Assembly (NCBI GenBank): GCA_017436675.1
Contig: JAFSCS010000001.1
Location: forward strand, 9,472-73,471
Source of the DNA: Clostridia bacterium
GTDB taxonomy: Bacteria; Bacillota; Clostridia; Oscillospirales; CAG-382
Reading direction: 5' to 3'
Length of the DNA: 64,000 nucleotides
Every line of letters begins with the position of its first letter. The first letter of the stretch is position 1. The translations under genes were made by a program, and so were the position numbers. The notes below the pieces were generated by a model. The model had not been told where the DNA came from. It ran no database searches and saw only the letters and a list, made by a program, of their open reading frames with translations. Positions 1-64,000 of this stretch are shown here, piece after piece.

Positions 1-2
1 AA

Positions 3-2585
3 TTTAAGCCCGAGGACGACGTTGTTTATGCGCTCAAGGCTACAAAAGGCGACAAAACGAAGAACGTTTACGTTGTTGCGAAGGAAAAAACTGCGACTGA
101 ATACGTTCTTTATTACAATGAATTTAACGCCGAGACAGACATCGACGGTTGGAACAAAAGAACTGCTGCGTCTAACTACACAGTTGCTGACGGCAAGCTT
201 ACGCTCAACGGCACGACTTCTAATGCGATCGCTTATCTTCCCGCTTGGATCGCCGATTTCGGTAATTACCGCGTTGACTTCTCCGCTACACAAACTGACG
301 CTGCAGATACTGCACGTTGGATCTCCTTTATCTTCCGTGCGAAGAACGTTACGGCAGGCGGTTCGCCCTACTACCATATGTGTGTTCGTAAGAATATGAC
401 TCAACAAGGCTCTGCTACCACGGGCGGTGTTGAATGCGTTTCGAACACGGGCAGCTGGACGTACTACAAATCCGCGGGATACACGGAAAACATTGATTCC
501 GACACGTTCTACAAATTCTCCGTACTCGTTAAGGATTCCGTTTGTCAATACCAGATCGACGACAACGTCGTTATCCATCTTGACAAGCTCACTGCTATCA
601 ACCCCGACATCACGGGTGGTATCGGTCTTCAAGCGAACCAATCGAAGCTCGTTGTTGACTACATCAAGATCACCATCCAAAAGGATGCTCCCGTATACGT
701 AAAGCCCGAGGTTCCAAAGAATCTTCAATTCGTTGAGCATGCTGACAGCAACATCCTCAACGCACCGACAAACGTTGCTATCGTTGACTCCGCAGAAAAG
801 ATGAACGGGCTTCAAAAATTGACCGTTAAACCGTCTAACGCGATGTTCTATCTCGACAAGGAGCTCAACATTACGGCAAGTGACGGTACCAAGATCGGTA
901 CTATCGACGACGCTATCACGGCTGTCGGCGACAACATCATCCCTGCGTTCTATGTAAAAGACAAGGAAACCGTTACTGCCGCTACAACGAAGCTCAAAGC
1001 TGCGAAGCTTCTCGATGTGCTCTTTATCTCTGCAAATCCCGACGTTTCGATGCAAGCTATGAAAGCTAACGCGCTCTTCCGCGGTGCTGTTGATTTCACG
1101 GCACTTGAAGGTGACACTATCACAAAAGATCAACTTTATAACATTCGCGCTACAACGAGAAAGGCAAAATGCCTCATCGCTATTCTTCCCGCAAAATTCG
1201 CAACGCTTGATAACGTACTTTATCTCGAAGAGCTTGGTCTCACTGTTTGGATCATGGACGACGATCTCGACTCCAAAACTGATGCTGCGCGCTACATCAC
1301 AAGTGGTGCGTACGGTATCATTTCCGACAACCACGAGCTTGTTGCAGACTGTTTCACCTCTCTCTTTATCAGCAACACCTTGACAAAGACACCCGTTATC
1401 ATCGGTCACCGCGGTAACCCCTCACAAGGTCCCGAAAACTCGATCTCCAACTATCTCAAGGCTGTTGAAAACGGCGCGCAAGTTGTTGAAACCGATATTC
1501 GTCCTTCAAAAGACGGCGAGGTCATCGTAATGCACGACGATTCGATCGCAGGTACAACATCCTACAACGGTTCAGCTACTGTTGCTCAAATGACACTTTC
1601 TGAAATCAAGGAATACTTCCTCTGGGGTAGAAATGACCAATACAAAAATTCTCATCCCGATGAAAAGGTTCCGACGTTCGAAGAGATGCTCATCGCGCTC
1701 AAGGACACAGGCGTTAAGATCTTCGTTGAGCTTAAAGGCGGCGATAGCGCATTCGTAAAGAAGGCGATGGAGCTCGTTAAGAAGCACGGCTACGAGGACA
1801 GAGTATTCGTTATCTCCTTCAGCGGATCACTTCTCGAATATACACAACTTCATATGCCCGAAATGGGAACGGGTCTTCTCTCGGCTATCAGTCAATTTGA
1901 GACAGAAGAAGAGATGTATAACTCGCTTTACGGCGCTATGTTGAACTTCCAAGGTTCATACAAATCCACATACAACCCCTCATATGGTGGACTTACACCT
2001 GAGCTTGTTGCCGCACTTCGCGACAGAGGTATAACGATCTGGCCGTGGACATTCAACAACAGCACAAAAACTCAATTCCAAGATGCGTTTCTTGCGAGTG
2101 TTGGCGGTATTACGACAGACACGGCTCAATATTCGAAGAATATGACGAGAAAGGTTTATGCCGACAAATACGACTTTACGTTGAACGTTGGTGAAGAAGC
2201 TACCTTCAATGCTGAGGCTGTTCTTTATGCAGGCACACTCGTTGATATCACGAAGCATCGCTCCGCTTCGATCAAATTCATCGAGGGCGAGGACGTGATC
2301 TCTGTTGAGGACGGCAAGATCACCGCACTCAAGGACGGTACTGCAACGTTTATGATCAGATATAACGTTCGTTCTTCACCGGTTGGACAATACAACCTCT
2401 ACACACAACCGATCACCGTTACCGTAGTTTCGCCCAGTCCTGACGTTTCCGAAACAGTTTCGACTGATGTTTCCGATGGTGGCGACAATGAAAAAGGTCC
2501 TGCTACTTGGATCTATATCGTCGGTGCGGTCGTTGTAGTTGCAGTTGTTGCTGTTGTAGTTGTTGTTTCGAAGAAAAAGAAATAA
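3..2585 (+). CDS. Cell-surface glycerophosphodiester phosphodiesterase (GDPD) multidomain protein; 5' end cut by the window edge
   Basis: Frame 3 is open from base 3, with no stop before the track Met at 378. The upstream translation '...GWNKRTAASNYTVADGKLTLNG...FGNYRVDFSATQT' looks like a LamG/DUF1080 beta-sandwich. Intact GDPD motif 'VIIGHRGNPSQGPENS...ETDIRPSKDGEVIVMHDDS...GGITTD'. An upstream degenerate GDPD-like half ends in 'GAYGIISDN'. A Big_2-like domain follows, then a C-terminal TM helix 'WIYIVGAVVVVAVVAVVVVV' + KKKK. Confidence 0.8.
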   Translation, partial: FKPEDDVVYALKATKGDKTKNVYVVAKEKTATEYVLYYNEFNAETDIDGWNKRTAASNYTVADGKLTLNGTTSNAIAYLPAWIADFGNYRVDFSATQTDAADTARWISFIFRAKNVTAGGSPYYHMCVRKNMTQQGSATTGGVECVSNTGSWTYYKSAGYTENIDSDTFYKFSVLVKDSVCQYQIDDNVVIHLDKLTAINPDITGGIGLQANQSKLVVDYIKITIQKDAPVYVKPEVPKNLQFVEHADSNILNAPTNVAIVDSAEKMNGLQKLTVKPSNAMFYLDKELNITASDGTKIGTIDDAITAVGDNIIPAFYVKDKETVTAATTKLKAAKLLDVLFISANPDVSMQAMKANALFRGAVDFTALEGDTITKDQLYNIRATTRKAKCLIAILPAKFATLDNVLYLEELGLTVWIMDDDLDSKTDAARYITSGAYGIISDNHELVADCFTSLFISNTLTKTPVIIGHRGNPSQGPENSISNYLKAVENGAQVVETDIRPSKDGEVIVMHDDSIAGTTSYNGSATVAQMTLSEIKEYFLWGRNDQYKNSHPDEKVPTFEEMLIALKDTGVKIFVELKGGDSAFVKKAMELVKKHGYEDRVFVISFSGSLLEYTQLHMPEMGTGLLSAISQFETEEEMYNSLYGAMLNFQGSYKSTYNPSYGGLTPELVAALRDRGITIWPWTFNNSTKTQFQDAFLASVGGITTDTAQYSKNMTRKVYADKYDFTLNVGEEATFNAEAVLYAGTLVDITKHRSASIKFIEGEDVISVEDGKITALKDGTATFMIRYNVRSSPVGQYNLYTQPITVTVVSPSPDVSETVSTDVSDGGDNEKGPATWIYIVGAVVVVAVVAVVVVVSKKKK

Positions 2586-2602
2586 TACTTTCCAAAATAT
2601 AT

Positions 2603-2636
2603 AAAAATGCTTCACGAAATCGTGAAGCATTTTTTG
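2603..2636. terminator. Bidirectional intrinsic terminator between convergent genes
   Basis: 10-bp perfect stem ATGCTTCACG / CGTGAAGCAT with loop AAAT, an A-run on the left and a T-run on the right. Confidence 0.7.
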
Positions 2637-2647
2637 TTTTATGTTAT

Positions 2648-4507
2648 TTAGAACAATAATTTCAAGAAAAGTCCGCCTTGGACGGTACGGTTTTGAAATC
2701 CTACCTGATGAGAGGTATCGGCATAGTACCAATCGGTCATCGGAACACGGGTACGCATCGTATTGTATGCGTTCCACAAAAGTGTGCAGAAGAATTCGAA
2801 GTCTTCCCTTTCGTCTGCGAGGCAAGCTGCCCACAAGAGCCAGTCGGATTTCGTGTATTTCTCACGGCTGTCGAGCGCAACTCCGAACGGAAGTGCTTCC
2901 GCCTTGTAGCGAATTATCTCGTTTTTATAGAAGCTGTCGGGAAGGAGATCAGTTTTCCATATCCTATCCCAAACCGAGTTATACTTCAAACTGAAGGTAT
3001 TTTTGAGGTGATATGCAAGGGACGTGCTTCCGTCATCGTTTTTCGCTCTTTCAAGGAACGAATCGGAATATTTCTTCGCGGTCTTCATCAGCTCGTCAGC
3101 CTCATCGTTCCTGCCGAGAGACTTCAATATCCTTGAAAATCCCGCCATACCCATTATTGCCTTCAATGAGAGGTTACAGTTGTGGGGAAGGTGACCGGCG
3201 AAGTCGTCTGTGCAAAGCTGATTTTGGGGATCTTCGCCGAATTTAACAAGGTATTGACACCATTTTTCGAGAAGATCAAGGTTTTCAACTGCGAAATCGA
3301 CGTTTCCGTCCTTTTCACAAATCGTAGCCACAAGTACGATCATATTGCCACATTCTTCAACAGGCATTTGACCTTCTTCACTTCCCGTATTATAGAATTG
3401 ACCGTTGAGAAGCGGATACTGACCGCAATCGTGGGGTGCAAAATCGAAGCTCCAAGCATCTGTACGAGCGAACTCGAACACGGGACGAAGCATTCCTTTC
3501 AGAAGCTCTGTATTATAATAGAGGAACATCGGTGCGCTCGGATAGGTAACGTCAACTGTCGCGGCGCATCCGTTCGAGAAGCACTCCTTCGAGATATAGA
3601 GGTTATTGCCGTTTTTATCTACAGCAAGCTTATGTGCCGACATAACCTGTCTGTATGCAAGCGTCAAAAGCTCGGCATATTTTTCGCCGCCGACCTTTTT
3701 CGCATCCTCGTTCAGCTTTTCGGAAAACTCGGTGCATTTTTTATATAGCTCGTCATATTCGGAATATGCCTCCGAAATAGCCTCCGTTATCGTTTTTCCG
3801 TCCTTCTTCCAATATGCGTCGAGCTGCTCACCGAAATAGGTGATGCTCTTTATATCGTCGTACGCCAAGGCGAAAAGCGCTTCGCCATCAAGCTTCGTTT
3901 CGGCGTAGACGGCGTACATATTCTCGAACACCTCAACGCCTACTTGTCCGTTTGTGTCGGTCGCAAGGTAGAAATATCCCCAATCGATGCGGACGTTATC
4001 ACCGCTGCGCCAAAGCACGTTTTGGATGCCGTTGCCCATTTTTATACAAGCGAGTCCGTCACATTCGACCTTTTCCGATATTGCACGGCTCTCGCCTGCA
4101 CAGTTGAGGCAAAGCTCTTCGCTGCAGGACACCTTTGCCGTTACGTTATGCTCAATTCCGTCGAGGCTTTCGACAGACAGATGGAGATACGTTACGGGAC
4201 GAGACGAAAGATAGAGGTCGGTCGCAAGCACGGGAGAAGTGAATCTCGCAGTCAAGCGGATCTTCTCGGCCTCGAAAACTGCGGTGGTCGTCGTCGCGTT
4301 CATATCGAGCGACGTTTGGTTCATCATTTTTGAGCTTGATCTACCCAAAAATCTGAAGCGTTCGCCGTCAACGGTCACCTCACCGACGATCGCATTTCTT
4401 GCTCCCGTCCAATGTGTCGGGAATTTGTCGTTGAGACGGTCATACGTCCAAACGGAAAAATACGGGTCGATCGCGATAAGCGGTATTGATGGTATCCTCA
4501 TTTTCAT
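2648..4507 (-). CDS. Glutaminase-A-like DUF4965/DUF1793 protein (putative glycoside-hydrolase-like)
   Basis: 619-aa ORF. The blocks 'IPLIAIDPYFSVWTY', 'DWGYFYLA', 'YPSAPMFLYYNTELLKGMLRP', 'FAPHDCGQYP' and 'MPVEECGNM' match my recollection of this family. No signal peptide. Confidence 0.65.
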   Translation of the reverse strand: MKMRIPSIPLIAIDPYFSVWTYDRLNDKFPTHWTGARNAIVGEVTVDGERFRFLGRSSSKMMNQTSLDMNATTTTAVFEAEKIRLTARFTSPVLATDLYLSSRPVTYLHLSVESLDGIEHNVTAKVSCSEELCLNCAGESRAISEKVECDGLACIKMGNGIQNVLWRSGDNVRIDWGYFYLATDTNGQVGVEVFENMYAVYAETKLDGEALFALAYDDIKSITYFGEQLDAYWKKDGKTITEAISEAYSEYDELYKKCTEFSEKLNEDAKKVGGEKYAELLTLAYRQVMSAHKLAVDKNGNNLYISKECFSNGCAATVDVTYPSAPMFLYYNTELLKGMLRPVFEFARTDAWSFDFAPHDCGQYPLLNGQFYNTGSEEGQMPVEECGNMIVLVATICEKDGNVDFAVENLDLLEKWCQYLVKFGEDPQNQLCTDDFAGHLPHNCNLSLKAIMGMAGFSRILKSLGRNDEADELMKTAKKYSDSFLERAKNDDGSTSLAYHLKNTFSLKYNSVWDRIWKTDLLPDSFYKNEIIRYKAEALPFGVALDSREKYTKSDWLLWAACLADEREDFEFFCTLLWNAYNTMRTRVPMTDWYYADTSHQVGFQNRTVQGGLFLKLLF

Positions 4508-4636
4508 TTTTTTGCCTCCGATATTGCAATTCTATTATAGTTGTATTATAATAGATTTTGTTTCAAAAAGCAATGTCAAACCGTCAAAAAAACTTGAGAT
4601 TTCTCCGTTTGGCGTATATCATAACAAAGAAAATGG

Positions 4637-5032
4637 CTATTGCTCCGTGACGAGCCTTACACCGAGGAGCAATATATTATCATCGACGGACATATCGTTA
4701 CAATACGGACGCTTCAGCTCACAAGGCTGGAGCGTTTTTCCGTTTTGGAGCTTTATCGTTCGGCATACTGTCAAAAGGCAATCGTTGTCTCCGATATACG
4801 AGAGCGACAGCGTGGAGCGGTGATCCATCCCGCACGAGATCACGTTCTCGCAGCTGAGCGCACCGCCGACTGTCGTTGACGTCGGGCATATCACTGTTTT
4901 TGCATACAACGGCTCGCTGAGGTTTATATGCTCCGAGCCGAACACGGCAACGTCACATTCGCTTTCGCCCTCGACCGCGCCCGAAAGACGGCTTTTCAGC
5001 TCGTTTGAGCATTCAAAATATGATGTTTTCAT
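4637..5032 (-). CDS. Hypothetical Cys-rich small protein
   Basis: The track start at 5038 is GTG. The ATG at 5032 is preceded by AGGTG and abuts the stop (5039-5041) of the upstream gene. More than 10 Cys residues; I recognise no family. Confidence 0.45.
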   Translation of the reverse strand: MKTSYFECSNELKSRLSGAVEGESECDVAVFGSEHINLSEPLYAKTVICPTSTTVGGALSCENVISCGMDHRSTLSLSYIGDNDCLLTVCRTIKLQNGKTLQPCELKRPYCNDMSVDDNILLLGVRLVTEQ

Positions 5033-5038
5033 TAACAC

Positions 5039-5758
5039 CTATCCGTTTCCGTGTTGAACGCCAAACACATCGGGCTTCACGTCGACACTATAGAGCATAT
5101 CACGAAGCGGCGTTGCCTCCAGCCCATGCCTTGCCGCCTCCGTAACAAGTGCGACGACTCGAGGTGCGGTGGTCGTATCGATCGCACCGACGTCTACGAT
5201 CGATCCGTTGGAAACGGTTGCCGACGGATCGACCGAGGCGATACCGTACTGACCGTATGCATCAAGGATATGCGTCAAAAGTCCGAGCGACTTTTTTGTC
5301 GAACGAACGTAGCGAGGATATTTTCCGACGTGCTTGAAGAAATCCTCGTTTGCATTCGCCAGCAAGCGAAGCGTTTCGCCGCGGCTGAGATATTCGGTAT
5401 CCTTTTCGATGAGAAGTCCGACCTCGTGGAGTGAGGCTATTTTTTTTGCATTTTCGCTGTTGACCGAATAGAATTTTTCAGAAAGAAAAAAGCAGACGGG
5501 GATCTTCGAGTCGGCGCAAAGCTGACTGAAGCGCATCAGCTCGTCAAGGTGGTTGCCGTCAAGCACGTTGACTGTCAGCGAAAACATATCCTCTCGCTCC
5601 GTCACCGAGGAGATCGGCGACCAAACGAGCTCATAGGCACTCTCGTTTTCACGATACATTCCCATTCCGACAAAACCCAAGACGACTAATATCGCCAATA
5701 TAATCACAGAGGTTCGAAGTTGACGTTTGTTTATCATCGTAATTACCTGCCGAGTCAT
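5039..5758 (-). CDS. Membrane-anchored polysaccharide-deacetylase-like (degenerate NodB) protein
   Basis: N-terminal TM helix 'VIILAILVVLGFVGMGMY'. NodB-like blocks are present but the catalytic motifs are degenerate: 'LTVNVLDG' for TFDDG, 'LHEVGL' for HxxxH, 'YPRYVRS' for RxPY. Confidence 0.4.
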   Translation of the reverse strand: MTRQVITMINKRQLRTSVIILAILVVLGFVGMGMYRENESAYELVWSPISSVTEREDMFSLTVNVLDGNHLDELMRFSQLCADSKIPVCFFLSEKFYSVNSENAKKIASLHEVGLLIEKDTEYLSRGETLRLLANANEDFFKHVGKYPRYVRSTKKSLGLLTHILDAYGQYGIASVDPSATVSNGSIVDVGAIDTTTAPRVVALVTEAARHGLEATPLRDMLYSVDVKPDVFGVQHGNG

Positions 5759-5821
5759 TATTTGTTCACACCATAGTATTCAAAACGATTCGCGAATATT
5801 CCAAAAATCCTACTTGTCCGA

Positions 5822-6367
5822 CTAAAAATCGATCCTGCGCGACAAAAAGTCCGCCGCGGTTTTCAAGACCTTGACCTCCGTTTCGTCGGGCACCTCGCCG
5901 ACCTCGCGGCGAAGCGTTACGACCGCTCCTATCGAGCTTCCGTCGGAAAGTATCGGGCTGAGACACGAGATCACCCTTCCGCTTCCCGAAACGAGCTCTA
6001 TCTCTCCGCGCGGATCGTCGCCGCCGCCGACGTATCCGTTTTTCGACTCGAGGACCTTGACGGTGTCGTTGCTGAGCGGCTTTTCAACAAGCTCACGCTT
6101 CGACACACCAAACGCGGAAACGACAACGTCCTTGTCGCAGATCACGGTCGGGATACCCATGGTGCGATATATCGATTCGGCATATTGATCGGCAAAGGGT
6201 GATATCTCACCGACGGGTGAATATTTTTTGAACACCACTTCTCCGCCGCCTTCGGTGAATATCTCGAGCGGCTCGCCCTCCTTCAGATGCAAGGTGCGGC
6301 GTATCTCCTTCGGGATAACGACTCTTCCGAGATCGTCTATTCTGCGAACGATTCCTGTAGCTTTCAT
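5822..6367 (-). CDS. spoVT: Stage V sporulation protein T, AbrB-family regulator
   Basis: SpoVT/AbrB N-terminus 'MKATGIVRRIDDLGRVVIPKEIRRTLHLKEGEPLEIF' followed by a GAF-like C-terminal domain; 181 aa. Confidence 0.9.
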   Translation of the reverse strand: MKATGIVRRIDDLGRVVIPKEIRRTLHLKEGEPLEIFTEGGGEVVFKKYSPVGEISPFADQYAESIYRTMGIPTVICDKDVVVSAFGVSKRELVEKPLSNDTVKVLESKNGYVGGGDDPRGEIELVSGSGRVISCLSPILSDGSSIGAVVTLRREVGEVPDETEVKVLKTAADFLSRRIDF

Positions 6368-6457
6368 ATATAAAAACTCCTTATTTTACAAATTATGTTG
6401 TTAGTATTTGTATTTTGAGGAAATATATACTGCATAGATTTACTTTTGAAACAAAAT

Positions 6458-6491
6458 ATAAAGCGATGACGAAATTCGTCATCGCTTTTTG
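6458..6491 (-). terminator. Intrinsic terminator after the 1022-aa surface protein gene
   Basis: 11-bp stem AGCGATGACGA / TCGTCATCGCT with loop AAT, flanked by A/T-rich runs on both sides. Confidence 0.6.
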
Positions 6492-6504
6492 TTGTTGATA
6501 TTAT

Positions 6505-9500
6505 TTATCTTTTTCTTTTGAGCCCAACAAGAGCGGTTCCGCTTATGATCAAGAGGATCGACCACCACAAAATTCCGCTTCCCTCACCCGTAGGTGGCGT
6601 TTCGGGGATTTCGGATGTCTCGGGGATTTCGGATGTCTCGGGGGCTTCGGATGTCTCGGGAACTTCGGATGTTTCGGGAACTTCGGATGTTTCGGGGATT
6701 TCGGATGTCTCGGGAACTTCGGATGTCTCGGGGACTTCGGATGTTTCCTTATCCTTGAACGTCACTTCGACAGTCACGTTTTTATCCGTTTGCTCATAAG
6801 TATACGTACCGTCGCCGTTGTCTTTCACGGGGATAACGTTGCCGTCCTCATCCTTGACGATGACCTCGTCTATCTCTTTATCAGAGTCGGGAGTAACTGT
6901 TATCGTGACCTCGTCGCCCGACATGGGATCGTCTTTATCAACGTCGACCGTGCCGCCGCTGACGGTGGGCAAGGTTACAACGTAGCTTCTTTCCGTGACG
7001 TTAAGCAAAATGAGGTCATTTGCCGAAAAATCGTTGTCGCTCTCCAAGCATACACCAATATTTGTGACGTCAGCATTAAGTCCCGCACCTTCCAGAAGCG
7101 CCATCAGTTGTCGATATAACGCCAAGTCGACCGTAATACTGTTGGTAGTGTCGTTCGTAAAATGAATGAAATTTTTTGCAACAGTGCCGTTCGAGTTCAT
7201 AAATACAACCGCCGCTTTTTCACCGCTTAGCTTTCTGCCGTTAGCGGTGATGATCAAGCTATGCTCTTCGTCGATATAGAACGTATTTGTCTCGGAGTCA
7301 TAAGCAGGGCTGTCGGAATTATAGATCACCTCTTCGATCCTCGGGAGTTCCTTTTCGAGCTCGACTTGAAGAACTCCATCTTCCCCAATATTTCCGTCAA
7401 AGGTTATAGTTCCGTCCTCGTTGATAGTGAGCTTCAGTGCTTCAGAAGCAAGATATCCCTCGGGTGCGGATTCATTATGAAGTGTATACTCACCGCTTCC
7501 GATATTCAACACAACGTATACCTCATCTTCGGTCATCCATTCCTCGACGACGTCACCGTTCACGTCACGAAGCTGTATTACTGCATCGGCAAGCTCTTTG
7601 CCTGATACTTTATCTATCACCGTAACACATACAAAATGGCGATTTCGGGCTTCGATATGCACGGGGCCATCCTCATCCTCGATCCATATATCGCCATAGG
7701 AATCTTCCACTACAACGTCGTCCTCAAGCATATTCTCGTCAATATCGATTTCATAGCAAATAATATCTTCGTACTGAGCACCCTCAATATCAAGCGTACC
7801 GCCGAAAATGCGAAGTATATTGCCCCAAATGCCCGCGCCGCCTGCATCGATGAAAATAACGCCGCCGTAAACTGTCATTTCTTCCACGCAGTAAATACCA
7901 TCATAATTACCATCGTCGGCGGATGCCATTATCGTTATGTAACCGTCACAGATCAAAATGTTTCCCATAACGTCAATACCGAAATAATCGGACTCTATCT
8001 TCAAAGTGCCACCGTATATTTCGAGGTCGCCATCAATGTTGAAACCGTCCTCACCTGCATACACCTTTATTGAAGGATTGAAGATCGTCAAGCTTTCGTT
8101 AATATCTAAACCGGTGTCCGCGGAATATATGATCAACTCACCGCTGTGTATCAATACGTCGCCGCTATCCGCATCAATGCCATCGTCACCGATATTTTGT
8201 TGCTCGTTGCCTATCAACAAAGTACCGTTTTTCATAATAATGTCGCCGTCTTGGGAATGGATACCGTCGTTATCCGCAACGATCAAAAGACTGCCGTCGC
8301 CGCAGATAGTAATACCATTCTCGATAGCGATGCCGTCACGTTGTATTTCCGTATTATCAGCAGTGTTGGTAAGGCTATTCTCACCAACAAGCTTCAAGGT
8401 TATATCAACGGTAGCATAGACAGAAGCAGTATACGTATAAAAAGGATCCTTTTTCCATTCCACGCCATCACCGCTATATACGAAATCGTTCAGCTCCAAG
8501 ACGCCGTCCTTGTAATATGCGTAACCGCCCTCGGGACGAGATTCGGTGACGTTTTTGTTTGTATCGATATACTGACCATCCCTCAGACCGATATTACCCA
8601 CGTATACGTCATACGTTTCTTCTTGTTTTAATTCGCAAAGCTCGCAAACACCTTCTTCATCAAAGGTATGTGCTTCATATATTGTGTGTCCGCAAACATT
8701 GCATCCGAACTTGTGATTCACCAGCGTGGCACTGATAAAATACGTATGCTCATGAGGTTCCTTATTATACTCCTGCCCACAGAAGCACTTGTCCCAGTGG
8801 TCTGTCTCATCCCACGCAAAATAATACCTTGGATCACAATTCTCGGTTATTTCTTCTCCGCACTCTAAACAAACGCCTGTATGGGTGCCATCCCCATTGG
8901 GAACAGGGGCGTATATGTTGTGGTCGCAAAGGTTTTGACCGCAATGATCACAGAGATAGTCCGAGTCATCGTCTATACACTTTTCTCGAAGATGAGTCAG
9001 ACATTCGTCACAAACGTGGTCGTCGTTTTCATCAAGACAGAGCCAATACATTAAAGCACCGCATACTTCACAAAGATGGTCTTCGATCTCACCATCGAAG
9101 CAAAGCTCTGTCATTCTATAGTGGCAATCGTCACAAATATGGTCTCCGTTATCTCCGTCACGACACATTTGTTCATTACAAATATCGCAGATCTCATCGT
9201 TGTCGCTGTCTGTATGTCTTTCCACTTCCTGATATCCGCATCCACAGTTTCTGTAGTGCTTACCACCGACATCCGGGAGCCATTCATTCTCATCATGAGG
9301 CATGACCGCCGCCTTGTAGCCACAACCCTTCTCACAAGCTGTCCAATGCTCGTTCTCATCCATTCCCCAAACAAGATCGTGGGATTCGATTATCGTCTCG
9401 CCACAATCGGCACAAGTACCAATATGCTGAGCGGGATTCTCGGTGTTAACGATAAAGCTGATGCTCGGGTGGGTACAAGTGAGCTCTTCAGCTATAGCGG

Positions 9501-9573
9501 TCAACATCATAGCCGACATAAGTCCCGCCACCGTTACGATGGCAAGAAATATACTGAATATTCTTTTTTTCAT
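6505..9573 (-). CDS. Sortase-anchored surface protein (Cys-rich region, beta-helix carbohydrate-binding-like repeats, Cna-B/SpaA-like domain)
   Basis: Signal peptide 'MKKRIFSIFLAIVTVAGLMSAMMLTAIA'. A ~280-aa region of CxxC pairs follows. G/D/I-rich repeats such as 'GDGSLLIVADNDGIHSQDGDIIM' resemble Cthe_2159-type domains. 'VTVIDKVSGKELADAVIQLRDVNGDVV...EYTLHNESAPEGY' looks like a Cna-B/SpaA fold. A PETSE[VIA] x8 linker precedes 'TPPTGEGSG' + hydrophobic helix + 'KRKR'. Confidence 0.75.
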   Translation of the reverse strand: MKKRIFSIFLAIVTVAGLMSAMMLTAIAEELTCTHPSISFIVNTENPAQHIGTCADCGETIIESHDLVWGMDENEHWTACEKGCGYKAAVMPHDENEWLPDVGGKHYRNCGCGYQEVERHTDSDNDEICDICNEQMCRDGDNGDHICDDCHYRMTELCFDGEIEDHLCEVCGALMYWLCLDENDDHVCDECLTHLREKCIDDDSDYLCDHCGQNLCDHNIYAPVPNGDGTHTGVCLECGEEITENCDPRYYFAWDETDHWDKCFCGQEYNKEPHEHTYFISATLVNHKFGCNVCGHTIYEAHTFDEEGVCELCELKQEETYDVYVGNIGLRDGQYIDTNKNVTESRPEGGYAYYKDGVLELNDFVYSGDGVEWKKDPFYTYTASVYATVDITLKLVGENSLTNTADNTEIQRDGIAIENGITICGDGSLLIVADNDGIHSQDGDIIMKNGTLLIGNEQQNIGDDGIDADSGDVLIHSGELIIYSADTGLDINESLTIFNPSIKVYAGEDGFNIDGDLEIYGGTLKIESDYFGIDVMGNILICDGYITIMASADDGNYDGIYCVEEMTVYGGVIFIDAGGAGIWGNILRIFGGTLDIEGAQYEDIICYEIDIDENMLEDDVVVEDSYGDIWIEDEDGPVHIEARNRHFVCVTVIDKVSGKELADAVIQLRDVNGDVVEEWMTEDEVYVVLNIGSGEYTLHNESAPEGYLASEALKLTINEDGTITFDGNIGEDGVLQVELEKELPRIEEVIYNSDSPAYDSETNTFYIDEEHSLIITANGRKLSGEKAAVVFMNSNGTVAKNFIHFTNDTTNSITVDLALYRQLMALLEGAGLNADVTNIGVCLESDNDFSANDLILLNVTERSYVVTLPTVSGGTVDVDKDDPMSGDEVTITVTPDSDKEIDEVIVKDEDGNVIPVKDNGDGTYTYEQTDKNVTVEVTFKDKETSEVPETSEVPETSEIPETSEVPETSEVPETSEAPETSEIPETSEIPETPPTGEGSGILWWSILLIISGTALVGLKRKR
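6598..6752. repeat. 18-bp in-frame tandem repeat (~8.5 copies) encoding PETSE[VIA]
   Basis: The unit TTCGGATGTCTCGGGGA[TC] (plus strand) repeats head-to-tail with single-base variants. Confidence 0.9.
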
Positions 9574-9619
9574 AGTGTTTTCTCCTTTGGAAAAATTGCT
9601 GATATATATTAGAAAACAA

Positions 9620-10330
9620 TCAATTAGCGACGCCTTTTCGTTTCAAAAGGTCAAACAATGCTTGTTCGGTAGTTTGATCAACGTACTCTCGAAATTTCTT
9701 CAAGGTATCAAGTCCGAGCTTTTGGTAGTTCATCGAAAGAACACGCCTTATCTTTTCTTCGCCGAGCGCCTTCGGAACGTTATAGATAGAAAATATAGTC
9801 CTCAAAGCCGCCGCCACCCGAACGTCGAGCGGTGCAGATTCGGAGGTCGTCAGAAGTGTTGCATACTCGATGCCCGAGACTAAGACTTCCGATTCGATGA
9901 AAAATGCATCCGTCCGATCGGGACAATATTTTTTGAAGACCTCTTTTGCGCGTTGTGTGTCGTTTTTTCGGATCATATCCATACACATCTCGCTGCGATA
10001 GGTTGAAAGGAAGAAATCCTTCGCCACCTCATCCTGCTCACAAGCGGAGGCGATCGTCAAGAGCTCGAGGCAAATTGCCATAACTGAGCTATATCCGTCT
10101 TTCGCTTCCTCCTCCATCATCTTCCATTGATACTTACAAAGCATATCAACGAGCTCCGACAGCATATGCTCCTTCGTCGGAAAATGGAAGGTCAGATTTC
10201 CGGTGCTCATATTCAACATTTTTGCCAAAGAAGCTACCGTTGTTTTTGTGTATCCGTCGTTCATAAATCGGGTTGCCGCAACGCGAACGATCTCGTTGCG
10301 AGTAAGCTCTGCTCGATCGACTCTTATCAC
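9620..10330 (-). CDS. TetR/AcrR family transcriptional regulator
   Basis: N-terminal HTH 'NEIVRVAATRFMNDGYTKTTVASLAKMLNMSTGNLTFHFPTKEHML'; 236 aa. Confidence 0.85.
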   Translation of the reverse strand: MIRVDRAELTRNEIVRVAATRFMNDGYTKTTVASLAKMLNMSTGNLTFHFPTKEHMLSELVDMLCKYQWKMMEEEAKDGYSSVMAICLELLTIASACEQDEVAKDFFLSTYRSEMCMDMIRKNDTQRAKEVFKKYCPDRTDAFFIESEVLVSGIEYATLLTTSESAPLDVRVAAALRTIFSIYNVPKALGEEKIRRVLSMNYQKLGLDTLKKFREYVDQTTEQALFDLLKRKGVAN

Positions 10331-10401
10331 TTATCTGTACTCCTTAAATTTATGTTAAAGGATCTCGTTCTGCTTTCGTATCTTCGGTCATTTTAGCACA
10401 C

Positions 10402-10424
10402 ATCCTATCAAAATGCAATAGGAT
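10402..10424. promoter_or_regulatory. Candidate TetR operator (inverted repeat)
   Basis: ATCCTAT-N9-ATAGGAT lies ~75 nt upstream of the tetR-family start. Confidence 0.3.
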
Positions 10425-10465
10425 ATCGGAATTTTTCACCAAAAACTTCAAAAAGCCGCAACAAA

Positions 10466-10501
10466 TACAAAAACCACAAGTGAGCATTTATCACTTGTGG
10501 T
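10466..10501 (-). terminator. Intrinsic terminator after the XRE gene
   Basis: Stem ACCACAAGTGA / TCACTTGTGGT sits directly after the TAG stop, followed by a U-run on the minus-strand transcript. Confidence 0.6.
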
Positions 10502-10705
10502 CTATTTGTTTTGGAACTCCTTGCCCGTTATCAAGTAATCGATCGACACGTTGAAATACTTGGACATCTGCACCAATAATTCAAGCGACGGCTCGCGCTG
10601 TCCGTTTTCATAATACGAGATCGATTCTCTTGAGATATTGAGGTCCATCGCGACCTTTTGCTGACTGTATTTTCGCTTTTTTCGTATTTGCTTTAGCCCG
10701 ATCAT
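10502..10705 (-). CDS. XRE-family helix-turn-helix transcriptional regulator
   Basis: 'LKQIRKKRKYSQQKVAMDLNISRESISYYENGQREPSLELLVQMSKYFNVSIDYLI'. I prefer the ATG at 10705 (RBS GAGGTG) to the track start at 10723, which would overlap the divergent promoter. Confidence 0.85.
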   Translation of the reverse strand: MIGLKQIRKKRKYSQQKVAMDLNISRESISYYENGQREPSLELLVQMSKYFNVSIDYLITGKEFQNK

Positions 10706-10716
10706 TAAATCACCTC

Positions 10717-10767
10717 TTGACATTATTGTAACTATTTGTTACAATATTTATGTAACATTTTGTTACC
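10717..10767 (+). promoter_or_regulatory. Sigma-A-type promoter overlapped by two GTAAC-N5-GTTAC operators
   Basis: TTGACA (10717-10722), 17 nt, TACAAT (10740-10745). Inverted repeats are TTGTAAC-TATTT-GTTACAA (10726-10744) and TGTAAC-ATTTT-GTTAC (10751-10766). Confidence 0.5.
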
Positions 10768-10849
10768 TTTTGTCGAAAAATGAAAAATAGCGGAGCATAT
10801 TCGCGTAAAAAACAACGACGTTTATAAACACACGTAAAGGAGAAACAAA

Positions 10850-11569
10850 ATGAGTAAAAAAGGATTTATTGAAAGGATCATAGGAATGAGCAAAAAAACG
10901 AAAAAGCGGCTTATCACCGTCGCGGTCATAGCCGTTGCCGTTATTGTACTTTTTACGATAACTTGGATCAGCGGTTACAACAACTCGAAAAACAAGGCAC
11001 AGCGCGAGATAGACGAGCTAAAGGCTTATATTGAACAGCTTGAGGAAACGCCGATCATCGTTGAAAAGGTCACATCTGAGATAGTAATGGGCTCGATCAC
11101 TGAAAGTATGGGTGATATCAGCGAGCTTTCGACTGCGGAATACATCTTTACCGACGTTGCGAAATACTCTGACAACAGTGTTTCGTGGCTTCCGAACTGG
11201 GTAACGGGCAAATCATTCATTCTGAAATGGGATGGAGTTATTAAAGCAGGGGTAGATCTTTCAAAGATGTCTATCGTTGTTGAGGAAAGCATTATCAAGG
11301 TGTCGTTGCCTCGTGCGGAGATATTCTCATATGAAACGAAAAAGACAGAGGTCATGGAAGAAAAGGATACGATTTTCAATCCTATTAAGATCACCGACAC
11401 GGTAAAATTCAACGAGGAGACCGCTGAATTTATGAAGCTCAGAGCAGTTGGGAACGGACTGCTTGAAAAAGCGCAGACCAATGCGGAAGGGATCATCAAG
11501 AATATTATTATCTCATCGGTCGAAAACATTCAAGATTACACTATAGAATTTTCTGTTAATTATAACTGA
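10850..11569 (+). CDS. DUF4230 domain-containing membrane protein
   Basis: N-terminal TM helix, then 'ISELSTAEYIFTDVAKYSD...KSFILKWDGVIKAGVDLSKMSIVVEE..IKVSLPRAEI', which is typical of DUF4230. Confidence 0.75.
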   Translation: MSKKGFIERIIGMSKKTKKRLITVAVIAVAVIVLFTITWISGYNNSKNKAQREIDELKAYIEQLEETPIIVEKVTSEIVMGSITESMGDISELSTAEYIFTDVAKYSDNSVSWLPNWVTGKSFILKWDGVIKAGVDLSKMSIVVEESIIKVSLPRAEIFSYETKKTEVMEEKDTIFNPIKITDTVKFNEETAEFMKLRAVGNGLLEKAQTNAEGIIKNIIISSVENIQDYTIEFSVNYN

Positions 11570-11577
11570 TCAAAATA

Positions 11578-11607
11578 CAAAAGCAAGGTTTTCACCTTGC
11601 TTTTTAT
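11578..11607 (+). terminator. Intrinsic terminator
   Basis: AAGCAAGGT-TTTC-ACCTTGCTT followed by TTTTATTT. Confidence 0.65.
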
Positions 11608-11711
11608 TTACTTTTTCGAGTTAATAAACGAAATAATGGTTCCGGAGCTTTCAAGTGACAAAAATATAGGATATAGTTTCGCTGATTTATGCATACTTTC
11701 TTTATTTGCAC

Positions 11712-11740
11712 TTGCAAAACAGAGATAAAATTTGTATAAT
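11712..11740 (+). promoter_or_regulatory. Candidate promoter of the MFS transporter gene
   Basis: TTGCAA, 17 nt, TATAAT, ~36 nt upstream of the start codon. Confidence 0.45.
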
Positions 11741-11775
11741 TATGTTATCCTTTTAAATATTACGATTGGAGCTTT

Positions 11776-13059
11776 ATGATGAAAAAAACGCTCGACAAAA
11801 ACTCATCATTTGAAAAATACAAACGATACGCGTGGCTCGTGCTATTGAGCTTCGGGTTTATGTATTTATTCTTCTACAACGGCAGACAAAACATCAACCT
11901 CGTTATGACTCAATTAGCCGAGGATTTTAACTCAACTACAGCCGCTTTCGGCGTCGTCTCATCTTCTTTATTTTGGTGTTATGCCTTCGGTCAACTTATC
12001 AACGGACGGCTTGGTGCATTCTTTGGCTACAAGCGATTTATGATCATCGGTGTTGTCGGAAGCACGGTTCTCAACGTTCTCATCTCTTTTCAACACAGCA
12101 TCCCCGTTATCGCAGTTCTTTGGGGGCTCAACGGCTATTTTCAATCGATGGTTTGGTCGAACGGACTCGGCGTTATCAACAAATGGTGGCCGTCGGAAAA
12201 ACGCGGGTTCTCGACGGGACTTGCGACCTTCTTCTCCGGAATGGCGCAAGTTGTTACATATCTTTCGGTTTTACTCTCCTTACAGCTGAACCCCGAATGG
12301 AGTTGGCGCGCGGCGTTCCGCTTCCCGATGATACCGCTCGTTATATCACTCGTGTTTTTCGTTTTATTCTTCAAAAACTCGCCGTCTGAGATCGGGTTTT
12401 CGGAAATCGAGAAAGAAAAAAGCGATTCTGAAACTGACTTGGAACGAGATATCAGAGAAAAAGGATATCTTTATCCATACAAACTGCTCTTTTCCGAGCC
12501 GAAGGTTATTGTTTTTTGTCTTATTTCCGCGATCGCGGGTGTTGGCAGATACGGACTTTTGACATGGATTCCCACGTATTTCGTCGAACAACACGGACTC
12601 GCCATCAAGGATGGTATATTCAGTTCTATTCTTCTTCCGTTCGGTCAAGCTTGTGCGATGTTCATTTTCCCGATTATCACCGATAAGCTTCTAAAAGGAA
12701 AACGCGAGCCGATGCTTATCATCGCATCAACGATAACCATCGTCGGAATGCTCGTTTTCCCATTCATTACCAACCAAGCAGTCGCATCGATCATGCTATT
12801 TCTTCTCGGTGTATTCGCGATGGTAACGGGAGTTATTTGGACTATTGCGGGTGATATCGGAGGAAAGGCGCTTTCCTCGACCGTTATCGGTATTTTCGAT
12901 TGGGCAGTCTATATGGGCGCTGCTGTTCAAGCTGTATTCTTCGGCTTCGTCAAGGACACGTTCGGCTGGACGGCGATATTCGTTATCATCGCGGTATTAT
13001 ATGTAATTTTGCTGCTTTTGACGTTCTTGGCACGAAAAATGAAAACCAAGAGAGTTTGA
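11776..13059 (+). CDS. MFS transporter, organophosphate:Pi antiporter (GlpT/UhpC-like) family
   Basis: 427 aa with ~12 TM segments. 'FFYNGRQNINLVMTQLAEDF...FWCYAFGQLINGRLG' resembles OPA-family MFS proteins. Confidence 0.8.
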   Translation: MMKKTLDKNSSFEKYKRYAWLVLLSFGFMYLFFYNGRQNINLVMTQLAEDFNSTTAAFGVVSSSLFWCYAFGQLINGRLGAFFGYKRFMIIGVVGSTVLNVLISFQHSIPVIAVLWGLNGYFQSMVWSNGLGVINKWWPSEKRGFSTGLATFFSGMAQVVTYLSVLLSLQLNPEWSWRAAFRFPMIPLVISLVFFVLFFKNSPSEIGFSEIEKEKSDSETDLERDIREKGYLYPYKLLFSEPKVIVFCLISAIAGVGRYGLLTWIPTYFVEQHGLAIKDGIFSSILLPFGQACAMFIFPIITDKLLKGKREPMLIIASTITIVGMLVFPFITNQAVASIMLFLLGVFAMVTGVIWTIAGDIGGKALSSTVIGIFDWAVYMGAAVQAVFFGFVKDTFGWTAIFVIIAVLYVILLLLTFLARKMKTKRV

Positions 13060-13065
13060 TCATAC

Positions 13066-13445
13066 AAAAAAAGCGAGGAAGATAGCGAAGTGCCCTTAAG
13101 GACACTTCGCATCGATATAAATCCCTAACGGGATTTTCGATATGTTGCTATCGCAACTCGATATGCTTCGCTCGATATGTTTGCTTCGCAAACAAGGGAT
13201 TTATATCATATCGAAACCGTCCGCAAGGAAGGTTATATCGAATTTGCCGTAAGGCAAATATATCGAGCCGAGCCAAGCGAGGCATATCGACAAATAGCAT
13301 CTGTGGACACAGATGCAGTGCTTGTCAAGAAAAGAGGACATAGAACGTAAAAACGCTCTATGTCCTTTTCCTGTCGGTAGATATCATATTCTAATGAATC
13401 TAAAACTGTCCTCAAGAGTACAGCCCAATCCTCGCTTTTTATTTT
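13066..13445. repeat. Foldback 'hairpin-chain' intergenic element, copy A (TCGATAT/ATATCGA scaffold) inside a split terminator-like inverted repeat
   Basis: The core at 13085-13316 holds TCGATAT at 13112, 13137, 13158 and 13172, and its complement ATATCGA at 13208, 13235, 13260 and 13284. Each 7-mer is separated by a short GC-rich hairpin. The outer repeat is A7-GCGAGGA (13066-13079) paired with TCCTCGC-T5 (13429-13440). Confidence 0.8.
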
Positions 13446-13459
13446 TTATTTAAAACGAT

Positions 13460-14515
13460 CTATATTATCTCACAATCGTTTTTCGAAGGAAGCTCGGGAT
13501 AGACATCGTCAAGTGTATCGGAATACCAATATGCAACTGACGAGATATCGTCTTGGAGCGGCATAAACCTTCCCTCACTTCTCCATCCGAGTGCTTGGAT
13601 GGTTACCCTCAGATCCTTTTCAAAATAGATAGGATCGGTAACGTGGAAACGGTATAGGTTGAAATATCTTTGTGAACGATATATTCCGTCTGTATGGCGC
13701 ACCTTATACATTCCCGCATATGGAGTAGTATATTCAGCATATTGTCCGTTGACATCAAAATTATACGAACCGCAGAAATAATCCTCTGTACCCGTACCGC
13801 ATATTGTCGGGAACTCGTCATCACCGTCGATGAAGAATTTTATCTCACCTTCACCCCACCAACCGTTGCTTTTCGTTCCCCAATGCATATACGTTCCAAC
13901 GTAGTGTCCGTTCCCTTTTATTCCGTCCAAGATCACATACGGTTCCATATAGGGTAGCGGATTGGTGCGACGGAATTGGGCGTGGAAATAAAGTGCGTTT
14001 TCGGGGAGCGTCTTCTCTTCGCAATCGATCTGGTAATACACCTGACAACCCACAGCACCGCGGTTTTCGATCGTGACTCGAAAGCCTTCATAGTACGGCA
14101 TCTCAAAATAGCAATTCAACGCTTTTGCGGGGTTGACACATATCGGCAGACTCGTGAGTTGACGATACTCGCTATACTCTGCACTACAGAAAAAGTCGGA
14201 AAGCGGACATTCAACGGCCGGGTTTTCTTTTCCATCAAAATATATTCTCAAAATGAGGAGTCTTCCCGCAGGTGCGCTATCTGTTATCCAGATATGCTTG
14301 ATAGCACCTTGACCTTTTACGTCGGCAAGAGTTATCGTCGCGCCTGATTCACAATTGAGAAATGGGTTGACTTTCCAGCCTTGACCAAGTTCTCGAGCCG
14401 CATACGCACCCGTGCCCTCGGTCGCCATTCCACCTTTCCCTTTCTCACCCGTTAAATTTTCGGCGCATATTGAAAAAGAGCGAATTTTCTTTTTTGTTGT
14501 TAATGAATTCAACAT
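13460..14515 (-). CDS. DUF2961 / glycoside hydrolase family 172-like protein
   Basis: 351 aa with 'IKHIWITD', 'LRIYFDG' and 'GTGTEDYFCGSYNF', blocks characteristic of DUF2961. Confidence 0.75.
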   Translation of the reverse strand: MLNSLTTKKKIRSFSICAENLTGEKGKGGMATEGTGAYAARELGQGWKVNPFLNCESGATITLADVKGQGAIKHIWITDSAPAGRLLILRIYFDGKENPAVECPLSDFFCSAEYSEYRQLTSLPICVNPAKALNCYFEMPYYEGFRVTIENRGAVGCQVYYQIDCEEKTLPENALYFHAQFRRTNPLPYMEPYVILDGIKGNGHYVGTYMHWGTKSNGWWGEGEIKFFIDGDDEFPTICGTGTEDYFCGSYNFDVNGQYAEYTTPYAGMYKVRHTDGIYRSQRYFNLYRFHVTDPIYFEKDLRVTIQALGWRSEGRFMPLQDDISSVAYWYSDTLDDVYPELPSKNDCEII

Positions 14516-14531
14516 ATCTTTTCTCCCGTTA

Positions 14532-14816
14532 TTAATTTCTTAATTCGTGTTGGAAATGCGGAGGGTACACCATACCCGTGCCCCACGGGATCTCGTCTTT
14601 TGTATAGAACTTAGTTTTGCCATTTTCTATTTTAGCATATGACTCAGAGCCATCCTTTTCGTTACGGTTGATGCATTCGAGCAGGTTGCTTTCGTTATCG
14701 TATACGTTCTTTGAGTAATGGTCGCCCGTGATAACGATCTCGTTATATCCTTCCAAGCGGTCGTTTTCTTCGTTCGGAGAACGGTAACCTCCTCGAAGGA
14801 TTCCGATATCAGCCAT
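14532..14816 (-). CDS. Hypothetical protein (94 aa)
   Basis: The ORF is in operon context between the SDR and DUF2961 genes. No recognisable motif. Confidence 0.35.
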   Translation of the reverse strand: MADIGILRGGYRSPNEENDRLEGYNEIVITGDHYSKNVYDNESNLLECINRNEKDGSESYAKIENGKTKFYTKDEIPWGTGMVYPPHFQHELRN

Positions 14817-14923
14817 ATCTCATGCGGTCCAAGCTCTTCGTTATGATAAATACACGTTGAGCCGTTTTTATAGCGACAATGACGATCGCGGCCAAAAAAA
14901 CCAAGATCTATTTCATACCGATC

Positions 14924-15697
14924 CTATCCTCTCGGTGTAAGCTGACTCATCATACCGCCGTCAACGACGAGCTCCGAGCCCGTCACGTTTTTCGAAAGAT
15001 CCGTTCCGAAATACCAGACTGCGTTCGCGATATCCTCAAAATCGGAGATATCACCGAGCGGGGTGAGATTTCCACTAATAGTCTTATTTTTATTCATATT
15101 TTGCCAACGCTCCGTCTTTATCGTACCCGGCAAAACAACGTTGCTTCTGATCCCATACTGACCGAGGTCGACCGCAAGTGCGCGCGAAAGCGAATTGATA
15201 CCGCCCTTTGACGCGCTGTATGCCGCGCGGTTCGGGATCGCACGGTATGCGGTGTTCGAGCTGATGAAAACGATGCTTCCGCCGCCTGCTTCCTTCATAC
15301 GAAGCGAGGCTTGACGAACTATCATAAAGTTCCAAACGAGGTTCGTTTCGAAGACGCACCTGAATTCTTCTACGCTGACCGTCCAAAAATCTTGACCTGC
15401 AGCAGGGTCCTTCGGATCGAATCCGAGGTTCGCCGCCATCAAAACGACTGTTTTCAAGGTCGTATTCTGTTTATCAATGTCCTCGAAGATCGCTTTTATC
15501 TGCTCCTCGTTGCCGATATTACATTCATAGCCCTTCGAGAGAATTCCGTATTTTTCCGAAAGGAGCTTTGCGCTCGCCTCCGCTTCTTCACCGCGTCTGC
15601 TCGTCAAAAATACGTCCCATCCGTTTTTGGCGAACAGCTCTGCACTGCAAAAGCCCGTGCCCTTTGCCGCGCCCGTTATAAATACTGCGTTACCCAT
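14924..15697 (-). CDS. SDR-family oxidoreductase
   Basis: 'VFITGAAKGTG' (TGxxxGxG) and the catalytic 'YSASKGGINSLSRALAVDL' (YxxxK). Confidence 0.9.
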   Translation of the reverse strand: MGNAVFITGAAKGTGFCSAELFAKNGWDVFLTSRRGEEAEASAKLLSEKYGILSKGYECNIGNEEQIKAIFEDIDKQNTTLKTVVLMAANLGFDPKDPAAGQDFWTVSVEEFRCVFETNLVWNFMIVRQASLRMKEAGGGSIVFISSNTAYRAIPNRAAYSASKGGINSLSRALAVDLGQYGIRSNVVLPGTIKTERWQNMNKNKTISGNLTPLGDISDFEDIANAVWYFGTDLSKNVTGSELVVDGGMMSQLTPRG

Positions 15698-15706
15698 CGT
15701 TCTCTC

Positions 15707-16867
15707 CTAAAAATAGAATTCCGTTTTCGCGGGGCGGATGTCGGTGAGTGCGCCCGTATAGTGACGAAGCGTATGCACTTGGTAGGGGTGCTTCAAGCAT
15801 TCCTCCTCGTCGATCTCAATACCGAGTCCCGCTTTATCGGGGATGGTGATATATCCGTCCTTATATTCAAGCTTTTCGTTGGTTACGTCCTTGCGCCACT
15901 CAACGTCGCTATACATTATCTCCAAGATCGAGAAATTCGGACAGCACGCCGCGAGCTGCAGGGTTGCCGCGTTTGCGACAGGTCCCGAGGGGTTGTGCGG
16001 TGCAAACGGGATATAGTATGCCTCGGCAACAGCCGCTATCTTCTTCAGCTCCATAATTCCGCCCGCGTGCGATATATCGGGTTGGATATAATCTGCCGCA
16101 CGCATCTCAAAGAGGTCTTTATACGATTTCAATGTATAAAGTCTCTCGCCTGCCGAAATGGCTACGGGTGATTTATCGCGTACCGCCTTCAGCGCCTCGA
16201 GGTTATCGGGTGGTGTCGGCTCCTCGAAGAGCATCGGCTTAAACTGCTCGAGCTCCTTTGCTATTTTTATTCCCGTCGGCACGTTGAATCTGCCGTGCCC
16301 CTCGATGAGCAGGTCAACGTTATTACCGACTGCTTCTCTGACCGCCGCAACACATTCGAGTGCGGTCTCGAGGTCCTTGTTTGATATTTCAAGATATGAT
16401 TTTCCGAACGGATCCCACTTCATTGCGGTGATGCCGCGTTGTACTGCGATCCTTGCCTTTTCGCCGAACTCGGCGGGTGTTTTCGCACCCGCGAACCAGC
16501 CGTTGACGTAGATCCTTACCTTATCGTTGATCTTTCCGCCCAAAAGCTGATATACGGGGACACCGAGATATTTTCCGAGGATATCCCAAAGTGCCATCTC
16601 CACAGCCGACAAAGCGGACATCAAGACAGCACCGCCGCGCCAATATGCATCACGGTAGATGTCGTGGAAATGCTTTTCGATATTTCTCGGGTCTTTTCCC
16701 ACGAGATACTCCTTGATATGCTCAACTGCACCGAGGAGTGCTTTTTCCTTATATTCAAGCGTTGCTTCGCCGACACCCGTTACACCTTCATCGGTATACA
16801 CCTTCACGAACACCCAATTCGTTCTGAAGCAATCGACTGTGAAGCATTTTACGTCTGTTACCTTCAT
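15707..16867 (-). CDS. Enolase-superfamily acid-sugar dehydratase (galactonate/mannonate dehydratase-like)
   Basis: 'NWVFVKVYTDEGVTGVGEATL...SAVEMALWDILGKYLGVPVYQLLGG' is typical of the mandelate racemase/muconate-lactonizing subgroup containing DgoD/ManD. Confidence 0.85.
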   Translation of the reverse strand: MKVTDVKCFTVDCFRTNWVFVKVYTDEGVTGVGEATLEYKEKALLGAVEHIKEYLVGKDPRNIEKHFHDIYRDAYWRGGAVLMSALSAVEMALWDILGKYLGVPVYQLLGGKINDKVRIYVNGWFAGAKTPAEFGEKARIAVQRGITAMKWDPFGKSYLEISNKDLETALECVAAVREAVGNNVDLLIEGHGRFNVPTGIKIAKELEQFKPMLFEEPTPPDNLEALKAVRDKSPVAISAGERLYTLKSYKDLFEMRAADYIQPDISHAGGIMELKKIAAVAEAYYIPFAPHNPSGPVANAATLQLAACCPNFSILEIMYSDVEWRKDVTNEKLEYKDGYITIPDKAGLGIEIDEEECLKHPYQVHTLRHYTGALTDIRPAKTEFYF

Positions 16868-17538
16868 AATTCTATTTCCTCATATATCTTTATTTTTACT
16901 TTATTACCGCACTCGAGCTCGTCGCTCGTTTTATCGTCGAAAAGTCCGATGTGCATCGGCACTACCCTTTCCGCTCTCGTCCGCTTCGCAAAACGTGCGG
17001 CGTCACTCATATTCATATTGTTGCCGACGCCGTTGACGGGCAGGAACACTGCATATATATCATCGGGCAAGCTCTCAAATATCGATTCGCTGTAGAGCGT
17101 ATCGCCTGTGATATAATATTTTTTCTCACCGTCGTCGATGATCACACCGATGGCATAAGGATCGCTATGCACCGCCTTCACTGCGGTGAAGGTCACTCCC
17201 TTTTCCGTCCACTCCGTCGTGTTATCGAAAAGAACGTAGTTATTTCCGAAGCAAGTCCTTCTGACCTTGTCGAACACACTTCTCGGGCATAGCACGGTCA
17301 CTCCCGCGCCTTCACGGATAAACCTCCCCGCCGTTTCGGGATCGTAGTGGTCGAGGTGGTCGTGGGTGAACACCATCACGTCGGGTTTTATCTCGAAAAA
17401 CCGCTCATCGACGGGAACGCGTCTTTTATTATGCGGCTCGATCCGCTCCACGCTGTTTGAGAGGTATGGATCGATCATTATTTTAATTTTTTCGGTCTCG
17501 AACAGAAAACCCGCTTGACCGAGATACGTGATCTTCAT
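16864..17538 (-). CDS. MBL-fold metallo-hydrolase (possible lactonase)
   Basis: 'MKITYLGQAGFLFE' and 'FTHDHLDHYD' (HxHxDH). The start is set at ATG 17538 (RBS AAAGGTG), 11 nt after the metF stop. The track start at 17595 would overlap metF. Confidence 0.8.
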   Translation of the reverse strand: MKITYLGQAGFLFETEKIKIMIDPYLSNSVERIEPHNKRRVPVDERFFEIKPDVMVFTHDHLDHYDPETAGRFIREGAGVTVLCPRSVFDKVRRTCFGNNYVLFDNTTEWTEKGVTFTAVKAVHSDPYAIGVIIDDGEKKYYITGDTLYSESIFESLPDDIYAVFLPVNGVGNNMNMSDAARFAKRTRAERVVPMHIGLFDDKTSDELECGNKVKIKIYEEIEL

Positions 17539-17548
17539 ATTAGCACCT

Positions 17549-18427
17549 TTATTTTCCGAGGATGTCGGAGAGATTTTGTTGTATCCTTCTTGCAACGTCG
17601 GGCTTATTCATCGAATAAACGTGGATATGCGACACTCCGTTGGCATACAGGTCGATTATTTGGTCAGTCGCATACGCTATTCCCGCCTGCTTCATCGCAT
17701 CGGGGTCAGAACCGAACTTGTCAACAAGGCTTTTGAAGCGTTGAGGCATAAACGAGCCCGACAATTTTATCGATCTCTCGACTTGGTTGGCGTTCGTTAT
17801 CGGCATTATACCTGGCACGATCGGTACGGTTATACCCGCCTCACGTATTTTATAGAGGAAATTATAGAGCAGATTATTGTCAAAGAACATCTGTGTCGTC
17901 AAAAAGTCACATCCCGCATCGACCTTTTCCTTGAGGTGCTTTATATCGTCCTTTTGGTTAGCGCTTTCGGGATGCACCTCGGGGTAACACGCACCGCCGA
18001 TACAAAGCTCGGGGTACGCCGTCTTCAGCTCATATATGAGGTCGATCGCGTGCTTATAATCCCAATTGCTTCTATCCGCATCAATGAGGTGCGCAGGGAT
18101 ATCGCCGCGAAGCGCCATCACGTTTTCGATGCCTGCCGCTTTTATATCCTCAATACGCGCTCTTACAGTTTCGCGCGTTGACGAAACGCAGGTGAGATGC
18201 GCGAGAGTCGGAACACCGTATAGCTCCTTTATATTCTTCGCGATGTCGAGGGTATATTTACTCGTTCCGCCGCCCGCACCGTAGGTCACACTCATAAACG
18301 ACGGGCGAAGCTTTGCTATCTCCTCGGTAGCTTCCTTTACACTTTCGAAGCTCGTTTCCGTTTTCGGCGGGAACACCTCAAAAGAAAGCGATATTCTATC
18401 GTTTTTTATAATATCGATCAATTTCAT
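17549..18427 (-). CDS. metF: 5,10-methylenetetrahydrofolate reductase
   Basis: 292 aa with 'SFEVFPPKTE', 'SVTYGAGGGT' and 'HLTC', all MetF blocks. Confidence 0.85.
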   Translation of the reverse strand: MKLIDIIKNDRISLSFEVFPPKTETSFESVKEATEEIAKLRPSFMSVTYGAGGGTSKYTLDIAKNIKELYGVPTLAHLTCVSSTRETVRARIEDIKAAGIENVMALRGDIPAHLIDADRSNWDYKHAIDLIYELKTAYPELCIGGACYPEVHPESANQKDDIKHLKEKVDAGCDFLTTQMFFDNNLLYNFLYKIREAGITVPIVPGIMPITNANQVERSIKLSGSFMPQRFKSLVDKFGSDPDAMKQAGIAYATDQIIDLYANGVSHIHVYSMNKPDVARRIQQNLSDILGK

Positions 18428-18529
18428 ATCTATGGCCTCTTTTATTCCTTAATAATATAATTATACAACAGAAAAAACCAATAATCAAGCGGTTTTCAGA
18501 ATTAATTGCTTGAAAAATAAGATTCGATT

Positions 18530-18538
18530 TGTTATAAT
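18530..18538 (+). promoter_or_regulatory. Candidate extended -10 promoter element for the repeat lipoprotein gene
   Basis: TGTTATAAT (TGnTATAAT) lies 87 nt upstream of the ATG at 18625. Confidence 0.3.
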
Positions 18539-18624
18539 AAAAATAGGATAGTTTAATTTTGGGGATGAGGATTTCGGAGAATTTTTTCGACTATCTTATA
18601 TAGAATATTTTTGGAGGTGTTTTT

Positions 18625-21057
18625 ATGAAAAAATTTGCTTTTTTACTTTTGGTATTATCGGCTATAATTTTGCTCTTTGGTTGTAACACTCCCGCAGATA
18701 TGGAAAGCGACGTTTCAAGCATTGAAAATGACGTTTCGAGTACCGAAAGTGACGTTTCGAGTGTTGAAAGTGATGTTTCGAACACCGAGGTTTCGGACGA
18801 AAAGACAGTTTCAAACATTGTCAATTTAGCTGAACAAAACGGATACTTTACGTCCCAAGTAGCAGAAAACTTTTATTTTGACGAACAATATATTTATACG
18901 TTTAGGACGCTTGTGAGCAACTATATAATCGTTCATTACACCGACGGAACGCAAGATAACGTAAAAAATGCGCTTAGGAAGGGGCATATTACAATATCCG
19001 ACCTCGACAGATTTGATATTGATTATATCACAACGCCAAATCATATTGAAAAAATAGTTGACCTGACGAAAACAGAAGAATATGAGAGAGATTATCAATC
19101 TCGTCGCGAAACTTTTTTTGCTGACGATGAGTTCTACTATTTCTTTAACACTACGAAAAGCACTGCTATAAAAGTGCATTTTAAAGACGGAACAACACAA
19201 CCACTCAAGTTCGCTTTGGAAGAAGGCAAGGTCAGGATAACCGACCTCGATCGTTTCAGGGTGATGTATTACAAAAGTGCAATTAACGGCAATTTAAAAA
19301 AAGAAATATTAGAGTTTATCGGAGGCGGAGAAGCTTGGGAATATAGCGATTATTCCGATGGGTATTACATATATCACTTGAACTCAAAGAAAAACGACGC
19401 GACGACTGTCGTTTATACCGACGGTTCAAGAGAAAACATTGCCGATGCGCTTAAAAACAAGAATTTGACGCTATCTGACCTTGAAAAGTACGACATAACC
19501 TACACTAAAAATCCTCTCGACAGATATCCCGATGAGAAGATGATAAAGAACATTATTGATGACACTTTGCTTTTTGACATCATAACCCCTGACGAAGTGG
19601 AGGAATTTTATTCGGAAGACGGTTTTGTTTATACTTTTCCGTCACTCAAAAGTGAACACGTTATTGTTTATTACACAACCGGTATGAGTGAACCGATTAC
19701 GGACGCTCTGAAATCGGGTAGGATAAAGATAACCGATCTCGACAGATATGATATTGAATACAGAATCGAAGCTGTCGGTGAACCCTATGTGGTTGATATT
19801 GTTGACCTTGTGGCAAAAGGCGAGAAGGAGATGCCGAGTGGAACGGAGCATTTCTACAACACGACCGATCGCGAATACGTATTTGTTCTTACAAACAGCG
19901 AAAGCGTTATAGTTCACTATAGTGATGGCACGACTCAAAACGTTAAAGAAGCTCTGAAAAGCGGCAGAATTAATATAGATTATCTTGACAGATACGGAAT
20001 CAGATATATTGTCAAACCGAAATATGTAAAACGTATCGTTGACCAATCGACAAGCCTTGTCGATTTAGAGCTGTTACCGTTTGAAGATGTCATTTATAAT
20101 GACGGTGAATATTTATACACCTTCCAAACCAACAAATCCGGTTTTGTACAGGTGTTTCATAACGATGTTACAAGGCATGATCAAACTGTCAAAGCAGCCT
20201 TGGCGAGCGGTGTTATACGCATCGAGGATCTTGCTTGGTATGGCATCAGCTATGACAAAATAAGATCCGATGGAACGCGAGAAGAAAAAGAGCTTTTAAA
20301 GATAGTCAACTGGAACGAGCTCGGCTACGACGATAGCTTTTATATATATTCAGTCATATTTACAGACGAGAAATATGAATATTACCTCGAGGTTCCCTAT
20401 AAAGACTACAAAACGCAAGACTATATTATCGCTTATTACAGCGACGGAACGGCACAACGAATTGATGTTGCCCTCCAAGAAGGAAATATCACAATAGACG
20501 ATCTTGACAAATATGGGATAAAATACACTACCCAACCCGTTCCTCCGTATCACGAAGAGATCAAAGACATCGTCGGTGGCGCACCAAAGCAACCGAGAGA
20601 CGCGAAAGAGATATTCTGGAGCGACGATAACTATTGCTACGTCTTCCCGAAGGTTCAAAGTCGAAATATCTACGTCAATTACAAGGACAAAAAGAGAAGC
20701 CAACAAATGCTCAAGGAAGCATTGGCTGACGGAAGTATAACGCTTTCCGACCTTGAATTGTTCGGCTTTAAATTCACGAAAGAACCGCTCGGAAAATATT
20801 CGGATAAAAAGACTGTTTCGGACATTGTCAACTTGGCTTTCCTATATGGATTTGACTTGCCGGATTGCGAAGAAATATTCTATCAAGATGACGAAAATGA
20901 ATACACATTCGGTCAGATAATGAGCGACTGCATAATCGTTTATTACACCGACGGCACGGGAGAATATCTCGTTGATGCGCTTGAAAGTGGGCACATAAAA
21001 ATAACCGATCTTGACAAATTTGGGATCGGATACCGGAAAGAGTCTAAAAGCAGATAA
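18625..21057 (+). CDS. Lipoprotein built from nine tandem ~80-aa modules of an unrecognised domain
   Basis: Lipobox 'ILLFGC' and an acidic (E/D)xDVSS linker. Nine modules then share the pattern '[IV]xV.Y.DG....[IV]..AL..G.I.I.DLD[KR][FY][DG]I.Y'. Confidence 0.8.
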   Translation: MKKFAFLLLVLSAIILLFGCNTPADMESDVSSIENDVSSTESDVSSVESDVSNTEVSDEKTVSNIVNLAEQNGYFTSQVAENFYFDEQYIYTFRTLVSNYIIVHYTDGTQDNVKNALRKGHITISDLDRFDIDYITTPNHIEKIVDLTKTEEYERDYQSRRETFFADDEFYYFFNTTKSTAIKVHFKDGTTQPLKFALEEGKVRITDLDRFRVMYYKSAINGNLKKEILEFIGGGEAWEYSDYSDGYYIYHLNSKKNDATTVVYTDGSRENIADALKNKNLTLSDLEKYDITYTKNPLDRYPDEKMIKNIIDDTLLFDIITPDEVEEFYSEDGFVYTFPSLKSEHVIVYYTTGMSEPITDALKSGRIKITDLDRYDIEYRIEAVGEPYVVDIVDLVAKGEKEMPSGTEHFYNTTDREYVFVLTNSESVIVHYSDGTTQNVKEALKSGRINIDYLDRYGIRYIVKPKYVKRIVDQSTSLVDLELLPFEDVIYNDGEYLYTFQTNKSGFVQVFHNDVTRHDQTVKAALASGVIRIEDLAWYGISYDKIRSDGTREEKELLKIVNWNELGYDDSFYIYSVIFTDEKYEYYLEVPYKDYKTQDYIIAYYSDGTAQRIDVALQEGNITIDDLDKYGIKYTTQPVPPYHEEIKDIVGGAPKQPRDAKEIFWSDDNYCYVFPKVQSRNIYVNYKDKKRSQQMLKEALADGSITLSDLELFGFKFTKEPLGKYSDKKTVSDIVNLAFLYGFDLPDCEEIFYQDDENEYTFGQIMSDCIIVYYTDGTGEYLVDALESGHIKITDLDKFGIGYRKESKSR

Positions 21058-21077
21058 CAAATTAACAATAAACGGAT

Positions 21078-21111
21078 AAAAAAAGAACGAAGCGGTGCTT
21101 CGTTCTTTTTG
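21078..21111 (+). terminator. Intrinsic terminator
   Basis: AGAACGAAGC-GGT-GCTTCGTTCT flanked by A7 and T4. Confidence 0.7.
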
Positions 21112-21143
21112 TGCTCATAGTACAAAAATGCAACTCGTAAAAT

Positions 21144-21312
21144 CACGGCGAAGCCGTGTATGAAATCCGCAGCTTGTCTGCGGTATGGTATCAACACGAA
21201 GTGTTGAATGTAATCAATCCGAAGGAGGATACACGCTGACGCGTGATGCCATACGCCTTCGGCGATTACATACTCACCTGCGGTGAGGTTATATGCCAAT
21301 CCTTCGGATTGG
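21144..21312. repeat. Hairpin-chain intergenic element, copy B (different primary sequence, same architecture)
   Basis: Seven GC-rich hairpins with 4-7 bp stems and loops GAA, CTTGT, TGAC, TTC, TGC and TTCG. Outside the central segment they are separated by exactly 8-nt AT-rich spacers. Left spacers are TATGAAAT, TATGGTAT and AATGTAAT; right spacers are ATGCCATA, ATTACATA and GTTATATG. Confidence 0.6.
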
Positions 21313-21316
21313 ATAG

Positions 21317-21346
21317 AAAAAAGCAAGTCTCTCGACTTGCTTTTTT
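21317..21346 (-). terminator. Bidirectional intrinsic terminator downstream of the tRNA
   Basis: A6-GCAAGTC-TCTC-GACTTGC-T6. Confidence 0.7.
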
Positions 21347-21348
21347 CT

Positions 21349-21423
21349 TGGAGCTGGTGAGGGGATTTGAACCCCTGGCCTATTGATTACGAATCAATTG
21401 CGCTACCACTGCGCCACACCAGC
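21349..21423 (-). tRNA. tRNA-Thr (anticodon CGU), CCA encoded
   Basis: Manual cloverleaf fold: acceptor GCTGGTG/CACCAGC, D stem GCGC/GCGC, anticodon stem ATTGA/TCAAT with loop TTCGTAA, T arm AGGGG-TTCAAAT-CCCCT, 3' TCCA; 75 nt. Confidence 0.95.
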
Positions 21424-21484
21424 ATTGGCTTTTTTGACCAAAGCCTATTATATCAAAACAGTTTGTCGATGTCAAGCATTTTTA

Positions 21485-22129
21485 TCAAAAATACTTCTCC
21501 AAAATATCGCTAAATCCTTTTTCAACGCTATTCGTACACTCGAGCAATCTTCTTCTCGACTGATGACCGCCCTCGACGAGCACTATATCACAGCCCATCG
21601 CCAAAGAAGTTTCATAGTCGTGGACTGTGTCGCCTATCATCAATGCTTTCGCCATATCGATGCGGCTTCCGAGCTTTTTCCCGAGCGCGACCTTGCTCTC
21701 CGCGTGGATATTATCGAGCCCGAGCACCTCCTCGAAATATTCCGTTATCCCGAGGTCGCGAAGCTGACCGTGAAGCATCTCCAACTCCGTTGCCGAAAGG
21801 ATATACTGTTTAACGCATCTGCTTTTCAACGACTTCATCATATCGAGCACACCACTTTTTAGCGTTGACGTTTTCACCGCCTCGTTATACAGCTCCACCC
21901 AAAGCGGTGCGACGACCTCATACGGCTCGTTGACAAAGTCAAAGCCGAGTGCGGCATAATATTTTTTTATCGGGAAATCGAACACCTCGCGGTAAAAGTC
22001 GAAGTCGGGCATTGGCGAAAGACCTCTTTCGACGAGCAATTTATTAACGCTCGACATACTCGCCTCGACGTCGTCAAGTATCGTGCCGTTGAAATCCCAT
22101 ATTACGTATTCATATTTTTTCATCTTCAT
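21485..22129 (-). CDS. HAD-family hydrolase (phosphatase)
   Basis: 'YVIWDFNGTILDD' (DxDGT-type motif I variant) and 'MIGDTVHD' (motif IV). The track start at 22135 is TTG; ATG 22129 is preferred. Confidence 0.8.
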   Translation of the reverse strand: MKMKKYEYVIWDFNGTILDDVEASMSSVNKLLVERGLSPMPDFDFYREVFDFPIKKYYAALGFDFVNEPYEVVAPLWVELYNEAVKTSTLKSGVLDMMKSLKSRCVKQYILSATELEMLHGQLRDLGITEYFEEVLGLDNIHAESKVALGKKLGSRIDMAKALMIGDTVHDYETSLAMGCDIVLVEGGHQSRRRLLECTNSVEKGFSDILEKYF

Positions 22130-23843
22130 TCTCAAGCTTTACGTACGCTGACCAATATTTATCGTACGTCACGAATCCTGCTTTTGCGCCCGACGGCTTT
22201 TTGATATATCTTTTGAAGGTATAATCGACAGCGACAAGCGGTGAGCGTGATTGTGACGAATGGAGTGCGGCTATTTTTATTGCCTCATTATAATCGTCGT
22301 CGCCGACCTCTCTGCCCTCGGTATATAATATGACGTGCGATCCCGGAGCGTTCTTCACGTGAAACCACAGGTCGTCCTTATCTGCGCCAAAGGTGAGCTG
22401 GTCGTTTTGGATATTATTTTTTCCGACCTTAACGGTGAAACCTCCGCTCGTTTTGAACGTCAACGGCTCGCTCTTTTTCGTCTTTTGGACGTATTTTTTG
22501 CTTCCGTTTTGACCGATATATCCGTTCATTGCAAGTTCGTCGCGGATATCCTCGAGCTCACGCTCCGTTATTGCTCTTGAAAGTGCATCCTCTACAGTTT
22601 CGAGATATGCGATATCGCTTCTCGTCAGCTTTACGCGCTCCTCGGTGATGCGCTCCGCGTTTCTGTACTTTTGGTACTTTTTATAATACACCTGAGCATT
22701 AGCCGACGGCGAGAGCCGTTTATTGAGCGGTACTGTTACCTCGACGTTATCCTCATAATCGAACAGCGTTGCCTTCTCCATACCGTATTTCAACATATAG
22801 AGGCTGCCGATAATGAGGTCGCCGTATTTTTTATATTTATCCTTATTCTTGCACTCCTCAAGATCCTCGAGCTGTGAGGCAAGCTTCTTTTGCTCGTGCG
22901 CCATTGCGGATGATATAAGGTGTGCGATATCCGTTTTCTTTCTCGATGCGGTTTCAAGCGAGCCTTTTTTCGAATAATACTCATTTTGAAGCTCGGCAAA
23001 CGTTTCGAACGTTTTTCTCGGCTTATCTCCGTACTGCGTTATCTCGATAAACGAATATTCGATCGGCTTCCCATCGCTCTCGCTGACGATACACGGAGTA
23101 AAGCTACTGTTTTTTATTACCGAAACGACGCTTTCAAGCTCGTTCCAAAGTCTTTCTGCGCCACCCTCTCTTTTCGGTGCATCGGTAATTCCGAACGCGC
23201 GGAACGAGATCTCGCGGCAGACGAGCGGGCTGAGTCCCAAAAATGACGACAAGAGGAAGCTGTCTGCTGTTTTTTCCGTTTCGTCGTAAAGTGATGCGAA
23301 CTGCTCTTTCGTCACCTCGAGCGTATTCAGCTTATCCTGTGCGGGCGGAAGCTCATATTCCGCACCGATGAGGGTGAGGCGTTTTCCGTTGGTGAGGTCT
23401 GCGCTCTTCAGCACGCCCATTATACGATCATCCTCGCCGAGCAGGAAAAGGTTCGAATATTTTCCCATTATCTCGACGACGATATATTTTCTTCTCGAAT
23501 AGCCCATCTCGTCGGGCTTCTCAAAGCCTATTTTTATCACTCTGTCGAAGCCATACTGCTCTGCGCTGACGATCTTCGACGATGCTATATGCTTTCGAAG
23601 CAGCATACAAAAACCCGTCGGTGTCGATGGGTTTTCTCTTTCGTCTGCGCCGACCGAGATACGCGGTGACGACGGTGAGCACGACAATATGAGGTTTGTG
23701 TCCTTTTTATTTCTTCCGCTGATATATAGCGAAACGACGACGCTGTCCTTTTCGGGCATATACACCTTTTCTGCCTTTGCGCCGACGACTTCTCTTTGCA
23801 GCTCGTTTACCACTGCACTGCAAAATCCACTGTCAAATGCCAT
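22110..23843 (-). CDS. rqcH: NFACT-family ribosome quality-control protein RqcH (FbpA-like)
   Basis: 577 aa. N-terminus 'MAFDSGFCSAVVNELQ...KVYMPEKDSVVVSLY' and a C-terminal NFACT-R block 'DLWFHVKNAPGSHVIL'. Confidence 0.85.
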   Translation of the reverse strand: MAFDSGFCSAVVNELQREVVGAKAEKVYMPEKDSVVVSLYISGRNKKDTNLILSCSPSSPRISVGADERENPSTPTGFCMLLRKHIASSKIVSAEQYGFDRVIKIGFEKPDEMGYSRRKYIVVEIMGKYSNLFLLGEDDRIMGVLKSADLTNGKRLTLIGAEYELPPAQDKLNTLEVTKEQFASLYDETEKTADSFLLSSFLGLSPLVCREISFRAFGITDAPKREGGAERLWNELESVVSVIKNSSFTPCIVSESDGKPIEYSFIEITQYGDKPRKTFETFAELQNEYYSKKGSLETASRKKTDIAHLISSAMAHEQKKLASQLEDLEECKNKDKYKKYGDLIIGSLYMLKYGMEKATLFDYEDNVEVTVPLNKRLSPSANAQVYYKKYQKYRNAERITEERVKLTRSDIAYLETVEDALSRAITERELEDIRDELAMNGYIGQNGSKKYVQKTKKSEPLTFKTSGGFTVKVGKNNIQNDQLTFGADKDDLWFHVKNAPGSHVILYTEGREVGDDDYNEAIKIAALHSSQSRSPLVAVDYTFKRYIKKPSGAKAGFVTYDKYWSAYVKLENEDEKI

Positions 23844-23850
23844 TATTACC

Positions 23851-24495
23851 TCAAATACGGCTCAATCTCTCGCAAACCGTTTCCAAAATCTCTTTTTCCT
23901 TCTCGCCAACGCCCAAGAGCTTTTTCCTTAATGAGCGGACGAGCTTTTCGTTATATTGTTTTCTGTCCTCGTTCGTATCACGTTCAAAGCCGATATACGT
24001 ATCTTCTTCGGAATATTCTATCTTCTCGCCCGTATACCTTGTCACCAACACGACGTACGGCTTTCCGTGCTCGACGGAATAGACCTCTTTTTCGATCATA
24101 TAGCCGTTATCCCAAAGATATTTCCGAAGATATTCCTGATGCCGCATCGGTTGGAGGATAAGCGTACACTCACGACACCTTTCTGCGCGAGCGATGATAT
24201 CAGCGATAAGTATTCCGCCCATTCCGCAGATCGTTACGGTATCGTAATCGTAATCGACGCCGTCAAGTCCGTCGGCGAGGAAAAAAGTCATTTTTTCAAA
24301 CACCTCGAAGCGTATCGCCGTTTTTTTTGCCGACTCGAGCGGGCCGACGTTGATATCCGTTACCGCACTTCTTTTTATTTTCCCGTCTTTCACGAGTTTT
24401 GCGGGCAGATACCCGTGGTCGCTCCCGACGTCGACCAAAACCGCGCCCTCGGGAACGAGCGCATATACGCTCTCAAGTCTTTTTCCTAAATTCAT
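23851..24495 (-). CDS. trmK: tRNA (adenine22-N1)-methyltransferase
   Basis: 'LVDVGSDHGYLPAKLVKDGKI..AVTDINVGPLESAKK'. The start is set at ATG 24495, 2 nt after the apgM stop; the track start at 24558 overlaps apgM. Confidence 0.85.
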   Translation of the reverse strand: MNLGKRLESVYALVPEGAVLVDVGSDHGYLPAKLVKDGKIKRSAVTDINVGPLESAKKTAIRFEVFEKMTFFLADGLDGVDYDYDTVTICGMGGILIADIIARAERCRECTLILQPMRHQEYLRKYLWDNGYMIEKEVYSVEHGKPYVVLVTRYTGEKIEYSEEDTYIGFERDTNEDRKQYNEKLVRSLRKKLLGVGEKEKEILETVCERLSRI

Positions 24496-24497
24496 TT

Positions 24498-25682
24498 CTA
24501 TTCTATAAACGTGTCGATAAGCTTGAAGCCATTCGGGATATTGAGTCCGTTCTCGCATTTTTTCTCGCTGAACGTATCGACTCCGTTTTCTTCTTTTCTC
24601 GTATCGTAAATTATAAACGGCACGCTTTCGGGTGAATGCGTACGTATCTCTATCGGTGTCGGATGGTCGGGGCAGAAAAGAATTCTCAGGTCCATACCCT
24701 TTACGTTTTCAAGGATATATCCGAGCATTTCATCGAGGTATTCGATCGACTTCACCTTTTCCTCGGCGTTACCTTGGTGGCCGCACTCATCGGGTGCTTC
24801 AACGTGGAGATACACGAGGTCATATTTCTCGAGCGCATCCACAGCCGCCTTCGCTTTTCCGCTGAAGTTGGTCTTGATATTACCCGTTGCGCCCTCGACG
24901 TTGATAACGTCCATTCCTGCGCATATTGCGATTCCCTTTATCAGATCGACTGCACTTATCGCAACGCCCTTCAGTCCAAATCGCTCCTCGAAGCTCGGGA
25001 GTGCGGGTTTCATTCCGTTCGCCCAAAGCCAGATCGAGTTGGCGGGGTTTTTGCCCTCTGCTTTTCTTTTCAAATTTATCGGATGATCCTTCAAAAGCGA
25101 ATAGCTCTTCTTCATCAGCTCGAGATACTCTTCGCTTTTCGGAAGATATTCTTTTATCTTTCGTCCCAATATATCGTGCGGTCTTGAAAACTCGGGTGGT
25201 GTCGGGCAATTATCCCACATCAAGCAATGGCGATAGCTGACACCGGGGTGGAATTTGCGCTTTTCTGTTCCGAGGTGCTCGTCGATATAGCGAATAAGCT
25301 CTGCGGCGCTCTCGTTATCGATCTCGCCTGAGCTATGGTCGATCATCGTCAATGCCTCGTAATCGTCGCTATCCTCGGAAAGCGTTACGATATTGCATCT
25401 TATTGCCGTTTGGGTATCCGACATCGGTATTCCCATACTGAGTGCTTCAAGCGGTGAACGTCCCTTCGAATAGACTCTCGGATCGTAGCCAAGAAGCGCG
25501 AGGTTTGCGGTGTCACTCTCGGGAACCATTCCAAGAGGTGTCGGAAGCGTCATTCCATACACACTTCGCTTCGCGATATAGTCGATATTCTCTTTTTTTG
25601 CCGCCTCAAGCGGTGTTTTATTTCCAAGCGACTCGATCGGTCTGTCCGCCATTCCGTCGCCGATAAATATCAGATATTTCAT
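24498..25682 (-). CDS. apgM: Cofactor-independent phosphoglycerate mutase, ApgM type
   Basis: 'MKYLIFIGDGMADRPIESLGNKTPLEAA' and 'VEAPDECGHQGN'. Start ATG 25682 has RBS AAAGGA. Confidence 0.85.
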   Translation of the reverse strand: MKYLIFIGDGMADRPIESLGNKTPLEAAKKENIDYIAKRSVYGMTLPTPLGMVPESDTANLALLGYDPRVYSKGRSPLEALSMGIPMSDTQTAIRCNIVTLSEDSDDYEALTMIDHSSGEIDNESAAELIRYIDEHLGTEKRKFHPGVSYRHCLMWDNCPTPPEFSRPHDILGRKIKEYLPKSEEYLELMKKSYSLLKDHPINLKRKAEGKNPANSIWLWANGMKPALPSFEERFGLKGVAISAVDLIKGIAICAGMDVINVEGATGNIKTNFSGKAKAAVDALEKYDLVYLHVEAPDECGHQGNAEEKVKSIEYLDEMLGYILENVKGMDLRILFCPDHPTPIEIRTHSPESVPFIIYDTRKEENGVDTFSEKKCENGLNIPNGFKLIDTFIE

Positions 25683-25699
25683 AAGCTTTCCTTTCGGGA

Positions 25700-26530
25700 T
25701 CAATCGATCAGCTCTTTATAGACTTGATTCTTCGCGATCCCTCTGTCTTTTGCAACGGCTTTACAAGCATCCATTTTTTGAAGTCCAAGCGATGCATAAT
25801 GCTCATAATGCTCCTTTATGGTCATCTCACTCCAAAATTCGTGCTCGCTTCCGTTATATCCGCTGACAACGAGGACGTATTCGCCCTTCTTACCCTCGCT
25901 TTTTGCAGCTTCTTCAAGAGAAGTCAGGACTATCTCCTCGTTCAGCTTCGTCAGCTCGCGGCAAAGCGCGATCTCACGGTCACCAAAGCTTTCATAAAGC
26001 TCTGTGATAACGGTCGAATATTCGTGAGGTGAGATATAGAACACCATCGTTCGTTTTTCGGTCTTCAGCTCGTTCATTCTTTCGCGGCGAGCCGATTTAT
26101 TTTTTTCGAAAAATCCTTCGAACACGAAGCGTCTCGTGTCTATTCCGCAAGCACTCAACGCACAGATGACTGCGCTTGCGCCGGGGACGGGTAAGACCTT
26201 CACTCCGCTGTTCTTCAAATATCTGACGAGCTCGACACCCGGATCGGAGATACACGGTGTTCCGGCGTCGGTGATTATTGCCGCGGTCTCTCCGTTTTGG
26301 AGGCGCGCCAATATCTCCTCGTGACGACTGTTCTTGTTATGCTCATAATAGCTGACAAGGCTTCCCTTGATGCCAAGCAGCATCAAAAGCTTTCCGCCGA
26401 CACGAGTGTCCTCGGCACATATAAAATCTACGCTTTCGAGTATTTCTTTTCCTCTTATCGTCATATCACCCATATTTCCTATCGGTGTTGCAACGACGTA
26501 GAGCACTCCTCTTTCGATCTCGCCCTTCAT
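25700..26530 (-). CDS. rsmI: 16S rRNA (cytidine1402-2'-O)-methyltransferase
   Basis: 'LYVVATPIGNMGDMTIRGKEILESVDFICAEDTR' and 'ITDAGTPCISDPG'. Confidence 0.9.
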   Translation of the reverse strand: MKGEIERGVLYVVATPIGNMGDMTIRGKEILESVDFICAEDTRVGGKLLMLLGIKGSLVSYYEHNKNSRHEEILARLQNGETAAIITDAGTPCISDPGVELVRYLKNSGVKVLPVPGASAVICALSACGIDTRRFVFEGFFEKNKSARRERMNELKTEKRTMVFYISPHEYSTVITELYESFGDREIALCRELTKLNEEIVLTSLEEAAKSEGKKGEYVLVVSGYNGSEHEFWSEMTIKEHYEHYASLGLQKMDACKAVAKDRGIAKNQVYKELID

Positions 26531-26545
26531 TTTTTGTCCTTTCGA

Positions 26546-28090
26546 TTATTTCGAGGCTTTCTTTCTGTGCTTCATCTTACGAAGCTTGATATATACCTTC
26601 GGCATATGGTTGACGAGGAAATCCTTCAAAATATCACGCATTTCTTTATAGATATCGTGCAATTTTACGAAAAGCTTTCTCGGGGTATGCTTACCCGTAA
26701 ACCACATATCGAGCCATTTTTCATACGGTCTTCCGAGCCATTTCGGAAGTGCGAACGCCAATTTATAGCGTTTTACAAAATACATAAAGTATGCTTCAAC
26801 GAACAACACCTCGATCTCGGGGAATTGGGGTTGAACGAGTATAACGTCCTTCGTGGGATCGATGACCTCGGGCAAAAATCCTGCCTTCTTCGAGATATCA
26901 TAGAGCTCTGTTCCCGGATAGGGATAGAAGATGTTCGGGATAACACGGTCGCTCTTTATTTTCGCGTTGAGCTTAACTGTTTTCAACGCCTTATGAAGAT
27001 CCTCGAACGGAAGTCCTATTATATTATATGTAAGCTGAGCGATGCCGTATTTATGGAACCACTTTGAGCAGTTGATTATCATCTCATCAGTCTGGTATCT
27101 CTTGAGATACTTGAATCTCATCTCTTGGTCGCCGCTTTCGAGTCCCATATCGATCGTATAGAAGCCCGCTTCCTTCATCTTTCTGACGGTATCCTCGGTG
27201 AGAATATCGAAGCGGATATTACCCGTGCAAGGAAGCCCGATCTCTTTTTTATAAAGCTCGATGAATTCGTCAAACCAATCGGGGAACATATTGAAGATCG
27301 CATCACGGAAGTTGATAAACTGGATATAGGGATGCTTCTCGAGAAGCGTTTTGAGATACAATATTGCATTTTGGGGGCTACGGAAACGAGCGTAGATCTT
27401 TTTGTTCGGATATACCTTTCTGAAATTTCCGTTACCGCAATAGGTGCAGTTATAGAAGCAGCCGCGGCTGACTACGACGATAGCGGTGTTGACCTTTGAG
27501 CTGTTGAGGTTATCGTAATCAAAAAGGTCAAAATCGGGGATCGGGATACGGTCAAGGTCTTCGAAGAGCGGACGAACGGGGTTTTCCTTTATAGTACCGT
27601 CCTCAAGCTTGAACCATATACTCTCAACGTCAGTATAATCCTCGCCTGCGGTCATTTTGTCGCAAAGCTCGAGCTCAGCATATTCGCCGTCGCCGATACA
27701 TACACTATCGACACCGTCGATCTCAAGCACCTCCTTCGGTGCGAGGGTACAATGGTAGCCGCCACAGATTATATGAACGTTGGGACACGCCTCGCGAGTC
27801 CATTTTATATACGTTTGTGTATCGGGGAACGCGGTCGTTCTGATCGAAAAACCGATTATATCGAACTCTCCGAGCTCCTTAAGTCTTGCTTTATAGTCTT
27901 CTTCTGTATGTTGATAGAAAAGATGGAACAGCTTGCAATCGTGACCGCCTTGCTTCAAAACGGCTGAGATCGACGCAAGTCCCTCCATATAGTTACCGCC
28001 GTTGGACTTTCCTTTCACGTCTCTGTCGGTATAATCGGGATAAACGAGAAGCATTCTCGCTTTTTTTCCTTCCAAATTTTTCAAGCTCAT
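26546..28090 (-). CDS. B12-binding-domain radical SAM protein
   Basis: An N-terminal cobalamin-binding-like region and the radical SAM motif 'SRGCFYNCTYCGNG' (CxxxCxxC). The start is set at ATG 28090, downstream of the polA stop. Confidence 0.8.
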   Translation of the reverse strand: MSLKNLEGKKARMLLVYPDYTDRDVKGKSNGGNYMEGLASISAVLKQGGHDCKLFHLFYQHTEEDYKARLKELGEFDIIGFSIRTTAFPDTQTYIKWTREACPNVHIICGGYHCTLAPKEVLEIDGVDSVCIGDGEYAELELCDKMTAGEDYTDVESIWFKLEDGTIKENPVRPLFEDLDRIPIPDFDLFDYDNLNSSKVNTAIVVVSRGCFYNCTYCGNGNFRKVYPNKKIYARFRSPQNAILYLKTLLEKHPYIQFINFRDAIFNMFPDWFDEFIELYKKEIGLPCTGNIRFDILTEDTVRKMKEAGFYTIDMGLESGDQEMRFKYLKRYQTDEMIINCSKWFHKYGIAQLTYNIIGLPFEDLHKALKTVKLNAKIKSDRVIPNIFYPYPGTELYDISKKAGFLPEVIDPTKDVILVQPQFPEIEVLFVEAYFMYFVKRYKLAFALPKWLGRPYEKWLDMWFTGKHTPRKLFVKLHDIYKEMRDILKDFLVNHMPKVYIKLRKMKHRKKASK

Positions 28091-28103
28091 TATTTTTCCC
28101 TTT

Positions 28104-30626
28104 CTATTCTTTCGCATCATACCACGTTTTTCCGACCGCCACGTCAACGGTGAGCGGTACGAGAAGCTTCGTGCAATTTTCCATTTCCGTTCTCAAAAGC
28201 TCTGCGACCTTTTCGGCGTCCTGCTCGGGACATTCGACGAGCAGCTCGTCGTGTACCTGTAGGATAAGCTTTGATGAGGGGAATTTTTCTTTTAATGCTC
28301 TGTGGACACCGAGCATCGCATATTTTATTATATCAGCCGCTGTTCCTTGGATCGGTGTGTTTTTCGCAACACGCTCTCCGAACGCGACGATCGTTTTTTT
28401 CGAATTTCGAAGCTCGGGGAGGCTGCGGCGACGACCGAACATCGTCGATACAAATCCGCTTTCTCTCGCTTCTTCAACTGTTTTGTCAAGATATTCCTTT
28501 ACCTTCGGATAGGTCTTGAAGTAGCCCTCGATATATTCCGCCGCTTCTCTTTTCGTAACTCCGATATCGCGAGAAAGCGAATAATCCGAGATGCCGTATA
28601 CTATTCCGAAGTTGACTGCCTTCGCACGTTTACGAAGTGTGCTCGTGACCATATCCTCGGGAACACCGAACACCTGAGACGCCGTTATCGAGTGGATATC
28701 CTTTCCCGTGTTGAACGCATCGATAAGCGTTTCATCACCGCTTATATGTGCAAGCACGCGAAGCTCGATCTGCGAATAGTCGCAATCGACGAGGACGTAT
28801 CCATCCTTCGCGGCGAAGAACCTCCTCAGCTCTCTGCCCGCTTCTGTTCGAACGGGGATATTTTGCAGATTCGGTTCAACGGACGAGAGTCTTCCCGTCA
28901 TCGTCAAGGTCTGCTTGAACGTTGTGTGTATCCTTCCGTCGCGCTTGTCGATACATTCGCGAAGTCCGTCGGCATAGGTGCTCTTGAGCTTTGCTAATTG
29001 GCGATATCCGAGCACGAGCGGGATCAGCGGACATTGATCGGCAAGCTCCTCGAGCGTTTCGACGTCGGTGGAATATCCCGTTTTCGTCTTCTTTCTCGAT
29101 CTTAGTCCCATCTCCTCGAAAAGCACCGTTCCGAGCTGCTTCGGTGAATTGATATTGAAGGTATGACCGACCATGCCGTAGATCAGCTGCTCATACTCAT
29201 TGATGCCCTCCATCAATTCGCCGGAATAACGCTTCAAGCCCTCCTCATCGGCGAGAAATCCGGTTATCTCCATATCGAAAAGCACCTTTGAAAGCGGAAG
29301 CTCGAGCTCACGGTAGAGCTTTTCTCTCGGAGTATCCTTTATCTCGTCAAGAAGAGTATCGCGAAGCTTTTTCAAAACGTAGCTTTCGTCGGCGTTCGAC
29401 GAGCCGAGATACGTCAATGCGAGCTTTTCGGGTGTTATTCCGCCCTCGTTCGGACTAAGCACATAGGCGATGAGCGAGAGGTCGTCGGTTATACTGTTAA
29501 ATGCTGCTTTATAATTTTCATAGAGGAAGTGTGCCGTGTCCTTATAGGACATAACAGTGACCTTATAGCTGTCATCCTCAAAAAGAGGAAGCACGTCCTC
29601 GTCAAGTGTGCAGGTATAATAATTATCGCCTACTGCGGCATACAACCACATATTTTCGTCATACGAGACGAAGGCTTCGTCTTTTTTTGCGGCTTCGAGA
29701 AGCTCACTTGCCGTGACGGTCTCATATTCGACCCTTTCGGTCTCCTTTGTTGGATCTGCCTCATCATCGAGCCCGAAGCGTTCGATCAGCTTCAAAAATT
29801 CAAGCTTCACAAAAAGTGACTTCAACTCCTCGCGCATCACTGCGTTTCTCGTATATTCTTCTATATTATCGCTTATCGGGACCGTCTTACAAATCTCACC
29901 GAGCTGACGGCTCAGATACGCCATCTCTTTATCGTTTTCGAGCTTATCGTGGAGACTTCCCTTTACTTTATCGAGATTTTCATAAACGCCGTTGAGGTCA
30001 TAGTAGTCGGCAATAAGCTTTTGTGCCGTTTTCTGTCCAACACCCTTGACACCGGGGATATTGTCGGAGCTGTCTCCCATCAACGCCTTCACGTCGATGA
30101 GCCTTATCGGATCGACTCCGTATTCTTCTCTTATCCTCGAGGGAGTATAGACCTTCGTTTCGTTGGTCGAAGCAAGGAAAACGGTCGTTTTATTGGTAAC
30201 GAGCTGGAAGCTGTCGCGGTCGCCCGTGACGATATAGCACCGTTCGTCGTTCTCCTCGGCGATCCTCGAAAGCGTTCCGAGGATATCGTCAGCCTCATAG
30301 CCGCCCTTTTCGAGCACCTTGAGTCCCATATATCTTGCCGCATCCTTTGCTGATTGGAGCTGTGCGGCGAGGTCCTCGGGCATTCCCGAACGAGTCGCCT
30401 TATATCCGTCGTACGCCTTATGCCTGAACGTCGGCTCGTGAAGGTCGAAAGCAATTGCGGCGTAGGTGAAGGGACCTTCCTCCGCAGAAAGAAATTTTTG
30501 GAGGATGTTCACGAATCCGAAGACCGCGTTCGTCGGAAGCCCATCCTTTGTCGTCAACGGCTTCACACCGTAGAACGCTCTGTTCAATATACTGTTGCCG
30601 TCGAAAACGATCATACTCATTGACAA
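28104..30626 (-). CDS. polA: DNA polymerase I
   Basis: 5'-nuclease N-terminus 'IVFDGNSILNRAFYG', polymerase motif A 'DYSQIELRVLAHISGDE' and motif C 'QVHDELLVE'; 840 aa. Confidence 0.95.
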   Translation of the reverse strand: MSMSMIVFDGNSILNRAFYGVKPLTTKDGLPTNAVFGFVNILQKFLSAEEGPFTYAAIAFDLHEPTFRHKAYDGYKATRSGMPEDLAAQLQSAKDAARYMGLKVLEKGGYEADDILGTLSRIAEENDERCYIVTGDRDSFQLVTNKTTVFLASTNETKVYTPSRIREEYGVDPIRLIDVKALMGDSSDNIPGVKGVGQKTAQKLIADYYDLNGVYENLDKVKGSLHDKLENDKEMAYLSRQLGEICKTVPISDNIEEYTRNAVMREELKSLFVKLEFLKLIERFGLDDEADPTKETERVEYETVTASELLEAAKKDEAFVSYDENMWLYAAVGDNYYTCTLDEDVLPLFEDDSYKVTVMSYKDTAHFLYENYKAAFNSITDDLSLIAYVLSPNEGGITPEKLALTYLGSSNADESYVLKKLRDTLLDEIKDTPREKLYRELELPLSKVLFDMEITGFLADEEGLKRYSGELMEGINEYEQLIYGMVGHTFNINSPKQLGTVLFEEMGLRSRKKTKTGYSTDVETLEELADQCPLIPLVLGYRQLAKLKSTYADGLRECIDKRDGRIHTTFKQTLTMTGRLSSVEPNLQNIPVRTEAGRELRRFFAAKDGYVLVDCDYSQIELRVLAHISGDETLIDAFNTGKDIHSITASQVFGVPEDMVTSTLRKRAKAVNFGIVYGISDYSLSRDIGVTKREAAEYIEGYFKTYPKVKEYLDKTVEEARESGFVSTMFGRRRSLPELRNSKKTIVAFGERVAKNTPIQGTAADIIKYAMLGVHRALKEKFPSSKLILQVHDELLVECPEQDAEKVAELLRTEMENCTKLLVPLTVDVAVGKTWYDAKE

Positions 30627-30747
30627 TACTCCTCCATTTCTCCGAGAAAAAAGTATATACCCATACAGAATTATTATACACCAAAACGAGCCAAAGTCAA
30701 GAGAATTTACGTCTTTTTGTTTTCTCTTGCGAGGGTATTATTTCCTG

Positions 30748-30776
30748 TTGATTTTCTCGATAAAATGTAGTATAAT
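30748..30776 (+). promoter_or_regulatory. Near-consensus sigma-A promoter
   Basis: TTGATT, 17 nt, TATAAT, ~50 nt upstream of the ATG at 30825. Confidence 0.5.
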
Positions 30777-30824
30777 ATAATCTGTAATTTTATTCGAATC
30801 TATTTTGCAAGGGAGGGCCAAAAA

Positions 30825-33545
30825 ATGTATCGTTCAACACACAAAAAGCGTATGCTTTCGTTCCTCCTTGCGATGATCTTTATTCTTTGCTCGTTCTCAT
30901 ACGTTTTTGCGGACGAGGGTGCGCCGTCCACTGAGGGATCGACGCCTGCTGAGGGATCGACGCCTGCTGAGGAATCGACGCCTGCTGAGGAATCGACGCC
31001 TGCCGAGGAATCGACGCCTGCCGAGGAATCGACGCCTGCTGAGGAATCGACGCCTGCTGAGGAATCGACCGAGGAAACGATCGGAGATCTCGAGGGGTTG
31101 AAGGCGGCGATAGAAAACCGCCAAACGAAGATCAAGCTTTCGGGCGTTATCGAATTTGTTGAGGCGATCAGCATTCCCGAGGCGTCGTTTGAGATTAGCG
31201 GCGGAGAGCTTGTCGGTGCAAGCTTCACGGGGCTCGGGCACATCACCTTTACCCAAACAAAGCTTTCGGGTGTGTTGACGGTATCGTCACGCGCGATGAT
31301 AAAGATAGACGGCGATTCGCCGTCGATAGTTGCCTCCGACAGCTCGACCGTTGTCGTCACGGGCAGCGTTATAACAGAGGGCGACGGTCTGACCGTCAGC
31401 GGAAACAGCTCGGTCACCATAGAGGGTGGCATTGATGCGGGAGGCGTCGGTATCGTTGCTGACGGCGGAAGCGTCAACGTCAGCGGAGAAACGAAAAGCG
31501 GCTCGGACGGAGTCAGGTTCACGAAGCTTTCTGCGATAAAAAAGATCGGTGCGATAAAAGCCGAAAGCGGTGTTATGTACCGCGATATGAGCGGCGAAGG
31601 CGGAGTTTTTCCGAAATACTCGCTCGGGGCGACCATCACGTTCGTCAGCGACGGGGCGATGACCTTGAGATACGATTCCGCGGAATACACGATCCGCTCC
31701 AAAACGGCGGGCGAGGTCTCAAAATTCAAGGTCACCTGTGACAAAACGGATTTTTCCGATTATGATGCGCTCGGATACAAGGTGTTCAAGTCGTTCACGA
31801 TGGCTTCCGAAAACTGCGATGCTGACATCAAATACACGAACGAACACCGCAAGGGTGCTTCTGCAATATTGGTCAAAAACGACGGCTCGACCACAACGAT
31901 GCTTTCCGACGAAAAATATAGTGGCGGTTTCGAGGTCAAGGGCGTTGAAAACCTCACGATCGGATTGTATTTGACGTTGATGAAGCACACGGTCACGATA
32001 CTGAAAAGTGAAAACGGAGTGATCTCGTGCGGTGAAGAGCTAATGTTCTACGAGGGCGAGACAGTCGAATTCCGACTCACGCCCGACGACAAATATTATG
32101 CCGAAAAGATCATCATCGGCGGCGAGGAATTCACCCCCGACGGCAATGTGTTCTATTATACGATATTATCCGACATTGACGTCAGCGCCTCATTTAAGCC
32201 CGACAGAAAGATGTTCACCGTCACCATCAGACAGACGACGGGCGGTACGGTCTCGCATAAGGGTACGGTCACGGTGTTCGAGGGCGACTCATTGACGCTC
32301 GTTATGAAGCCCGACGACGGACATTATCTTTCGATGATCGAGATCAACAAGGAATTGATGGAGCGCAGCGAGACCTACACGATAGAAAATATAACCGAGG
32401 ACCTCATCGTTTTCATAACCTTCAAGCAATCGAAGACGTATTCGATCGTTTTGAAGCATACCGCAGGCGGTACTGTCACCGCCGACGACACCGACGTTTT
32501 TTACGGCGGCAGCACAAAAATACGAATAACTCCCGACGAAGGGTACGTTGTCGACAAGGTCATCGCCGATTCCGGCACGCTCACGGCAACGAGCGACCCG
32601 AATATATACAGGCTCAAAAGCATCACCGTGGACACGACGGTGACAGTCAGCTTCAAAAAGCTCGACGGCGAATTGCCTCCGCCCCCTGTTGAGATGCTGA
32701 AGGTAAGCGACGTAACTTGGGACTACCACCCGATACGTCTTGAGCTGTTTGAATACACCGTCATTTCCGAAGACGTTATCGAAAAGCTGAAGACCGATTA
32801 TCCGGACATCGCGTTCTCGATCATCGGCGAAGGCTTCAACTGGAATTTTGCGGCAGGCGACGCGGAGCATTTTCCCGAGGGCGACCTCGATTTCGGTGTG
32901 CTCGTCGGAAGATCGGAATTTGAAGAAAACCATCTCGCTTTCGCAGGCGGATCGAATTATATCTCCGTTACCATCCCCGACGGAACGCCGACTGTCGGCG
33001 AGCTGAAGGTGTTTGCCGGAAGACCATTCACGGGACTTCCCTTCCGTGCCTTCTCATATAGCGACGGCAAATACACACAGATCTCCGAATGCTTTTGCGA
33101 TGCATACTTTGAGGTCACGATACCGCTCGGCAACAAAGAGATACTGATGCTTTGTAACGCTGAACCGGCGAACACGGTCACGATCAAGATCGAAGGAAAC
33201 GGAACTGCAACGCCGAACGCAACGAAATACATCAAGGACGGCGACAGCATTAAATACATATTTGAGCCCGACGCCTCCTCGTATCTTGCGAGGGTAACGA
33301 TCAACGGCTCGCCCGCATATATGAACGGTCACGTGCTTCTCATCGAAAACGTGACGGAGGATCTCGAGATCGTTTGCGTCTTTTTGCCGCACGAATCAAG
33401 TGAGATCAGCAGATATCAGCTTCCCATAATCGAGAACCGAGCAGATATAATCGTTTACGTTTTCGCGTTTGTCGGAGTTGGTTGCTATTTAATTTACATC
33501 GTCCTGCGCAGAACGGGAAAGATCAAATATAAAAAAGAGTTTTAA
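30825..33545 (+). CDS. Membrane-anchored surface protein with divergent InlB B-repeat-like domains
   Basis: A signal peptide, then E[GE]STPA x7. Four ~70-aa modules (for example 'FTVTIRQTTGGTVSHKGTVTVFEGDSLTLVMKPDDGHYL') resemble the divergent InlB B-repeat. A C-terminal TM helix 'IIVYVFAFVGVGCYLIYIVL' is followed by a basic tail. Confidence 0.7.
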   Translation: MYRSTHKKRMLSFLLAMIFILCSFSYVFADEGAPSTEGSTPAEGSTPAEESTPAEESTPAEESTPAEESTPAEESTPAEESTEETIGDLEGLKAAIENRQTKIKLSGVIEFVEAISIPEASFEISGGELVGASFTGLGHITFTQTKLSGVLTVSSRAMIKIDGDSPSIVASDSSTVVVTGSVITEGDGLTVSGNSSVTIEGGIDAGGVGIVADGGSVNVSGETKSGSDGVRFTKLSAIKKIGAIKAESGVMYRDMSGEGGVFPKYSLGATITFVSDGAMTLRYDSAEYTIRSKTAGEVSKFKVTCDKTDFSDYDALGYKVFKSFTMASENCDADIKYTNEHRKGASAILVKNDGSTTTMLSDEKYSGGFEVKGVENLTIGLYLTLMKHTVTILKSENGVISCGEELMFYEGETVEFRLTPDDKYYAEKIIIGGEEFTPDGNVFYYTILSDIDVSASFKPDRKMFTVTIRQTTGGTVSHKGTVTVFEGDSLTLVMKPDDGHYLSMIEINKELMERSETYTIENITEDLIVFITFKQSKTYSIVLKHTAGGTVTADDTDVFYGGSTKIRITPDEGYVVDKVIADSGTLTATSDPNIYRLKSITVDTTVTVSFKKLDGELPPPPVEMLKVSDVTWDYHPIRLELFEYTVISEDVIEKLKTDYPDIAFSIIGEGFNWNFAAGDAEHFPEGDLDFGVLVGRSEFEENHLAFAGGSNYISVTIPDGTPTVGELKVFAGRPFTGLPFRAFSYSDGKYTQISECFCDAYFEVTIPLGNKEILMLCNAEPANTVTIKIEGNGTATPNATKYIKDGDSIKYIFEPDASSYLARVTINGSPAYMNGHVLLIENVTEDLEIVCVFLPHESSEISRYQLPIIENRADIIVYVFAFVGVGCYLIYIVLRRTGKIKYKKEF
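30933..31070. repeat. 18-bp in-frame tandem repeat (7 full copies plus a partial one) encoding E[GE]STPA
   Basis: The unit GAGG[GA]ATCGACGCCTGC[TC] repeats head-to-tail. Confidence 0.9.
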
Positions 33546-33566
33546 TTTGAAAGGAGCGTTTTTTTG

Positions 33567-34190
33567 ATGAAATTCAAGCATTTTTGTTTTATATTAACAA
33601 CATTCCTCTTGATGCTCTCGCTTTATGGCTGTGCGCTACTTGGGTTCACAGACGAGGAAAGCGAGGATACATCGGTCCAATCAACCGTTTCGAAGGAGAC
33701 CTCGACCGCGGTCAACGTTGGTGAAGACCTGAAATGGCCCAAGGACAACGTTCTTGCAAAGCTTATTCCCGAGTTTTCGGCAGGAAGAACGATCGAGATA
33801 CTCGAAAACGATCAATACGTTCGCTTCAAGATCACCGACGTCACGAAAAAGGATTTTTCGGATTACGTCTCGAAGCTCATAAAAGAAGGCTTTGACGACG
33901 TCGTATATACCGCAGATGAGTTGTTCAGCGCAAAGAAAAACACTCAAAGCGAGCTTGGTGTTGTGATTTATCTCACCGACTCGACGATAACGCTCGAGAT
34001 CGCGAAGGAGATATCACCCGAGGTGTCCGACGAGAGCGTTGATCTCTCCGAGGGTGAGACATCTGCAACCGATGAGTCGAATTTTGACGAAAGCTCTGAG
34101 GAAGATTCAAGTATCGATGACTCACTCGATGAAGAGACACCGAATGATGAGTCTATAATTGAAGAAGAAGAAGAAGAAGAAAACGAATAA
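33567..34190 (+). CDS. Lipoprotein with acidic C-terminal tail
   Basis: Lipobox 'LSLYGC' and a poly-acidic tail ending 'IIEEEEEEENE'. RBS AAGGAG. The track start at 33564 is TTG; the ATG is at 33567. Confidence 0.6.
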   Translation: MKFKHFCFILTTFLLMLSLYGCALLGFTDEESEDTSVQSTVSKETSTAVNVGEDLKWPKDNVLAKLIPEFSAGRTIEILENDQYVRFKITDVTKKDFSDYVSKLIKEGFDDVVYTADELFSAKKNTQSELGVVIYLTDSTITLEIAKEISPEVSDESVDLSEGETSATDESNFDESSEEDSSIDDSLDEETPNDESIIEEEEEEENE

Positions 34191-34209
34191 TTCAATCTAT
34201 AATACGCAT

Positions 34210-34245
34210 AAAAAAATCACTTGTGATATCACAAGTGATTTTTTA
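34210..34245. terminator. Bidirectional intrinsic terminator
   Basis: Perfect 24-nt palindrome ATCACTTGTGAT|ATCACAAGTGAT flanked by A6 and T6. Confidence 0.7.
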
Positions 34246-34255
34246 TTCGTTAAAT

Positions 34256-35110
34256 TCAGAAAAGTCTGATCTTTTTTGCGATCGTCTCACCGTCGAATCT
34301 GATCACACTGTATGCGCCGTCAAATTCCGCCTCGACAAGATGGCCGTCGATGTTGGCTTGGAGCGTGTGCTGTTGTTCGATGATCCCCTCGAGCTCCGCA
34401 TACACGTCTCCGTTGATAACGAGCTCGTTGGTATGCTTCACTCTTCTGTAGCATATATCGTATTTGAGCATTCTTGCTTCAAGCAAGATCCTATTCTTGA
34501 CCTCGGTGTCGGCTTTCCTTATTATTTCGGAATCCTTTATCTCCTCGGTCGGTTCAGCAACGTTCTCCGAACCGAGCTCTGCCACCGTTTCTTCGACGGG
34601 CGGAAGCTTTTTCAGCTTTGAATTTGCATTTATGCCCAAGAATAAATAGTAGAGCACCCAAGCGTGAAATAAGATATCAAGCACAGACTCGAAAGCAAAT
34701 TCGCCGATAACGATCATACAAACGGTGTCGATAACAAACATCACGAGTGCGAAGATGATCCACCCAATGCGATGCTTTTTCGAGAAGAACCACGCCGCGA
34801 GATAGAGCAAAACTATCACTATTGAGATCGCGAGAAGGATCACAAAAAACGAGCTGTCGAGGAAATAGATCTGATCGGGTTGATATTGATCCTCGGGAAG
34901 ATACCCGCACGCCACCCAGCCGAATCCTGTCAGATAATAGGGCAAAAAAGCGGAAAAGAGAAAATAGCTGTCCGAGTTAGTCATGATCAGAACCATATTT
35001 ACTGCCGTTGCTATGACCAAGACAAGCAGATTTAATCTTGAGGTATTATACTTTTGTTCGAGCACCTCGCGTTGCGAGACCGAGGTGTTTTTTGAAATCA
35101 GCTTTGACAT
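34256..35110 (-). CDS. Hypothetical membrane protein (about 4 TM helices plus a C-terminal soluble domain)
   Basis: 284-aa ORF with clear hydrophobic helices. I recognise no family. Confidence 0.55.
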   Translation of the reverse strand: MSKLISKNTSVSQREVLEQKYNTSRLNLLVLVIATAVNMVLIMTNSDSYFLFSAFLPYYLTGFGWVACGYLPEDQYQPDQIYFLDSSFFVILLAISIVIVLLYLAAWFFSKKHRIGWIIFALVMFVIDTVCMIVIGEFAFESVLDILFHAWVLYYLFLGINANSKLKKLPPVEETVAELGSENVAEPTEEIKDSEIIRKADTEVKNRILLEARMLKYDICYRRVKHTNELVINGDVYAELEGIIEQQHTLQANIDGHLVEAEFDGAYSVIRFDGETIAKKIRLF

Positions 35111-35176
35111 ATTAGCTCCTTTTTCAAATTGTTTTTTTCAGTATATCACATATTTCTGCAATTGTAAAGATAAATC

Positions 35177-35583
35177 AAAAAAAGCAGAGAGCTTTAGCGT
35201 GTTATCCTTAACGGAGAACACGCATCGAGATAAATCCCTTGCGGGATTTTCGATATACGCCTGCGGCGTTCGATATGTGCTGACGCACTCGATATGTTTG
35301 CTATGCAAACGAGGGATTTATCTCATATCGAATTGTCGTGGAGCGACAATATATCGAGCTTGAGCGCAGTGAAAGCATATCGAGTCAACGAAGTTGACAT
35401 ATCGACAGAAGAAAAAAGAGCACGAATAGAAGGATTTATTTCCTTTTACTCTTGCTCTTTCTGCTTGTTATAAGGGTTTGGGCTTAGCCCATTTGCATTT
35501 GACTCGTCAAAGGTGATGCTCGCACTTAGTGGTATTATTATAATTCTCCGCTAAGAACAACACGATTTGAGCTCTCTGCTTTT
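35177..35583. repeat. Foldback 'hairpin-chain' intergenic element, copy C (same family as copy A) inside a split terminator
   Basis: The core at 35197-35406 holds ATCGAGAT at 35224 and TCGATAT at 35250, 35270 and 35289. ATATCGA occurs at 35325, 35351, 35377 and 35399. The shared scaffold is AAATCCC-loop-GGGATTT and GGGATTTAT..CATATCGAA. The outer perfect 10-bp inverted repeat is A7-GCAGAGAGCT (35177-35193) paired with AGCTCTCTGC-T4 (35570-35583). Confidence 0.8.
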
Positions 35584-35590
35584 CTGTCTG

Positions 35591-38188
35591 TTATTTAATA
35601 TTAACTGTTACCTTTGCTTCGCCCGTGCGTATGGATGAGCCGATAATCACTGTAAAGCTATCTTCGCCGACAAAGCCGTCGATCGGGTAATATTCATATA
35701 CACCGTTTTCGATCTCCTTGACGGAGCCGTATTTGGGAGCGACGTTGATGGCGCAGCCCGACAGCATTCCGCTTTCTGTCTCGAGATTGATCGTGAGCGT
35801 TTCTCCCGCCTTACCCTCAAAGCTATCAGTTTTGAGCTTTGGTGCATCAAGCGTCAATTTGCCTTTAGCGTAGAGATAGGTATCGTCATAGATCGAATGG
35901 ATCACAGGATCGGTGGATTTATAAGCAGAATAATATACTCCGGGGCCGCCGTCTTGATAATACATCTTGATGGAGTTCATATAACCCGTTTCCACGCCGA
36001 CACGAAGATAGGTGCGATATCTTTCGAGGTATTCGCCCTTATCGAATGCATCACCGCTGATCTCGATCTCAACGCCCAAGCCAAGCTGTTTGCTGAGTGT
36101 CGCATTATCATATACGCGGTTTGCAGTAGCGTCCTCATGGAACATATAGTTCGGTTGCATACAAGCTGCATCGAAGCCATACGATTTCCAATCACGAAAG
36201 CCCGGTGATTGATAATAGGGGATCCAGATGAAGAGATATCCGAGAGAATGGAGGTAATCAGCGGTAAATTTCAAAAGCTCACCTTCTTGGGGGTCACCCG
36301 TTTCGATAGCTTCGTGATACCAATAGAAGCCGTCAAGACGGAGGTTATCGTATCCGCCCGCTTCATAACGAGCGATAAGGCGGTCGATCCACCATTTTAT
36401 TACCTTTTTTCTATCCTCAATATTATTAAAATCTTCGTTCACTCCGTCGCCGTCAACGTCGCCGAAGTTTTTGTCGCCGTGTACTGTCGAGAATATCGAG
36501 AAGTATATCGGCATCGTTGTGTCCGTTCCGAGAGCAGCATCCATCTCGTCAACTGCAAGTGAAAGTCCTTCAACGTTATTATCCTCATAGAAGAGGTCAT
36601 CCTCAAACGCCAACCAGTCGCTCTTATTAGCAGGCGCAGCGGGATTATAATAAAGTCTTCCGCCCGACGGACATACTGTCATACACGGCAAGAAAAGGAA
36701 CGAATCGAAGAAGGTATCAACGATGTTGCCGTCTTTATCCATATATGCTACGTAGGGGAGGTATTCTTCTTTTGTATTCAAGCCCGTTGCGGGGTTTTCA
36801 CATTTGAAGGTATAGGAGAGCATCAGGTTTTGTGCGCCCTTCAAAACGTCTGATGAGAGATACTCGTTCGGGTATTTTATAATCAAATCAGAAAGTTCGA
36901 TATCTTTTGCATTTTCGACATTCTTTTTGCCGAACACTTCTATCTCATCTATCCAAACGTGACTTCCAACACTAAACTCGACTTTAACAAATCTCGCTTT
37001 TGTCGCATCAAATTCAGCAACGTAATTCACTCTTCCCGCATCATTTGAGGTCGTGGGGATGCCTCTGTCGATCACGCCCCAGCTTTTTCCGTCCATAGAG
37101 CCATAAACGGTTACGAGTGTTGAAGCCTCGATACCTGCTGAACCATGGAAATATCCTATTGTTACCTTTGATACTGCGCTGATCTTATCAAGATCAAAAA
37201 TAACTTCTCTGCTTTCAGAACGCGAAAAATGGAAATATTCACCATTACCGTAATCGGAATCTGCTGAAGCTTTTTTGCCGTTAGTGAGAAGTGGGCTTGT
37301 GATTGGTGAATTGTAATAAGTCGTTTGGTATACTGTGTCGAGAATAACGCCTGCATAGATACGATATGATTTTCCGAGTACGAGGTTCTTGACGTCGTTA
37401 TAGTCGCTTTCGCTTGAGCTCCAATAGATATCCTCCTTGACCTCGGGAAGAGCGGGGCTCTTATAGTATTCGGGTGTCGTTCCGACATCCTCGTCCTTCG
37501 GCTTATCCTTATATTTATATACGCAAAACTCATCAACGTAGAGCCAGATAGACGTCAACGCTTCCTTCGGAACACTCGCTCTGACGTATCTTGCATCGAC
37601 GCCGCTTTGCAGCTTCAAGTCAAACAATATATTCGTATTATCGGCAGGGTTCGCTGTGCGATACACCTTTCCGAGCTCGGTGAAGTTTACTCCGTCTGTC
37701 GAAATGGAATATACAACGTATTTCGGGAGTATAGCCGTCATCGACTTCGCGCTTACCACACTCAATCCGATGTCGCAGATCTCGCTCGTTACCTCGCCGA
37801 GATCAAGCGTTATATCAACGCCCTTTCTTCCGACGAATGCGATCGAGCAAAGCGTTCCCTCATAAGTGCCGCCGGTCATAAATACGCCGTCGGTGAGCTT
37901 CGTTCCGTTTTCGTCGGGGAGTCCGTCGTAGATCTCTCTTGACGTGGTATACGGTTTACCTGATGAAATAACGTAACGTTCCTTGTCAGTACGATCTATC
38001 TCATATTTATACAATGCGTTGAGCTCATCGACCGTTGGAGCTTTCGTACTCGTGCTTTCATCGATGCTTTCCTCCAAGCTAACGTCCGCGCTCACTTCTC
38101 CGTTGCTCTCTTCGCCCGTCGGTGTACAAGCGAAAAGCGTCGGCAACAGCAGTGATGCAAGAAGGACCAAAACAATTAATCTTTTCAT
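35591..38188 (-). CDS. Lipoprotein with discoidin-like (F5/8 type C) domains and a DUF4855-like C-terminal region
   Basis: Lipobox 'PTLFAC' with an acidic linker. 'DTFFDSFLFLPC...', 'LRLDGFYWYHE' and 'GYLFIWIPYYQSPGFRDW' match my recollection of DUF4855. 865 aa. Confidence 0.55.
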   Translation of the reverse strand: MKRLIVLVLLASLLLPTLFACTPTGEESNGEVSADVSLEESIDESTSTKAPTVDELNALYKYEIDRTDKERYVISSGKPYTTSREIYDGLPDENGTKLTDGVFMTGGTYEGTLCSIAFVGRKGVDITLDLGEVTSEICDIGLSVVSAKSMTAILPKYVVYSISTDGVNFTELGKVYRTANPADNTNILFDLKLQSGVDARYVRASVPKEALTSIWLYVDEFCVYKYKDKPKDEDVGTTPEYYKSPALPEVKEDIYWSSSESDYNDVKNLVLGKSYRIYAGVILDTVYQTTYYNSPITSPLLTNGKKASADSDYGNGEYFHFSRSESREVIFDLDKISAVSKVTIGYFHGSAGIEASTLVTVYGSMDGKSWGVIDRGIPTTSNDAGRVNYVAEFDATKARFVKVEFSVGSHVWIDEIEVFGKKNVENAKDIELSDLIIKYPNEYLSSDVLKGAQNLMLSYTFKCENPATGLNTKEEYLPYVAYMDKDGNIVDTFFDSFLFLPCMTVCPSGGRLYYNPAAPANKSDWLAFEDDLFYEDNNVEGLSLAVDEMDAALGTDTTMPIYFSIFSTVHGDKNFGDVDGDGVNEDFNNIEDRKKVIKWWIDRLIARYEAGGYDNLRLDGFYWYHEAIETGDPQEGELLKFTADYLHSLGYLFIWIPYYQSPGFRDWKSYGFDAACMQPNYMFHEDATANRVYDNATLSKQLGLGVEIEISGDAFDKGEYLERYRTYLRVGVETGYMNSIKMYYQDGGPGVYYSAYKSTDPVIHSIYDDTYLYAKGKLTLDAPKLKTDSFEGKAGETLTINLETESGMLSGCAINVAPKYGSVKEIENGVYEYYPIDGFVGEDSFTVIIGSSIRTGEAKVTVNIK

Positions 38189-38204
38189 TTTTCAAAAATC
38201 CTTT

Positions 38205-39524
38205 CTATTGCATTATTATCTTATACCTTACCTCGTTTCGCACCTTCGAAAGCAAAACAAACGTCAGCACGATCCAAGCTACAGTAACAATGGCTTCTGT
38301 TTCTACGATATATTTTCTTATCGGCATATAGATGATCATCGCTCCGCTGAGCAAAACGCTCATTATCGACAACAATCGCGGCATAAAGAACAACGTCGTC
38401 GCGTCCTTGTCGGTCATAACGTCACAAAAATGCTTCAACTCACGATACACTATCAGCACGACCATCAGCGATGCACAGATATATACGACACCGACGATCG
38501 CCATCGTCAGCTTTGCTTCGGTCGGCGCTTCGTGGTAGGACTCGGCAAGTGAGAGACCGTAGCTGAAATAGTCGGCAAATCGGAAGCGATAAAAATACAC
38601 TACGCCCTGAACTGCCGCCAATATCGGCAACAGCTTCGTCAACGACTCGGAATAGAGCTTTCTTATCAAGAAAAAACCAAGGAAGATCAGAAGCGTTCCG
38701 ACAAAATGAGGCATATAGTATTTGAAATCGACCACCAGATTGAAATAGAGAACGCATCCCGCTCCGATAAACGAGCAAGCAAGGCGAGTTCTCGTCAAGG
38801 TATAATATTTCGTGTTATCCTTTATCTCGCTTTTATATCTCTCGCCGAGGCGAGTCATCAAGGTCGAATTCTTTCTGATATCACGGAAGGTCTTCGAAAT
38901 TTGGCTGAGCCAATATATACCCAATATTAGCGAGAGCACCATACACAACAGCATCGTCGTGTTTTTCAAATTAAAGATACTCATCAGCCAATCGTAATTC
39001 TCGATATTGATCTCGGCTTCAAGCTGAAAAAGCGGGAAAAGCTCGGGGATGAGTGTAAGCACGACCCTCGCGATCAGGAAAAACGAGGTGATACTTCTTG
39101 CATTCGTTATCGCACCGAAGGATGCCTCGCCATCGTTTCGTGCGGCAAGATACTCGAGTCCGTCGAAAAGATGCTTTGAATACATCACGATGCATATTAT
39201 CTCGCATACGGAGAACGCCGTCACCAAAAGCATAAACAGGTTGGTGTCCGAACTTGCCTTCGAATTGATCCGATCGAGCATCAAGACACCCAAGATAAAT
39301 CTTGCGCCCGAGATGGCGCTGAGGTAATAGGTCAGCTTCTTTAGTGCGAAGATATCTTCGTTGAACTCGGAAAACTCGCTGAGCGCGATATATATGAGTA
39401 TCCAGCCGACAACGTCGGGAAACAAGTCATAGAGGCTGAACGTCGGAAACAAAAGGAACAACAGTCCGAGCGTCATCATTGGTGAGAAAAACTTTTTCAG
39501 CCCATAGTTTTCTTTTTTGAACAT
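38205..39524 (-). CDS. Hypothetical polytopic membrane protein (439 aa)
   Basis: At least 10 hydrophobic helices. It contains two copies of a motif ('DLFPDVVGWILIYIAL', 'MPHFVGTLLIFLGFFLI') that the adjacent 208-aa protein also carries. Confidence 0.55.
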   Translation of the reverse strand: MFKKENYGLKKFFSPMMTLGLLFLLFPTFSLYDLFPDVVGWILIYIALSEFSEFNEDIFALKKLTYYLSAISGARFILGVLMLDRINSKASSDTNLFMLLVTAFSVCEIICIVMYSKHLFDGLEYLAARNDGEASFGAITNARSITSFFLIARVVLTLIPELFPLFQLEAEINIENYDWLMSIFNLKNTTMLLCMVLSLILGIYWLSQISKTFRDIRKNSTLMTRLGERYKSEIKDNTKYYTLTRTRLACSFIGAGCVLYFNLVVDFKYYMPHFVGTLLIFLGFFLIRKLYSESLTKLLPILAAVQGVVYFYRFRFADYFSYGLSLAESYHEAPTEAKLTMAIVGVVYICASLMVVLIVYRELKHFCDVMTDKDATTLFFMPRLLSIMSVLLSGAMIIYMPIRKYIVETEAIVTVAWIVLTFVLLSKVRNEVRYKIIMQ

Positions 39525-39536
39525 TCCGACTCCTTT

Positions 39537-40163
39537 CTATTCCTCGTCATCGTTGAATATCTTCTTGCGCTTCGCTTTTTTCTCCTTTTCCTTCTCCTCA
39601 AACTCGATGTCGCTCTCGATCTCTCTTTCGAGAAGGCGCGGAGTCGTTATCGACGCAAAGCAGGAATAGATGAAATAGATATTCAAAAGAAGGACGATAT
39701 ATTGGAATACCGTTACTATCACGAGAAAGTTTGTGACAAATTCCGTTTGGGTGAACACTATCATCAATATCCTCAAAACGAAATAGAGTGCTGTGAAATA
39801 TCTCGTGGTGTTAGCCAACCGCTCAAGCGAGAAGGCTTTATTTTGATGTGCAAAGCGTGCAACGGCAATTTGGAACAAGAGACATATCGCGGTGTAGCAG
39901 AGCACGATCACGACCTCGACACCGAGCCTCGCTATCGCCTCGCCACCCTTGTCGCTGACCTCGATGACGCCATATCTGACAAGCATTCTGAAAGCCGAGC
40001 AAACACATCCGATCATTGCGGGTGCAATGCTGTATTTTACTATCGGGAAATGCTGACCTATGAGATACGCGCCATAGGCGAGTGTTGCATACCCGATGAA
40101 ATCAAATCCTAATATCTCGAAAAGCAAAATTGCAAATCCGACTAAAACAACGCCAAATCCCAA
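39537..40163 (-). CDS. Hypothetical polytopic membrane protein (208 aa)
   Basis: About 6 hydrophobic helices, the motif 'GFDFIGYATLAYGAYLI', and a charged tail 'EKEKEKKAKRKK'. It starts 12 nt downstream of secA. Confidence 0.55.
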   Translation of the reverse strand: MGFGVVLVGFAILLFEILGFDFIGYATLAYGAYLIGQHFPIVKYSIAPAMIGCVCSAFRMLVRYGVIEVSDKGGEAIARLGVEVVIVLCYTAICLLFQIAVARFAHQNKAFSLERLANTTRYFTALYFVLRILMIVFTQTEFVTNFLVIVTVFQYIVLLLNIYFIYSCFASITTPRLLEREIESDIEFEEKEKEKKAKRKKIFNDDEE

Positions 40164-40175
40164 TTTATTTTCTCC

Positions 40176-42917
<2,742 letters not shown>

Positions 42918-43021
42918 TTCGGACTCCTTTCCCCTAAAAATAATTATACAAGTCTATTATACTACATTTTAAAGGAAAATGGTAGTGTTTTAATAATTTT
43001 TCTTTAAATTTTCATATAAAA

Positions 43022-43047
43022 AACAAAACGCCCCCGAAGGAGCGTTT
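43022..43047 (-). terminator. Candidate intrinsic terminator
   Basis: Minus-strand AAACGCUCC-UUCG-GGGGCGUUU followed by UGUU; the U-tract is weak. Confidence 0.45.
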
Positions 43048-43204
43048 CGAAAGGAGAATATTTAGTTGTATGAGGCTTTAGGCAATACCCTCGGTTATCT
43101 TTTTGCTCCAATAGTCATCGCTTGCTGCTATAGGATTTGCAAACAGAAAAAACAGAAAGTAAAAATTAAAAAAGTTGAAAATAATTTTTTCATAACGCCC
43201 TATG

Positions 43205-43990
43205 TTAATTGTTAAATAATCTTCCGTATCTCATAACGTAATAATCATCTGTTTTATAAAGATATTTAGAATTTCTTGTTGTCTCATCTGTCGGAATAAC
43301 GTCAAAACCGTCACCGGCAATCTCATCTTTTGTATCATCATCAAGATATACCAAAATTCTAAAAAGACATGAACCTTTTCCCACGTGGTTTGTATCTTCA
43401 CCTGACAAGCCCGAACCATACACATAGTGATATTTATCTTCTAAATAAATGTCCTCGGTGTCGATATTATATTTATCCATAAGATCAGAGATCATAATAC
43501 CTTTTACTTCGTCGCGTAATGAGCTCATATTATGCACTATTTCATCGACGATTGGATCTTCCCAAAGTAACTCATTAATATTTGAGAGGTCATAATCATA
43601 CTTTTCTTTATACAATTCAACAATACGGCTCCAAACTAAATCAATGTCCACAAAATAAAGCGCTTTATTGCTTTTAAAACATTCAAACGTTATTACTTCA
43701 ATTTCATCATCTTCTATAGGGTCTGTTCCCAAACGCAACCTTAATGTAGTCATATCTTCTGTATTATCAGACACATCCTCGCTGACAGTCTCAGACTCAT
43801 CTTCGCTCTCGTCTGTTGACACATCCTCGCTCACCACATCCGACACATCCTCGCTCACCGTTTCCGACACCGCCTCACTCACGTCCGCCGAGCTCTCTGC
43901 CTTGCTTTCCTCGTCAGGTGTGCAGGCAACAACGCCGAGAAACAGTGACACAAGCAAGATAGATGAGATAATAAATTTTAATTTTTTCAT
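43205..43990 (-). CDS. Lipoprotein with long acidic VSED-type linker
   Basis: Lipobox 'LGVVAC' followed by 'ADVSEAVSETVSEDVSDVVSEDVSTDESEDESETVSEDVSD'. The C-terminal ~170-aa domain is unrecognised. Confidence 0.6.
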   Translation of the reverse strand: MKKLKFIISSILLVSLFLGVVACTPDEESKAESSADVSEAVSETVSEDVSDVVSEDVSTDESEDESETVSEDVSDNTEDMTTLRLRLGTDPIEDDEIEVITFECFKSNKALYFVDIDLVWSRIVELYKEKYDYDLSNINELLWEDPIVDEIVHNMSSLRDEVKGIMISDLMDKYNIDTEDIYLEDKYHYVYGSGLSGEDTNHVGKGSCLFRILVYLDDDTKDEIAGDGFDVIPTDETTRNSKYLYKTDDYYVMRYGRLFNN

Positions 43991-44006
43991 AAAAATTCCC
44001 CTTTAT

Positions 44007-44534
44007 TTACATTTTATTGGCGTCAAATCTAGCAATCTTTCCCGGATAGTATTTGTTAATCAGTGCAAGAACCTCTCCGAGTTTTTTACCACATCTTACG
44101 CATAAAATCCTACCATGATAGTAATCTCTGTAAAACGATTTTTCATAAACTCCATAATTTTTAACAGAAGGTGGCAATGGTCTATACACTTTTCCTTGCT
44201 GACAATTTAGCAGCAATGTTTGCGTAGAATATTTTTGCAACGGGTCAATTCCAACCATAATGTCAAAAATTTCATCCCATTTCACACGACGATATGCAAT
44301 ACCAAAAATCGAAACGGTAATTCCTTCTGCTGATATATCATAGTATTTGAATTCAGAAAAGGCACAACCGCCAAGAACAACAAAGCCTATCGCACACATC
44401 ATCCAGATTGCTATGTAAAGCTCGACTTGAAGATTCGGTTGCTGTAATGTAATTAACTTAGGCACAAATAAAATGCACAACACAAATACTGTCAATGCAC
44501 AAGCTGAACCAAAATGTTGAATTCGTATCTTCAT
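44007..44534 (-). CDS. Hypothetical membrane protein (2 TM helices plus a soluble domain)
   Basis: The track start at 44540 is GTG. ATG 44534 is preceded by AAGGAGAGG. Confidence 0.5.
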   Translation of the reverse strand: MKIRIQHFGSACALTVFVLCILFVPKLITLQQPNLQVELYIAIWMMCAIGFVVLGGCAFSEFKYYDISAEGITVSIFGIAYRRVKWDEIFDIMVGIDPLQKYSTQTLLLNCQQGKVYRPLPPSVKNYGVYEKSFYRDYYHGRILCVRCGKKLGEVLALINKYYPGKIARFDANKM

Positions 44535-44551
44535 ATACACCTCTCCTTTTG

Positions 44552-44638
44552 ATAAAAATAAAAAACCGCAAGGGTGTTCTACCCCTGCGGTGATGCGCTG
44601 ATGATGGTTTAAAAGGATACTCCCGCAGGGGTAGTCAT
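44552..44638 (-). promoter_or_regulatory. Candidate transcription attenuator (terminator/antiterminator plus a 9-codon leader ORF)
   Basis: On the minus-strand RNA, S1 CUACCCCUGCGG (44623-44634) pairs perfectly with S2 CCGCAGGGGUAG (44579-44590). S2 also pairs with S3 ACCCUUGCGGU (44565-44575), and that hairpin is followed by UUUUUAUUUUU just upstream of the RBS. The ORF ATGACTACCCCTGCGGGAGTATCCTTTTAA (44638-44609) overlaps S1. Confidence 0.4.
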
Positions 44639-44802
44639 ATTTTCTTGTTCAAGTTCTAACTGTCCCATCGGTCCGTACCTCGCTTTCTTATTCTGTTTCC
44701 ATTATATATATTTTATTGATGTTTGTCAATATGGTGTTGATTTTTTTGGATTTTTTTAGTATAATTAACTTATTGAAACGTTCGCACGAAAGGATCATCA
44801 CG

Positions 44803-45297
44803 ATGCTTGACATTCAAGTAGCACTACACGAGCCCGAGATACCGCAAAACACGGGCAACATCTCGCGCACCTGCGCCGTTACGGGTGCGGGGCTTCATCT
44901 GATCAAACCGCTCGGATTTACCATTACCGACTCGAAGCTGAAACGCGCGGGGCTTGATTATTGGAACGAGCTTGAGCTTTATTACCACGACAGCATCGAG
45001 GAGCTGTTTGCTCGGCTTCCCGACTACAAATTCTATTATTTTTCGACAAAGGCATCTAAGTGCTACAGCGACGTTGATTACAGCGGAAAGGTTTGTCTCG
45101 TTTTCGGAAAAGAGACGAAGGGACTTCCCGAATCCCTTTTACGTGAGCATCCCGAAAGATGTGTTCGTATTCCGATGCGCGACGAGCTTCGCAGCCTCAA
45201 CCTTTCGAATTCAGTCGCTATTGCCGTTTATGAGGCGCTTCGCCAAAACGGTTTTTGCGAGCTCAACAAGGTTGGGCATCTTACTGAGCAAGAGTAA
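44803..45297 (+). CDS. trmL: tRNA (cytidine/uridine34-2'-O)-methyltransferase
   Basis: SpoU/TrmL blocks 'LHEPEIPQNTGNISRTCAVTG', 'LVFGKETKGLP' and 'SLNLSNSVAIAVYEALRQ'. The start is set at the internal ATG 44803; the track N-terminal extension is not protein-like. Confidence 0.9.
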   Translation: MLDIQVALHEPEIPQNTGNISRTCAVTGAGLHLIKPLGFTITDSKLKRAGLDYWNELELYYHDSIEELFARLPDYKFYYFSTKASKCYSDVDYSGKVCLVFGKETKGLPESLLREHPERCVRIPMRDELRSLNLSNSVAIAVYEALRQNGFCELNKVGHLTEQE

Positions 45298-45318
45298 ATT
45301 TTTAACAAGGAGACCTAT

Positions 45319-46611
45319 ATGAAGAAATTTTCCGTTTTACTTCTTTTGGCGCTAATACTTCCGATCTTATTTTCCTGCGGTGGCGAGACGTCCGACGTAT
45401 CCACCACCTCTTCACCCACCGAGGTCAGCCTTCCCGACACCGACGATATGCAAGAGCTGCTCGACAGCGACAAGTTTGTCGAAAAGACGGCAGATCCCGA
45501 GATCGTCGAGGGTGCATCCGTCAGCGACGGCAGAGGCGTTGTTTCGGGATACTGTGAAACAGGTGCGGTCATCTATTTTTGCCGTGAGGGCAAGGTATTA
45601 AGCAAAGTAAACAGTGTTGACGGCACGTTTTTGGCTGAGTTTGAGATAAAGCAAAACGATTCACCGCTCACGCTCGACATATATGCGAAGACGGACTCAA
45701 AGGGATTCAGCGAGTCTGTTGAGGTGCGCTTGTTCTTCAAGACGAAGATCGAGGAGCTTGCGCAATCGATCGTTCGATTCGGCAGCGACGGTTGGCTCTT
45801 CTTCACAAACACCGAGCCGCAATACACGAACAACGATGTCCTCGAGGAAAAATTGACCAATATGATCACTCGCCGTGCGAAGCAAAAGGTCGATTGGTTG
45901 AAGCAAAACAAGGATGCGGAGCTGATCTATCTCCTTATACCGAACACCAACGAGATCTACAGCGAGTATATGCCGTCATCGATAGTCAAGGGCAGCGAGT
46001 CCTTGATGAAGCAGGTCGGCGATGCGCTCACGGAGGGTGGTGCTACGGTGCTCACCGTCACGGATGAGCTTTTCGCACACAAGGACGACGGATTCGATCT
46101 ATTCCACAAGACAGACAGCCACTGGACAGAATACGGGGCATATTTTGGATACAAGACGCTTTTCGACTATATTTCGAAGGACTTCCCTGCCGCAGCACCG
46201 AGACCGATGACCGATTTCACGTTTGAGCGTGTTGTCAAGGATGCTGGCGACCTCTATTATGACCTTGGATTTGACGAAAAGAAATTCAAGGTGACGTCCA
46301 CGTTTGCGACCGAAAAATTCGACACCGGCGTTGATATGCCGAAATATATGACAGACGATGCAACTCGTATCAACGAAGCAACGATGGAATATATGTCATT
46401 CTCAAGCTCAGACACGAGCAAGCCGAACGTCTTCGTTATGCGCGACTCTTATTCGGTAATGATGTTCGATTGGATCGCTGAAAGATGCCAAAACGTCGTA
46501 TATAAACCGCTTTGGGAATTCGGCTTCCACACCGAAGAGATCGAAGGAATGGACGTTGACTACGTTATCTACATAATCTGCGAAATGAATATCCTTTCGA
46601 TACTTCGATGA
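45319..46611 (+). CDS. Lipoprotein, AlgJ/AlgX-like (DHHW-family) SGNH putative O-acyltransferase
   Basis: Lipobox 'PILFSC' with an acidic linker. 'LIPNTNEIY' and 'FHKTDSHWTEYGAYFGY' resemble the D-x-H-W signature of AlgJ/DHHW proteins. Confidence 0.55.
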   Translation: MKKFSVLLLLALILPILFSCGGETSDVSTTSSPTEVSLPDTDDMQELLDSDKFVEKTADPEIVEGASVSDGRGVVSGYCETGAVIYFCREGKVLSKVNSVDGTFLAEFEIKQNDSPLTLDIYAKTDSKGFSESVEVRLFFKTKIEELAQSIVRFGSDGWLFFTNTEPQYTNNDVLEEKLTNMITRRAKQKVDWLKQNKDAELIYLLIPNTNEIYSEYMPSSIVKGSESLMKQVGDALTEGGATVLTVTDELFAHKDDGFDLFHKTDSHWTEYGAYFGYKTLFDYISKDFPAAAPRPMTDFTFERVVKDAGDLYYDLGFDEKKFKVTSTFATEKFDTGVDMPKYMTDDATRINEATMEYMSFSSSDTSKPNVFVMRDSYSVMMFDWIAERCQNVVYKPLWEFGFHTEEIEGMDVDYVIYIICEMNILSILR

Positions 46612-46641
46612 TCTCTATATCTAAAAAAATACATATCAAAC

Positions 46642-46677
46642 AAAAAATCGTTGAGGTTTCCCTCAACGATTTTTTTA
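46642..46677. terminator. Bidirectional intrinsic terminator
   Basis: A6-ATCGTTGAGG-TTTC-CCTCAACGAT-T7 between convergent genes. Confidence 0.7.
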
Positions 46678-48114
46678 TTAATCAAGATTAAGGATACCGA
46701 TCGCGTCGGTGATCGTTTTTTCGTATGCTTCTCTGCCGTATTTATCGACCTCGGCTTTATTTTTCTCGCCGTGAGTGAGGCATCCCGCACCGCCGATACA
46801 TCCGCCGACACAAGCCATACCCTCGATGAAGTTCTCATCACCGATCTTTTTCGACGCCTTCAACAATGCAACACGACAAGCCTCGATGCCATCACAAGAG
46901 ATCGCTTTCACTTGGAAATCGATATTTTGCTCCTTGAGTGACTCAACGACTGCATCGGAAAGACCGCCGCAACGAGCGAAGATACGTCCGTAGTATGATG
47001 CGTTATCGAGAACGCCGTCAGTAAGCGTTGTGATATCGACGTCCTTACTGTCGAACAATGCCTGAAGCTCCTCAAACGTGATAACGCTGTCGATAAACGG
47101 AGCTACTGTATCCCACATCTGCTCCGCCTTCTTTGCGGTGCACGGGCCGATGAAGACAACGCGGCTATTCGGATCGGTGCCTTTGATATACTGAGCGATG
47201 GCAGCCATCGGTGAAAGATTGTGTGAAACGTGCTCCTTCATCGTCGGGAACTGCTTTTTGATATACTCAACGAAAGCAGGGCAACACGACGAGGTCAAAA
47301 ATCCTTTTTCCGCAAGCTCGCGTGCTTCCTTGAATGCCACTATATCCGCGCCGAGAGCCGCTTCGACTACCGTATGGAAGCCGAGTGCTTTAATACCCGT
47401 AATGACCTGACCGAGTCGAGCATACTGGAATTGGCTCGATATGGAGGGCGCGACAACGGCGTATACGCGGTAATTCTTGTTATTGTCGCTGTTCTTGATG
47501 AGATCGATCGTATCGAGGATGAACGATCTGTCGGTGATCGCTCCGAACGGGCATTGATATACACAAGCACCGCAGGAGATACATTTGCTTTCGTCGATCT
47601 GTGCCGCTTTCGTTTCGCTCATCGAGATCGCCTTGATCTTACAAGCGTTTTCGCAAGGACGTTTGTGGTTTCTTATTGCGCTATAGGGACAGACCTTTGC
47701 ACAAAGGCCGCATTCAACACACTTCGATTTGTCGATATGTGCTTTCATTTGGTGGTCAAACGTTATCGCACCGCGCTTACATACGTCCTCGCATCTATGC
47801 GCGATACAGCCTCTACACGAGTCGGACACCTCATATCCGCCAACGGGACATTCGTCACAAGCAATATCGATTACCTCGATAATATTTTTTGCCGTTTTTT
47901 TGCGGCTCATTGCGAGTCTGACACGTTCTCCGAGGATCGCGCGTTCTTTATAGACACAGCATCTCATCGTCGGGGTCTTTCCCGGGGCGATGATCTTCGG
48001 GATCTCCGTCACGTTTTCCAAAAGAGTATCGTTCCAAGCAAGTCTTGCTACCTCGCGGAGAACCTTATATTTCAAATGTTGTACTTTTGTATCAAATTTT
48101 CTGATATTGCCCAT
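46678..48114 (-). CDS. [FeFe]-hydrogenase catalytic-type protein (HfsD/HydA2-like)
   Basis: Two ferredoxin-type clusters ('CVECGLCAKVCP', 'CISCGACVYQCP') and canonical H-cluster motifs 'TSSCCPAF', 'GPCTAKKAE' and 'EGMACVGGCIGG'. Confidence 0.8.
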   Translation of the reverse strand: MGNIRKFDTKVQHLKYKVLREVARLAWNDTLLENVTEIPKIIAPGKTPTMRCCVYKERAILGERVRLAMSRKKTAKNIIEVIDIACDECPVGGYEVSDSCRGCIAHRCEDVCKRGAITFDHQMKAHIDKSKCVECGLCAKVCPYSAIRNHKRPCENACKIKAISMSETKAAQIDESKCISCGACVYQCPFGAITDRSFILDTIDLIKNSDNNKNYRVYAVVAPSISSQFQYARLGQVITGIKALGFHTVVEAALGADIVAFKEARELAEKGFLTSSCCPAFVEYIKKQFPTMKEHVSHNLSPMAAIAQYIKGTDPNSRVVFIGPCTAKKAEQMWDTVAPFIDSVITFEELQALFDSKDVDITTLTDGVLDNASYYGRIFARCGGLSDAVVESLKEQNIDFQVKAISCDGIEACRVALLKASKKIGDENFIEGMACVGGCIGGAGCLTHGEKNKAEVDKYGREAYEKTITDAIGILNLD

Positions 48115-48139
48115 TTTACTTTATATTCCTTATTTTTAT

Positions 48140-49312
48140 TTAGAAATAGCTTACCTTTATACGCTTGCCCATTTTTGTCAAGCAATCTGCAAGCTCGTCA
48201 ACAAGTCGCATTTTGATATTAAAGCTGATCGGAAGATCGGGGTTTTGATGTGCGGGGTTTACTGCCCGTCCAACGAAGAAATTGATATCTGTCGCTTCCT
48301 CAAAAAGAAGTCTCGCGATCATTGACGCGCCATCACGGCCGCAGCTCCATTTCGAATAATTGATATTTTCACCAATATGATCCTTCGCATATTCGAGGAC
48401 CTTATTTATTGTAATAACACCCTCGGTGACGAGGTCAACACCCTCGATGGTCGCTATCGGCGGGATCGCGGGATCAGGATAATCGAGAACGGGAACAAGC
48501 TTTTTGCCGAGATACTTCGCCGCGATAGACGAGGTCGTTCCCCCGCAGACGATATGCTTTCCTTCCTTCGAGAAGAAGAGCGACATCATCTTGTCACAGT
48601 CATTACTGTTCGAGGGCGGCCCGATCATCAAGCTCATCGGCTCTCTTTTTCTGATGCGCACCGTGCAAATAGTCGTGTCATCACCCGGCATTCCGCCATA
48701 GAGACGATAGCACTCGTCGAGAAGTATCGTCGTCAAGGTCTTTGCGGTGAAGCCAACGCTATAAAACGTCTCCATATACGAGATGATATCGGGGCGTTCC
48801 CAACCGAAGTTGTGGGTGATCCCAACACCTGCATGGATAGCACCGTCGCTCATCAAAATAAAAACGTCGTTTTCCTTCAGCTTTATTCTTGAACGATAGA
48901 TCGTTTTCCCGTCGATATTTATCTGTGTTTTCGGGATCTCGAGGTTTGCACCGTCTCGAAGCAAGATAACGTGGGGGTTGTCATATTGGAATATTTCAGC
49001 CTCCTCGTTATTGATAATACGCATTATCGTGAACGTGGAATATGCAACTCCTCTGACAGAACACACGGGAAGCGTTTGCGCTATTGCGGAAACACACTCC
49101 TCTATCTTCATATTTTCTGCCATCATTGTCGAGATTATCTTTGCCGTCAAGCTCGATAGGATATTAGCCTTAACGCCGCTTCCGAGACCGTCCGCAAGAA
49201 CGATGACTGACGAGTTATCATCCTGCTCTACTATCTCGACGTGATCGCCGCAAAGCTGTTCGCCGTATTTGAATAGACTACGGTAGCCGATATCGGCACA
49301 AAGGTCATTCAT
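48140..49312 (-). CDS. SpoIIE/PP2C-family protein serine/threonine phosphatase
   Basis: 'GDHVEIVEQDDNSSVIVLADGLGSGVKANILSS' and 'DVFILMSDGAIHAG', plus a ~170-aa C-terminal domain of unknown function. Confidence 0.85.
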   Translation of the reverse strand: MNDLCADIGYRSLFKYGEQLCGDHVEIVEQDDNSSVIVLADGLGSGVKANILSSLTAKIISTMMAENMKIEECVSAIAQTLPVCSVRGVAYSTFTIMRIINNEEAEIFQYDNPHVILLRDGANLEIPKTQINIDGKTIYRSRIKLKENDVFILMSDGAIHAGVGITHNFGWERPDIISYMETFYSVGFTAKTLTTILLDECYRLYGGMPGDDTTICTVRIRKREPMSLMIGPPSNSNDCDKMMSLFFSKEGKHIVCGGTTSSIAAKYLGKKLVPVLDYPDPAIPPIATIEGVDLVTEGVITINKVLEYAKDHIGENINYSKWSCGRDGASMIARLLFEEATDINFFVGRAVNPAHQNPDLPISFNIKMRLVDELADCLTKMGKRIKVSYF

Positions 49313-50981
49313 CGGTCATACTCTCCTTCAGCTTTGTTAGAGCGATCTTTGTTTCTGCCGCCGTTTCACCGAGAAGAAGCGCGATCTCTTGGACGATACG
49401 CATCTGCTTATCAACGACCTTATCGGCTATCTCAACGGTTTTTCTGTTGATGAGCTCCTTGCGCTCGTGCTCGTCGACCTGCTCGGTAACGTCACGCATT
49501 ATGCACATTATGACCTTAAACTCGTGATCATAGATGATAGTTTCGTCAACGTATTTCTTGTATTCAGCGAGATAAGTTCTTCTGTCGCGGATGCTTGCGC
49601 CTGTGTTTTTGACGTCCATAAAATCCTTCGGATCCATAATTCGAATCACCTGTTCTCCGAGGACGTCGCTCGCACTTCTGATATTCATAATACGACAAGC
49701 GGCTTTATTAATTTGTTGTACCTCGAAATCCTCGTTGAGTACGAGTATTCCGTTCGGTGTGTTGTTGATGATATTATCGGAGAAGCTTTCTGCTTTATCC
49801 TTCAAGAACGGCAAACACATAGTCATATCTGCTTTTCCTTGGAAGATCGCGACCGCTTTTTTACGGCAGGTGTCATAGCCGCAGCAGCCACAGTTAAGCT
49901 CATCCTCTTTTCTTGTTTTACCCATTTTGCGAAGTATCGACATTATTTCGCTTTCTGTCGGTACTGACGCCTTACTGAGTATTTGTGTCAGATCCTTATG
50001 AAGCTCCTTTTTCGAAGCTTGGTCAACGGGAAAATCCTTCGTTCCCGCATATTTATTTACTGCGATGGTATTGCTGAGCGGAGAACGGTGATATTTTTCC
50101 ATAACGGGACCACCGATACAGCTACCCGCACATACGGACATTTCAATAAAGCAATTCGAAACGCGTCCGGCACGGATATCCTCCAATGCGGCGATACAGT
50201 TCTCTATTCCATCAACGGAGAGATAAGTATATCCTTCCTCGCGAACGTCCATCGTCTTCAAAATGCCGCCGGACGTCGGGAAGAGTCTTGCCTTGCTCTC
50301 TTCGATATTCTCGTGCTCGGGCTCGAGGGTTATTCCTTCACGCTCGAACCATTTTGAAAGCTCCTCGAAGGTCAAGACCGCGTCGGTTATTCCTTTATAA
50401 TAATCAGCCTCGTCCTTTTTCGCAACGCACGGACCGATGAATACCGTTTTTGCGTTGGGATAACGCTTTTTGATATCGAGGCAATGTGCCTGCATAGGCG
50501 AAACTACGGGTGCAAGGAAAGGAAGTGTATCGGGGAAATGCTTTTGGATCAGCAAATTCGCTGAATGGCAGCATGATGAGATAAGTATTGACGGCTTCTC
50601 CTCGTGAAGAATACGTTGATACTCGTTTTTGACGATCGTAGCTCCGACAGCAGTTTCCTCAGCCATAAAGAATCCGAGCTTTTTGAGTGCTTTTTCAAGT
50701 GCGCGGATGCCGATACCATCATAATTTGCAACAAAAGAAGGTGCAATGCTTGCGATAACGGGTTCACCCGACATCAGAAGCACCTTAACAGTCTCGGTTC
50801 CGTCAGCTATCTCCTTCGCGTTTTGGGGACATACAACGAAGCATTGTCCGCAAAGGATACATTCGTTTCCTACGATATTCGCTTGACCTGCTGAAAATCT
50901 GATCGATTTTACGGGGCAATGACGAATACATTTATAACAGTTTTTACAGTTTGATTTTTTTAATCTCAGAAATTCAGCCAT
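49305..50981 (-). CDS. Sensory-type [FeFe]-hydrogenase-like protein with PAS domain (HydS/HfsB-like)
   Basis: N-terminal 4Fe-4S motifs ('CKNCYKCIRHCP', 'CILCGQCFVVCP') and variant H-cluster motifs 'SSCCHS', 'GPCVAKKDE' and 'EMSVCAGSCIGGP'. An extra 'CGCCGYDTC' cluster motif is followed by a PAS-like C-terminus. Confidence 0.8.
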   Translation of the reverse strand: MAEFLRLKKSNCKNCYKCIRHCPVKSIRFSAGQANIVGNECILCGQCFVVCPQNAKEIADGTETVKVLLMSGEPVIASIAPSFVANYDGIGIRALEKALKKLGFFMAEETAVGATIVKNEYQRILHEEKPSILISSCCHSANLLIQKHFPDTLPFLAPVVSPMQAHCLDIKKRYPNAKTVFIGPCVAKKDEADYYKGITDAVLTFEELSKWFEREGITLEPEHENIEESKARLFPTSGGILKTMDVREEGYTYLSVDGIENCIAALEDIRAGRVSNCFIEMSVCAGSCIGGPVMEKYHRSPLSNTIAVNKYAGTKDFPVDQASKKELHKDLTQILSKASVPTESEIMSILRKMGKTRKEDELNCGCCGYDTCRKKAVAIFQGKADMTMCLPFLKDKAESFSDNIINNTPNGILVLNEDFEVQQINKAACRIMNIRSASDVLGEQVIRIMDPKDFMDVKNTGASIRDRRTYLAEYKKYVDETIIYDHEFKVIMCIMRDVTEQVDEHERKELINRKTVEIADKVVDKQMRIVQEIALLLGETAAETKIALTKLKESMTDE

Positions 50982-51007
50982 AATGCTTCTCCTGATTGGT
51001 GCGAATT

Positions 51008-51250
51008 TTATTTCAAATTGGGAAGAACGGAGTTGTTGAAGAATTCTTCAACCGTTTCCGGTGATACGGAATATACCTCTTCATCTATGAGGACGCATAC
51101 TCCTTTTTGACATTGACCGACGCAAAACGTTCCCGAAAGCTCGATCTTATCACCGATGTTATTTTCGGCTATAAGAGCTTGGAGCTTTTCAAGAACTTGG
51201 CGTGAGCCTTTAACGTGGCATGAGCTTCCTATACAAATTGTAATTTTCAT
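51008..51250 (-). CDS. Thioredoxin-like [2Fe-2S] ferredoxin (NuoE/HfsA-like)
   Basis: 80 aa: 'MKITICIGSSCHVKGS...GTFCVGQCQKG'. Confidence 0.7.
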   Translation of the reverse strand: MKITICIGSSCHVKGSRQVLEKLQALIAENNIGDKIELSGTFCVGQCQKGVCVLIDEEVYSVSPETVEEFFNNSVLPNLK

Positions 51251-51275
51251 TGTTTCGTGCCTTTCTTTATTGTCG

Positions 51276-51914
51276 TTATTCTTGTGAGTCAGTCAGCTTT
51301 TCACTCAGATGCTTTGAGAGCATCGCCAATGAAAAAGCCATATTTTCGTTTTGTACCAATACGTTTTCGGGTACCTTCAGATGTACGGGTGAAAAATTCC
51401 AAATGCCGAGCACTCCCGCCTCCACGAGCATATCGCAAACCTCTTGTGCGGCAAACGCGGGTACGGTAATTATACCGAGTCGGATCTTCATCCTGCGGCA
51501 AAGGTTATCAAGCTTGCTGATATCCATTACCTGTTTCCCGTTGATCATCTCTCCCAATTTATTGTTATCAAGGTCAAAAGCCGCTACGATATCAAGTCCT
51601 TGCGCAGCAAACCCATCGTATGACAACAATGCTCTGCCGAGATTTCCCGCACCGACGATAACTGCATTTTGCGTATTGTCATAGCCAAGGAACTGTTCTA
51701 TATCATATATAAGCTCTTTTGTTATATAGCCGATTTTAGGACGTCCGCGCTGACTGATCGACGCGAGGTCCTTGCGTACTTGGACGTCGTTGAGGCTCAG
51801 CGCTTGAGCGATTATGGTTGCCGATACATTGGAGAGAGGGTCTCTTTGCTTCAAGAAATTGAGATATAGCGGAAGGCGTTGCAAAGTTTGTTTGGAAACT
51901 GCTTTCTTTTCCAT
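51276..51914 (-). CDS. rex: Redox-sensing transcriptional repressor Rex
   Basis: 'SKQTLQRLPLYLNFLK' (winged helix) and the Rossmann motif 'AVIVGAGNLGRALLSY'. The track start is TTG 51923; ATG 51914 with RBS AAGGAG is preferred. Confidence 0.9.
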   Translation of the reverse strand: MEKKAVSKQTLQRLPLYLNFLKQRDPLSNVSATIIAQALSLNDVQVRKDLASISQRGRPKIGYITKELIYDIEQFLGYDNTQNAVIVGAGNLGRALLSYDGFAAQGLDIVAAFDLDNNKLGEMINGKQVMDISKLDNLCRRMKIRLGIITVPAFAAQEVCDMLVEAGVLGIWNFSPVHLKVPENVLVQNENMAFSLAMLSKHLSEKLTDSQE

Positions 51915-51969
51915 TTTTCGCAACTCCTTTTTTATTTCTCCGCCCTTTCGGGCGGAGATGATGAACGTT

Positions 51970-53229
51970 TTAGAACAATATTATTAAAAATTGTGATACG
52001 AGCACGACAGCGATGAGCGCTATCGGGTAGGTTGCCGCATATGCGGAAGCAACGTCCTCAGTTCCCGCAACACCGATGAGTGTTCCGAGAGCGGGTGTGC
52101 TCGTCATACCGCCCGTGATCGAGCCTAAGTTGTTGAGAAGGCTGAGCTTGAGGACGTATTTTGCGAACAAGAATCCGATTATCAACGGAGCTATCGTCAT
52201 AATGATACCGTATACGAAATACATTACGTCGAAGTTTTCAACGAACTCTGCGCCACCGGGGATACCTGCTCCAACGAGGAACAACACGAGCCCGAGCTCA
52301 CGGAAGAGCTTGAGTGTGCTTGATGCAGGCATAATATTTACTTTGCCGATGCGAGAGAAGTGTCCCATTACGAGACTCACGAGCAAGCATCCGCCCGTTG
52401 TTGTGAGCGAGAAGCACGTTCCGCTGAGTCCGTCGCCCGAAAGCGGAATCTTTATTTGTCCGAGAACGGTTCCGAGTAATGCCGCGAGAGAAAACGCCGC
52501 GATACCCATATGGTCGATCTCGAAGAGCTTTCCTGTGAAGCCTTTCTTTTCGTCTTCTTCTTTTATCACGAGCTTTGCGCGTTCCTCGTCCATATTAGCT
52601 TTTGTGAGCTTCGGGATGAGTTGAACGAACAATACGACGCCGATAACGCCGAAGATATATGCGATACCGTGACCTACGGACACGAGAGCTTGGTATTGCT
52701 CTGCAACTGTTGCTTTAGCCGCGGAGAACGCAGGAGTAGATGTGAGTGAGCCTGAGAGAAGGCCAACGATCATCGCAACGAAGCCGTCTTGATCCTCGAT
52801 CGTTCCGCCGTATCCGACTACCTCGCCCAAGCCGATACATCCGGCTGCGGAAAGTCCGCCCGCGAGGATGATTATCAAGCCTAAAAGAACGTAGGATTTG
52901 AAGTTTCTTTTGAAGTTTCCGAAAAATTTCGGACCTGCGATGAAGCCGACCGACGTTACGAAGAGAACGAGTCCGAAGCTTTCGATCAAAGAAAGTCCGC
53001 TTGAGAAGTCGAAGGGCTTTGATGATGCAAAGAAGATGAGTCCATCGTCTCCGACGCTGAAGCAAAGTGCTCCAACGAGAAGCGCGATAATAAATACTCC
53101 CGCATCACCGAGGGATATCCCTTTTACAGTAACTCTGCCGAGGACGTATCCGCCCATCAATACGGCAAAAACTACGAAAAGGAGTGTTGATATATTGCTA
53201 ATGGAGATAACTCCGCCAAATAAACTCAT
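51970..53229 (-). CDS. AAE-family (aspartate:alanine exchanger / YidE-YbjL / SucE-like) permease
   Basis: 419 aa made of two homologous ~5-TM halves joined by a charged linker 'KLVIKEEDEKKGF'. The glycine-rich helices are typical of Asp-Al_Ex domains. I see no TrkA-C domains. Confidence 0.65.
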   Translation of the reverse strand: MSLFGGVISISNISTLLFVVFAVLMGGYVLGRVTVKGISLGDAGVFIIALLVGALCFSVGDDGLIFFASSKPFDFSSGLSLIESFGLVLFVTSVGFIAGPKFFGNFKRNFKSYVLLGLIIILAGGLSAAGCIGLGEVVGYGGTIEDQDGFVAMIVGLLSGSLTSTPAFSAAKATVAEQYQALVSVGHGIAYIFGVIGVVLFVQLIPKLTKANMDEERAKLVIKEEDEKKGFTGKLFEIDHMGIAAFSLAALLGTVLGQIKIPLSGDGLSGTCFSLTTTGGCLLVSLVMGHFSRIGKVNIMPASSTLKLFRELGLVLFLVGAGIPGGAEFVENFDVMYFVYGIIMTIAPLIIGFLFAKYVLKLSLLNNLGSITGGMTSTPALGTLIGVAGTEDVASAYAATYPIALIAVVLVSQFLIILF

Positions 53230-53266
53230 TTTTGAAATTCCTTTCTATAGTAGGGCGCGACCGAGA

Positions 53267-54856
53267 TTATTTGTTTCTGTAATCGGGCAAAAGCATCGGA
53301 GAAACTGCACCGGAGCAATATTCCTCTGCCTCTTTTGCAAACTCGTCAACGTGGTTGAGTGTGAGATTTCCGACTGTCGTGTTCTTTGCGGCAGCAGCAG
53401 CGTTTTTACCTGCATTTCTACCGAATACGATTATATCGAGCAAGGAGTTACCCATAAGTCTGTTGCGTCCGTGGATACCGCCAACGACCTCGCCTGCTGC
53501 GAAGAGGTTTTTGATATTCGTGGTCATACAATCCTTTGTGATGTCAAGACCACCGTTTTGATAGTGGAGCGTCGGATAGACGAGGATCGGTTCTTTTCTG
53601 ATATCGATTCCGTATTTTTCGAACATACGAAGCATTGCGGGGATACGTTTTTCGATCGTACCTTCGCCGCCCTTCATTTCGATCATCGGAGTGTCGAGCC
53701 AAACGCCCTTGCCGCTTCCCGTGTCGACACCGTTGTTTCTGTCGGAGCATTCACGAATGATGGATGCCGCGGAAACGTCACGTGTTTCGAGGGGATGCAT
53801 AAACGCTTCGCCGTTTACGTTGATGAGCTTCGCGCCGAGAGAGCGCACCTTTTCCGTTACGAGCGCACCGAAGATCTGCTCGGGGAATGCCGCACCTGTC
53901 GGGTGGTATTGAAGTGTATCGGCGTAGAGGAGCTTTGCACCTGCACGATATGCGATGACGAGACCGTCAGCGGTTGCGCCATAGTGGTTGGAGGTCGGGA
54001 AGCCTTGGTAGTGCATTCTTCCTGCGCCGCCTGTTGCGATAACTACTGTTTTCGCACGAGCGATGAGGATCTCTTCTGTTTCCATATTGAGAAGCACTGC
54101 ACCTGCCGCGTTGCCGTTCTCATCAAGAATGAGCTCGATCGCAGCGGTAAAGTCAACGACGGGGATATTACGGTTGAGCACCTCATCACGAAGCGTTCTC
54201 ATAATTTCCGCACCGGAATAGTCCTTTGCGGCGTGCATACGTTTTCTCGACGTACCGCCACCGTGTGTCGTTACCATTGTTCCGTCTTCTGTTTTATCAA
54301 ATTCAACACCGAGGTCGTTGAGCCATTTGATAGCTTCGGGAGCTTCGTTTACCAACGTGTAGAGAAGCTCGGGTTTAGCAGCGAAGTGACCGCCGCCGAA
54401 TGCGTCGAGGTAGTGGATAGCGGGAGAATCGTTGGGCTTGTCAGCAGCTTGGATACCGCCCTCTGCCATCATTGTGTTAGCGTCACCGATACGAAGCTTT
54501 GTTACGATCATTACGTTAGCGCCTGCCTCGTGAGCCTCGATAGCCGCACTTGAGCCTGCTCCGCCGCCACCGATGACGAGAACGTCAACGTCGTAATCCA
54601 CCTTTGAAAGATCGATGTCTGCCGTATTTATTCTGCTCTTGCCTTGCAAAAGTGCGGCAAGCTCGGTCGGAACCTTTTCACCCTTGTTGGGACCGACGGA
54701 GAGAACGCGGAATTCGTCCGTTTTATAGTCGGGGTGATATGTTTTGAGGAGTGTTTCTTTTTCTTCAGCCGTCATACGTCTGGGCTCAAGCTCAGCGTTA
54801 GCGACTCTGTTTGCTTCGACCTTTTTTATTGATTCAAGCATTTCCTTTGTATACAT
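53267..54856 (-). CDS. Fumarate reductase/succinate dehydrogenase-family flavoprotein (soluble, non-covalent-FAD type)
   Basis: 'DVLVIGGGGAGSSAAIEA', 'ANTMMAEGGIQAA' (no His at the covalent-FAD position), 'LQYHPTG', 'PTLHYQNGGL' and 'GRNRLMGNSLLDIIVFGR'. It carries a ~95-aa N-terminal extension. Confidence 0.75.
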   Translation of the reverse strand: MYTKEMLESIKKVEANRVANAELEPRRMTAEEKETLLKTYHPDYKTDEFRVLSVGPNKGEKVPTELAALLQGKSRINTADIDLSKVDYDVDVLVIGGGGAGSSAAIEAHEAGANVMIVTKLRIGDANTMMAEGGIQAADKPNDSPAIHYLDAFGGGHFAAKPELLYTLVNEAPEAIKWLNDLGVEFDKTEDGTMVTTHGGGTSRKRMHAAKDYSGAEIMRTLRDEVLNRNIPVVDFTAAIELILDENGNAAGAVLLNMETEEILIARAKTVVIATGGAGRMHYQGFPTSNHYGATADGLVIAYRAGAKLLYADTLQYHPTGAAFPEQIFGALVTEKVRSLGAKLINVNGEAFMHPLETRDVSAASIIRECSDRNNGVDTGSGKGVWLDTPMIEMKGGEGTIEKRIPAMLRMFEKYGIDIRKEPILVYPTLHYQNGGLDITKDCMTTNIKNLFAAGEVVGGIHGRNRLMGNSLLDIIVFGRNAGKNAAAAAKNTTVGNLTLNHVDEFAKEAEEYCSGAVSPMLLPDYRNK

Positions 54857-54870
54857 TGTCTTTCTCCTCC

Positions 54871-55545
54871 TTATTTCTCGATCTCACGGTTGTTGTAAAG
54901 CTCTTTCATCTCGGAAACAGGCTTTTGCATCAAGTTTTCGAGAAGCTCTTCAAACGTGCCGTCTTTGATCTCTTGTACTCTTGCTTCAAGGTGCTCGGAC
55001 TTCGGAGCGAGGTATTTTCCGTTGAGACGTCTTGCGAGAAGACCTACTTGGGGATGAGAGATACCTGCAGGGCAACGTGACGAGCAAACGCCGCACATTA
55101 CACAGTCAAAGGACTCTTCTGCGCATTTTTCATACTCGCCTCTTTGAGCGTATGCGATATATTGCATTACGTTGAGACCTTGAGTACAGCTCTTCGTACA
55201 AGCGTTGCATCCGATACAGCTGTATATTTCGGGATAGAGCTGCATCATGATCTGCTCTGTGGGTTTTATTTCGTTGATATCATAAACTTGCTTTACAAGC
55301 GGGAAGAACGGGAGAGTTGCTACGTACATATTCTCCTCGACCTTTGTTTGACAAGCGAGGCAGACCTTGAGCTCTCTGTCGCCTTTAATTCTATATACTG
55401 TTGCACACGCGCCGCAGAATCCGTTTCTGCATCCGCATCCGCGAACGAGACTGTAGCCCGCATATTCCATTGCGCGCATTATCGTCAAGTTGGAGGGAAC
55501 GGAATATTTCTTTCCGAACAAAAATACATTTACCATTTCTGCCAT
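54871..55545 (-). CDS. Fumarate reductase iron-sulfur-subunit-like protein
   Basis: N-terminal [2Fe-2S]-like 'GCGCRNGFCGACATV...CLAC' and two cluster motifs 'CIGCNACTKSC' and 'CVMCGVCSSRCP'. Confidence 0.65.
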   Translation of the reverse strand: MAEMVNVFLFGKKYSVPSNLTIMRAMEYAGYSLVRGCGCRNGFCGACATVYRIKGDRELKVCLACQTKVEENMYVATLPFFPLVKQVYDINEIKPTEQIMMQLYPEIYSCIGCNACTKSCTQGLNVMQYIAYAQRGEYEKCAEESFDCVMCGVCSSRCPAGISHPQVGLLARRLNGKYLAPKSEHLEARVQEIKDGTFEELLENLMQKPVSEMKELYNNREIEK

Positions 55546-55601
55546 TGTTATTTTACTCTCTTACGTCGAAATGACGATATAAGTTCCTTTCTTCGTTTTA
55601 A

Positions 55602-56429
55602 TCAATATTCGTTGGGAAGCTCATCGAGCTCGTCGCATCTGAACACCGGTCCGTCTTTACATACGTACTTCGAGCCGATGTTACAACGTCCGCATTTACC
55701 GACGCCGCACTTCATTTTCAGCTCCATCGTCGTAAACACTTGTGTTTTGTCAAATCCGAGCTCACTGAGTCCTGCAAGTGTGAATTTGATCATTATGGGA
55801 GGTCCGCAGATGATTACCGTTTTATTCGTATCAAATCCGAGCTCCTTAACGTAGTTCGGAACGAATCCAACGTGGCCGTCCCAGCCCTCTTGCTCACGGT
55901 CGATCGTGAGGTGAACGTTTACGCCCTCCTCAACGCACCATTCGTTGATTATCTCCTTATAGTCAACGAGGTCGTCCATACTTCTCGAGCCGTAAACTAT
56001 ATCGATCGTTCCGTAGCTGTCACGATAGTGGCGAACGTAGTTGATAACGGAGCGAAGCGGTGCAAGACCGATACCGCCTGCGATAAAGAGGAGGTTTTTG
56101 CCCTTGAACACCGTATCAACGGGAAATCCGTTTCCATACGGACCGCGGATCGTTACCTGCTGACCGACCTCCATATGATGAAGCCAATCGGTGAGGCATC
56201 CGCATTTCTTTATACTGAATTCCATAAATTCCGTGTTCGTCGGAGATGACGTTATCGAGAACATCGCCTCGCCGACACCGGGGATGGAGAGCATTGCGCA
56301 TTGTCCCGGAATATGCTCAAAAACCTTTTTTCCGTCGGGAGCAACTACTCTGAACGTTTTAACGTCGGGTGTATCGATACGAATATCTGTTACAACGCCG
56401 AGCTTTGGGATCAAAACTTCTTCGATCAT
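55602..56429 (-). CDS. FAD/NAD(P)H-binding [2Fe-2S] oxidoreductase (FlxA / AsrB / sulfhydrogenase-gamma-like)
   Basis: 'LLFIAGGIGLAPLRSV' and C-terminal 'CGVGKCGRCNIG...VCKDGPVF'. The start is set at ATG 56429 (RBS AAGGAG), 2 nt after the upstream stop. Confidence 0.7.
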   Translation of the reverse strand: MIEEVLIPKLGVVTDIRIDTPDVKTFRVVAPDGKKVFEHIPGQCAMLSIPGVGEAMFSITSSPTNTEFMEFSIKKCGCLTDWLHHMEVGQQVTIRGPYGNGFPVDTVFKGKNLLFIAGGIGLAPLRSVINYVRHYRDSYGTIDIVYGSRSMDDLVDYKEIINEWCVEEGVNVHLTIDREQEGWDGHVGFVPNYVKELGFDTNKTVIICGPPIMIKFTLAGLSELGFDKTQVFTTMELKMKCGVGKCGRCNIGSKYVCKDGPVFRCDELDELPNEY

Positions 56430-56431
56430 TT

Positions 56432-57454
56432 TTAGTTTTCTCCTTTCAAGGTCTTCATTACCTTCACGATATTCATCGAGATCGGGCATTTATTGAGGCA
56501 TCTGCCGCATCCGACACAGCCGAACTCACCGCTGTTATTAGCGGGGAAGTATACGAGCTTGTGCATAAATCTTTGGCGGAATCTTTCAAGCTGAGTGAGT
56601 CTGGGGTTGCCGTGCGCCATCTTTGTGAAGTCGGAATACATACAGCTATCCCAGCAACGATATCTTTTTACGCCGTGACCTGTTTCGAAGTCCTTGATAT
56701 CGTAGCATTGACAAGTCGGGCAAACGAAGGTACAAGTACCGCATCCGAGACAGCTCTCGGAAAGAGACGCCCATTTTTCAGAATCGAAGAGCTCCTTCAA
56801 TTTGTCGCCGCCGAAGGAATCGGTATCCAATTTTCCGAGCGGGAGACGATCGAGTATCTTCTTTGTGTTTTCAATTTGTGCATCGACCTCTGTGCGATCG
56901 CACTCTTCAAGCGAAAGCTCGGAAAGAAGTGCATTTCCCTTTTCGGTAACGCCCTCGAGGTAGTAGCAGTCATTTCCCTTCCAAGCGCGGATATCTCCCT
57001 CGGGCTCAGTGGGATCTATTCCGAAGGTCGTGCAGAAGCACGTTTCGGAGGGCTTTTGACAAGCGAGAGAGATCACTATTCCCTTTTCTCTCTTTGCCTT
57101 ATAAAACGTATCAACGGGCTCGGAGAGGAAGACCTTATCGAGAATCGAGAAGCTTCTTACGTCGCAAGCTCTTACACCGAACATCACGAACGGTCTTACC
57201 TCGCGGCGTTCGTCTGTGATCTCGATATTTTTTCCGTCGAGCTTAAAGGACACGATATCCTCGTGCTGCGGGAAGAAGAAATCCTTCGCGCTTCTTACGG
57301 TGTTGAGGTCATCGGAAACTGTTTTTCCTTGCTCCCATTTTTCAAAATACGATTGACCGTCGTTCTTTTTGGTCGGAACAAAAAGGTCATATTTTTCGCT
57401 GATCTTCTCAAAAAGCGAATTTAACTTTTCAAAACTGATCTTTACCATTTTCAT
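56432..57454 (-). CDS. 4Fe-4S dicluster protein (FlxB / AsrA / sulfhydrogenase-beta-like)
   Basis: 'CLGCGTCTFVCPTCQCYD' and 'CVGCGRCLNKCP'; 340 aa. Confidence 0.65.
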   Translation of the reverse strand: MKMVKISFEKLNSLFEKISEKYDLFVPTKKNDGQSYFEKWEQGKTVSDDLNTVRSAKDFFFPQHEDIVSFKLDGKNIEITDERREVRPFVMFGVRACDVRSFSILDKVFLSEPVDTFYKAKREKGIVISLACQKPSETCFCTTFGIDPTEPEGDIRAWKGNDCYYLEGVTEKGNALLSELSLEECDRTEVDAQIENTKKILDRLPLGKLDTDSFGGDKLKELFDSEKWASLSESCLGCGTCTFVCPTCQCYDIKDFETGHGVKRYRCWDSCMYSDFTKMAHGNPRLTQLERFRQRFMHKLVYFPANNSGEFGCVGCGRCLNKCPISMNIVKVMKTLKGEN

Positions 57455-57463
57455 TCCTCCCTA

Positions 57464-58429
57464 TTATTCTTTATCCGTTACCACAGAGGGCTCGGGGTCT
57501 TTTTCGGTGTAGCTTGTGAGCGGACCTCTTGCTTCGGGGTCTTCACCTGCTTGATAATCACCGTAGAGTGTATTGATGTCTTTAATGAACTTGCGGTTGA
57601 GAAGGTGCAAAGGAATTCCTTGGGGGCATACTCTCGAGCACTCGCCGCAGTCCGTACATCTTCCTGCAACGTGGAACGCGCGGATGATGTGGAACATATT
57701 CTCCTCGAAGCTCGTTACGGGTGCTTTGTTAACGTATCCCGAGTTATCGTTATCGAAGATACATTTTTCGCAAGAACAAGCGGGGCACACGTTTCTGCAC
57801 GCATTACAACGAATGCATCTTGAAAGCTCGTTTCTCCAGAATTCGAAGCGCTCGTCTGCCGTCATATTCTCGATCATTTCGACCTCGTCGAAGCGTTTTG
57901 AATCAAGCACCTCGCCCTCGTCTCCGAGAAGCTCGTCGTATGCAACGTGCTTTTTCGATTTGCAGTTCACGCAACGCTCAGCCAAAGCATCTGCACGGTT
58001 TATTTCATATTTATCATAGAGCGTTTCAACGCTGATCTTATCGCCGTCGGACGAAAGAGCGATGATGCCGTCGCCGACAGTTCTTTTGATCTTTTCGATA
58101 TCCACCTTGCCGTCACACGAAACGCCGACAACGTAGACCTTTTCTCTGTTTATCCTATGCTCACTCAAAAGCTGATTAAAGCTATAGGTATCGCAGGGCT
58201 TCAAGAACACGAGCACCTTGCCGTCCTTGTGAGCCTCTTTTATAAGATATTTCGAAAGGTTAGCACCACAGAAATCGTCATAGATAAAGCCGTTATCTAT
58301 CTCCTCTGCGTTTGTGAAGACAGCGGGGGTGATATCATAGCAGAATTCACCCTTTTTCCAGCCTATCACTGCGCGGACTTCTCCGCTTGCCAAAAGCTCT
58401 TTCGCTTTATTTTTCATTACTTCTTGCAT
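57464..58429 (-). CDS. Iron-sulfur protein (FlxC-like)
   Basis: 'CIRCNACRNVCPACSC' and 'CTDCGECSRVCPQG'. A strong GGAGGA RBS precedes ATG 58429. Confidence 0.6.
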   Translation of the reverse strand: MQEVMKNKAKELLASGEVRAVIGWKKGEFCYDITPAVFTNAEEIDNGFIYDDFCGANLSKYLIKEAHKDGKVLVFLKPCDTYSFNQLLSEHRINREKVYVVGVSCDGKVDIEKIKRTVGDGIIALSSDGDKISVETLYDKYEINRADALAERCVNCKSKKHVAYDELLGDEGEVLDSKRFDEVEMIENMTADERFEFWRNELSRCIRCNACRNVCPACSCEKCIFDNDNSGYVNKAPVTSFEENMFHIIRAFHVAGRCTDCGECSRVCPQGIPLHLLNRKFIKDINTLYGDYQAGEDPEARGPLTSYTEKDPEPSVVTDKE

Positions 58430-58851
58430 CTCAGATCCTCCAATCTCTTGTTTTCACCGAGCTTTGTTACTGTGGCAACGAAATCGTTCATCGTAGCCGC
58501 AAATTTTGCGCCCTCTGCCGCAGATACCCACTCGACTCTTGTACGTTCCTTTTCGATCCCGAGGTAATCGAGCATCGAGAAGAGGAGAGTCATTCTTCTT
58601 CTTGCGTAGTAGTTACCTGTTGTATAGTGGCAGTCGCCGGGGTGACATCCGCAGATGATAACACCGTCCGCGCCTCTTTGGAACGCTCTGAGCACGAACA
58701 AGGGGTTTACTCTGCACGAGCAAGGAACACGGATTATTTTTACGTCAGCGGGATAATTCAATCTGTTCGTTCCCGCAAGGTCAGCACCCGCATAGGAGCA
58801 CCAGTTGCAGCAGAACGCGACGATCTTCGGTTTGAATTCGTTTACTTGCAT
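58417..58851 (-). CDS. mvhD: MvhD/FlxD-type hydrogenase iron-sulfur subunit
   Basis: 'IVAFCCNWCSYAGADLAG....YP..VKIIRVPCSCRVNP..VLRAFQRGADGVIICGCHPGDCHY'. Confidence 0.85.
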   Translation of the reverse strand: MQVNEFKPKIVAFCCNWCSYAGADLAGTNRLNYPADVKIIRVPCSCRVNPLFVLRAFQRGADGVIICGCHPGDCHYTTGNYYARRRMTLLFSMLDYLGIEKERTRVEWVSAAEGAKFAATMNDFVATVTKLGENKRLEDLRCKK

Positions 58852-60830
58852 ATTGCATCTACCTCCGCCATGATCTGTTTATTAGAGAAGCCCTTGAGGT
58901 CCATAGCTCCCGAAGGACAGGTTACGGTACAAGCACCGCAGCCTTGACATACCGCATCGTTTACTACTGCTACGCGGCGAACTCTCGTTGTTCTGTCGGG
59001 CATTCTGAACTCTTTATCAACGTAGGATATCGCGTTATACGCGCATACCTTCGCACAGTTCGAGCATCCGTTACACATATTTTCGTCGGAATGTGCAACG
59101 CACGCATTATTTTTCATTTTATCCTTCACGAGAAGACCGATGACCTTCGCTGCTGCCGCACTTGCTTGGGCAACGGTTTCGGGGATATCCTTCGGGCCTT
59201 GACAAGCACCCGAGAGGAAGATACCTGCTGTCGGGCTTTCAACGGGACGAAGCTTCGGGTGAGCCTCGGTGAAGAAGTCGTTTGTGTCCATGCTTGCCGT
59301 CAACATCGTTGCGAGCGGTCTTGCCGTCTTATCGGGCTCGATAGCCGCCGCCAATACGACGAGGTCAGCGTCGATGGTGAGTTGTTCGTTGGAGATGAGG
59401 TCGCTCGCACGAACGATGAGCTTATCTCCCTCGGGGATGACCTTTCCGACCATACCCTTTATGTAATGCACGCCGTATTCTTCAACTGCTCTGCGGTAGA
59501 ACTCATCGAAGTTCTTGCCGGGTGTTCTGACGTCGATATAGAATACGTATACCTCTGTATCGGGGTATTTTTCTCTTGTGAGCATTGCGTGCTTTGCGGT
59601 ATACATACAGCAGATCTTCGAGCAATATGATTTTCCGCATTCTCTTGTATCACGAGAGCCGACGCATTGAACGAAAACGATCTTATGCGGATGCTTTCCG
59701 TCGGAGGGACGAAGCAATTTTCCTGCTGTCGGGCCTGCGGCGTTCGTGAGACGTTCGAATTCAAGCGAGGTAATTACGTCCTTGCTTTGAGAATATGCAT
59801 ATTCGTCATACTTATCGAGCTTTATCGGATTAAATCCTGTTGCAACTACGATAGCACCGTATTTTTCGGTGATAAATTCGTCTTTTTGTGTATAATCGAT
59901 AGCGCCTGCGGTACATACCTTTGAGCAGACACCGCATTTACCTGTTTTGAGCATCGTGCAGTAATCGGCGTCGATGGTCGCTATCTTCGGAACTGCTTGT
60001 GCAAACGGGATATAGATCGCTCTTCTTTGGTCCATTCCGAGATTGAACTCGTTGGGAACACGTTTTTGAGGGCATTTTTCGGTGCAGAGACCGCATCCCG
60101 TACATTTCGTTTCGTCAACGAAACGAGCTTTTCTCTTTATAGTTACCTCGAAGTTACCGACGAATCCCTTTACGCCGCTGACTTCGCTATAGGAATATAT
60201 TTTGATATTCTCGTTTTGAGCAGCATCTACCATTTTCGGTGTGAGGATACAAGCCGCACAGTCGAGTGTCGGGAACGTCTTGTCGATCTGGCTCATCTTA
60301 CCGCCGATGGTCGGGAGCTTTTCGACGATATCTACGGGGAATCCCGCATCCGCGATATCGAGTGCCGTTTGGATACCTGCTATACCGCCGCCGATAACGA
60401 GTGCGCGTTTTACAACGGGAGTCTCACCCGATGTGAGCGGTGCGTTAAGATGCACCTTTGCAACGGCTGTACGAGCGAGGATTATTGCCTTTTCCGTACC
60501 CGTTGCCATATCCTTATGTATCCACGAGCATTGCTCACGTATATTTGCGATCTCAACCATATAGGGATTGAGTCCAACGGATTGCGCCGCTTTTCTGAAC
60601 GTTGCCTCGTGCATTCTCGGTGAGCACGAGCAAACGACGATACCCGTCAATTTATGCTCTTTAATTGCATCTTTGATAATATTCTGACCTGCTTCGGAGC
60701 ACATATATTGATAATCGGTGGAGAACACTACACCGTTTTCGTATTTCATTGCCTCGGCAACCGCTTTTACGTCAACGGTTCCCGCGATATTTGTACCGCA
60801 ATGACATACGAATACACCTATTCTTTGCAT
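58842..60830 (-). CDS. hdrA: Heterodisulfide reductase subunit A-like flavoprotein
   Basis: 'ALVIGGGIAGIQTALDIADAG', an N-terminal 'VFVCHCGTNI', and several ferredoxin-type motifs ('CTGCGLCTEKCP', 'CNGCSNCAKVC', 'CQGCGACTVTCP'). 662 aa. Confidence 0.85.
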   Translation of the reverse strand: MQRIGVFVCHCGTNIAGTVDVKAVAEAMKYENGVVFSTDYQYMCSEAGQNIIKDAIKEHKLTGIVVCSCSPRMHEATFRKAAQSVGLNPYMVEIANIREQCSWIHKDMATGTEKAIILARTAVAKVHLNAPLTSGETPVVKRALVIGGGIAGIQTALDIADAGFPVDIVEKLPTIGGKMSQIDKTFPTLDCAACILTPKMVDAAQNENIKIYSYSEVSGVKGFVGNFEVTIKRKARFVDETKCTGCGLCTEKCPQKRVPNEFNLGMDQRRAIYIPFAQAVPKIATIDADYCTMLKTGKCGVCSKVCTAGAIDYTQKDEFITEKYGAIVVATGFNPIKLDKYDEYAYSQSKDVITSLEFERLTNAAGPTAGKLLRPSDGKHPHKIVFVQCVGSRDTRECGKSYCSKICCMYTAKHAMLTREKYPDTEVYVFYIDVRTPGKNFDEFYRRAVEEYGVHYIKGMVGKVIPEGDKLIVRASDLISNEQLTIDADLVVLAAAIEPDKTARPLATMLTASMDTNDFFTEAHPKLRPVESPTAGIFLSGACQGPKDIPETVAQASAAAAKVIGLLVKDKMKNNACVAHSDENMCNGCSNCAKVCAYNAISYVDKEFRMPDRTTRVRRVAVVNDAVCQGCGACTVTCPSGAMDLKGFSNKQIMAEVDAICK

Positions 60831-60845
60831 CTTCTTCTCCTCCTG

Positions 60846-61235
60846 TTACTTACTGTATTTTCTGAACGCCGTGACGATAGCCTGTTGCGGAAGGTCCTCG
60901 TCCAAAAGATCGGGGATCATATCTGCTTTGAGGTGGTTTTCGCCTTGCTTTCTGATCTTTGCAACTCTTACCGCTTCGATGAATTTCGCCGGCTCAACAC
61001 CGCGAGGGCATCTTTCGACACAAGCGAAGCAGGAAAGACATTTATATATGGAATCGGTATTCATAAGCGGCTCAATGTCGCCCTTCTCTACCATATACAC
61101 GAACTGATGGGGTTTATATTCCATCTCGTTACCGTTGGGGCAGGTTGCGGTACATTTTCCGCATTTCATACATTTTTTCGGATCGACGCCTGCGCTTCTG
61201 ATCACGTTTTCTTTCAAATTGTTGGAAAAGCTCAT
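60846..61235 (-). CDS. hdrC: Heterodisulfide reductase subunit C-like 4Fe-4S protein
   Basis: 'CMKCGKCTATCP' and 'CLSCFACVERCP'; 129 aa. Its ATG overlaps the hdrB stop (ATGA). Confidence 0.7.
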   Translation of the reverse strand: MSFSNNLKENVIRSAGVDPKKCMKCGKCTATCPNGNEMEYKPHQFVYMVEKGDIEPLMNTDSIYKCLSCFACVERCPRGVEPAKFIEAVRVAKIRKQGENHLKADMIPDLLDEDLPQQAIVTAFRKYSK

Positions 61236-62023
61236 CAGTTTTCTCCTTTCACACCTAACGCCTCGGCAAGAAGCTCGGTGAAATACTTCACAGGAAGCTC
61301 TACAGCACCGTTTTTATTGAGGTTATAGAGGCAAAGCGGGCAAGCGGTTATAATTTCTTCCGCGCCGTTTTTCTCTGCGCTCTCCATAACGAGTGTGCTT
61401 TTCTTTATCGCGTTATTTTTGTCCTCGAGCGCGATATATCCACCGCAGCATTCGTTTCTGTAGGGATATACGACGGGCTCACCGCCGATCGCTCTGATGA
61501 AATCCTCGATGATGGTCGGGTTCTCGGGGTTATCCATTGCCATTATCTTCGAGGGACGGAGAAGCAAGCATCCGTAGTATGCGGCAACCTTCTTTCCACC
61601 GAGGGGATTCACTACCTTTTCCTTGAGCTTATCAAATCCGACAACGTCACGAAGCAGCTCGAGAAAATGGATGACCTTCGTTTCGCCGTTATAGGGCTCT
61701 TCATCCTTCATATAGTTATGTACTCTGTTTATCATATCCTCATTTGTAGTCATATCGTTGTTGACTTGCTTGAGAACGTTGTGACAAGCGGAGCAAAGAG
61801 TTACGAGATCCTGTCCCTTCTCTTTAGCGGCAGCGAGCGCGCGGACGGAAGAAAGCTTCGAAGCGATCTCATCCTTTGCCATACTGTATGCACCGCCGCA
61901 GCATTGCCAGTTTTCAAGCTCTACGAGGTCTATTCCGAGCGCCTCAGCGCTGAGTCTTGCATATTTGTCCAGCTCCTTCGCCTTAGTTTTAAGCGTACAG
62001 CCGGGATAATAACTGAATTTCAT
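61235..62023 (-). CDS. hdrB: Heterodisulfide reductase subunit B-like CCG-domain protein
   Basis: Two cysteine-rich CCG motifs, 'WQCCGGAYS...LCSAC' and 'NECCGGYI...ACPLC'. Confidence 0.8.
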   Translation of the reverse strand: MKFSYYPGCTLKTKAKELDKYARLSAEALGIDLVELENWQCCGGAYSMAKDEIASKLSSVRALAAAKEKGQDLVTLCSACHNVLKQVNNDMTTNEDMINRVHNYMKDEEPYNGETKVIHFLELLRDVVGFDKLKEKVVNPLGGKKVAAYYGCLLLRPSKIMAMDNPENPTIIEDFIRAIGGEPVVYPYRNECCGGYIALEDKNNAIKKSTLVMESAEKNGAEEIITACPLCLYNLNKNGAVELPVKYFTELLAEALGVKGEN

Positions 62024-62094
62024 TCAATACCTCCGATTATTTTTCAAAAACTTTTTTGAATGTATTAAACTAATTTGATCTTATATTCAAAATA

Positions 62095-62459
62095 CAATCT
62101 GTTTTAAGCTTGGAATTTTCCGGTGTCGAACTCTTTGTTCGACCGAAATGGGGTCGGGTCCCATTTCGAGGGAATTTCGCTTTGCAATCGCACTGTGTTT
62201 TTATTGGTACAATATACAATCTGTTTTATGCTTGGAATTTTCCGGTGTCGAACTTTTAGTTCGACCGAAATGGGGTCGGGTCCCATTTCGAGGGAAATTC
62301 GCTTTGCAATCGCACTGTGTTTTTATTGGTACAATATACAATCTGTTTTAAGCTTGGAATTTTCCGGTGTCGAACTTTTAGTTCGACCGAAATGGGTCGG
62401 GTCCCATTTCGAGGGAAATTCGCTTTGCAATCGCACTGTGTTTTTATTAGTACAATATA
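62095..62459. repeat. 3 x 122-bp near-identical tandem repeat
   Basis: Copies start at 62095, 62217 and 62339 and differ at only about 8 positions in total, including one 1-nt deletion. Each copy carries the palindromes GTCGAAC-N5-GTTCGAC and CGAAATGGG-N6/7-CCCATTTCG. Confidence 0.95.
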
Positions 62460-62469
62460 ACTATTGCAA

Positions 62470-63846
62470 TTATACCATTTGCTCGGGGTGGAAGACCTCG
62501 TCGAACTTCTCTGCGGTGAGGAATCCGAGCGCAACACAAGCTTCCTTGAGCGAGATATTCTCTTTATATGCCTTCTTCGCTGTCTTTGCGGCGTTTTCAT
62601 AACCGATATAGGGGTTGAGCGCCGTTACAAGCATCAAGGAATTGTGGAGATTGTGGTGCATTTTTTCTTTAATAGCCTTAATTCCGACTGCGCAATTGTT
62701 GTTAAACGAAACGATCGATTCAGCGAGGAGACGTGCGGATTGCAAGAAGTTGTAGCTGCAAACGGGCATAAACACGTTGAGCTCAAAGTTACCTTGTGAT
62801 GCCGCCATACCGACTGCAACGTCGTTACCCATAACCTGCACTGCAACCATCGTTACTGCCTCACACTGTGTCGGGTTCACCTTGCCGGGCATAATGGAGG
62901 AGCCGGGCTCGTTTTCGGGGATCGTGATCTCACCGAGGCCGTCGCGAGGACCGCTTGCGAGCCAACGAACGTCGTTTGCGATCTTCATCATATCTGCCGC
63001 AAGTCCTTTGAGTGCGCCGTGTGCGAACACCATCTCATCCTTCGATGTGAGCGCGTGGAATTTATTTTCTGCTGTCTTAAAATTCTTTCCCGTGATCTCG
63101 GAAACCGCCTCAGCGACCTTAACGTCAAAGCCCTTCGGAGCGTTGAGCCCCGTTCCTACAGCCGTGCCGCCGAGCGCCAACTCCTTGAGCTCGTCAGCAG
63201 CAAGAAGAATGAGCTTTCTGTCCTTTTCAAGACTGCTTCTCCAACCGCTGATCTCTTGCGAGAACGTGATGGGGGTTGCGTCTTGGAGGTGTGTACGACC
63301 GCTCTTTACGATCCCTTCGTTTTCCTTCTCGAGACGCTTGAAGGTGTCGATGAGGAGATCGATCGCGGGGATGAGCTTATCCTCGATCATCAAAACTGCG
63401 CTGATGTGCATTGCCGTCGGGAACGTATCGTTGGAGGATTGGCTCATATTGATATCGTCGTTGGGGTGGAGAAGCTTTTTGCCTGCTATCTCGTTACCTC
63501 TGTTGGCGATTACCTCGTTGGCATTCATATTGGATTGTGTGCCGCTTCCCGTTTGCCATACAACGAGCGGGAAATGGTCGTTGAGCTGACCTGCGATGAC
63601 CTCATCACAAGCCTTGCTTATTGCATTCAATTTTTCTTCAGTCATTTTTTCGGGCTTGAGAGCGCTGTTTGCGATAGCAGCCGCCTTCTTCAAGATACCG
63701 AATGCGTGAGTGATCTCACGGGGCATCGTCTCGATGCCAACTCCGATGCGGAAGTTTCCTTTACTTCTTTCTGTTTGTGCCGCCCAATATTTGTCGGCAG
63801 GTACGAGCACCTCGCCCATTGAATCGTGTTCTGTGCGAAATTCCAT
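62470..63846 (-). CDS. fumC: Class II fumarate hydratase
   Basis: '[28 protein letters not shown]' and the signature '[15 protein letters not shown]'. The track start at 63864 is TTG; ATG 63846 with RBS GGAAGGA aligns with FumC N-termini. Confidence 0.95.
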
Positions 63847-63939
63847 TATATTTATTCCTTCCAAAAGTAGATTTTTATTTTATATTATTTCGTGACAGTG
63901 CCTTGATGCTGAAAACACCAAGGCAGTCGAGCTTCTATA

Positions 63940-63999
63940 TTAGATATCGAGTCCTTTTATTAAGTCTTTGAGAGTGTTTGCACTCTTGTGGAGAAGCGC
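63940..63999 (-). CDS. 3' end of an unidentified gene running off the window
   Basis: The open minus-strand frame ends '...ALLHKSANTLKDLIKGLDI*' with a TAA at 63942-63940, followed by a hairpin at ~63906-63932. Confidence 0.3.
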   Translation of the reverse strand, partial: ALLHKSANTLKDLIKGLDI

Positions 64000-64000
64000 G

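Follow-up and report, generated by a model that had tools for sequence, protein, structure and literature searches.

The element at positions 13083-13428 (minus strand) of the window, that is, the 64,000-nt stretch of Clostridia DNA analysed here, is likely to be a mobile foldback repeat that resides in the terminator of an MFS transporter gene and is moved in trans, probably as folded single-stranded DNA. Alignment with an empty site shows that the insertion point is the junction between the loop and the 3' arm of this intrinsic terminator. It is the presence or absence of the element at orthologous sites from which we infer that it moves. A non-autonomous mobile foldback element in terminator loops had been suggested in an earlier note on this DNA, and this suggestion is supported by the empty sites and by the existence of at least 119 further stretches with such arrays, found in a scan of genome contigs.

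Organization of the element at the MFS terminator

The MFS gene (11776-13059, plus strand; Pfam MFS_1, 9e-48), whose terminator is the insertion target, is followed by the 5' arm of the host terminator, A7 and GCGAGGA, read directly at 13066-13079. Next come the retained host loop AGA (13080-13082), which, like the arm, is the same in the intact terminator of locus L291, and the inserted, non-coding 346 nt of copy A, which are missing from the orthologous site of that locus. The 3' arm TCCTCGC, followed by T5-A-T6, occupies 13429-13447 and pairs with 13073-13079 in the minimum free energy folds of both strands; the convergent DUF2961/GH172 gene lies beyond it (13460-14515, minus strand; Pfam DUF2961, 1.4e-88). 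The bracket of A7-GCGAGGA (13066-13079) and TCCTCGC-T5 (13429-13440) described in the earlier note was found as such and pairs in both folds; the block of about 350 nt within it corresponds to the inserted body at 13083-13428, except that AGA belongs to the host, as seen from the empty site of L291. The greedy list of open reading frames contains no gene call in the gap of either copy A or copy B (below), and the block of copy A folds far better than shuffled sequences (z = -11.0 and -10.8 for the two strands).

The element carries four copies of TCGATAT (starting at 13112, 13137, 13158 and 13172) followed by four copies of ATATCGA (13208, 13235, 13260 and 13284), all located on the plus strand exactly as first described. 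The spacing originally given, 12-27 nt, stands only in part, the start-to-start distances being 25, 21 and 14 nt in the first array, 36 nt across the centre, and 27, 25 and 24 nt in the second. The whole window contains 55 such heptads, compared to 19.1 +/- 4.0 expected, a count reached by none of 100 shuffles, and 15 of the 55 fall into two clusters of about 180 nt, that of copy A and another at 35250-35405. For the family as a whole, the orientation denoted F (ATATCGA-AAATCCC-loop-GGGATTT) corresponds to the minus strand of the window in the case of copy A.

In the first array (13112-13193, plus strand), each TCGATAT is followed by a spacer hairpin, namely AAATCCC-TAAC-GGGATTT, GTTGC-TATC-GCAAC, GCTTCGC and GTTTGC-TTC-GCAAAC; read on the minus strand, these units become ATATCGA plus C(GNA)G or C(GNNA)G hairpins, GCGAAGC among them. 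The spacers of the second array (13208-13290, plus strand) are AACCGTCC-GCAA-GGAAGGTT, ATTTGCC-GTAA-GGCAAAT and GCCGAGCCAAGCGAGGC. All the hairpins that had been listed exist; one spacer is only the 7-nt GCTTCGC. The hairpin GCATCTGT-GGAC-ACAGATGC, previously taken to fill an array interval, exists at 13297-13316 but sits outside the array, between it and the internal terminator, and is itself terminator-like on the minus strand. The first TCGATAT takes part in the centre pairing and reads TCGAGAT in copy B. This pairing involves the centre motif GGGATTTATATC (13196-13207), complementary to GATATAAATCCC at 13114-13125; the complementarity to the left part that had been noticed is complete over 13 nt in copy A (13114-13126), and it competes with the local AAATCCC/GGGATTT hairpin.

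The outer parts of the element consist of a long terminal hairpin, GCGAAGTGCCC-TTAA-GGACACTTCGC (13085-13110), and a distal segment, AACTGTCCTCAAGAGTAC (13404-13421), which resembles a terminal inverted repeat (TIR) in being the inverted partner of 13090-13107. The two segments match at 14 of 18 positions, a level reached in one of 500 shuffles. Between the arrays and the distal segment, a terminator-like hairpin with a 14-bp stem is borne by the element itself (13335-13366, minus strand); the bases after it are CTTTTCTT on the minus strand and TTTTCC on the plus strand.

A second element, copy B, is present in the window at 35194-35569 (minus strand; 376 nt, or 35184-35579 with the host arms). 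Its host terminator arms are GCAGAGAGCT (35184-35193) and AGCTCTCTGC (35570-35579), and its heptads are three TCGATAT, one TCGAGAT and four ATATCGA. The terminal hairpin covaries between the two copies, with GCGTGTTATCC-TTAAC-GGAGAACACGC in copy B, and the TIR-like ends of copy B match at 18 of 21 positions, better than shuffles. In both copies, the TIR-like matches are imperfect and subterminal, lying within the terminal hairpin and not at the extreme ends. The internal terminator-like hairpin has an equivalent, conserved in sequence, at the same position in B-type copies (at about 35412-35465 in copy B).

Empty sites and the insertion target

Intact counterparts of the bracketing terminators exist at the sites of both copies, which bears out the view that the bracket is an ordinary terminator whose loop has been replaced. 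In particular, locus L291, where the MFS protein is 95% identical, holds the intact terminator AAAAAGCGAGGA-AGA-TCCTCGCTTTTTTT with a T7 tail and no element, as had been anticipated for the orthologous MFS region, and in the MFS orthologs of L268 and L269 (79% identity) the stem core GCGAGG/CCTCGC is closed by a short loop. At the copy B site, the empty form GCAGAGAGC-TTCGG-GCTCTCTG-T7 is found in L272-L277, where the 865-aa product of the upstream gene is 98% identical, and again in L278 (85% identity) with the loop TTCAG. The intergenic gap in these seven empty contigs is 106 nt long, compared to 480 nt in the window; their flanks are nearly identical to those in the window, with few substitutions in the terminator region. 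All empty alleles have the makings of an intrinsic terminator, a GC-rich stem with a short loop and a T-run after a gene, and in the window alleles 346 or 376 nt stand in its place. Comparison of empty and filled sites reveals no target-site duplication for copy A (GGA-AGA / element / TCCTCGC) and no clear one for copy B, with at most one or two ambiguous bases.

Empty and filled pairs at both sites indicate insertion polymorphism between related genomes. A strain with 94% MFS identity has copy A, whereas the one with 95% identity lacks it, so the history of the site must include loss, recombination or repeated insertion. A near-identical copy of element A is present in L124. Contigs that encode identical proteins either carry the element or break there, and short-read contigs of the same strain end at the element. 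The DUF2961 orthologs (79% identity) are not syntenic and are of no use for the empty-site comparison. We also observe, in L283-L290, a larger allele at the MFS terminator with end motifs similar to those of the element; such motifs, together with an ORF of 299 aa, are present in L283-L290 and in L240/L241.

Size, range and gene context of the repeat family

The family was searched using the anchor ATATCGAAAATCCC-N(3-6)-GGGATTT. The matches listed all come from genome bins of Oscillospirales and related Clostridia of the gut; there are several in a genome, many of them at contig ends and most at gene 3' ends. In viral contigs, there were four matches in 2.9 million; a search of these contigs for three copies of TCGATAT was abandoned as overwhelmed by chance matches. 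The literature on MITEs, terminators and Clostridia yielded no description of the TCGATAT family, and searches by sequence words or for Gut-1 RNA gave nothing useful. Apparently, this is a large, undescribed repeat family of gut Clostridia. Across the family, the element is a defined unit of 150-400 nt. A separate array, of TATGNAAT, lies at 21125-21320 in the window.

On one side of the element, 81 of 108 neighbouring genes have their 3' end towards it, and on the other side 62 of 96 do; divergent-promoter contexts are found in 5 of 123. Where the neighbour is co-oriented (81 of 108), the median distance from its stop codon to one end of the element is about 50 nt. B-type copies at different loci share a conserved body of about 400 nt, whereas the bracket differs each time, always pairs and carries A- and T-runs. 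Many short-type members are found beside a complete terminator and not inside the loop, so loop targeting is not the sole mode.

Covariation and strand polarity of the arrays

The conserved core of the family comprises two inverted arrays of ATATCGA plus a short hairpin, in which the heptad sequence and the hairpin structure are kept while the hairpin sequence varies freely: with 364 distinct spacer sequences, the heptad alone is fixed. Subfamily changes hit both arrays together, GCGATAT occurring with ATATCGC. The hairpin stems covary strongly, with a score of 0.317 compared to 0.100 in shuffles, none of 500 of which scored as high; the score falls to 0.02-0.06 once the partners are slid. Standard pairs make up 97.3% of the pair cells (85.2% in shuffles), and the spacer helices show double changes at every pair among 61 non-redundant copies. 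The pairing of the centre with the end is likewise maintained across the family (GATAT/ATATC in 36 copies, GAGAT/ATCTC in 29, GAAAT/ATTTC in one and a mixed form in one); at pair 179/379, there are 41 UA, 18 GC, one AU and no unpaired combinations. RNAalifold predicts a different arrangement, a ladder of four-way junctions with each TCGATAT paired with an ATATCGA on one strand, which is in topological conflict with the covarying centre/end pairing, the heptads themselves being invariant.

The 296 distinct spacer hairpins, when read in the ATATCGA orientation, include 62 GNA and 52 GNNA loops but no TNC or TNNC loops; C-G closes 108 of the 114 GNA/GNNA loops, and only 17 of the 52 GNNA loops are GNRA. 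With each half taken in its own ATATCGA orientation, the ratio of G-T to A-C mismatches is 10:5 in one and 15:3 in the other. The loops always share the polarity of the heptad, and the two halves therefore should fold best on opposite strands. As DNA, d(GCGNAGC) and d(GCGNNAGC) have an extraordinary stability (Tm 76.5 C), far above that of the RNA forms (39 C) (PMC13037366).

These features bear directly on the alternative that the element is first of all a structured RNA, either an sRNA like Gut-1 or an element of the 3' UTR by which the upstream mRNA is stabilized, processed or terminated. The heptads would then be single-stranded sites for proteins or RNases, flanked by hairpins that protect, and genomic spread would be a secondary matter. 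The position just behind co-oriented stop codons speaks for such an RNA, and the element, in its 3'-UTR position, is probably transcribed. The predicted folds are very stable, there are terminator-like hairpins at or in the element, and Gut-1, which is alike in architecture, is listed in Rfam as an sRNA and is supported by covariation. The covariation of the hairpins and their tolerance of G-T suit RNA and single-stranded DNA equally well. However, heptad, loop type and G-T tolerance are all opposite in the two halves, such that all units cannot have the favoured sense in one transcript, and the prevalence of triloops and non-GNRA GNNA loops with C-G closure is the signature of DNA mini-hairpins; the argument for DNA over RNA is one from loop-type statistics. 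The branched RNA with a closing P1 stem, the second reading offered in the earlier note, is further weakened in that the 'P1' belongs to the host and is also present at empty sites, and in that a promoter scan of both copies found nothing in the arrays. The absence of the element from strains whose adjacent genes are 85-98% identical likewise speaks against a primary RNA role. An extended -10-like candidate promoter at the centre, TATGATATAAAT, was rejected; its last -10 position is an A, and copy B has GATAAA instead. Altogether, we consider a primary role as RNA unlikely.

Proposed mobilization in trans

No transposase is linked to any copy, which implies that the element is non-autonomous. 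In particular, neither the scanned window ORFs nor the family loci yielded a transposase, a recombinase or an autonomous relative that shares the ends, no family member has its arrays separated by an ORF, and clustering of all neighbouring ORFs revealed no recurrent protein family beyond a generic ABC ATPase. The 38 larger ORFs of the window (about 40 of 52 ORF calls, up to 57.5 kb) include no mobile-element match; seven of the 38 have no Pfam match at all. A small ORF that by eye resembles a four-helix bundle of the 23S rRNA IVS kind was considered as a partner and rejected. It adjoins the element in 6 of 119 loci, and the genes are 70-77% identical, so a single orthologous locus is more probable than a partner protein.

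The enzyme that moves a foldback repeat with these properties would act in trans, from a gene at another place in the genome. What moves or is recognized would probably be folded single-stranded DNA, with each half of the array offering stable mini-hairpins on one strand, and insertion would be seamless, into the exposed loop or the edge of terminator palindromes. Several factors might make the element tolerable: terminators may be neutral landing sites, compact self-folding could hold the terminator arms together, and the element's own hairpin and T-run may substitute for termination.

A related possibility, to which we would give a slim chance, is a host-domesticated repeat of the REP/BIME kind that serves the chromosome through binding of gyrase or nucleoid proteins, as a barrier to forks or transcription, or in the protection of mRNA 3' ends, and that is spread by a RAYT-like Y1 enzyme. 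Several intergenic copies per genome, at gene 3' ends, accord with this possibility, as do the conserved 5' motif before each hairpin and the arrays in both orientations, which recall GTAG-REP units and BIMEs (PMC3333891, PMC2817692). Transcription or replication that enters from either side would be expected to encounter stable mini-hairpins on its template strand within whichever half comes first, and within the other half on the lagging-strand template. Yet the hairpins within one element all differ and also vary between copies, whereas REPs are genome-uniform, and the element is a discrete unit with TIR-like ends; moreover, the 38 window ORFs include no Y1/RAYT gene and none is prominent among the recurring neighbours of the 119 loci. 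It is highly improbable that the heptads are duplex-DNA transposase sites in the style of Mu, Tn7 or Tn402, within a MITE that arose by deletion from a DDE transposon and in which the hairpins are incidental: three or four direct sites followed by three or four inverted ones, TIR-like ends and the joint GCGATAT/ATATCGC change in both arrays are compatible with such an origin, but neither empty/filled pair shows a target-site duplication, the heptad spacing of 14 to 27 nt lacks helical phasing, duplex binding leaves the compensatory stem changes and polar loops unexplained, and an autonomous copy was not found.

If the mobile-repeat interpretation is correct, abundant uncultured gut Clostridia host prolific repeats that colonize terminators without destroying them, a clean natural case of a 'safe-harbour' insertion strategy, and the element may point to hairpin-directed, scarless mobilization. 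In practical terms, these repeats interrupt short-read assemblies of gut genome bins, leave 400-nt 'intergenic' gaps empty in annotation pipelines, and can pass for large ncRNAs.

Comparison with known systems

As stated in the earlier note, the element is not a CRISPR array: CRISPR repeats are 23-50 nt long, alternate with unique spacers of similar length and have one orientation, whereas here the repeat is 7 nt, the orientation flips and the spacers are hairpins. The insertion sequences IS1397, ISKpn1, IS621 and ISPpu9 resemble the element in targeting a palindromic hairpin element and not a primary sequence, and group IIC introns home to terminator hairpins. However, each of these IS and introns is autonomous, with a transposase or reverse transcriptase gene of its own, whereas the element is non-coding; no intron features were found in it, and Rfam gave no match.

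The search of Rfam at gathering thresholds returned a tRNA only, and at E <= 10 the sub-threshold Gut-1 was the sole match recurring in both copies. Gut-1 (RF01706) is a candidate sRNA motif (Weinberg et al., 2010; PMC2864571). Its model picks up the same part of the element in both copies, with 14.3 bits for copy A (13110-13183) and 22.2 bits for copy B against a gathering threshold of 50, compared to 57-63 bits for true matches in L164 and L139; in L164, true Gut-1 arrays are located about 60-250 nt from TCGATAT elements. The two are alike in that short GC-rich hairpins form a chain with an invariant heptad between them, in gut sequences of the Clostridia type. The Gut-1 consensus is CAaUGAAAU-hp-GUGAAAU-hp-GUGAAAU-hp-GUGAAAU, and its CUUCGG apices become C(GAA)G on the opposite strand, the loop type of the TCGATAT element. 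In contrast, the linker of Gut-1 is (A/G)UGAAAU, with the heptad GUGAAAU in place of UCGAUAU/AUAUCGA, its array is one-directional with three hairpins and has neither an inverted second array nor centre/end pairing, and no mobility or terminator context has been reported for it. Tentatively, and with considerable doubt, it might be proposed that heptad mini-hairpin arrays (the TCGATAT family, Gut-1 and the TATGNAAT array) form a new class of mobile DNA that moves as single strands, inserts, and possibly is excised, seamlessly at the loops or edges of terminator hairpins, with an enzyme not yet linked to it; 'Gut-1 RNA' would then be a DNA repeat and not an sRNA. The present finding offers an explanation for a Rfam orphan known since 2010 without a function.

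With REPs, BIMEs and REPINs, the element shares extragenic palindromes with a conserved 5' flanking motif, both orientations, many copies and location at gene 3' ends; it is extragenic and avoids promoters, as they do. For REPs, the proposed mode is recognition of a single-stranded hairpin (PMC3333891, PMC3116915). The differences are that BIMEs alternate unit by unit, whereas the element flips orientation once and all its hairpins differ; that near-identical palindromes of 20-40 nt with a fixed 5' tetranucleotide are not seen in the element; and that the element has defined ends and is caught as a discrete insertion. Like MITEs, the element is small, non-coding, multi-copy and intergenic, with strong secondary structure and presence/absence polymorphism between strains; its imperfect, subterminal TIR-like matches recall the terminal inverted repeats of MITEs. 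Unlike in MITEs, no target-site duplication was found and no autonomous IS whose ends correspond, the element contains an ordered heptad-hairpin array in place of a deleted transposase gene, and the target is a terminator hairpin. The element is a variant of MITE- or REP-like repeats.

Insertion into transcription terminators

Comparison of filled and empty loci identifies the bracket of complementary arms as the host terminator and the hairpin-chain element as a discrete, scarless insertion. For the 346-nt copy A, located between an MFS gene and a convergent DUF2961/GH172 gene, the empty site is found in contig L291 (MFS 95% identical) and reads ...GAGAGTTTGA GAATATATAAAT AAAAAGCGAGGA-AGA-TCCTCGC-TTTTTTT, the intact terminator predicted in the earlier note; MFS orthologs with 79% identity also have terminators of the form GCGAGG-loop-CCTCGC. 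The host loop AGA is retained in the window at 13080-13082, which places the insertion (13083-13428) at the junction of the loop and the 3' arm, and no target duplication is detected between the filled window and the empty L291. The empty site of copy B is present in six contigs (L272-L277) in which the upstream 865-aa gene shares 98% identity with that in the window, and in L278 (85% identical), with a gap to the next gene of 106 nt in L272-L278 compared with 480 nt in the window. This site reads ...AAAAAAGCAGAGAGC-TTCGG-GCTCTCTG-TTTTTTTGATTTATC... (with a TTCAG loop in L278), and the filled site reads GCAGAGAGCT[376 nt]AGCTCTCTGC; the flanks are nearly identical, with a few substitutions in the terminator region. 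Intact terminators at both empty sites bear out the proposal that the element occupies a terminator loop. In the B-type copies from separate loci (window B, L125, L167, L177 and L203), the body of about 400 nt is conserved and the brackets are different at each locus, always complementary and accompanied by A- and T-runs.

Copy A is also present in L124 (MFS 94% identical), which implies loss, recombination or re-insertion in the history of this site. A third allele of the same terminator, found in L283-L290 (after the MFS stop codon) and L240/L241 (after the GH172 stop codon), diverges right after GCGAGGA(-AGA), the same point as copy A. Its end motifs resemble B-type ends (TTAGCGG...), it has its own terminator and a strong promoter (TTGACA-17-TATAAT in L241), and its 299-aa ORF has no Pfam match. 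This allele may be a larger, cargo-carrying relative.

Architecture of the copies in the window

A sequence search of copy A located four TCGATAT heptads on the plus strand (13112, 13137, 13158 and 13172) followed by four complementary ATATCGA heptads (13208, 13235, 13260 and 13284), as the earlier note had described. Its other structural claims also hold: the hairpins that it named occupy the spacers, the centre motif GGGATTTATATC (13196-13207) is a perfect complement of the left-side segment 13114-13126, and A7-GCGAGGA and TCCTCGC-T5 flank the block and pair in the fold. This fold, closed by the bracket, surpasses shuffles by about 11 standard deviations on each strand. The window contains 55 heptads compared with 19.1 +/- 4.0 expected (none of the 100 shuffles reaches 55), and 15 of these belong to two clusters, the copy A array and 35250-35405. 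The latter cluster is part of copy B (35184-35579 with its arms), which follows the same plan, with identical heptads and AAATCCC/GGGATTT motifs and compensatory changes in the spacer stems, the long terminal hairpin and the bracket. Both copies have TIR-like ends (14/18 in copy A, 18/21 in copy B). An internal terminator-like hairpin is located at 13335-13366 (minus strand) in copy A and is also present in the B-type copies, where its sequence is conserved.

A family of elements in gut Clostridia

Further copies, as expected of the mobile element suggested in the earlier note, are numerous. A search with the anchor ATATCGAAAATCCC-N(3-6)-GGGATTT in contigs from one genome per species yielded at least 119 stretches, all from Clostridia genome bins of animal and human guts, and only 4 matches among 2.9 million viral contigs. 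The matches listed include Oscillospiraceae, Faecousia, Ruminococcus, Acutalibacteraceae and Christensenellaceae, with several copies per genome, many of them at contig ends. Same-strain short-read contigs (Logan, ENA; L261-L267, L254-L257, L248, L289) stop 50-150 nt into the element; metagenome assemblies are systematically broken by this repeat.

On the F strand, defined as the strand that reads ATATCGA-AAATCCC-loop-GGGATTT and equal to the minus strand of the window, the family plan consists of a terminator or T-run and a G; 3-4 units of TCGATAT plus hairpin; the centre GA(T/G)ATAAATCCC; one hairpin; 2-3 units of ATATCGA plus hairpin; ATATCGA-AAATCCC-loop-GGGATTT-AT(A/C)TCGA; and a longer terminal hairpin. 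The ATATCGA array almost always directly follows the TCGATAT array, half-elements also occur, and none of the family copies examined contains an ORF between the two arrays. In one copy from an IMG/VR contig (L060, 5500-5620), the arrays are separated by about 100 nt of inserted GC-rich sequence. In some copies, in L150 (16-242), L148 (6307-6511) and L177 (~5480-5540), an additional stretch of about 45 nt, GAACCCCAAA..CTTCG..GGGGAACCCC, occupies the loop of a spacer hairpin; it looks like a nested small palindromic element.

No Rfam family matches the element, Gut-1 (RF01706) alone recurring as a weak match, and no description of a TCGATAT family was found in the literature on MITEs, terminators and Clostridia. 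Judging from these searches, the family appears to be previously undescribed.

Pairing, loop polarity and the nature of the folded form

Among 61 aligned non-redundant cores, standard pairs account for 97.3% of pair cells compared with 85.2% in shuffles, and the covariation score is 0.317 compared with 0.100 (none of 500 shuffles is as high), dropping to 0.02-0.06 once the partners are slid. Double changes occur at every spacer-helix pair (e.g., AU 27, GC 25, UA 6). The centre/end pairing covaries at its sole variable position (UA 41, GC 18, AU 1, unpaired 0), and the combinations across the family are GATAT/ATATC (36), GAGAT/ATCTC (29), GAAAT/ATTTC (1) and mixed (1); since the two sites represent one motif in inverted orientation, recognition by a common protein would yield the same pattern. 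The heptad-heptad pairings are predicted only, the heptads being invariant and hence carrying no covariation signal either way.

The earlier note also considered a single branched RNA. Oriented with the heptad as ATATCGA, 296 distinct spacer hairpins include 62 GNA, 52 GNNA (only 17 of them GNRA) and 37 ANA loops; TNC and TNNC loops are absent, triloops number 125 and tetraloops 92, and the closing pair is C-G in 108 of the 114 GNA/GNNA loops. In the two halves, each read in its own ATATCGA sense, G-T mismatches outnumber A-C mismatches 10:5 and 15:3. From this polarity and G-T tolerance, the strand that folds best differs between the two halves, which diverge from the centre. Loops of the C(GNA)G and C(GNNA)G types represent the 'mini-hairpin DNA' motifs, which are found at single-strand priming sites and phage N4 single-strand promoters; d(GCGAAGC) melts at 76.5 C compared with 39 C for r(GCGAAAGC) (PMC13037366). 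In copy A, GCGAAGC itself serves as one spacer, and a promoter scan detected no promoter-like site within the arrays. Mainly because the loops are mini-hairpin DNA motifs, these statistics favor a role as single-stranded DNA over one RNA.

Genomic context

On the right side in F orientation, 81 of 108 cases show the stop codon of an opposite-strand gene, its median distance from the element end being about 50 nt, and on the left side 62 of 96 neighbors have their 3' end toward the element; contexts of divergent promoters are rare (5 of 123). Many short-type copies directly follow a complete locus-specific terminator (TTTTTG immediately before TCGATAT) and are not in the loop. The terminator split by copy B is that of the 865-aa DUF4855 gene, and the insertion lies immediately before the promoter of a 284-aa gene (TTTACA-17-TATACT). 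The genes of the window are those of an ordinary chromosome (SpoVT, SpoIIE, PolA, SecA, hydrogenases, carbohydrate-active enzymes); 38 scanned ORFs (about 40 of the 52 calls, up to 57.5 kb) yielded no mobile-element match, and 7 have no Pfam match. Comparison of neighbor proteins across element loci revealed no recurring family. In L123, L137, L145, L146, L185 and L204, the left end of the element directly adjoins the start of a small gene whose product, judged by eye, resembles the four-helix-bundle/23S-rRNA-intervening-sequence protein family; since these genes are 70-77% identical, the six loci probably represent one conserved locus.

Proposed mechanism

The element is non-autonomous, with conserved heptads, hairpin structure and polar loop motifs, and would be mobilized in trans, the active form probably being folded single-stranded DNA. 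A DDE cut-and-paste route is disfavored by the lack of target duplication. The insertion could be tolerated because the self-folding body would hold the terminator arms together, as predicted in 4 of 4 MFE folds of copies A and B, and because the element brings along its own terminator. Given the symmetric design, either insertion orientation would place the stable mini-hairpins of one half on the lagging-strand template, and transcription entering the element would meet those of one half on its template strand. The mobilization mechanism may be new, a possibility that is real but unproven.

Comparison with other hairpin arrays and known systems

A third hairpin-chain array in the window (21125-21320) belongs to another linker family (TATGAAAT, TATGGTAT, AATGTAAT, then the inverse ATTACATA), with hairpins including CACGGC-GAA-GCCGTG and CCAATCC-TTCG-GATTGG and a loop polarity that is the reverse of the one in the TCGATAT elements. 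The array is flanked by the terminator of a gene (21083-21113) and, next to a tRNA (21352-21423, minus strand), by a terminator-like hairpin. Punctuated hairpins with the linker GATAGTG in L241 (1270-1340; GGGCA..TGCCC, CGTGG-ACTG-CCACG) hint at further heptad families. Genuine Gut-1 arrays (57-63 bits) are present in L164 (831-906, plus strand; 2150-2227, minus strand) and L139 (7831-7912, minus strand). In L164, about 60-250 nt separate them from TCGATAT elements, and both relative orientations occur. On the strand complementary to the one used by Rfam, the Gut-1 apices read as C(GAA)G mini-hairpins.

The element shares the architecture of Gut-1, the consensus of which consists of hairpins punctuated by GUGAAAU, but differs in the heptad and scores only 14.3 and 22.2 bits, below the threshold of 50 bits, and so is not a member. 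Nor does it belong to REP/BIME, because its hairpins are not uniform. The definition of a MITE applies in part only, without target duplication or a parent element. The hairpin-plus-flank units recall HUH/Y1 substrates. As a palindrome-targeting repeat, the element works like MITE- or REPIN-type repeats, and its targeting is comparable to that of some autonomous IS elements, which target REPs (PMC1525189).

Follow-up and report, generated by a model that had tools for sequence, protein, structure and literature searches.

Copy C, a non-coding block of 376 nt, is probably (at roughly three chances in four) a non-autonomous mobile DNA element lodged in the apical loop of the intrinsic terminator of a gene encoding an 865-aa protein. 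The original prediction did not know of its membership in a very large family related to Gut-1 (RF01706), and we show that the family is multi-copy and dispersed and enters terminator loops with no or a 1-nt target duplication. The window, i.e., the whole stretch of 64,000 nucleotides that was analyzed, contains two copies, A and C, with the following parts.

13083..13428, plus strand: copy A, same family, 346 nt, in the loop of a bidirectional terminator, AAAAAAAGCGAGGA (13066-13079)-AGA on the left and TCCTCGC (13429-13435) followed by TTTTT on the right
35177..35193, no strand assigned: host A7 (35177-35183) and 5' arm GCAGAGAGCT (35184-35193) of the split intrinsic terminator of the 865-aa gene
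35194..35569, plus strand: inserted element, copy C, 376 nt
35194..35224, plus strand: left end and closing hairpin P0 (35197-35223; GCGTGTT/AACACGC, loop ATCCTTAACGGAG)
35225..35312, plus strand: left array, recognized by covariation and by a weak full-length match to Gut-1 RF01706; heptamers TCGAGAT (variant) at 35225 and TCGATAT at 35250, 35270, and 35289; hairpins L1 35232-35249 (AAATCCC-TTGC-GGGATTT), L2 35257-35269, L3 35277-35288, and L4 35296-35310
35313..35324, plus strand: centre GGGATTTATCTC, complementary to 35227-35238 (GAGATAAATCCC)
35325..35405, plus strand: right array; ATATCGA at 35325, 35351, 35377, and 35399; hairpins R1 35332-35350, R2 35358-35376 (with tandem G.A), and R3 35384-35398 (GTCAAC-GAA-GTTGAC)
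35416..35459, no strand assigned: T1, a long element-borne hairpin, terminator-like in both directions
35460..35569, plus strand: tail and right end, conserved in 17 copies from different MAGs; tail hairpins TGGGC-TTA-GCCCA (35479-35491) and GCATTTGAC..GTCAAAGGTG (35495-35515); right-end repeat TTCTCCGCTAAGAACAACACGATTTG (35544-35569)
35570..35583, no strand assigned: host 3' arm AGCTCTCTGC (35570-35579) and T4 (35580-35583) of the split terminator

The coordinates of all features quoted for copy C in the original prediction were checked, and each feature is where it had been placed; of the TCGATAT repeats described for the left side, three are exact heptamers and the fourth is the conserved variant TCGAGAT. 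TCGATAT occurs 55 times in the window (19 ± 4 expected), with the surplus confined to two clusters, and two long motifs are found within the window only at copies A and C. The region of copy C is strongly folded (z = -8.6 for the plus strand and -11.4 for the minus strand). Hairpins of both arrays abut their heptamers exactly, and the centre forms a long-range helix with GAGATAAATCCC that competes with L1. Left and right ends are inverted repeats of each other, though imperfect ones (by inspection, 19 of 23 bases agree with 35544-35569 when the latter is read as its reverse complement), the two ends pair with each other in the minus-strand fold, and one relative (L061) has P0 in exact inversion as its right end.

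The 10-bp bracket around copy C is host DNA, namely, the intrinsic terminator of the 865-aa gene (a DUF4855 gene on the minus strand), split by the 376-nt insert. Its right arm begins 11 nt past the stop codon (35591-35593), so that a GC-rich 10-bp stem with T4 lies just downstream of the stop, and the rejoined arms fold at -21.2 kcal/mol, the 3-nt loop used in that fold being an arbitrary placeholder. The boundaries of copy C were defined by these arms and by analogy to the exact breakpoints of copy A. Scanning of metagenomes for both arms 0 to 30 nt apart gave 42 matches, all of them to palindromic terminators that are unrelated and lack flank homology, and a look-up of the neighboring 284-aa gene returned one long contig, in which the site was occupied; no empty site of copy C was found in these searches. 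Short contigs carrying the 284-aa gene end inside the element, and the family explains breaks in metagenome assemblies at such repeats.

An empty site was found for copy A, which lies between convergent MFS and GH172 genes. Two contigs (L194 and L195) encode the identical GH172 protein, have flanks 97.5 to 98.9% identical to the window, and carry AAAAAAAGCGAGGAAGATCCTCGCTTTTT, in which the 346 nt of copy A are absent exactly between AGA and TCCTCGC; their alignment to the window breaks exactly at 13083|13428. Closely related strains without copy A have the terminator intact (AAAAAAAGCGAGGA-AGA-TCCTCGCTTTTT), which proves for copy A that its bracket is a split terminator; copy A is polymorphic between strains with exact boundaries. 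The target duplication at this site is 0 or 1 nt (a T), and because no target-site duplication marks the site, the polymorphism alone does not separate insertion from precise excision.

That an insert splits a terminator, as had been proposed for copy C, proved to be general across the family. A flanking inverted repeat was looked for at other copies, and 11 of the 12 related copies scored lie between unique complementary arms with an A-run and a T-run outside; two further copies judged by eye also lie between inverted arms. The mean arm score was 14.0, versus 8.4 ± 1.5 for left and right flanks paired across copies. The insert is conserved but its arms have another sequence in each copy, the bases preceding the left end vary by copy (AAGA, GCTT, GTTT, GAGT, and others), and the orientation of the element relative to the flanking genes is without bias. 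More than 119 loci of the family were found in Oscillospiraceae, Christensenellaceae, Ruminococcus, Faecousia, and other Clostridia MAGs, with at least 4 copies in the MAG CAZBQN01. Like MITEs, these copies are multiple and dispersed and have conserved ends, unrelated flanks, and terminal inverted repeats, though imperfect ones; the direct target-site duplication of a MITE was not seen at copy A (0 to 1 nt).

Clustering of ORFs across 119 loci revealed no transposase or recombinase that recurs near the copies; only a PF05635 gene does. About 5% of the copies, as well as related arrays elsewhere, directly precede this gene for an Avd-like four-helix bundle ("23S rRNA IVS"), and whenever it is present the arrays are co-oriented and directly upstream. 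The locus and its relatives suggest that one PF05635 clade has such arrays as a fixed partner on its upstream side. No partner gene is present in the window, in which both copies are without an ORF. The PF05635 protein had no match in PADLOC, and membership in a defense system was not found there. In most subfamilies a terminator lies directly 3' of the right array. Collections of plasmids and phages contained no match to the element, and an origin from either was rejected, the one viral match being a chance match in a coding region.

Hairpin pairing is under selection, as comparison of many copies showed. Among 47 distinct cores, 98.3% of the cells were standard pairs, versus 81.3% after shuffling of partners, and 236 cells had changed on both sides, versus 70 in the shuffles (the observed value was reached in 0 of 500); slid controls were 24 to 52% paired, and an end-anchored, structure-blind test had the same outcome. 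The compensatory change that had been noticed between copies A and C thus extends well beyond that pair of copies, and the variable hairpins are borne out as being selected for their pairing, not for their sequence. Some of the hairpins that had been matched between A and C are not positional homologues, TTTGCC/GGCAAA being the second right hairpin of copy A and TTGTCG/CGACAA the first right hairpin of copy C, and the conclusion is unchanged. The long-range pair 35229/35322 also covaries across distinct copies (G-C in 51, T-A in 44, and A-T in 4, with 1 exception), helix 1 is 99.8% paired, and the long-range helix is arranged alike, with other sequences, in the Gut-1 seed and in IVP-linked arrays.

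The mirror symmetry of the two arrays extends to the composition of their loops. In the right array the loops read c(GAA)g, c(AAA)g, c(GTA)g, and c(GCA)g, with c(GNA)g as the general plus-strand type, and may act as DNA mini-hairpins, given their likeness to hairpins of the d(GCGAAGC) type; left-array loops are the reverse complements, of the type c(TNC)g. The purine fraction of the loops is 0.75 in the right array and 0.36 in the left, internal mismatches on the right are G.A and G.T, and those on the left are C.A (13) rather than G.T (2). Tandem G.A/A.G occurs in 23 distinct spacers. Kissing of left and right loops was rejected (15 complementary loop pairs within copies versus 26 ± 4 in mixed-copy halves), as was a simple foldback with left hairpins complementary to right ones (longest match, 5.4 nt versus 5.9 nt in the control). 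Evidence on pairing of left with right heptamers is divided: an arrangement of 4 + 4 is the commonest, and three families keep both heptamers complementary (TCGATAT/ATATCGA, GTGAAAT/ATTTCAC, and GTGATAT/ATATCAC), whereas copies with unequal numbers of heptamers and a hybrid locus (L084; GTGAAAT on the left and ATATCGA on the right) speak against such pairing being obligatory.

The copy C family is homologous to Gut-1 (RF01706). Positions 35223-35300 on the plus strand match the full Gut-1 model (1-77) at 22.2 bits (E = 0.025 to 0.06); no Rfam family reaches its gathering threshold in copy C (50 bits for Gut-1), and below that score only Gut-1 and chance matches were returned. Common descent is shown by the hybrid L084, in which the left array is bona fide Gut-1 (77.6 bits) while its scaffold and its right array belong to the TCGATAT type and align with copy C everywhere outside the left array, and by the seed sequences of Gut-1, which have the same two-array design with a mirrored right array (AUAUCAC). 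Gut-1 was classed as RNA by Weinberg et al. in 2010 (PMC2864571), and the orphan noncoding RNA described there corresponds to the left array only. Indirect signs of action as a transcribed RNA point both ways; a role of plus-strand RNA is hinted at by the terminator after the right array, the G.U pairs in T1 and the tail, the co-orientation with PF05635 genes, and the RNA class of Gut-1.

The alternative that survives best is a chromosomal structured sRNA gene of the Gut-1 class, which would run on the plus strand from P0 to T1, have the flanking inverted repeat as the closing helix of its RNA, and act as RNA, e.g., by binding or titrating the PF05635 protein. Homology through L084 and the weak full-length match agree with such a gene, as do the RNA classification of Gut-1 by Weinberg et al. 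(PMC2864571), the terminator that follows the right array in most subfamilies, the G.U pairs that T1 and the tail form on the plus strand, the position of arrays as the 5' leader of PF05635 genes, and the switch-like capacity of AAATCCC to pair alternatively with two copies of GGGATTT. Yet the bracket arms are not part of an RNA, since they are unique to each copy and the host terminator is intact at the empty site of copy A; moreover, a promoter scan detected no plus-strand promoter in copy C, no co-oriented gene lies upstream of it, the family has no orientation bias relative to the host genes, and the loops and mismatches of the left array look selected on the opposite strand. We consider a gene of this kind unlikely.

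Another candidate is a fixed array of DNA sites for a protein, similar to an iteron, centromere, or operator, with inverted heptamers as duplex sites and hairpins as mere spacers. Suited to it are the invariance of the heptamers, their opposite orientation in the two halves, and the complementarity of left to right heptamers that three related families retain. Mere spacers, however, would not retain pairing through compensatory change; in addition, the spacing of heptamers ranges from 14 to 27 nt, the element is both dispersed and polymorphic, and the window contains no partner gene. We regard such an array as very unlikely.

The hairpin T1 has a folding energy of -24 kcal/mol on both strands; U6 comes after it on the minus strand, which is the strand of the 865-aa gene, and UUUCUGCUU comes after it on the plus strand. 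T1 is conserved in 15 tails, with G.U pairs on the plus strand. Scarcely credible, finally, is the minus-strand sRNA of ~120 nt that had been proposed for the tail, from a TATAAT at 35542-35537 to a T6 terminator at ~35412: both the TATAAT and the long hairpin followed by T6 are present as described, but this −10 box is peculiar to copy C and not conserved in 14 other tails, the promoter scan gave no −35/−10 pair near it, the wobble pairs of the tail and T1, G.U on the plus strand, would turn into A.C mismatches in a minus-strand transcript, and a stop for read-through from the 865-aa gene is the simpler explanation of the terminator on that strand.

Copy C is built in the order P0, left array with four heptamers, centre, right array with four heptamers and three hairpins, T1, tail, and right end. 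Taken as a mobile element, it would have its units of hairpin and heptamer as cis sites for transposition, probably read as folded single-stranded or cruciform DNA and on opposite strands in the two halves; the heptamers (xxG-AxAT) may resemble the nick sites of rolling-circle HUH enzymes (CTTG/ATA). It would be the hairpin form of the target, not its sequence, that is recognized; T1 may replace the terminator that the insertion disrupts, and a putative mobilizing enzyme would act in trans. The Avd-like PF05635 gene that frequently comes directly after such arrays may encode a protein partner belonging to the family itself. Besides being mobile, the element could conceivably also act as RNA, on odds somewhat worse than even.

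A broader reading, which we put forward tentatively and regard as rather unlikely, is that TCGATAT and Gut-1 arrays together are the cis sites of an undescribed class of mobile elements that recognize DNA hairpin loops and enter them without target duplication, by way of an RNA intermediate or of DNA folded as a single strand or cruciform, with an Avd-like PF05635 four-helix-bundle protein as dedicated partner; the hairpin loops targeted would then be those of terminators here and those of rRNA helices in the classical 23S intervening sequences. If true, the orphan Gut-1 motif would gain a function, and so would PF05635/TIGR02436, a very large family for which we know of no function outside diversity-generating retroelements. 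Gut-1, an orphan "RNA motif" ever since 2010, is here suggested to be half of a mobile element, one that appears to enter terminator hairpin loops precisely (with no or a 1-nt duplication) and to bring its own terminator. A literature search returned no paper containing two or more of five heptamer strings, and the few papers returned on terminator-loop insertion describe no such element. The locus and its relatives offer a concrete, testable system for structure-directed DNA integration. They also call for care in annotation, as the element is not part of the regulation of the flanking genes in any simple sense.

Several known systems resemble the family in part. Repeats of the MITE/REPIN type (BOX, RUP, Correia, and REP/REPIN) are short, non-coding, multi-copy, intergenic, structured, and modular, have inverted-repeat ends and variable numbers of internal units, and are mobilized in trans. 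The copy C family shares this short, non-coding, multi-copy, intergenic, structured, and modular build, along with the inverted-repeat ends and the variable number of internal units, and would likewise be moved in trans, but differs in lacking a target-site duplication, in having a terminator hairpin loop as its target, and in a body made of two mirrored arrays of mini-hairpins separated by heptamers, and no cognate transposase or RAYT was found for it.

Palindrome-associated elements derived from IS200/IS605 use a Y1 HUH transposase to move as single-stranded DNA, have a fixed tetra- or pentanucleotide 5' of their insertion point, and have both end hairpins on the same strand. Like them, the family has no target duplication and has hairpins near both ends, and its structure is kept where its sequence is not, suggesting a single-stranded DNA substrate; unlike them, its copies have no conserved tetra- or pentanucleotide 5' of the left end, the halves of copy C are mirrored, and no TnpA gene was found nearby. 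The 23S rRNA intervening sequences with a PF05635 ORF are inserted in the apical loop of a hairpin, where their ends pair and extend the host stem. Apical-loop insertion, ends that pair and lengthen the host stem, and an association with the same small four-helix-bundle family (PF05635) are common to both, whereas the host hairpin is a terminator here and an rRNA helix there, and the PF05635 gene of related loci follows the arrays and is not enclosed. Arrays of the CRISPR, TIGR, and type III toxin-antitoxin kinds were rejected as models: in copy C the variable parts are self-complementary hairpins with only a 7-mer constant, the arrays are mutually inverted, and no nuclease or toxin gene is adjacent.

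A further close system is Gut-1 itself. Its description includes no mobility, terminator-loop location, or protein association (PMC2864571), and its linker is GUGAAAU or GUGAUAU where that of copy C is UCGAUAU. In both, at least three consecutive short hairpins with covarying stems abut conserved 7-nt linkers, a 5' segment pairs alternatively with its neighbor or with the distal centre, and the hosts are gut Clostridia.

Copy C, the 376-nt element at window positions 35194-35569, occupies a 480-nt gap separating two minus-strand genes, and re-reading of the sequence confirmed each feature quoted for it in the original prediction, position included. Heptamers (invariant 7-nt words between hairpins) form a left and a right array on either side of a centre, and the parts of copy C and its surroundings are as follows.

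34256..35110, minus strand: 284-aa protein without a family match
35168-35140: predicted promoter of the 284-aa gene, TTTACA-17-TATACT (promoter scan)
35177-35193: left bracket, A7 and GCAGAGAGCT
35197-35223: left-end hairpin P0
35225 (TCGAGAT) and 35250, 35270, 35289 (TCGATAT): left heptamers
35313-35324: centre GGGATTTATCTC
35325, 35351, 35377, 35399: four right heptamers, ATATCGA
35416-35459: long hairpin T1
35570-35583: right bracket, AGCTCTCTGC and T4, starting 11 nt past the stop codon of the 865-aa gene
35591..38188, minus strand: 865-aa DUF4855 / F5-F8-type-C protein

The heptamer was enriched in the window (55 matches versus 19 ± 4 expected), with the surplus confined to two clusters, and the long motifs of the element occurred in the window only at 13.1 kb (copy A, a 346-nt relative) and 35.2 kb (copy C). 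Folding of both copies was well above that of shuffled sequence (z of -8.6 to -13), and copy C is a real element, non-coding and with a high degree of structure. On the plus strand, a 126-aa mechanical open reading frame (ORF; 34983-35363) runs from inside the 284-aa gene region over the left half of copy C; it could be mistaken for a gene in annotation but is almost certainly none. Many short metagenome contigs carrying the window's 284-aa gene (L184-L191) stop 109-139 nt upstream of the gene, within the left part of copy C; the repeat breaks short-read assemblies.

Hairpin pairing in the element is under selection. Across 47 distinct cores (alignment A2), modelled as one long-range helix and four local hairpins, 98.3% of cells were paired, versus 81.3% upon shuffling of partners, and 236 cells had changed on both sides, versus 70 in shuffles. 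None of 500 shuffles matched the observed pairing, and pairing fell to 24-52% when partners were slid by 1-3 columns. At many positions, three or four kinds of pair were present (e.g., CG 15, AU 14, and GC 12). A structure-blind test, in which the k-th base past one heptamer was set against the k-th base ahead of the next, agreed (pairing of 88-100% versus 43-85% in controls), with stems adjoining the heptamers directly and zero spare nucleotides; selection on structure over sequence, as originally proposed, is thus upheld. The 307 distinct spacers folded at -4.1 (left) and -4.6 (right) kcal/mol, versus -0.7 and -1.0 kcal/mol when shuffled. In the 12-bp long-range helix, 35227-35238 pairs with the centre, and the sole variable pair covaries through three states (G-C 51, T-A 44, and A-T 4, with 1 exception); more distant arrays keep this helix with a wholly different sequence. 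The helix competes with L1, a hairpin of the left array.

The element is an insertion into a host terminator, whose halves form the bracket, as had been suggested from copy C; the decisive case is copy A, from which copy C is read by analogy. The tail of copy C was common to 17 copies, and in those with both ends in the locus, a conserved element lay between inverted arms whose sequence was unique to each copy, with an A-run preceding and a T-run following the arms (evident in 11 of the 12 copies that were scored and, by eye, in two more). The mean arm score was 14.0, versus 8.4 ± 1.5 for mismatched partners. Two contigs (L194 and L195), with a GH172 protein identical to that of the window and flanks 97.5-98.9% identical, carry the empty site of copy A, a 54-nt gap in which AAAAAAAGCGAGGA-AGA-TCCTCGCTTTTT forms an intact bidirectional terminator (-16.3 kcal/mol). 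In the window and three other contigs, 346 additional bases are present precisely between AGA and TCCTCGC, with a target duplication of 0 or 1 nt, as one T is ambiguous. No empty site was found for copy C, so that its reading as an insertion, with the arms taken as boundaries, rests on analogy; when joined via an arbitrary 3-nt placeholder loop (the original loop being unknown), its arms fold at -21.2 kcal/mol. We consider it probable, at roughly three in four, that copy C is a non-autonomous mobile element inserted into the terminator loop of the 865-aa gene. Elsewhere in the window (14631-14860), a 230-nt presence/absence difference from L194 and L195, inside a 94-aa minus-strand ORF and with short direct repeats (GCC[A/G]TTTT) at its edges, looks like a slippage deletion, not a mobile element.

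Nearly all solo copies have T1, the element's own terminator-like hairpin, after the last heptamer, and in some subfamilies it is a textbook terminator. The T1 of copy C has a folding energy of -24 kcal/mol on both strands, and on the minus strand, which carries the 865-aa gene, U6 comes after it. Once the host hairpin is split, T1 may take over termination, which would lower the cost of insertion, and it would shield the promoter of the 284-aa gene from read-through. The right end of copy C repeats the left end in inverted orientation, imperfectly here but exactly in L061. A ~120-nt sRNA on the minus strand of the right-hand tail, also part of the original prediction, was not borne out: the minus-strand TATAAT (35542-35537) is found in copy C only, the other 14 tails carrying different AT-rich sequence, the scan detected no promoter at this site, and the tail's wobble pairs point to the plus strand. 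The minus-strand hairpin with T6 proposed to end this sRNA is T1 and is better explained as a replacement terminator.

The family is widespread. A scan with the 19-nt centre motif as query, using one genome per species, returned at least 119 loci; hosts among the loci listed were nearly all gut or rumen Clostridia MAGs (Oscillospiraceae, Faecousia, Christensenellaceae, Ruminococcus, and others), several of which had multiple copies, and no transposase recurred near the copies at these loci. Four left and four right heptamers was the most frequent layout (45 of 104 copies when counted strictly, and 46 of the 47 in a length-matched set), and variants had one array missing or fewer units. REP-like palindromes (GTAGGGGCG...CGCCCCTAC) near several copies (flanks in L030, L040, L083, L092, and L103) are a separate intergenic repeat family of the same genomes. 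A second, far smaller insert of ~45 nt (GGGGTTCCCCGAAGCGAAG..GAGCTTTGGGGGTTC) was seen at two kinds of place, in hairpin loops of the element and between T1 and its tail (L012:7203, L023:6429, L026:2734, L079:3619, and L114:553; none in the window) and may be another sequence landing in hairpin loops.

At 6 of the at least 119 loci listed (L019, L051, L076, L078, L097, and L112), a ~120-aa ORF with a ribosome-binding site within ~10 nt past the last ATATCGAC came right after the right array, and further such loci are L121-L140 and L201-L203. This ORF is a member of PF05635 / TIGR02436, the "23S rRNA intervening sequence protein" / four-helix-bundle family (nearest solved structure, 2RLD), to which Avd of diversity-generating retroelements is related. 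No PF05635 gene was present elsewhere in these loci or in the window. Close homologues in other metagenomes (P0064, P0073, P0009, P0039, and P0040) were all downstream of 4+4 or 4+5 TCGATAT/ATATCGA arrays, in which the centre helix is a different one. The array-plus-PF05635 unit was often just downstream of a gene for a RumA-like TRAM / tRNA_U5-meth_tr protein (rRNA/tRNA m5U methyltransferase; L121, L201, L202, L203, L076, and L078), the 3' end and last codons of which (..HVETIVCLRKQ*) partly form P0. L203 has an HNH-domain gene downstream of the PF05635 gene, and gene callers frequently stretch PF05635 ORFs upstream into the array (calls of 163-219 aa). The protein had no match among defence models. 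There are reports by others of PF05635 genes wedged between cas genes, in keeping with a self-inserting cassette.

The two arrays are mirror images beyond what pairing demands. Right-array loops are mostly C-G-closed triloops (c(GAA)g 23, c(AAA)g 14, c(GTA)g 13, and c(GCA)g 9), and the left array carries the reverse complements of these (c(TTC)g 11, c(TGAC)g 7, c(TTT)g 6, etc.), with loop purine fractions of 0.75 and 0.36, respectively. Internal mismatches were G.A (including 23 tandem G.A/A.G) and G.T in the right array and C.A rather than G.T (13 versus 2) in the left. The simplest reading is that both halves use one kind of unit, the right half on the plus strand and the left half on the minus strand, as expected of two ends of a DNA element under a symmetric protein complex, in single-stranded or cruciform DNA. 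Loops of the c(GNA)g type, as in d(GCGAAGC), form DNA mini-hairpins of exceptional stability, which fits a DNA-level reading. Orientation of the element relative to flanking genes showed no bias, and at copy C the scan detected no plus-strand promoter and there was no co-oriented gene upstream; these observations favour a role at the DNA level and speak against one as RNA. The element may nevertheless act as RNA as well, not as DNA alone, since T1 and the tail have G.U pairs on the plus strand and the arrays are invariably upstream of, and co-oriented with, the PF05635 gene. Pairing between left and right arrays as the source of the mirror symmetry was rejected, as loop-loop and hairpin-hairpin complementarity within copies was not above the between-copy level.

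At curated thresholds, Rfam gave no match for copy C, and the sole match in the window was a tRNA gene (21352-21423, minus strand; 75.8 bits). At relaxed thresholds, the left array of copy C matched the Gut-1 RNA motif (RF01706) over its full length (22.2 bits, below the threshold of 50). Hairpins of Gut-1 are spaced by GUGAAAU linkers, and the copy C family has the same plan with another linker. A hybrid (L084:20-207, minus strand) joins a left array with GTGAAAT linkers that is bona fide Gut-1 (77.6 bits) to a scaffold and right array of the TCGATAT type, and its AAATCCC hairpin, GGGATTTAT centre, and ATATCGA right array can be aligned with copy C. Some members of the published Gut-1 seed combine a left GUGAUAU with a right AUAUCAC, and their 5' segment and centre show the same complementarity as in copy C. 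Judged by the sequences of this hybrid and of the two-array seed members, the copy C family is homologous to Gut-1 and includes that motif. In L038, two inverted Gut-1 matches (831-906, plus strand, and 2150-2227, minus strand), ~1.2 kb apart, have between them a membrane-protein gene as well as a second TCGATAT element. Gut-1 was originally reported as an orphan ncRNA from human-gut metagenomes only, with no further comment (Weinberg et al. 2010, PMC2864571), and no later description was found in the literature searched. The mobility of the family, its targeting of terminator loops, its mirrored strand use, and its link with PF05635 are apparently undescribed so far. Compared with known systems, copy C falls below the Gut-1 threshold but shares its ancestry, and the element, although it has neither target duplication nor a known transposase, is MITE-like in behaviour.

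Follow-up and report, generated by a model that had tools for sequence, protein, structure and literature searches.

A ten-gene hdr-flx-frd operon from a Clostridia bacterium encodes a candidate soluble, electron-bifurcating fumarate reductase

Described relatives of the operon

A counterpart of the locus analyzed here is the "succinate operon" of Pseudoclostridium thermosuccinogenes, for which the bifurcation hypothesis has already been published (PMC7282089, which cites a 2019 preprint). According to the paper's description, the gene content and order equal those of the present operon. The P. thermosuccinogenes genes are co-regulated and upregulated during succinate production, succinate formation is abolished by H2, and the paper speaks of electrons passing to ferredoxin "and thiols" (PMC7282089). 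A link between Hdr-Flx and "tfrAB" has also been described for tubeworm symbionts (PMC6315080, PMC11636981), the models of which permit a route via a DsrC-like protein (PMC11636981). The interpretation of the present operon is thus not new, being similar to the hypothesis put forward for the tubeworm symbionts (PMC6315080) and the same as that for P. thermosuccinogenes. Full-text literature searches retrieved no biochemical, structural or genetic test of this enzyme type, in agreement with an earlier note on this DNA, which knew of no such complex having been characterized.

Layout and components of the operon

Within the window (the whole 64,000-nt stretch analyzed, to which all coordinates refer), ten tightly packed minus-strand genes run from 62023 to 51970 and encode, in this order, HdrB, HdrC, HdrA, FlxD, FlxC, FlxB, FlxA, an SdhB/FrdB-type Fe-S protein, a FrdA/SdhA-superfamily flavoprotein, and an AAE-family permease. 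All ten open reading frames of the earlier note were recovered at identical positions. Its description of close packing holds, except that overlaps are not limited to 13 nt, since the longest reading frames of these two genes, flxB and flxA, have 58 nt in common. Within flxA, an ATG at 56429 is preceded by GGAG and leaves a 2-nt gap after flxB, which makes it likelier than 56489 to be the true start. A search at the operon for a Rex box or a clear promoter returned neither.

Pfam and family-model matches support the previous assignment of the first seven genes to HdrB with two CCG motifs, HdrC, HdrA, MvhD/FlxD, and FlxC-, FlxB- and FlxA-like proteins; none of the seven Flx-Hdr components is missing or disrupted. 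HdrB (262 aa; 61235..62023) has two complete CCG motifs (Pfam CCG x2), with Cys at positions 9, 41, 42, 77 and 80 and at 152, 192, 193, 228 and 231, and aligns from end to end with HdrB chains of solved structures (128 bits). The models for SdhE of type-E fumarate reductase and for HdrB score it about equally (151 and 147 bits), both below their cut-offs. HdrC (129 aa; 60846..61235; HdrC model, 65 bits) carries 4Fe-4S dicluster domains for two [4Fe-4S] clusters, its eight Cys forming two CxxCxxCxxxC motifs. HdrA (662 aa; 58842..60830), the candidate bifurcating flavoprotein, scores 800 bits with the HdrA2 model, and its residues 3 to 659 match the HdrA chain (5odc_A) in the structure of the bifurcating Mvh-Hdr complex with 702 bits. 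FlxD/MvhD (144 aa; 58417..58851; PF02662 FlpD, 189 bits) corresponds to the MvhD-like C-terminal part of the HdrA2 model. Next come a FlxC-like poly-Fe-S protein (321 aa; 57464..58429) with 4Fe-4S dicluster domains and 17 Cys, and a FlxB-like Fe-S protein of the AsrA/HydB family (340 aa; 56432..57454; Fer4_22, 106 bits), which the ShyB, HydB and AsrA models score at 140 to 184 bits, each under its cut-off. The FlxA-like NAD(P)H-FAD-[2Fe-2S] protein (55602..56489) combines FAD_binding_6, NAD_binding_1 and DHODB_Fe-S_bind domains and resembles AsrB and HydG (194 to 225 bits with these models).

The FrdB-like Fe-S subunit (224 aa; 54871..55545) consists of Fer2_4 and 4Fe-4S dicluster domains, accommodating a [2Fe-2S] and two [4Fe-4S] clusters. 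Its 2Fe-2S cysteines (39, 44, 47 and 65) align with those of E. coli FrdB, and each ferredoxin motif is a complete CxxCxxCxxxC(P), so that the 3Fe-4S signature is missing. The subunit lacks a CCG or thiol-oxidizing domain, and in one relative (P0122) it is naturally fused to the flavoprotein. The catalytic FrdA-like flavoprotein (529 aa; 53267..54856; FAD_binding_2, 250 bits) contains the motifs HPTG, HYQNGG and RLMGNSLLD, as previously noted. At the covalent-FAD position, Asn127 aligns with His44 of E. coli FrdA, confirming that no His is found there. All four fumarate reductase catalytic residues are kept and are invariant in the family (H318, R359, H431 and R466, equivalent to FrdA H232, R287, H355 and R390), and T334/E335 (FrdA T244/E245) are conserved. 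The protein has a conserved N-terminal extension of ∼88 aa and, in contrast to SdhA, FrdA, TfrA and NadB, no C-terminal helical domain. Its AF2 model (pLDDT 87) has E. coli FrdA (1kf6_A; TM 0.72) as top PDB fold match. Among family models, TfrA fits best, with 360 bits versus a cut-off of 718; as the flavoprotein stays under the cut-off of every curated named family, the substrate is deduced from residues and context. In a distance tree, the flavoprotein clade (bootstraps 100/100), which also holds uncharacterized proteins of ∼400 aa, is separate from SdhA/FrdA/TfrA and from NadB, and NadB forms a clade of its own (100/100 in neighbor-joining bootstraps). This placement outside the NadB clade and the replacement of NadB Glu121 by Gly argue against an assignment as L-aspartate oxidase. 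The phylogenetic and residue checks that the earlier note had proposed thus both came out in its favor.

In line with the earlier note, the nine redox proteins are free of membrane helices: no 19-residue window reached a Kyte-Doolittle value of 1.6 in any of them, and the permease has at least eight such segments. This last gene product (419 aa; 51970..53229) indeed comprises two Asp-Al_Ex halves (169 bits in total), and its YidE/YbjL duplication domain scores above cut-off. In 45 of 68 related loci the permease gene comes next after the frd genes; it is missing from a third. The protein is a candidate exporter that probably carries succinate.

Genomic neighborhood and conservation

Of the 59 related genomes that represent species and have enough flank, 58 show the hdrBCA-flxDCBA-frdBA block in colinear order, indicating that the arrangement is not due to chance; the suggested survey of co-occurrence between frdAB-like and hdr-flx genes thus yielded a positive answer. 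Ruminococcus flavefaciens (L062), a classic succinate producer, is among the carriers. One close relative (L078) has no hdr or flx gene within 10 kb. In a cluster of very different make-up that includes kor genes, a 57%-identical FrdAB pair immediately follows hdrA-mvhD-hdrC-hdrB. Distant family members occur without Hdr, one as an FeS-flavoprotein-NuoF set and others as the FeS-flavoprotein pair alone or as an orphan flavoprotein, which implies that the catalytic pair has no intrinsic need of Hdr.

A class II fumarate hydratase gene, fumC (62470..63864, minus strand; TIGR00979, 704 bits, cut-off 665), precedes the operon here and in 53 of 57 related loci. Its previously claimed position upstream is correct but not immediate, 446 nt with three 122-bp repeats separating it from hdrB. 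An identity as aspartase was rejected because none of the aspartase models reaches its cut-off and TIGR00979 exceeds its own. The window ends within an LDH-like malate dehydrogenase gene on the same strand, of which only the 3′ end (63941..64000) is included; it matches the C terminus of a 314-aa Ldh_1_N/Ldh_1_C gene situated 76 nt upstream of fumC in the identical contigs L001 and L002. NCBIfam calls this gene L-LDH (346 bits versus a cut-off of 339), and its product has Arg, within GIARKPGQTRLDL, at the LDH Gln102 position, which determines malate/oxaloacetate specificity.

Downstream, 46 nt after the permease gene, the redox-sensing repressor gene rex (51276..51923, minus strand; NF003994, 283 bits, cut-off 130) opens a same-strand run in which no gap exceeds 46 nt. 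According to Pfam and NCBIfam, the run continues (46678..51250) with genes for a 2Fe-2S thioredoxin-like protein, a HydS-like sensory [FeFe]-hydrogenase, a PP2C phosphatase, and the monomeric [FeFe]-hydrogenase HydA (TIGR04105, 559 bits, cut-off 450), which substantiates the reported rex and sensory hydrogenase cluster. The set recurs, whole or in part, downstream of the operon in several relatives (e.g., L008, L064, L065, L067 and L072).

Proposed electron path and its alternatives

We consider it reasonably probable that the product of the operon in this gut Clostridium is a cytoplasmic, NADH-driven fumarate reductase that also reduces ferredoxin by bifurcation, without an anchor or quinone. 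With the LDH-like malate dehydrogenase and the fumarase encoded upstream, it would form the reductive branch from oxaloacetate to succinate. NADH would be oxidized at FlxA, and electrons would pass via FlxB, FlxC and FlxD to the FAD of HdrA, which would bifurcate each pair. One electron would travel uphill to ferredoxin and the other downhill through HdrC to the two noncubane clusters of HdrB. In a physical association of the two modules, HdrB would deliver electrons directly to the three FrdB-like clusters and on to the noncovalent FrdA-like FAD, where fumarate would be reduced. CCG proteins feeding SdhB-type subunits have precedents in TfrB, a natural FrdB+CCG fusion, and in type-E SdhE. The overall reaction would read 2 NADH + Fd(ox) + fumarate -> 2 NAD+ + Fd(red, 2 e-) + succinate, with reduced ferredoxin reoxidized by a hydrogenase, such as the one encoded just downstream, or by Rnf. 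With fumarate/succinate at +33 mV and NADH at -320 mV (PMC5861303), the driving force for ferredoxin reduction is ample. As a hypothesis, the bifurcating reading of the earlier note is well supported by the exclusion from the NadB clade, the invariant catalytic residues and the colinearity in 58 of 59 genomes, all proposed refutation tests that could be run in silico having favored it.

Alternatively, Flx-Hdr may merely wire NADH to FrdAB in a nonbifurcating soluble NADH:fumarate reductase that leaves ferredoxin unreduced. A plain NADH-to-fumarate module does exist in the family, as L005 and L006 combine a homologous FeS-flavoprotein pair with a single NuoF-like NADH-binding subunit and no Hdr. 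However, a seven-subunit Flx-Hdr with full-length HdrA, retained in 58 of 59 genomes, would be a costly substitute for one such subunit, and ∼350 mV of driving force would go to waste, which renders this arrangement unlikely. We judge quite unlikely that two enzymes communicate through a thiol/disulfide carrier as in methanogen Tfr, with Flx-Hdr reducing a disulfide (DsrC-like or a low-molecular-weight thiol) and FrdAB reoxidizing the thiol. The DsrC-like route allowed in tubeworm symbionts (PMC11636981) and the mention of thiols in P. thermosuccinogenes (PMC7282089) would fit such a carrier, as does TfrA being the best model match of the flavoprotein. TfrB, however, has its own CCG, whereas the FrdB-like subunit has none, which speaks against a shuttle, and no DsrC-like or carrier gene occurs among the 16 same-strand genes. 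Nor is CoM or CoB synthesis known from these bacteria.

That the flavoprotein reduces or oxidizes a substrate other than fumarate, e.g., L-aspartate or another unsaturated acid, appears distinctly improbable. Its scores under every curated cut-off, its clade shared with uncharacterized ∼400-aa proteins, the name L-aspartate oxidase in some homologue records, and an aspartate:alanine antiporter in the AAE family are compatible with this possibility; yet the invariant dicarboxylate-binding and catalytic residues, the Gly in place of NadB Glu121, the lack of an Fe-S partner in NadB, a true fumarase rather than an aspartase preceded by an MDH-type gene, and succinate production by operon carriers all point to fumarate. 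Very improbable is reverse operation as a confurcating succinate dehydrogenase, in which reduced ferredoxin would pull succinate oxidation to NADH. Complexes of the HdrABC type are in principle reversible, and syntrophic propionate oxidizers meet the same thermodynamic problem, but the operon is carried by saccharolytic Clostridia of gut and rumen, which excrete succinate (R. flavefaciens and P. thermosuccinogenes), the adjoining rex suits an NADH-consuming pathway, and the P. thermosuccinogenes operon is upregulated during succinate production (PMC7282089).

Finally, the repeats in the fumC-hdrB spacer (62088..62459) are three tandem copies of a structured 122-bp unit (TRF, 3.1 copies, 96% match), one of which folds as RNA with -33 kcal/mol (z = -5.7). 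The unit had no match in Rfam and was absent from 92 other loci, and its copy number was 3, 3 and 1 among three near-identical strains.

Organization of the hdr-flx-frd operon

Ten open reading frames (ORFs) run head to tail on the minus strand of the window, from 62023 to 51970, and their Pfam and NCBIfam domains bore out the ten-gene, same-strand cluster described in the earlier note. The series begins with HdrB, HdrC, HdrA (800 bits to the NCBIfam HdrA2 model), and an MvhD/FlxD protein; continues with a FlxC-like poly-Fe-S protein, the AsrA/HydB-like poly-Fe-S protein FlxB, and FlxA, an AsrB/HydG-like FAD-NAD(P)H-[2Fe-2S] protein; and closes with an FrdB-like protein (224 aa; 2Fe-2S and 4Fe-4S dicluster domains), an FrdA-like flavoprotein (529 aa; FAD_binding_2), and a permease (419 aa) with two Asp-Al_Ex halves. 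The two CCG motifs noticed earlier in HdrB belong to two complete cysteine sets (Cys 9, 41, 42, 77, and 80 and Cys 152, 192, 193, 228, and 231), and the protein scored about equally against the NCBIfam models of SdhE (151 bits) and HdrB (147 bits). HdrA matched over its full length (702 bits) the HdrA chain of the solved bifurcating Mvh-Hdr complex (5odc_A), and HdrB likewise matched solved HdrB chains over its full length. By domains, cysteine motifs, and these matches to solved chains, all seven FlxABCD-HdrABC subunit types are encoded together. No hydrophobic 19-mer above a Kyte-Doolittle value of 1.6 occurs in any of the nine redox proteins, in agreement with the lack of transmembrane helices inferred previously, and the permease has at least eight.

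Gene spacing is as tight as previously described (overlaps of up to 13 nt and gaps of at most 56 nt), except at the flxB-flxA junction (56429 to 56489), where flxA overlaps flxB by 58 nt in the longest ORF as well as in public gene calls. An internal flxA ATG at 56429 is the likelier start because it lies 2 nt past the flxB stop codon and is preceded by GGAG; FlxA would then be 275 aa long. A scan for sigma-70 promoters and intrinsic terminators between 51200 and 62600 returned counts at or below shuffle expectation and no convincing internal terminator. Matches to two consensus patterns of the Rex operator, allowing up to three mismatches, were no more frequent than in shuffled sequences, and none fell in the promoter region. 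From 1 to 46 kb, the genes of the window are all of the housekeeping or carbohydrate type, and neither Rnf nor quinone nor further fumarate reductase genes are among them. A methylenetetrahydrofolate reductase gene (284 bits; 17549 to 18427) lies 40 kb from the hdr genes rather than adjacent to them, in contrast to the Hdr-MetFV arrangement of some acetogens.

The FrdA-like flavoprotein and its Fe-S partner

We aligned the flavoprotein (53267 to 54856, minus strand) with FrdA, SdhA, and NadB of Escherichia coli and with a bona fide TfrA (P0215; 765 bits, above the cutoff). H318 (of the HPTG motif), T334/E335, R359, H431, and R466 correspond to E. coli FrdA His232, Thr244/Glu245, Arg287, His355, and Arg390, of which Arg287 is the proton donor, Thr244/Glu245 the hinge, and Arg390 the substrate-binding residue. 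All residues of a FrdA/SdhA-type fumarate-reducing active site are present in this alignment, including the catalytic Arg and His that a fumarate reductase, as proposed earlier, should have, and they are invariant in family members down to 40% identity (T334 nearly so). The His of covalent FAD attachment, reported as missing, is indeed replaced: Asn127 occupies the position of FrdA His44, and the FAD is probably bound noncovalently. The polypeptide ends about 40 residues past the FAD domain and thus lacks the C-terminal helical domain of SdhA, FrdA, TfrA, and NadB; an N-terminal extension of about 88 residues carries a conserved HPDY...GxNxGE motif. An AlphaFold2 model was confident, extension included (pLDDT 87, pTM 0.89), with E. 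coli FrdA (1kf6_A, TM 0.72) as its best fold match in the PDB.

Aligned with its E. coli counterpart, FrdB (54871 to 55545, minus strand) keeps the complete set of four 2Fe-2S cysteines, along with two full CxxCxxCxxxC(P) motifs. Where E. coli FrdB has Val, it has Cys151, so that a 4Fe-4S cluster is expected instead of 3Fe-4S, as in TfrB and type-E enzymes. No CCG domain was found in the 224-aa protein, which scored 35 bits against the TfrB model; the CCG domains sit on the separate HdrB. The C-terminal tail of about 35 residues (residues ~183 to 224; window 54871 to 55000) ends in KELYNNREIEK. In a sample of 2 against 2, the ...KELYxxREIEK tail is common to the two Hdr-linked forms (the window and the related locus L087, 7451 to 8116), whereas the NuoF-linked and stand-alone forms lack it or differ at this end, which hints at a role in docking to HdrB/HdrC. 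An FrdB-like Fe-S protein and the flavoprotein also occur naturally fused in a single chain (P0122, 727 aa; related locus L088, 5250 to 7433), with no hdr or flx gene within 5 kb upstream.

Among curated models, TfrA scored highest with the flavoprotein (360 bits over model positions 6 to 425 of 546), followed by SdhA/FrdA (285), NadB (275), and flavocytochrome c (223), and no curated family cutoff was reached. A neighbor-joining tree of 73 sequences, comprising representatives of an exhaustive HMMER search, the E. coli sequences used for reference, and three close relatives that an initial homolog search had returned, recovered the NadB clade in 100 of 100 bootstraps, with the flavoprotein outside it. 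The flavoprotein family and uncharacterized short forms of ~400 aa made up one clade (100/100), apart from SdhA/FrdA/TfrA. Strict monophyly of the N-terminally extended family was not supported, its bootstrap of only 13% being due to fragments and the most distant members, which wander; the robust group (100%) is the wider clade with the short forms. Identity as L-aspartate oxidase, the alternative envisaged earlier, was thus rejected on the tree as well as on the NadB score (cutoff, 453), the Gly at the position of the NadB-specific Glu121, and the adjacent Fe-S partner, fused in P0122.

Methanogen TfrAB resembles the window system as a soluble, quinone-free fumarate reductase with noncovalent FAD whose SdhB-like Fe-S module receives its electrons from a CCG-domain module. 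The pair nevertheless departs from TfrAB in several respects: the flavoprotein falls far under the TfrA cutoff of 718 bits, genuine TfrA (P0215) lies in another clade, the C-terminal domain is absent and the N-terminal extension present, the CCG module is a separate HdrB instead of being fused to the Fe-S subunit, and the donor would presumably be NADH via HdrA rather than CoM-SH/CoB-SH. Type-E SdhABE likewise combines a CCG protein partnering the Fe-S subunit with a second 4Fe-4S cluster in place of 3Fe-4S, but the window proteins score well under the respective cutoffs (SdhE, 500; SdhA, 1100), have neither a quinone link nor a Tat-type N terminus, and would be cytoplasmic and NADH-linked. 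In fold, the flavoprotein model has its nearest solved counterpart in E. coli FrdABCD, with which the window pair also shares the catalytic residues and 2Fe-2S ligands; a membrane-bound quinol:fumarate or succinate:quinone reductase of types A to D is nonetheless contradicted by the absence of an FrdC/FrdD anchor gene, of transmembrane segments, of covalent FAD (Asn127 for His44), and of the 3Fe-4S cluster (extra Cys151), and the C-terminal domain of the E. coli enzyme is missing as well.

Proposed electron path and its precedents

The best-supported model, every step of which we infer, is electron bifurcation. NADH would be oxidized at FlxA, and FlxB, FlxC, and FlxD would carry the electrons on to the FAD of HdrA, where bifurcation would send one electron to ferredoxin and the other through HdrC and HdrB directly to FrdB, the FAD of FrdA, and fumarate. 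Direct wiring between HdrB and FrdB is preferred over a thiol shuttle because FrdB has no CCG or thiol-oxidizing domain and no carrier gene is present, and because TfrB, an FrdB-CCG fusion, and type-E SdhE, a CCG module feeding an SdhB-type subunit, indicate that CCG modules are able to serve such subunits. The thermodynamics of the coupling are favorable, with fumarate/succinate at +33 mV against NADH at -320 mV (PMC5861303). We regard as evenly balanced the fuller proposal that the complex represents a new class of flavin-based bifurcating enzyme, an NADH-dependent fumarate:ferredoxin oxidoreductase in which the noncubane clusters of HdrB have been repurposed solely to pass electrons to an SdhB-type subunit, without disulfide chemistry, and that it is the main succinate route in quinone-free gut and rumen Clostridia (e.g., Ruminococcus flavefaciens), yielding extra ATP via Rnf or H2 from NADH. 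If the mechanism is true, fumarate would be added to the short list of high-potential acceptors, crotonyl-CoA and the heterodisulfide among them, that drive flavin-based electron bifurcation, and succinate formation with energy conservation in cytochrome- and quinone-free Clostridia would be explained.

The earlier interpretation of the locus as a soluble, electron-bifurcating fumarate reductase is supported as far as sequence analysis reaches and had been anticipated in print, the window being one more case of a predicted kind of enzyme. A "succinate operon" of Pseudoclostridium thermosuccinogenes was reportedly the subject of a 2019 preprint by Koendjbiharie and van Kranenburg. As published, this operon runs from a fumarate hydratase gene through seven genes for Flx-Hdr and two for fumarate reductase to that of a putative succinate transporter, with the hypothesis that Flx-Hdr couples fumarate reduction to ferredoxin reduction (PMC7282089). 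In this species, H2 abolishes succinate formation (PMC7282089), which fits ferredoxin coupling. Likened by the paper's description rather than by alignment, both gene series and hypothesis match those of the window, whose ORFs present the same succession of fumarase, seven Flx-Hdr, two Frd, and putative transporter genes. The window differs in its host, an uncultured gut Clostridia MAG, in the continuation of the unit into rex and sensory and monomeric hydrogenases, and in the 122-bp repeat array between fumC and hdrB.

Domain content likens the seven subunit types to FlxABCD-HdrABC of Desulfovibrio vulgaris (Ramos et al. 2015, cited by PMC7282089 and PMC6315080), although the gene order in the window is inverted (hdrBCA-flxDCBA) and fumarate, reached via FrdAB, takes the place of DsrC or a disulfide as the proposed high-potential acceptor. 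In tubeworm symbionts, tfrAB is interleaved with flxABCD-hdrABC and korABCD, and Hdr-Flx has been proposed to feed the fumarate reductase (PMC6315080, PMC11636981). These clusters of tubeworm symbionts and Thioflavicoccus resemble the window in interleaving an FrdAB-like pair with Hdr-Flx, but their context is the autotrophic rTCA cycle with 2-oxoglutarate synthase rather than fermentative succinate formation. For R. champanellensis, a 2024 preprint mentions that STRING connects HdrA with Sdh/Frd. As the earlier note had surmised, no purification, assay, or structure of an Hdr-Flx-linked fumarate reductase was found by full-text searches of the literature, and NADH-dependent ferredoxin-reducing activity of Hdr-Flx with a disulfide acceptor is not biochemically demonstrated in PMC7282089, PMC6315080, or PMC11636981.

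Distribution and flanking genes

More than 8000 protein clusters matched the flavoprotein family, and among genomes taken one per GTDB species, at least 597 carry a relative; the family is concentrated in Oscillospirales from the human, livestock, and poultry gut. Synteny was compared by tblastn of the window proteins against the best 80 of these at least 597 relatives (75 to 85% identity), a set of gut and rumen Clostridia (e.g., R. flavefaciens and Yeguia hominis) that does not include P. thermosuccinogenes. Within these best 80, the co-occurrence of frdAB-like genes with hdr-flx foreseen earlier proved to be the rule: of the 59 loci whose upstream flank spans 7.3 kb or more, 58 have a colinear hdrB-hdrC-hdrA-flxD-flxC-flxB-flxA-frdB-frdA block, fumC precedes the block in 53/57, and the AAE permease directly follows it in 45/68. 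The sole noncolinear locus (L078) has a CitMHS-family transporter upstream instead. Whole copies of the operon, 76 to 83% identical, are also filed under Treponema sp., Bacteroides uniformis, and Bacteroidaceae (L020, L071, and L084); these are probably misbinned MAG contigs rather than transfers.

Other relatives place the pair beside different partners. In L087, a 57%-identical pair lies within korDABC-hdrA-mvhD-hdrC-hdrB-FeS-flavoprotein, a layout consistent with the tubeworm symbiont clusters, so that the FrdAB-like pair is coupled to Hdr in no fewer than two widely differing genomic settings. At locus L005 (GCA_018697835.1; 9366 to 12891), a NuoF-like NADH-binding subunit (TIGR01959, 386 bits, below the cutoff) comes after an FeS-flavoprotein pair of 47% identity, with no Hdr, in a neighborhood of cytochrome c, UbiA, and DsrE genes; this cluster possibly encodes a three-subunit soluble NADH:fumarate reductase, of which we found no description. 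Other family members are bare FeS-flavoprotein pairs or orphan flavoproteins. Since the partners vary (Hdr-Flx, NuoF-like, or none), the FrdAB-like pair appears to be a soluble acceptor module coupled to differing NADH-side modules. The value of the window is confirmatory and comparative, the idea not having been introduced by it. The present analysis shows how broad and rigid synteny is in gut Oscillospirales and sets the flavoprotein apart by clade and architecture (the C-terminal domain is missing, the N-terminal extension is conserved, and the FAD is predicted to be noncovalent). It also adds the modular partners, with Kor genes accompanying the Hdr-linked form at one locus, a naturally occurring fusion of FrdB and FrdA, and an MDH-type gene upstream. 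With its spread in gut Oscillospirales, the family matters for gut and rumen models of succinate, H2, and redox flow as well as for the engineering of thermophilic succinate producers.

The permease contains PF06826 twice, matching the two halves recognized earlier, and its TIGR01625 duplication domain scored 116 bits (cutoff, 72), which makes it a member of the AAE (aspartate:alanine exchanger) family, that of SucE; it stayed below every cutoff of the full-length AAE equivalog models and is a putative succinate transporter, with the substrate inferred from context only. On the same strand and with gaps of at most 46 nt (46678 to 51923) follow rex (283 bits), a small 2Fe-2S thioredoxin-like gene, and genes for a HydS-like sensory hydrogenase, a PP2C phosphatase, and a monomeric [FeFe]-hydrogenase (559 bits; cutoff, 450), which substantiates the rex and sensory hydrogenase cluster reported before. 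Given the common strand and short gaps, the transcription unit may extend to 46678. The gene of a predicted ferredoxin-oxidizing hydrogenase thereby adjoins those of a putative ferredoxin-reducing enzyme. Recurrence of this set, whole or in part, after the operon in related loci L008, L064, L065, L067, and L072 points to joint regulation of fumarate reduction and H2 formation.

Upstream of hdrB, where fumC had been assigned, the 464-aa product scored 704 bits against TIGR00979 (cutoff, 665) and by this measure is a genuine class II fumarase; an aspartase, which would imply an aspartate-to-fumarate route with an Asp antiporter, was rejected, with the aspartase models below cutoff. Directly before fumC, public contigs identical to the window encode a 314-aa LDH/MDH-family protein (L002, 216 to 1160), of whose gene only the last ~60 nt are inside the window (63941 to 64000). 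It passes the NCBIfam L-LDH cutoffs, yet has Arg, within GIARKPGQTRLDL, at the position of LDH Gln102, a replacement that determines malate dehydrogenase specificity. The gene probably encodes an LDH-like malate dehydrogenase, which automatic annotation would misname. With this Arg, the locus would read mdh-fumC-[hdr-flx-frd]-permease, a predicted reductive branch from oxaloacetate to succinate. The fumC-hdrB spacer holds a 122-bp tandem repeat (window 62088 to 62459; 2400 to 2770 and 2640 to 2760 in the identical contigs L001 and L002), which is absent from 92 other loci; an Rfam search of the window from 51 to 64 kb, repeat included, gave no match at E ≤ 1. It may serve in processing or stability, or be a small mobile repeat. 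As RNA, one unit is predicted to form a strong stem-loop (-33 kcal/mol, z = -5.7), and three near-identical strains have 3, 3, and 1 copies.

Follow-up and report, generated by a model that had tools for sequence, protein, structure and literature searches.

In a 64,000-nucleotide stretch of DNA from a Clostridia bacterium, the whole of which is called the window here, fumC is separated from a set of hdr genes by a near-perfect tandem repeat of palindromic units. What this array is, and whether it acts as DNA, as RNA or not at all, are the questions that the locus raises. The answer to the first is firmer than the answer to the second: read from its sequence, the array is a 122-bp twin-hairpin segment of the fumC-hdrB spacer that has been amplified in tandem, to a different copy number in different strains, and we consider it most likely that this segment would act as an mRNA-structure element rather than as a promoter or operator.

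The array and its units

Tandem Repeats Finder gave the array, with a period of 122, 3.1 copies and 96% matches, a score of 695, by far the strongest in the window (Table 1). Aligned with one another, the three units had a mean column identity of 98%, with five substituted columns and one 1-nt deletion, the latter in unit 3 within the loop of hairpin 2. The repeat, its palindromes and its position were as the sequence-only reading of the locus had described them, i.e., each unit carries GTCGAAC-N5-GTTCGAC (hairpin 1) and CGAAATGGG-N6/7-CCCATTTCG (hairpin 2), and the array fills the 446-nt spacer, ending 72 nt from the hdrB start codon (62023) at one end and 10 nt from the fumC stop codon (62470-62472) at the other. 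That reading had also dismissed the open reading frames inside the array as repeat read-through, and natural indels bear this out: a small ORF of 25 aa starting in hairpin 2 was considered and rejected, its frame being shifted both by the 1-nt deletion of unit 3 and in a related contig (L043), where hairpin 1 is 5 nt longer. Near-perfect repetition at 122 bp also produces spurious ORF calls, e.g., a 159-aa gene called across the array in another contig, L003.

Table 1. Features of the fumC-hdr region, in plus-strand coordinates of the window
Feature	Position	Strand	Details and evidence
fumC, class II fumarate hydratase, upstream cistron	62470..63864	-	Pfam Lyase_1 2.3e-108 and FumaraseC_C
TTGCAA, fumC-proximal	62464-62469 (within 62460..62469)	-	Predicted to pair with a second TTGCAA, immediately 5' of the first module
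Tandem array, 3.1 x 122 bp	62088..62459		Units 62095-62216, 62217-62338, 62339-62459; Tandem Repeats Finder and alignment
TGGTACAAT, "-10-like" motif of the sequence-only reading	62205-62213 and 62327-62335	+	Third-unit form TAGTACAAT at 62448-62456
Twin-hairpin module, copy nearest fumC	62345..62430	-	Hairpin 1 62369-62387, hairpin 2 62388-62411; covariance model R1, 111.8 bits
Twin-hairpin module, middle copy	62223..62309	-	Hairpin 1 62247-62265, hairpin 2 62266-62290; R1, 115.7 bits
Twin-hairpin module, copy nearest hdrB	62101..62187	-	Outer stem 62113-62121 with 62170-62178, hairpin 1 62125-62143, hairpin 2 62144-62168; R1, 112.4 bits; folds
hdrB-proximal leader, non-repeated, A/T-rich	62024..62094	-	Shine-Dalgarno GGAGG at 62030-62034 on +
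hdrB-like, two CCG domains, downstream cistron	61235..62023	-	Pfam CCG 1.2e-20
hdrC	60846-61235	-	Gene calls; after hdrB
hdrA	58842-60830	-	Gene calls; after hdrC

The probable operon around the array

The orientation of the genes had been left unstated in the sequence-only reading. fumC, hdrB, hdrC and hdrA all lie on the minus strand, so that on the transcribed strand the order is fumC stop, array, hdrB start. Further downstream on the same strand are mvhD/FlpD, two Fe-S proteins, an FAD/NAD protein and a 2Fe-2S/4Fe-4S protein, followed by an FAD_binding_2 (FrdA-like) flavoprotein, an Asp-Al_Ex transporter and a Rex-like regulator; mdh and a LysR-type regulator lie upstream of fumC. The co-directional cluster mdh-fumC-hdrBCA-mvhD-flx-like-FeS-FrdA-like is conserved, with the Rex-like gene at its end, and a promoter-like site (TTGATT-17-TAAAAT) directly precedes mdh. 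Since only 14-40 nt separate fumC from hdrB in most relatives (55-85% HdrB identity), fumC and hdr are predicted to belong to one operon, and hdr is not expected to form a separate one.

Anatomy of the module

Each unit comprises two perfect hairpins inside an imperfect third stem. The third inverted repeat, GAATTTTCC / GGGAAATTC (+ strand), which encloses both hairpins and was not mentioned in the sequence-only reading, turns the unit into a predicted tight three-way junction on both strands, its three junction strands being 1, 0 and 3 nt long. The module core is ~70 nt long and consists of adjacent perfect hairpins of 9 bp and 7-9 bp, closed by the imperfect 9-bp outer stem. Calculated fold energies were -11.9 kcal/mol for hairpin 2, -8.3 to -8.7 kcal/mol for hairpin 1 and -25 to -33 kcal/mol for the module. 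The module of the middle copy folded at -27.8 kcal/mol (z -4.8) on the mRNA (minus) strand and at -32.0 kcal/mol (z -4.3) on the plus strand, and the full three-copy spacer at -132 kcal/mol (z -8.3) and -134 kcal/mol (z -4.5) on the minus and plus strands, respectively; a single-copy spacer gave -41.4 kcal/mol (z -6.4). In all three long-allele lineages folded, a further hairpin with a diverged interior is predicted upstream, formed by the two TTGCAA sequences.

The loop of hairpin 2 is conserved (ACCCRAC). The weak part of the module is its outer stem, which on the mRNA strand is interrupted in most variants by a C.A mismatch (G.U on the + strand); it is perfect in the group of contig L067, and it has uncompensated changes in L043 and in the hdrB-proximal unit, where an additional mismatch occurs (GAAATTCCC, mRNA strand). 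On leaving the module, the sequence AAGCUUAAAACAGAUUGUAU contains no U run longer than 2, and no U run of at least 4 occurs within ~20 nt downstream. An intrinsic terminator was rejected, the hairpins having no U-tract, and a terminator scan of 61900-62700 found none in the array on either strand, its sole match lying inside fumC.

The asymmetry of the outer stem bears on the idea that the array encodes small RNAs, in which each unit would be transcribed from TACAAT upstream of the module, antisense to the fumC-hdrB spacer. On the + strand G.U replaces the C.A of the mRNA, so that all 9 bp of the outer stem can form, and a C/T polymorphism at that position reads there as an exchange of G.U and A-U; the + strand module is more stable by 3-5 kcal/mol in 7/10 variants, and TACAAT (window) or TATAAT (L010) lies ~13 nt upstream of it. 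Against these points, the z score of the whole unit favours the minus strand (-5.2 vs -2.7), TACAAT comes without a -35 or a TG extension and is CACAAT in L059, and no conserved terminator follows, the T-run behind the module being absent in L010. The longer motif TGGTACAAT, which the sequence-only reading had taken for an extended -10, is changed to TGGTACGAT in the L049 group (TACGAT) and is absent in L010; because it has no -35, is antisense to both fumC and hdrB and is not conserved, we judge it a chance match. A promoter scan of both strands of the spacer found 0 sigma-70-like sites where 1.5 were expected, and a sigma-70 or extended -10 promoter was rejected for want of both a consensus site in the spacer and conservation of the motif in relatives. 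A plus-strand small RNA thus seems very unlikely.

Variation in copy number among strains

The contigs compared for copy number encode identical or near-identical HdrB or FumC and come mostly from ruminant gastro-intestinal metagenomes and from MAGs labelled Clostridia or Eubacteriales. Spacers of 203-206 nt hold one unit (L002, L004, L006, L054, L059, L061, L068), those of 324-329 nt hold two (L001, L049-53, L055-58, L060, L067) and those of at least 446 nt hold three or more (the window, L003, L062, L069), counts that are minimum or approximate in that they derive from short-read metagenome assemblies, which may collapse or chimerise a 122-bp repeat. Breakage or collapse of short-read assemblies at this near-perfect repeat is itself a feature of the locus, and five contigs end inside the array (L005, L007, L062, L069, L070).

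The unit junction, CAGATTGTAT joined to AT[T/C]G[T/C]AC, is common to all contigs with one, two or more units, and in three strain groups copy number varies with the junction identical. Over 1,789 nt, the flanks of the window and L003, with three units, are the same as those of L001, with two; L049 (two units) and L054 (one unit) likewise have identical flanks; and one strain has two units in nine assemblies and one unit in a tenth. Assembler collapse is, overall, an improbable sole cause of these differences, since the same two-copy array came out of nine independent assemblies and arrays differ in composition, although individual contigs may be affected. The suggestion of a strain-variable VNTR made in the sequence-only reading therefore stands: the copies are arranged head to tail, and their number differs between close strains at the same locus, with near-identical flanks and the same junction.

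The units also carry traces of how the arrays arose. Unit composition differs between arrays, and lineage-specific substitutions are common to all units of an array, e.g., GAATTTTCC in every unit of L067 and L069, and ACCCAAC in every hairpin 2 loop that was read in these two contigs. Because of these two features the history of the array points to expansion, contraction and homogenisation by unequal exchange, in keeping with the recent amplification or concerted evolution that had been proposed from the near-identity of the units.

Distribution and constraint

In a fumC neighbour-joining tree, four lineages carry the module: lineage i (the window, L002, L004, L049, L067), lineage ii (L059, L060; ~10% diverged from lineage i), lineage iii (L010; ~11% diverged) and lineage iv (L043; ~15% diverged). 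Beyond these it is absent from L044 (20% diverged), with a spacer of 14 nt, and from L046, with an unrelated 294-nt spacer, and nearly all relatives at 55-78% HdrB identity have no module and only 20-40 nt between fumC and hdrB. A covariance model found none in the loci of 36 more distant relatives. In L065, which is only 1.1% diverged from L010 in fumC and identical to it in the flanks, the spacer is nonetheless 97 nt long and holds no module; the same is true of L066, and this short allele has no significant predicted structure (z -0.4). As L065 is conspecific with L010, the module is, on this comparison, dispensable, long and short alleles segregating within one species. A simple insertion with target-site duplication was not demonstrable, the fumC-side sequences of the two alleles being unrelated; the module does lie between copies of a CAAAGC/CAAGC repeat, and the short allele has a single CAAAGCTT.

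Such a distribution could be that of a neutral structural polymorphism, i.e., lineage-specific palindromic junk DNA that forms a neutral VNTR and whose apparent conservation reflects the recent spread of the long spacer allele by recombination among lineages that are closely related. Presence or absence of the module within one species (L010 vs L065), the range from zero to three or more copies among near-identical strains, and confinement to a narrow clade and a single locus are all consistent with neutrality. So is the tract of low divergence around the spacer between lineages i and ii, which extends ~350 nt into hdrB and suggests allele exchange; part of the identity between these lineages may be owed to recombination rather than selection.

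The pattern of substitution argues the other way. Relative to L002, the module core is identical at 73/76 positions in L010 and at 69/80 in L043, whereas the fumC-proximal linker of the same spacer is 66% identical in L010 and diverged in L043, and third codon positions are 65-70% and ~60% identical, respectively; the lysR-mdh spacer of L002 and L010 is 68% identical. The stems have thus stayed unchanged next to a diverged linker. Between L043 and L002, each core change is confined to a loop or to the outer stem, or forms part of a compensatory pair, and within lineages there were 0 substitutions in the two hairpin stems, all being in loops, junctions, linkers and the outer stem. Hairpin 1 changes only by compensatory pairs: it is GTCGAAC-N5-GTTCGAC in the window, GTCGAACG-AAAG-CGTTCGAC in L010 and GTCGAAACG-AAGTGT-CGTTTCGAC in L043, so that its stem stays perfect as its length changes (7-8, 8 and 9 bp). 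Covariation in the statistical sense was weak and fell short of significance, with one double-sided change among 25 pairs, a value reached by 111/500 shuffles of an alignment that holds too few diverged sequences. Taken together, the substitutions fit hairpins that are under constraint and fold as a single strand, and neutrality, for all that speaks for it, seems to us unlikely.

Operator and riboswitch readings

Hairpin 1 also bears on whether the palindromes are sites in DNA. The sequence-only reading had proposed a triplicated operator or upstream activating site for hdr; in a related form of the idea, the array would be a promoter tandem repeat serving an internal hdr promoter in the 70-nt leader, and copy number would set promoter strength, as in the promoter tandem repeats of Mycobacterium tuberculosis (PMC12817950). 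Perfect palindromes are typical of protein-binding sites, the cluster is bordered by genes for LysR-like and Rex-like regulators, variation in promoter tandem-repeat copy number is a known mechanism (PMC12817950), and the hdrB-proximal leader is ~95% identical between L002 and L010 and retained in the short module-less allele. In hairpin 1, however, the distance between the outer 6-bp arms is 7 bp in the window, 8 bp in L010 and 12 bp in L043, differing by 1 and 5 bp between lineages. With its stem still complementary, this variation fits a folded strand and is hard to reconcile with a dimeric DNA-binding site, in which the half-sites keep a fixed spacing. Protein binding at hairpin 2, whose spacing is constant between lineages, is possible. 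The 14-40 nt spacers of most relatives leave no room for a promoter, the promoter scan described above speaks against one in the spacer, L043 retains the module and not the leader, and loci with and without the module alike have the LysR gene. Rex had been named as a candidate binding protein, and a Rex-like gene does end the cluster, but a search that allowed 3 mismatches found no Rex-like box (consensus TTGTKAA-N4-TTMACAA) in the spacer, and none was found upstream of mdh. An operator or promoter repeat is therefore, in our estimation, of very low probability.

A structured segment upstream of metabolic genes invites comparison with riboswitches, and the module might be a new riboswitch-like three-way junction that binds a ligand or a protein and controls the hdr-flx-frd genes, its tandem copies sharpening the response. 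The predicted three-way-junction fold, the conserved loop of hairpin 2 and the position ahead of a metabolic gene set agree with this, and tandem aptamers are known in other riboswitch classes. The junctions of only 1, 0 and 3 nt and a hairpin 1 loop that varies freely do not, and no terminator/antiterminator or anti-Shine-Dalgarno partner was found by inspection of the sequence and folds. The hairpin 2 loop could pair with the Shine-Dalgarno of hdrB over 4 bp only, which the G/A polymorphism in the loop breaks, and this interaction was rejected. In single-copy spacers the module lies 70-90 nt from the ribosome-binding site, and neither a conspecific strain nor any more distant relative has it. 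That no known RNA family is represented, as the sequence-only reading had surmised, was confirmed by a cmscan of 61900-62600 against Rfam 15, which returned 0 matches on either strand at E<=10; at gathering scores, the whole window yielded only a tRNA (21352-21423). A hammerhead or other ribozyme was rejected on the same absence of a match and on the shortness of the junction strands. A riboswitch-like role is accordingly given very little credence here.

Relation to known intergenic repeats

Palindromes, perfect or imperfect, clustered in an intercistronic spacer recall the REP, BIME and ERIC elements. The REP/BIME palindromic units of enterobacteria (e.g., malE-malF) are co-transcribed with their neighbours and shield the upstream mRNA from 3' exonucleases, and a genome has tens to hundreds of scattered REP, BIME or ERIC copies. 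The module, unlike these, was found at a single locus. A 25-base exact pattern spanning both hairpins matched one locus in 185,579 species genomes (one genome per species), namely the orthologous fumC-hdrB spacer of the Eubacteriales MAG JAZRTU01 (L010). The same pattern had 0 matches in IMG/VR, and blastn found 0 in plasmids or phages. Run with filters off on the 64-kb window, the covariance model scored the three units at 112-116 bits and the next best site at 14 bits; across the window and 41 loci it found no additional copies. On these results a dispersed repeat or mobile element was rejected, a common dispersed repeat being the outcome that the sequence-only reading had allowed would undo any link to the operon, and many scattered copies, as in REP/BIME, ERIC, MITE or MIRU families, were found neither in the genome collection nor in the window, which is the part of its own strain's genome that was covered, nor in the relatives' loci.

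Mycobacterial MIRUs lie between the genes of operons and form a dispersed family, some of whose members are translated as short coupling ORFs. Like them, and like the promoter tandem repeats of M. tuberculosis, which carry promoter elements (PMC12817950), the units are intergenic and of tens to ~100 bp, their copy number differs between close strains, and the changes are polyphyletic; unlike them, the unit is confined to one locus, is non-coding, has no recognisable promoter and forms strong hairpins. With tandem riboswitches and the cis-regulatory RNAs of Rfam it has in common that it is a candidate structured RNA, in tandem, upstream of a metabolic gene, from which it differs in having no Rfam match at E<=10, no expression platform and minimal junctions, and in being dispensable within a species.

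The closest precedents are of another kind. Under published rules a stable stem-loop without a U-tract is classed as a "stabilizer" and not as a "terminator" (PMC8219983, PMC4423207), and SRPS stabilizer stem-loops are known in the cip-cel and other operons of Clostridium (PMC4423207, PMC8219983, PMC10311766). By the rules of PMC8219983 the array module belongs with the former, being stable, without a poly(U) tail and followed by sequence of low U content, and its position is predicted to be intra-operonic in the sense of those rules, given co-directional genes, the short spacers of most relatives and a spacer with no promoter-like or terminator-like site. The same rules also look for a processing site close by and for a more abundant upstream transcript. 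Like the SRPS stem-loops, it is intergenic yet within a (predicted) operon, at the 3' end of the upstream cistron; its host belongs to the Clostridia; its operon encodes a multi-subunit complex; and orthologous stem-loops are lineage-specific. It differs in being compound, with two hairpins and an outer stem in place of a single stem-loop, and in being tandemly amplified and polymorphic in both presence and copy number. By analogy, the module probably works like the SRPS stem-loops and the REP/BIME stabilisers; it is novel in sequence and specific to its locus, and the kind of element to which it belongs is already known.

What the array may do

The reading that we hold to, tentatively and as the most plausible one, is that of an intercistronic RNA structure, specific to its lineages and amplified as a VNTR, which would serve as a stabilizer or in processing. 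It draws support from two other places in which hairpins without a U-tract occur: the mdh-fumC spacer, which has a conserved one of its own (-19 kcal/mol) with a G.U pair that exists on the mRNA strand only, and the fumC-hdrB spacer of the L014/L018 lineage, in which an unrelated G+C-rich hairpin (-24.3 kcal/mol, z -5.3) occupies the same position. We infer transcription through the spacer, folding in vivo, an effect on RNA decay and an effect of copy number. Transcription from the mdh promoter would carry the spacer along in a polycistronic mRNA, in which the module would fold and, for lack of a U-tract, let transcription continue. It would then serve as a nuclease barrier or as a processing landmark, the A/U-rich single-stranded linkers between modules being likely targets for an endonuclease. 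Copy number (0, 1, 2, 3+) would shift by unequal recombination or slippage between units, and each added copy would bring a further barrier and a further A/U-rich linker, which could tune the ratio of upstream to downstream transcripts.

A bolder version, which we think distinctly unlikely, sees in the module a structured RNA not described before, which is peculiar to one operon (mdh-fumC-hdr-flx-frd) in a ruminant-gut Clostridia clade and whose heritable copy number (0 to 3+) acts as a contingency-type rheostat. It would set the stoichiometry of the malate/fumarate enzymes against that of the Hdr-Flx-fumarate-reductase-like complex, either through RNA processing and stability or through the release of stable 122-nt structured fragments.

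The element is of limited general importance, being dispensable and restricted to one locus in a narrow clade. Should the stabilizer or processing role inferred for it be true, its interest would lie in the variation itself: otherwise near-identical strains with 0, 1, 2 and 3+ copies make up a natural allelic series, and this series could serve to test how intercistronic structure affects the ratios of operon transcripts in uncultured gut anaerobes.

Variation in the fumC-hdrB Spacer

A short allele of the fumC-hdrB spacer, 97 nt long, lacks the twin-hairpin module of the 122-bp repeat and retains the hdrB-proximal leader. Its carriers are a strain (contig L065) only 1.1% diverged from L010, a module-bearing lineage, and a second lineage (L066). 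These two short alleles differ by ~10%, so either both classes, long and short, are of long standing or they have moved from lineage to lineage. In a contig with a single unit (L068), the 3' flank ~135 nt past the fumC stop reads GATTGTATATTGAATA in place of GATTGTATTTTGAATA, i.e., the base there is typical of the junction between neighboring units of an array. An array that contracted could have left this trace, or it may be just a SNP or come from a chimeric assembly. Other lineages carry, at the same intergenic position, insertions that are unrelated to the module (see table), and lineage-specific evolution of spacers seems to have a hotspot where fumC meets hdrB.

The mdh-fumC spacer, which falls past the end of the window and was studied in the related contig L002, contains a conserved hairpin, GCCTTGGTG-N7-CATCAAGGC (-19 kcal/mol), that has no U-tract and whose G.U pair occurs on the mRNA strand only. 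This spacer is 87-95% identical between lineages in which third codon positions are 65-78% identical. Just before the promoter-like site that precedes mdh, L002 has repeated palindromes, ATATCGATA / TATCGATAT, which may be the operator for the regulator of the operon. A comparable pair, TATATCGAAAC...ATATCGATATC, was seen upstream of hdrB in a distant relative (L020).

Other Tandem Repeats

Two 18-bp arrays in the window encode hexapeptide repeats within ORFs for probable surface proteins, and there are two smaller arrays. In a public assembly (L003) a 159-aa gene is annotated over the 122-bp repeat; it had no match in Pfam, and was rejected as an artefact of repeat read-through, being truncated where strains have one or two units.

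Features in the window and, where named, in related contigs
Feature	Position	Strand	Details
Short spacer alleles	L065 2878-2974; L066 2878-2974
Spacer insertion	L014/L018		G+C-rich hairpin without U-tract, -24.3 kcal/mol, z -5.3
Spacer insertion	L025-L028/L036		spacer of ~190 nt, G+C-rich
Spacer insertion	L046/L047		spacer of 294 nt; terminator-like hairpin and palindrome TTGATAATTATCAA
mdh-fumC spacer hairpin	L002 4328-4420
Palindromes upstream of mdh	L002 3265-3295
18-bp repeat	6602-6744		7.9 copies, 91% matches; in next ORF
ORF	6505..9573	minus	1022 aa; Cthe_2159 and SpaA domains
18-bp repeat	30931-31069		7.7 copies, 97% matches; in next ORF
ORF	30825..33545	plus	906 aa; Flg_new_2
Smaller array	18699-18788		21/42 bp
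Smaller array	43818-43882		24 bp
159-aa annotation	L003 2664-3143 (window 62123..62602)	plus
Gene cluster	49305-63864; L001/L002 1-12789	minus (window)
2Fe-2S/4Fe-4S protein	54871-55545	minus
FrdA-like flavoprotein	53267-54856	minus	FAD_binding_2
Asp-Al_Ex transporter	51970-53229	minus
Rex-like regulator	51276-51923	minus
Fe-hydrogenase-like protein	49305-50981	minus

The mdh-fumC-hdr Gene Cluster

Malate/fumarate enzymes, a module for electron transfer of the Hdr/Flx type and a flavoprotein resembling fumarate reductase form one co-directional cluster, in the order LysR, mdh, fumC, hdrB, hdrC, hdrA, mvhD (FlpD), two Fe-S proteins, a FAD/NAD (DHODB-type) protein, the 2Fe-2S/4Fe-4S protein, the FrdA-like flavoprotein, the Asp-Al_Ex transporter, the Rex-like regulator and the Fe-hydrogenase-like protein. 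Of the metagenome contigs fetched via HdrB homologues, many have fumC next to hdrB, often with a gap of just 14-40 nt. This arrangement suggests a soluble fumarate reductase system that is NADH- or ferredoxin-linked.
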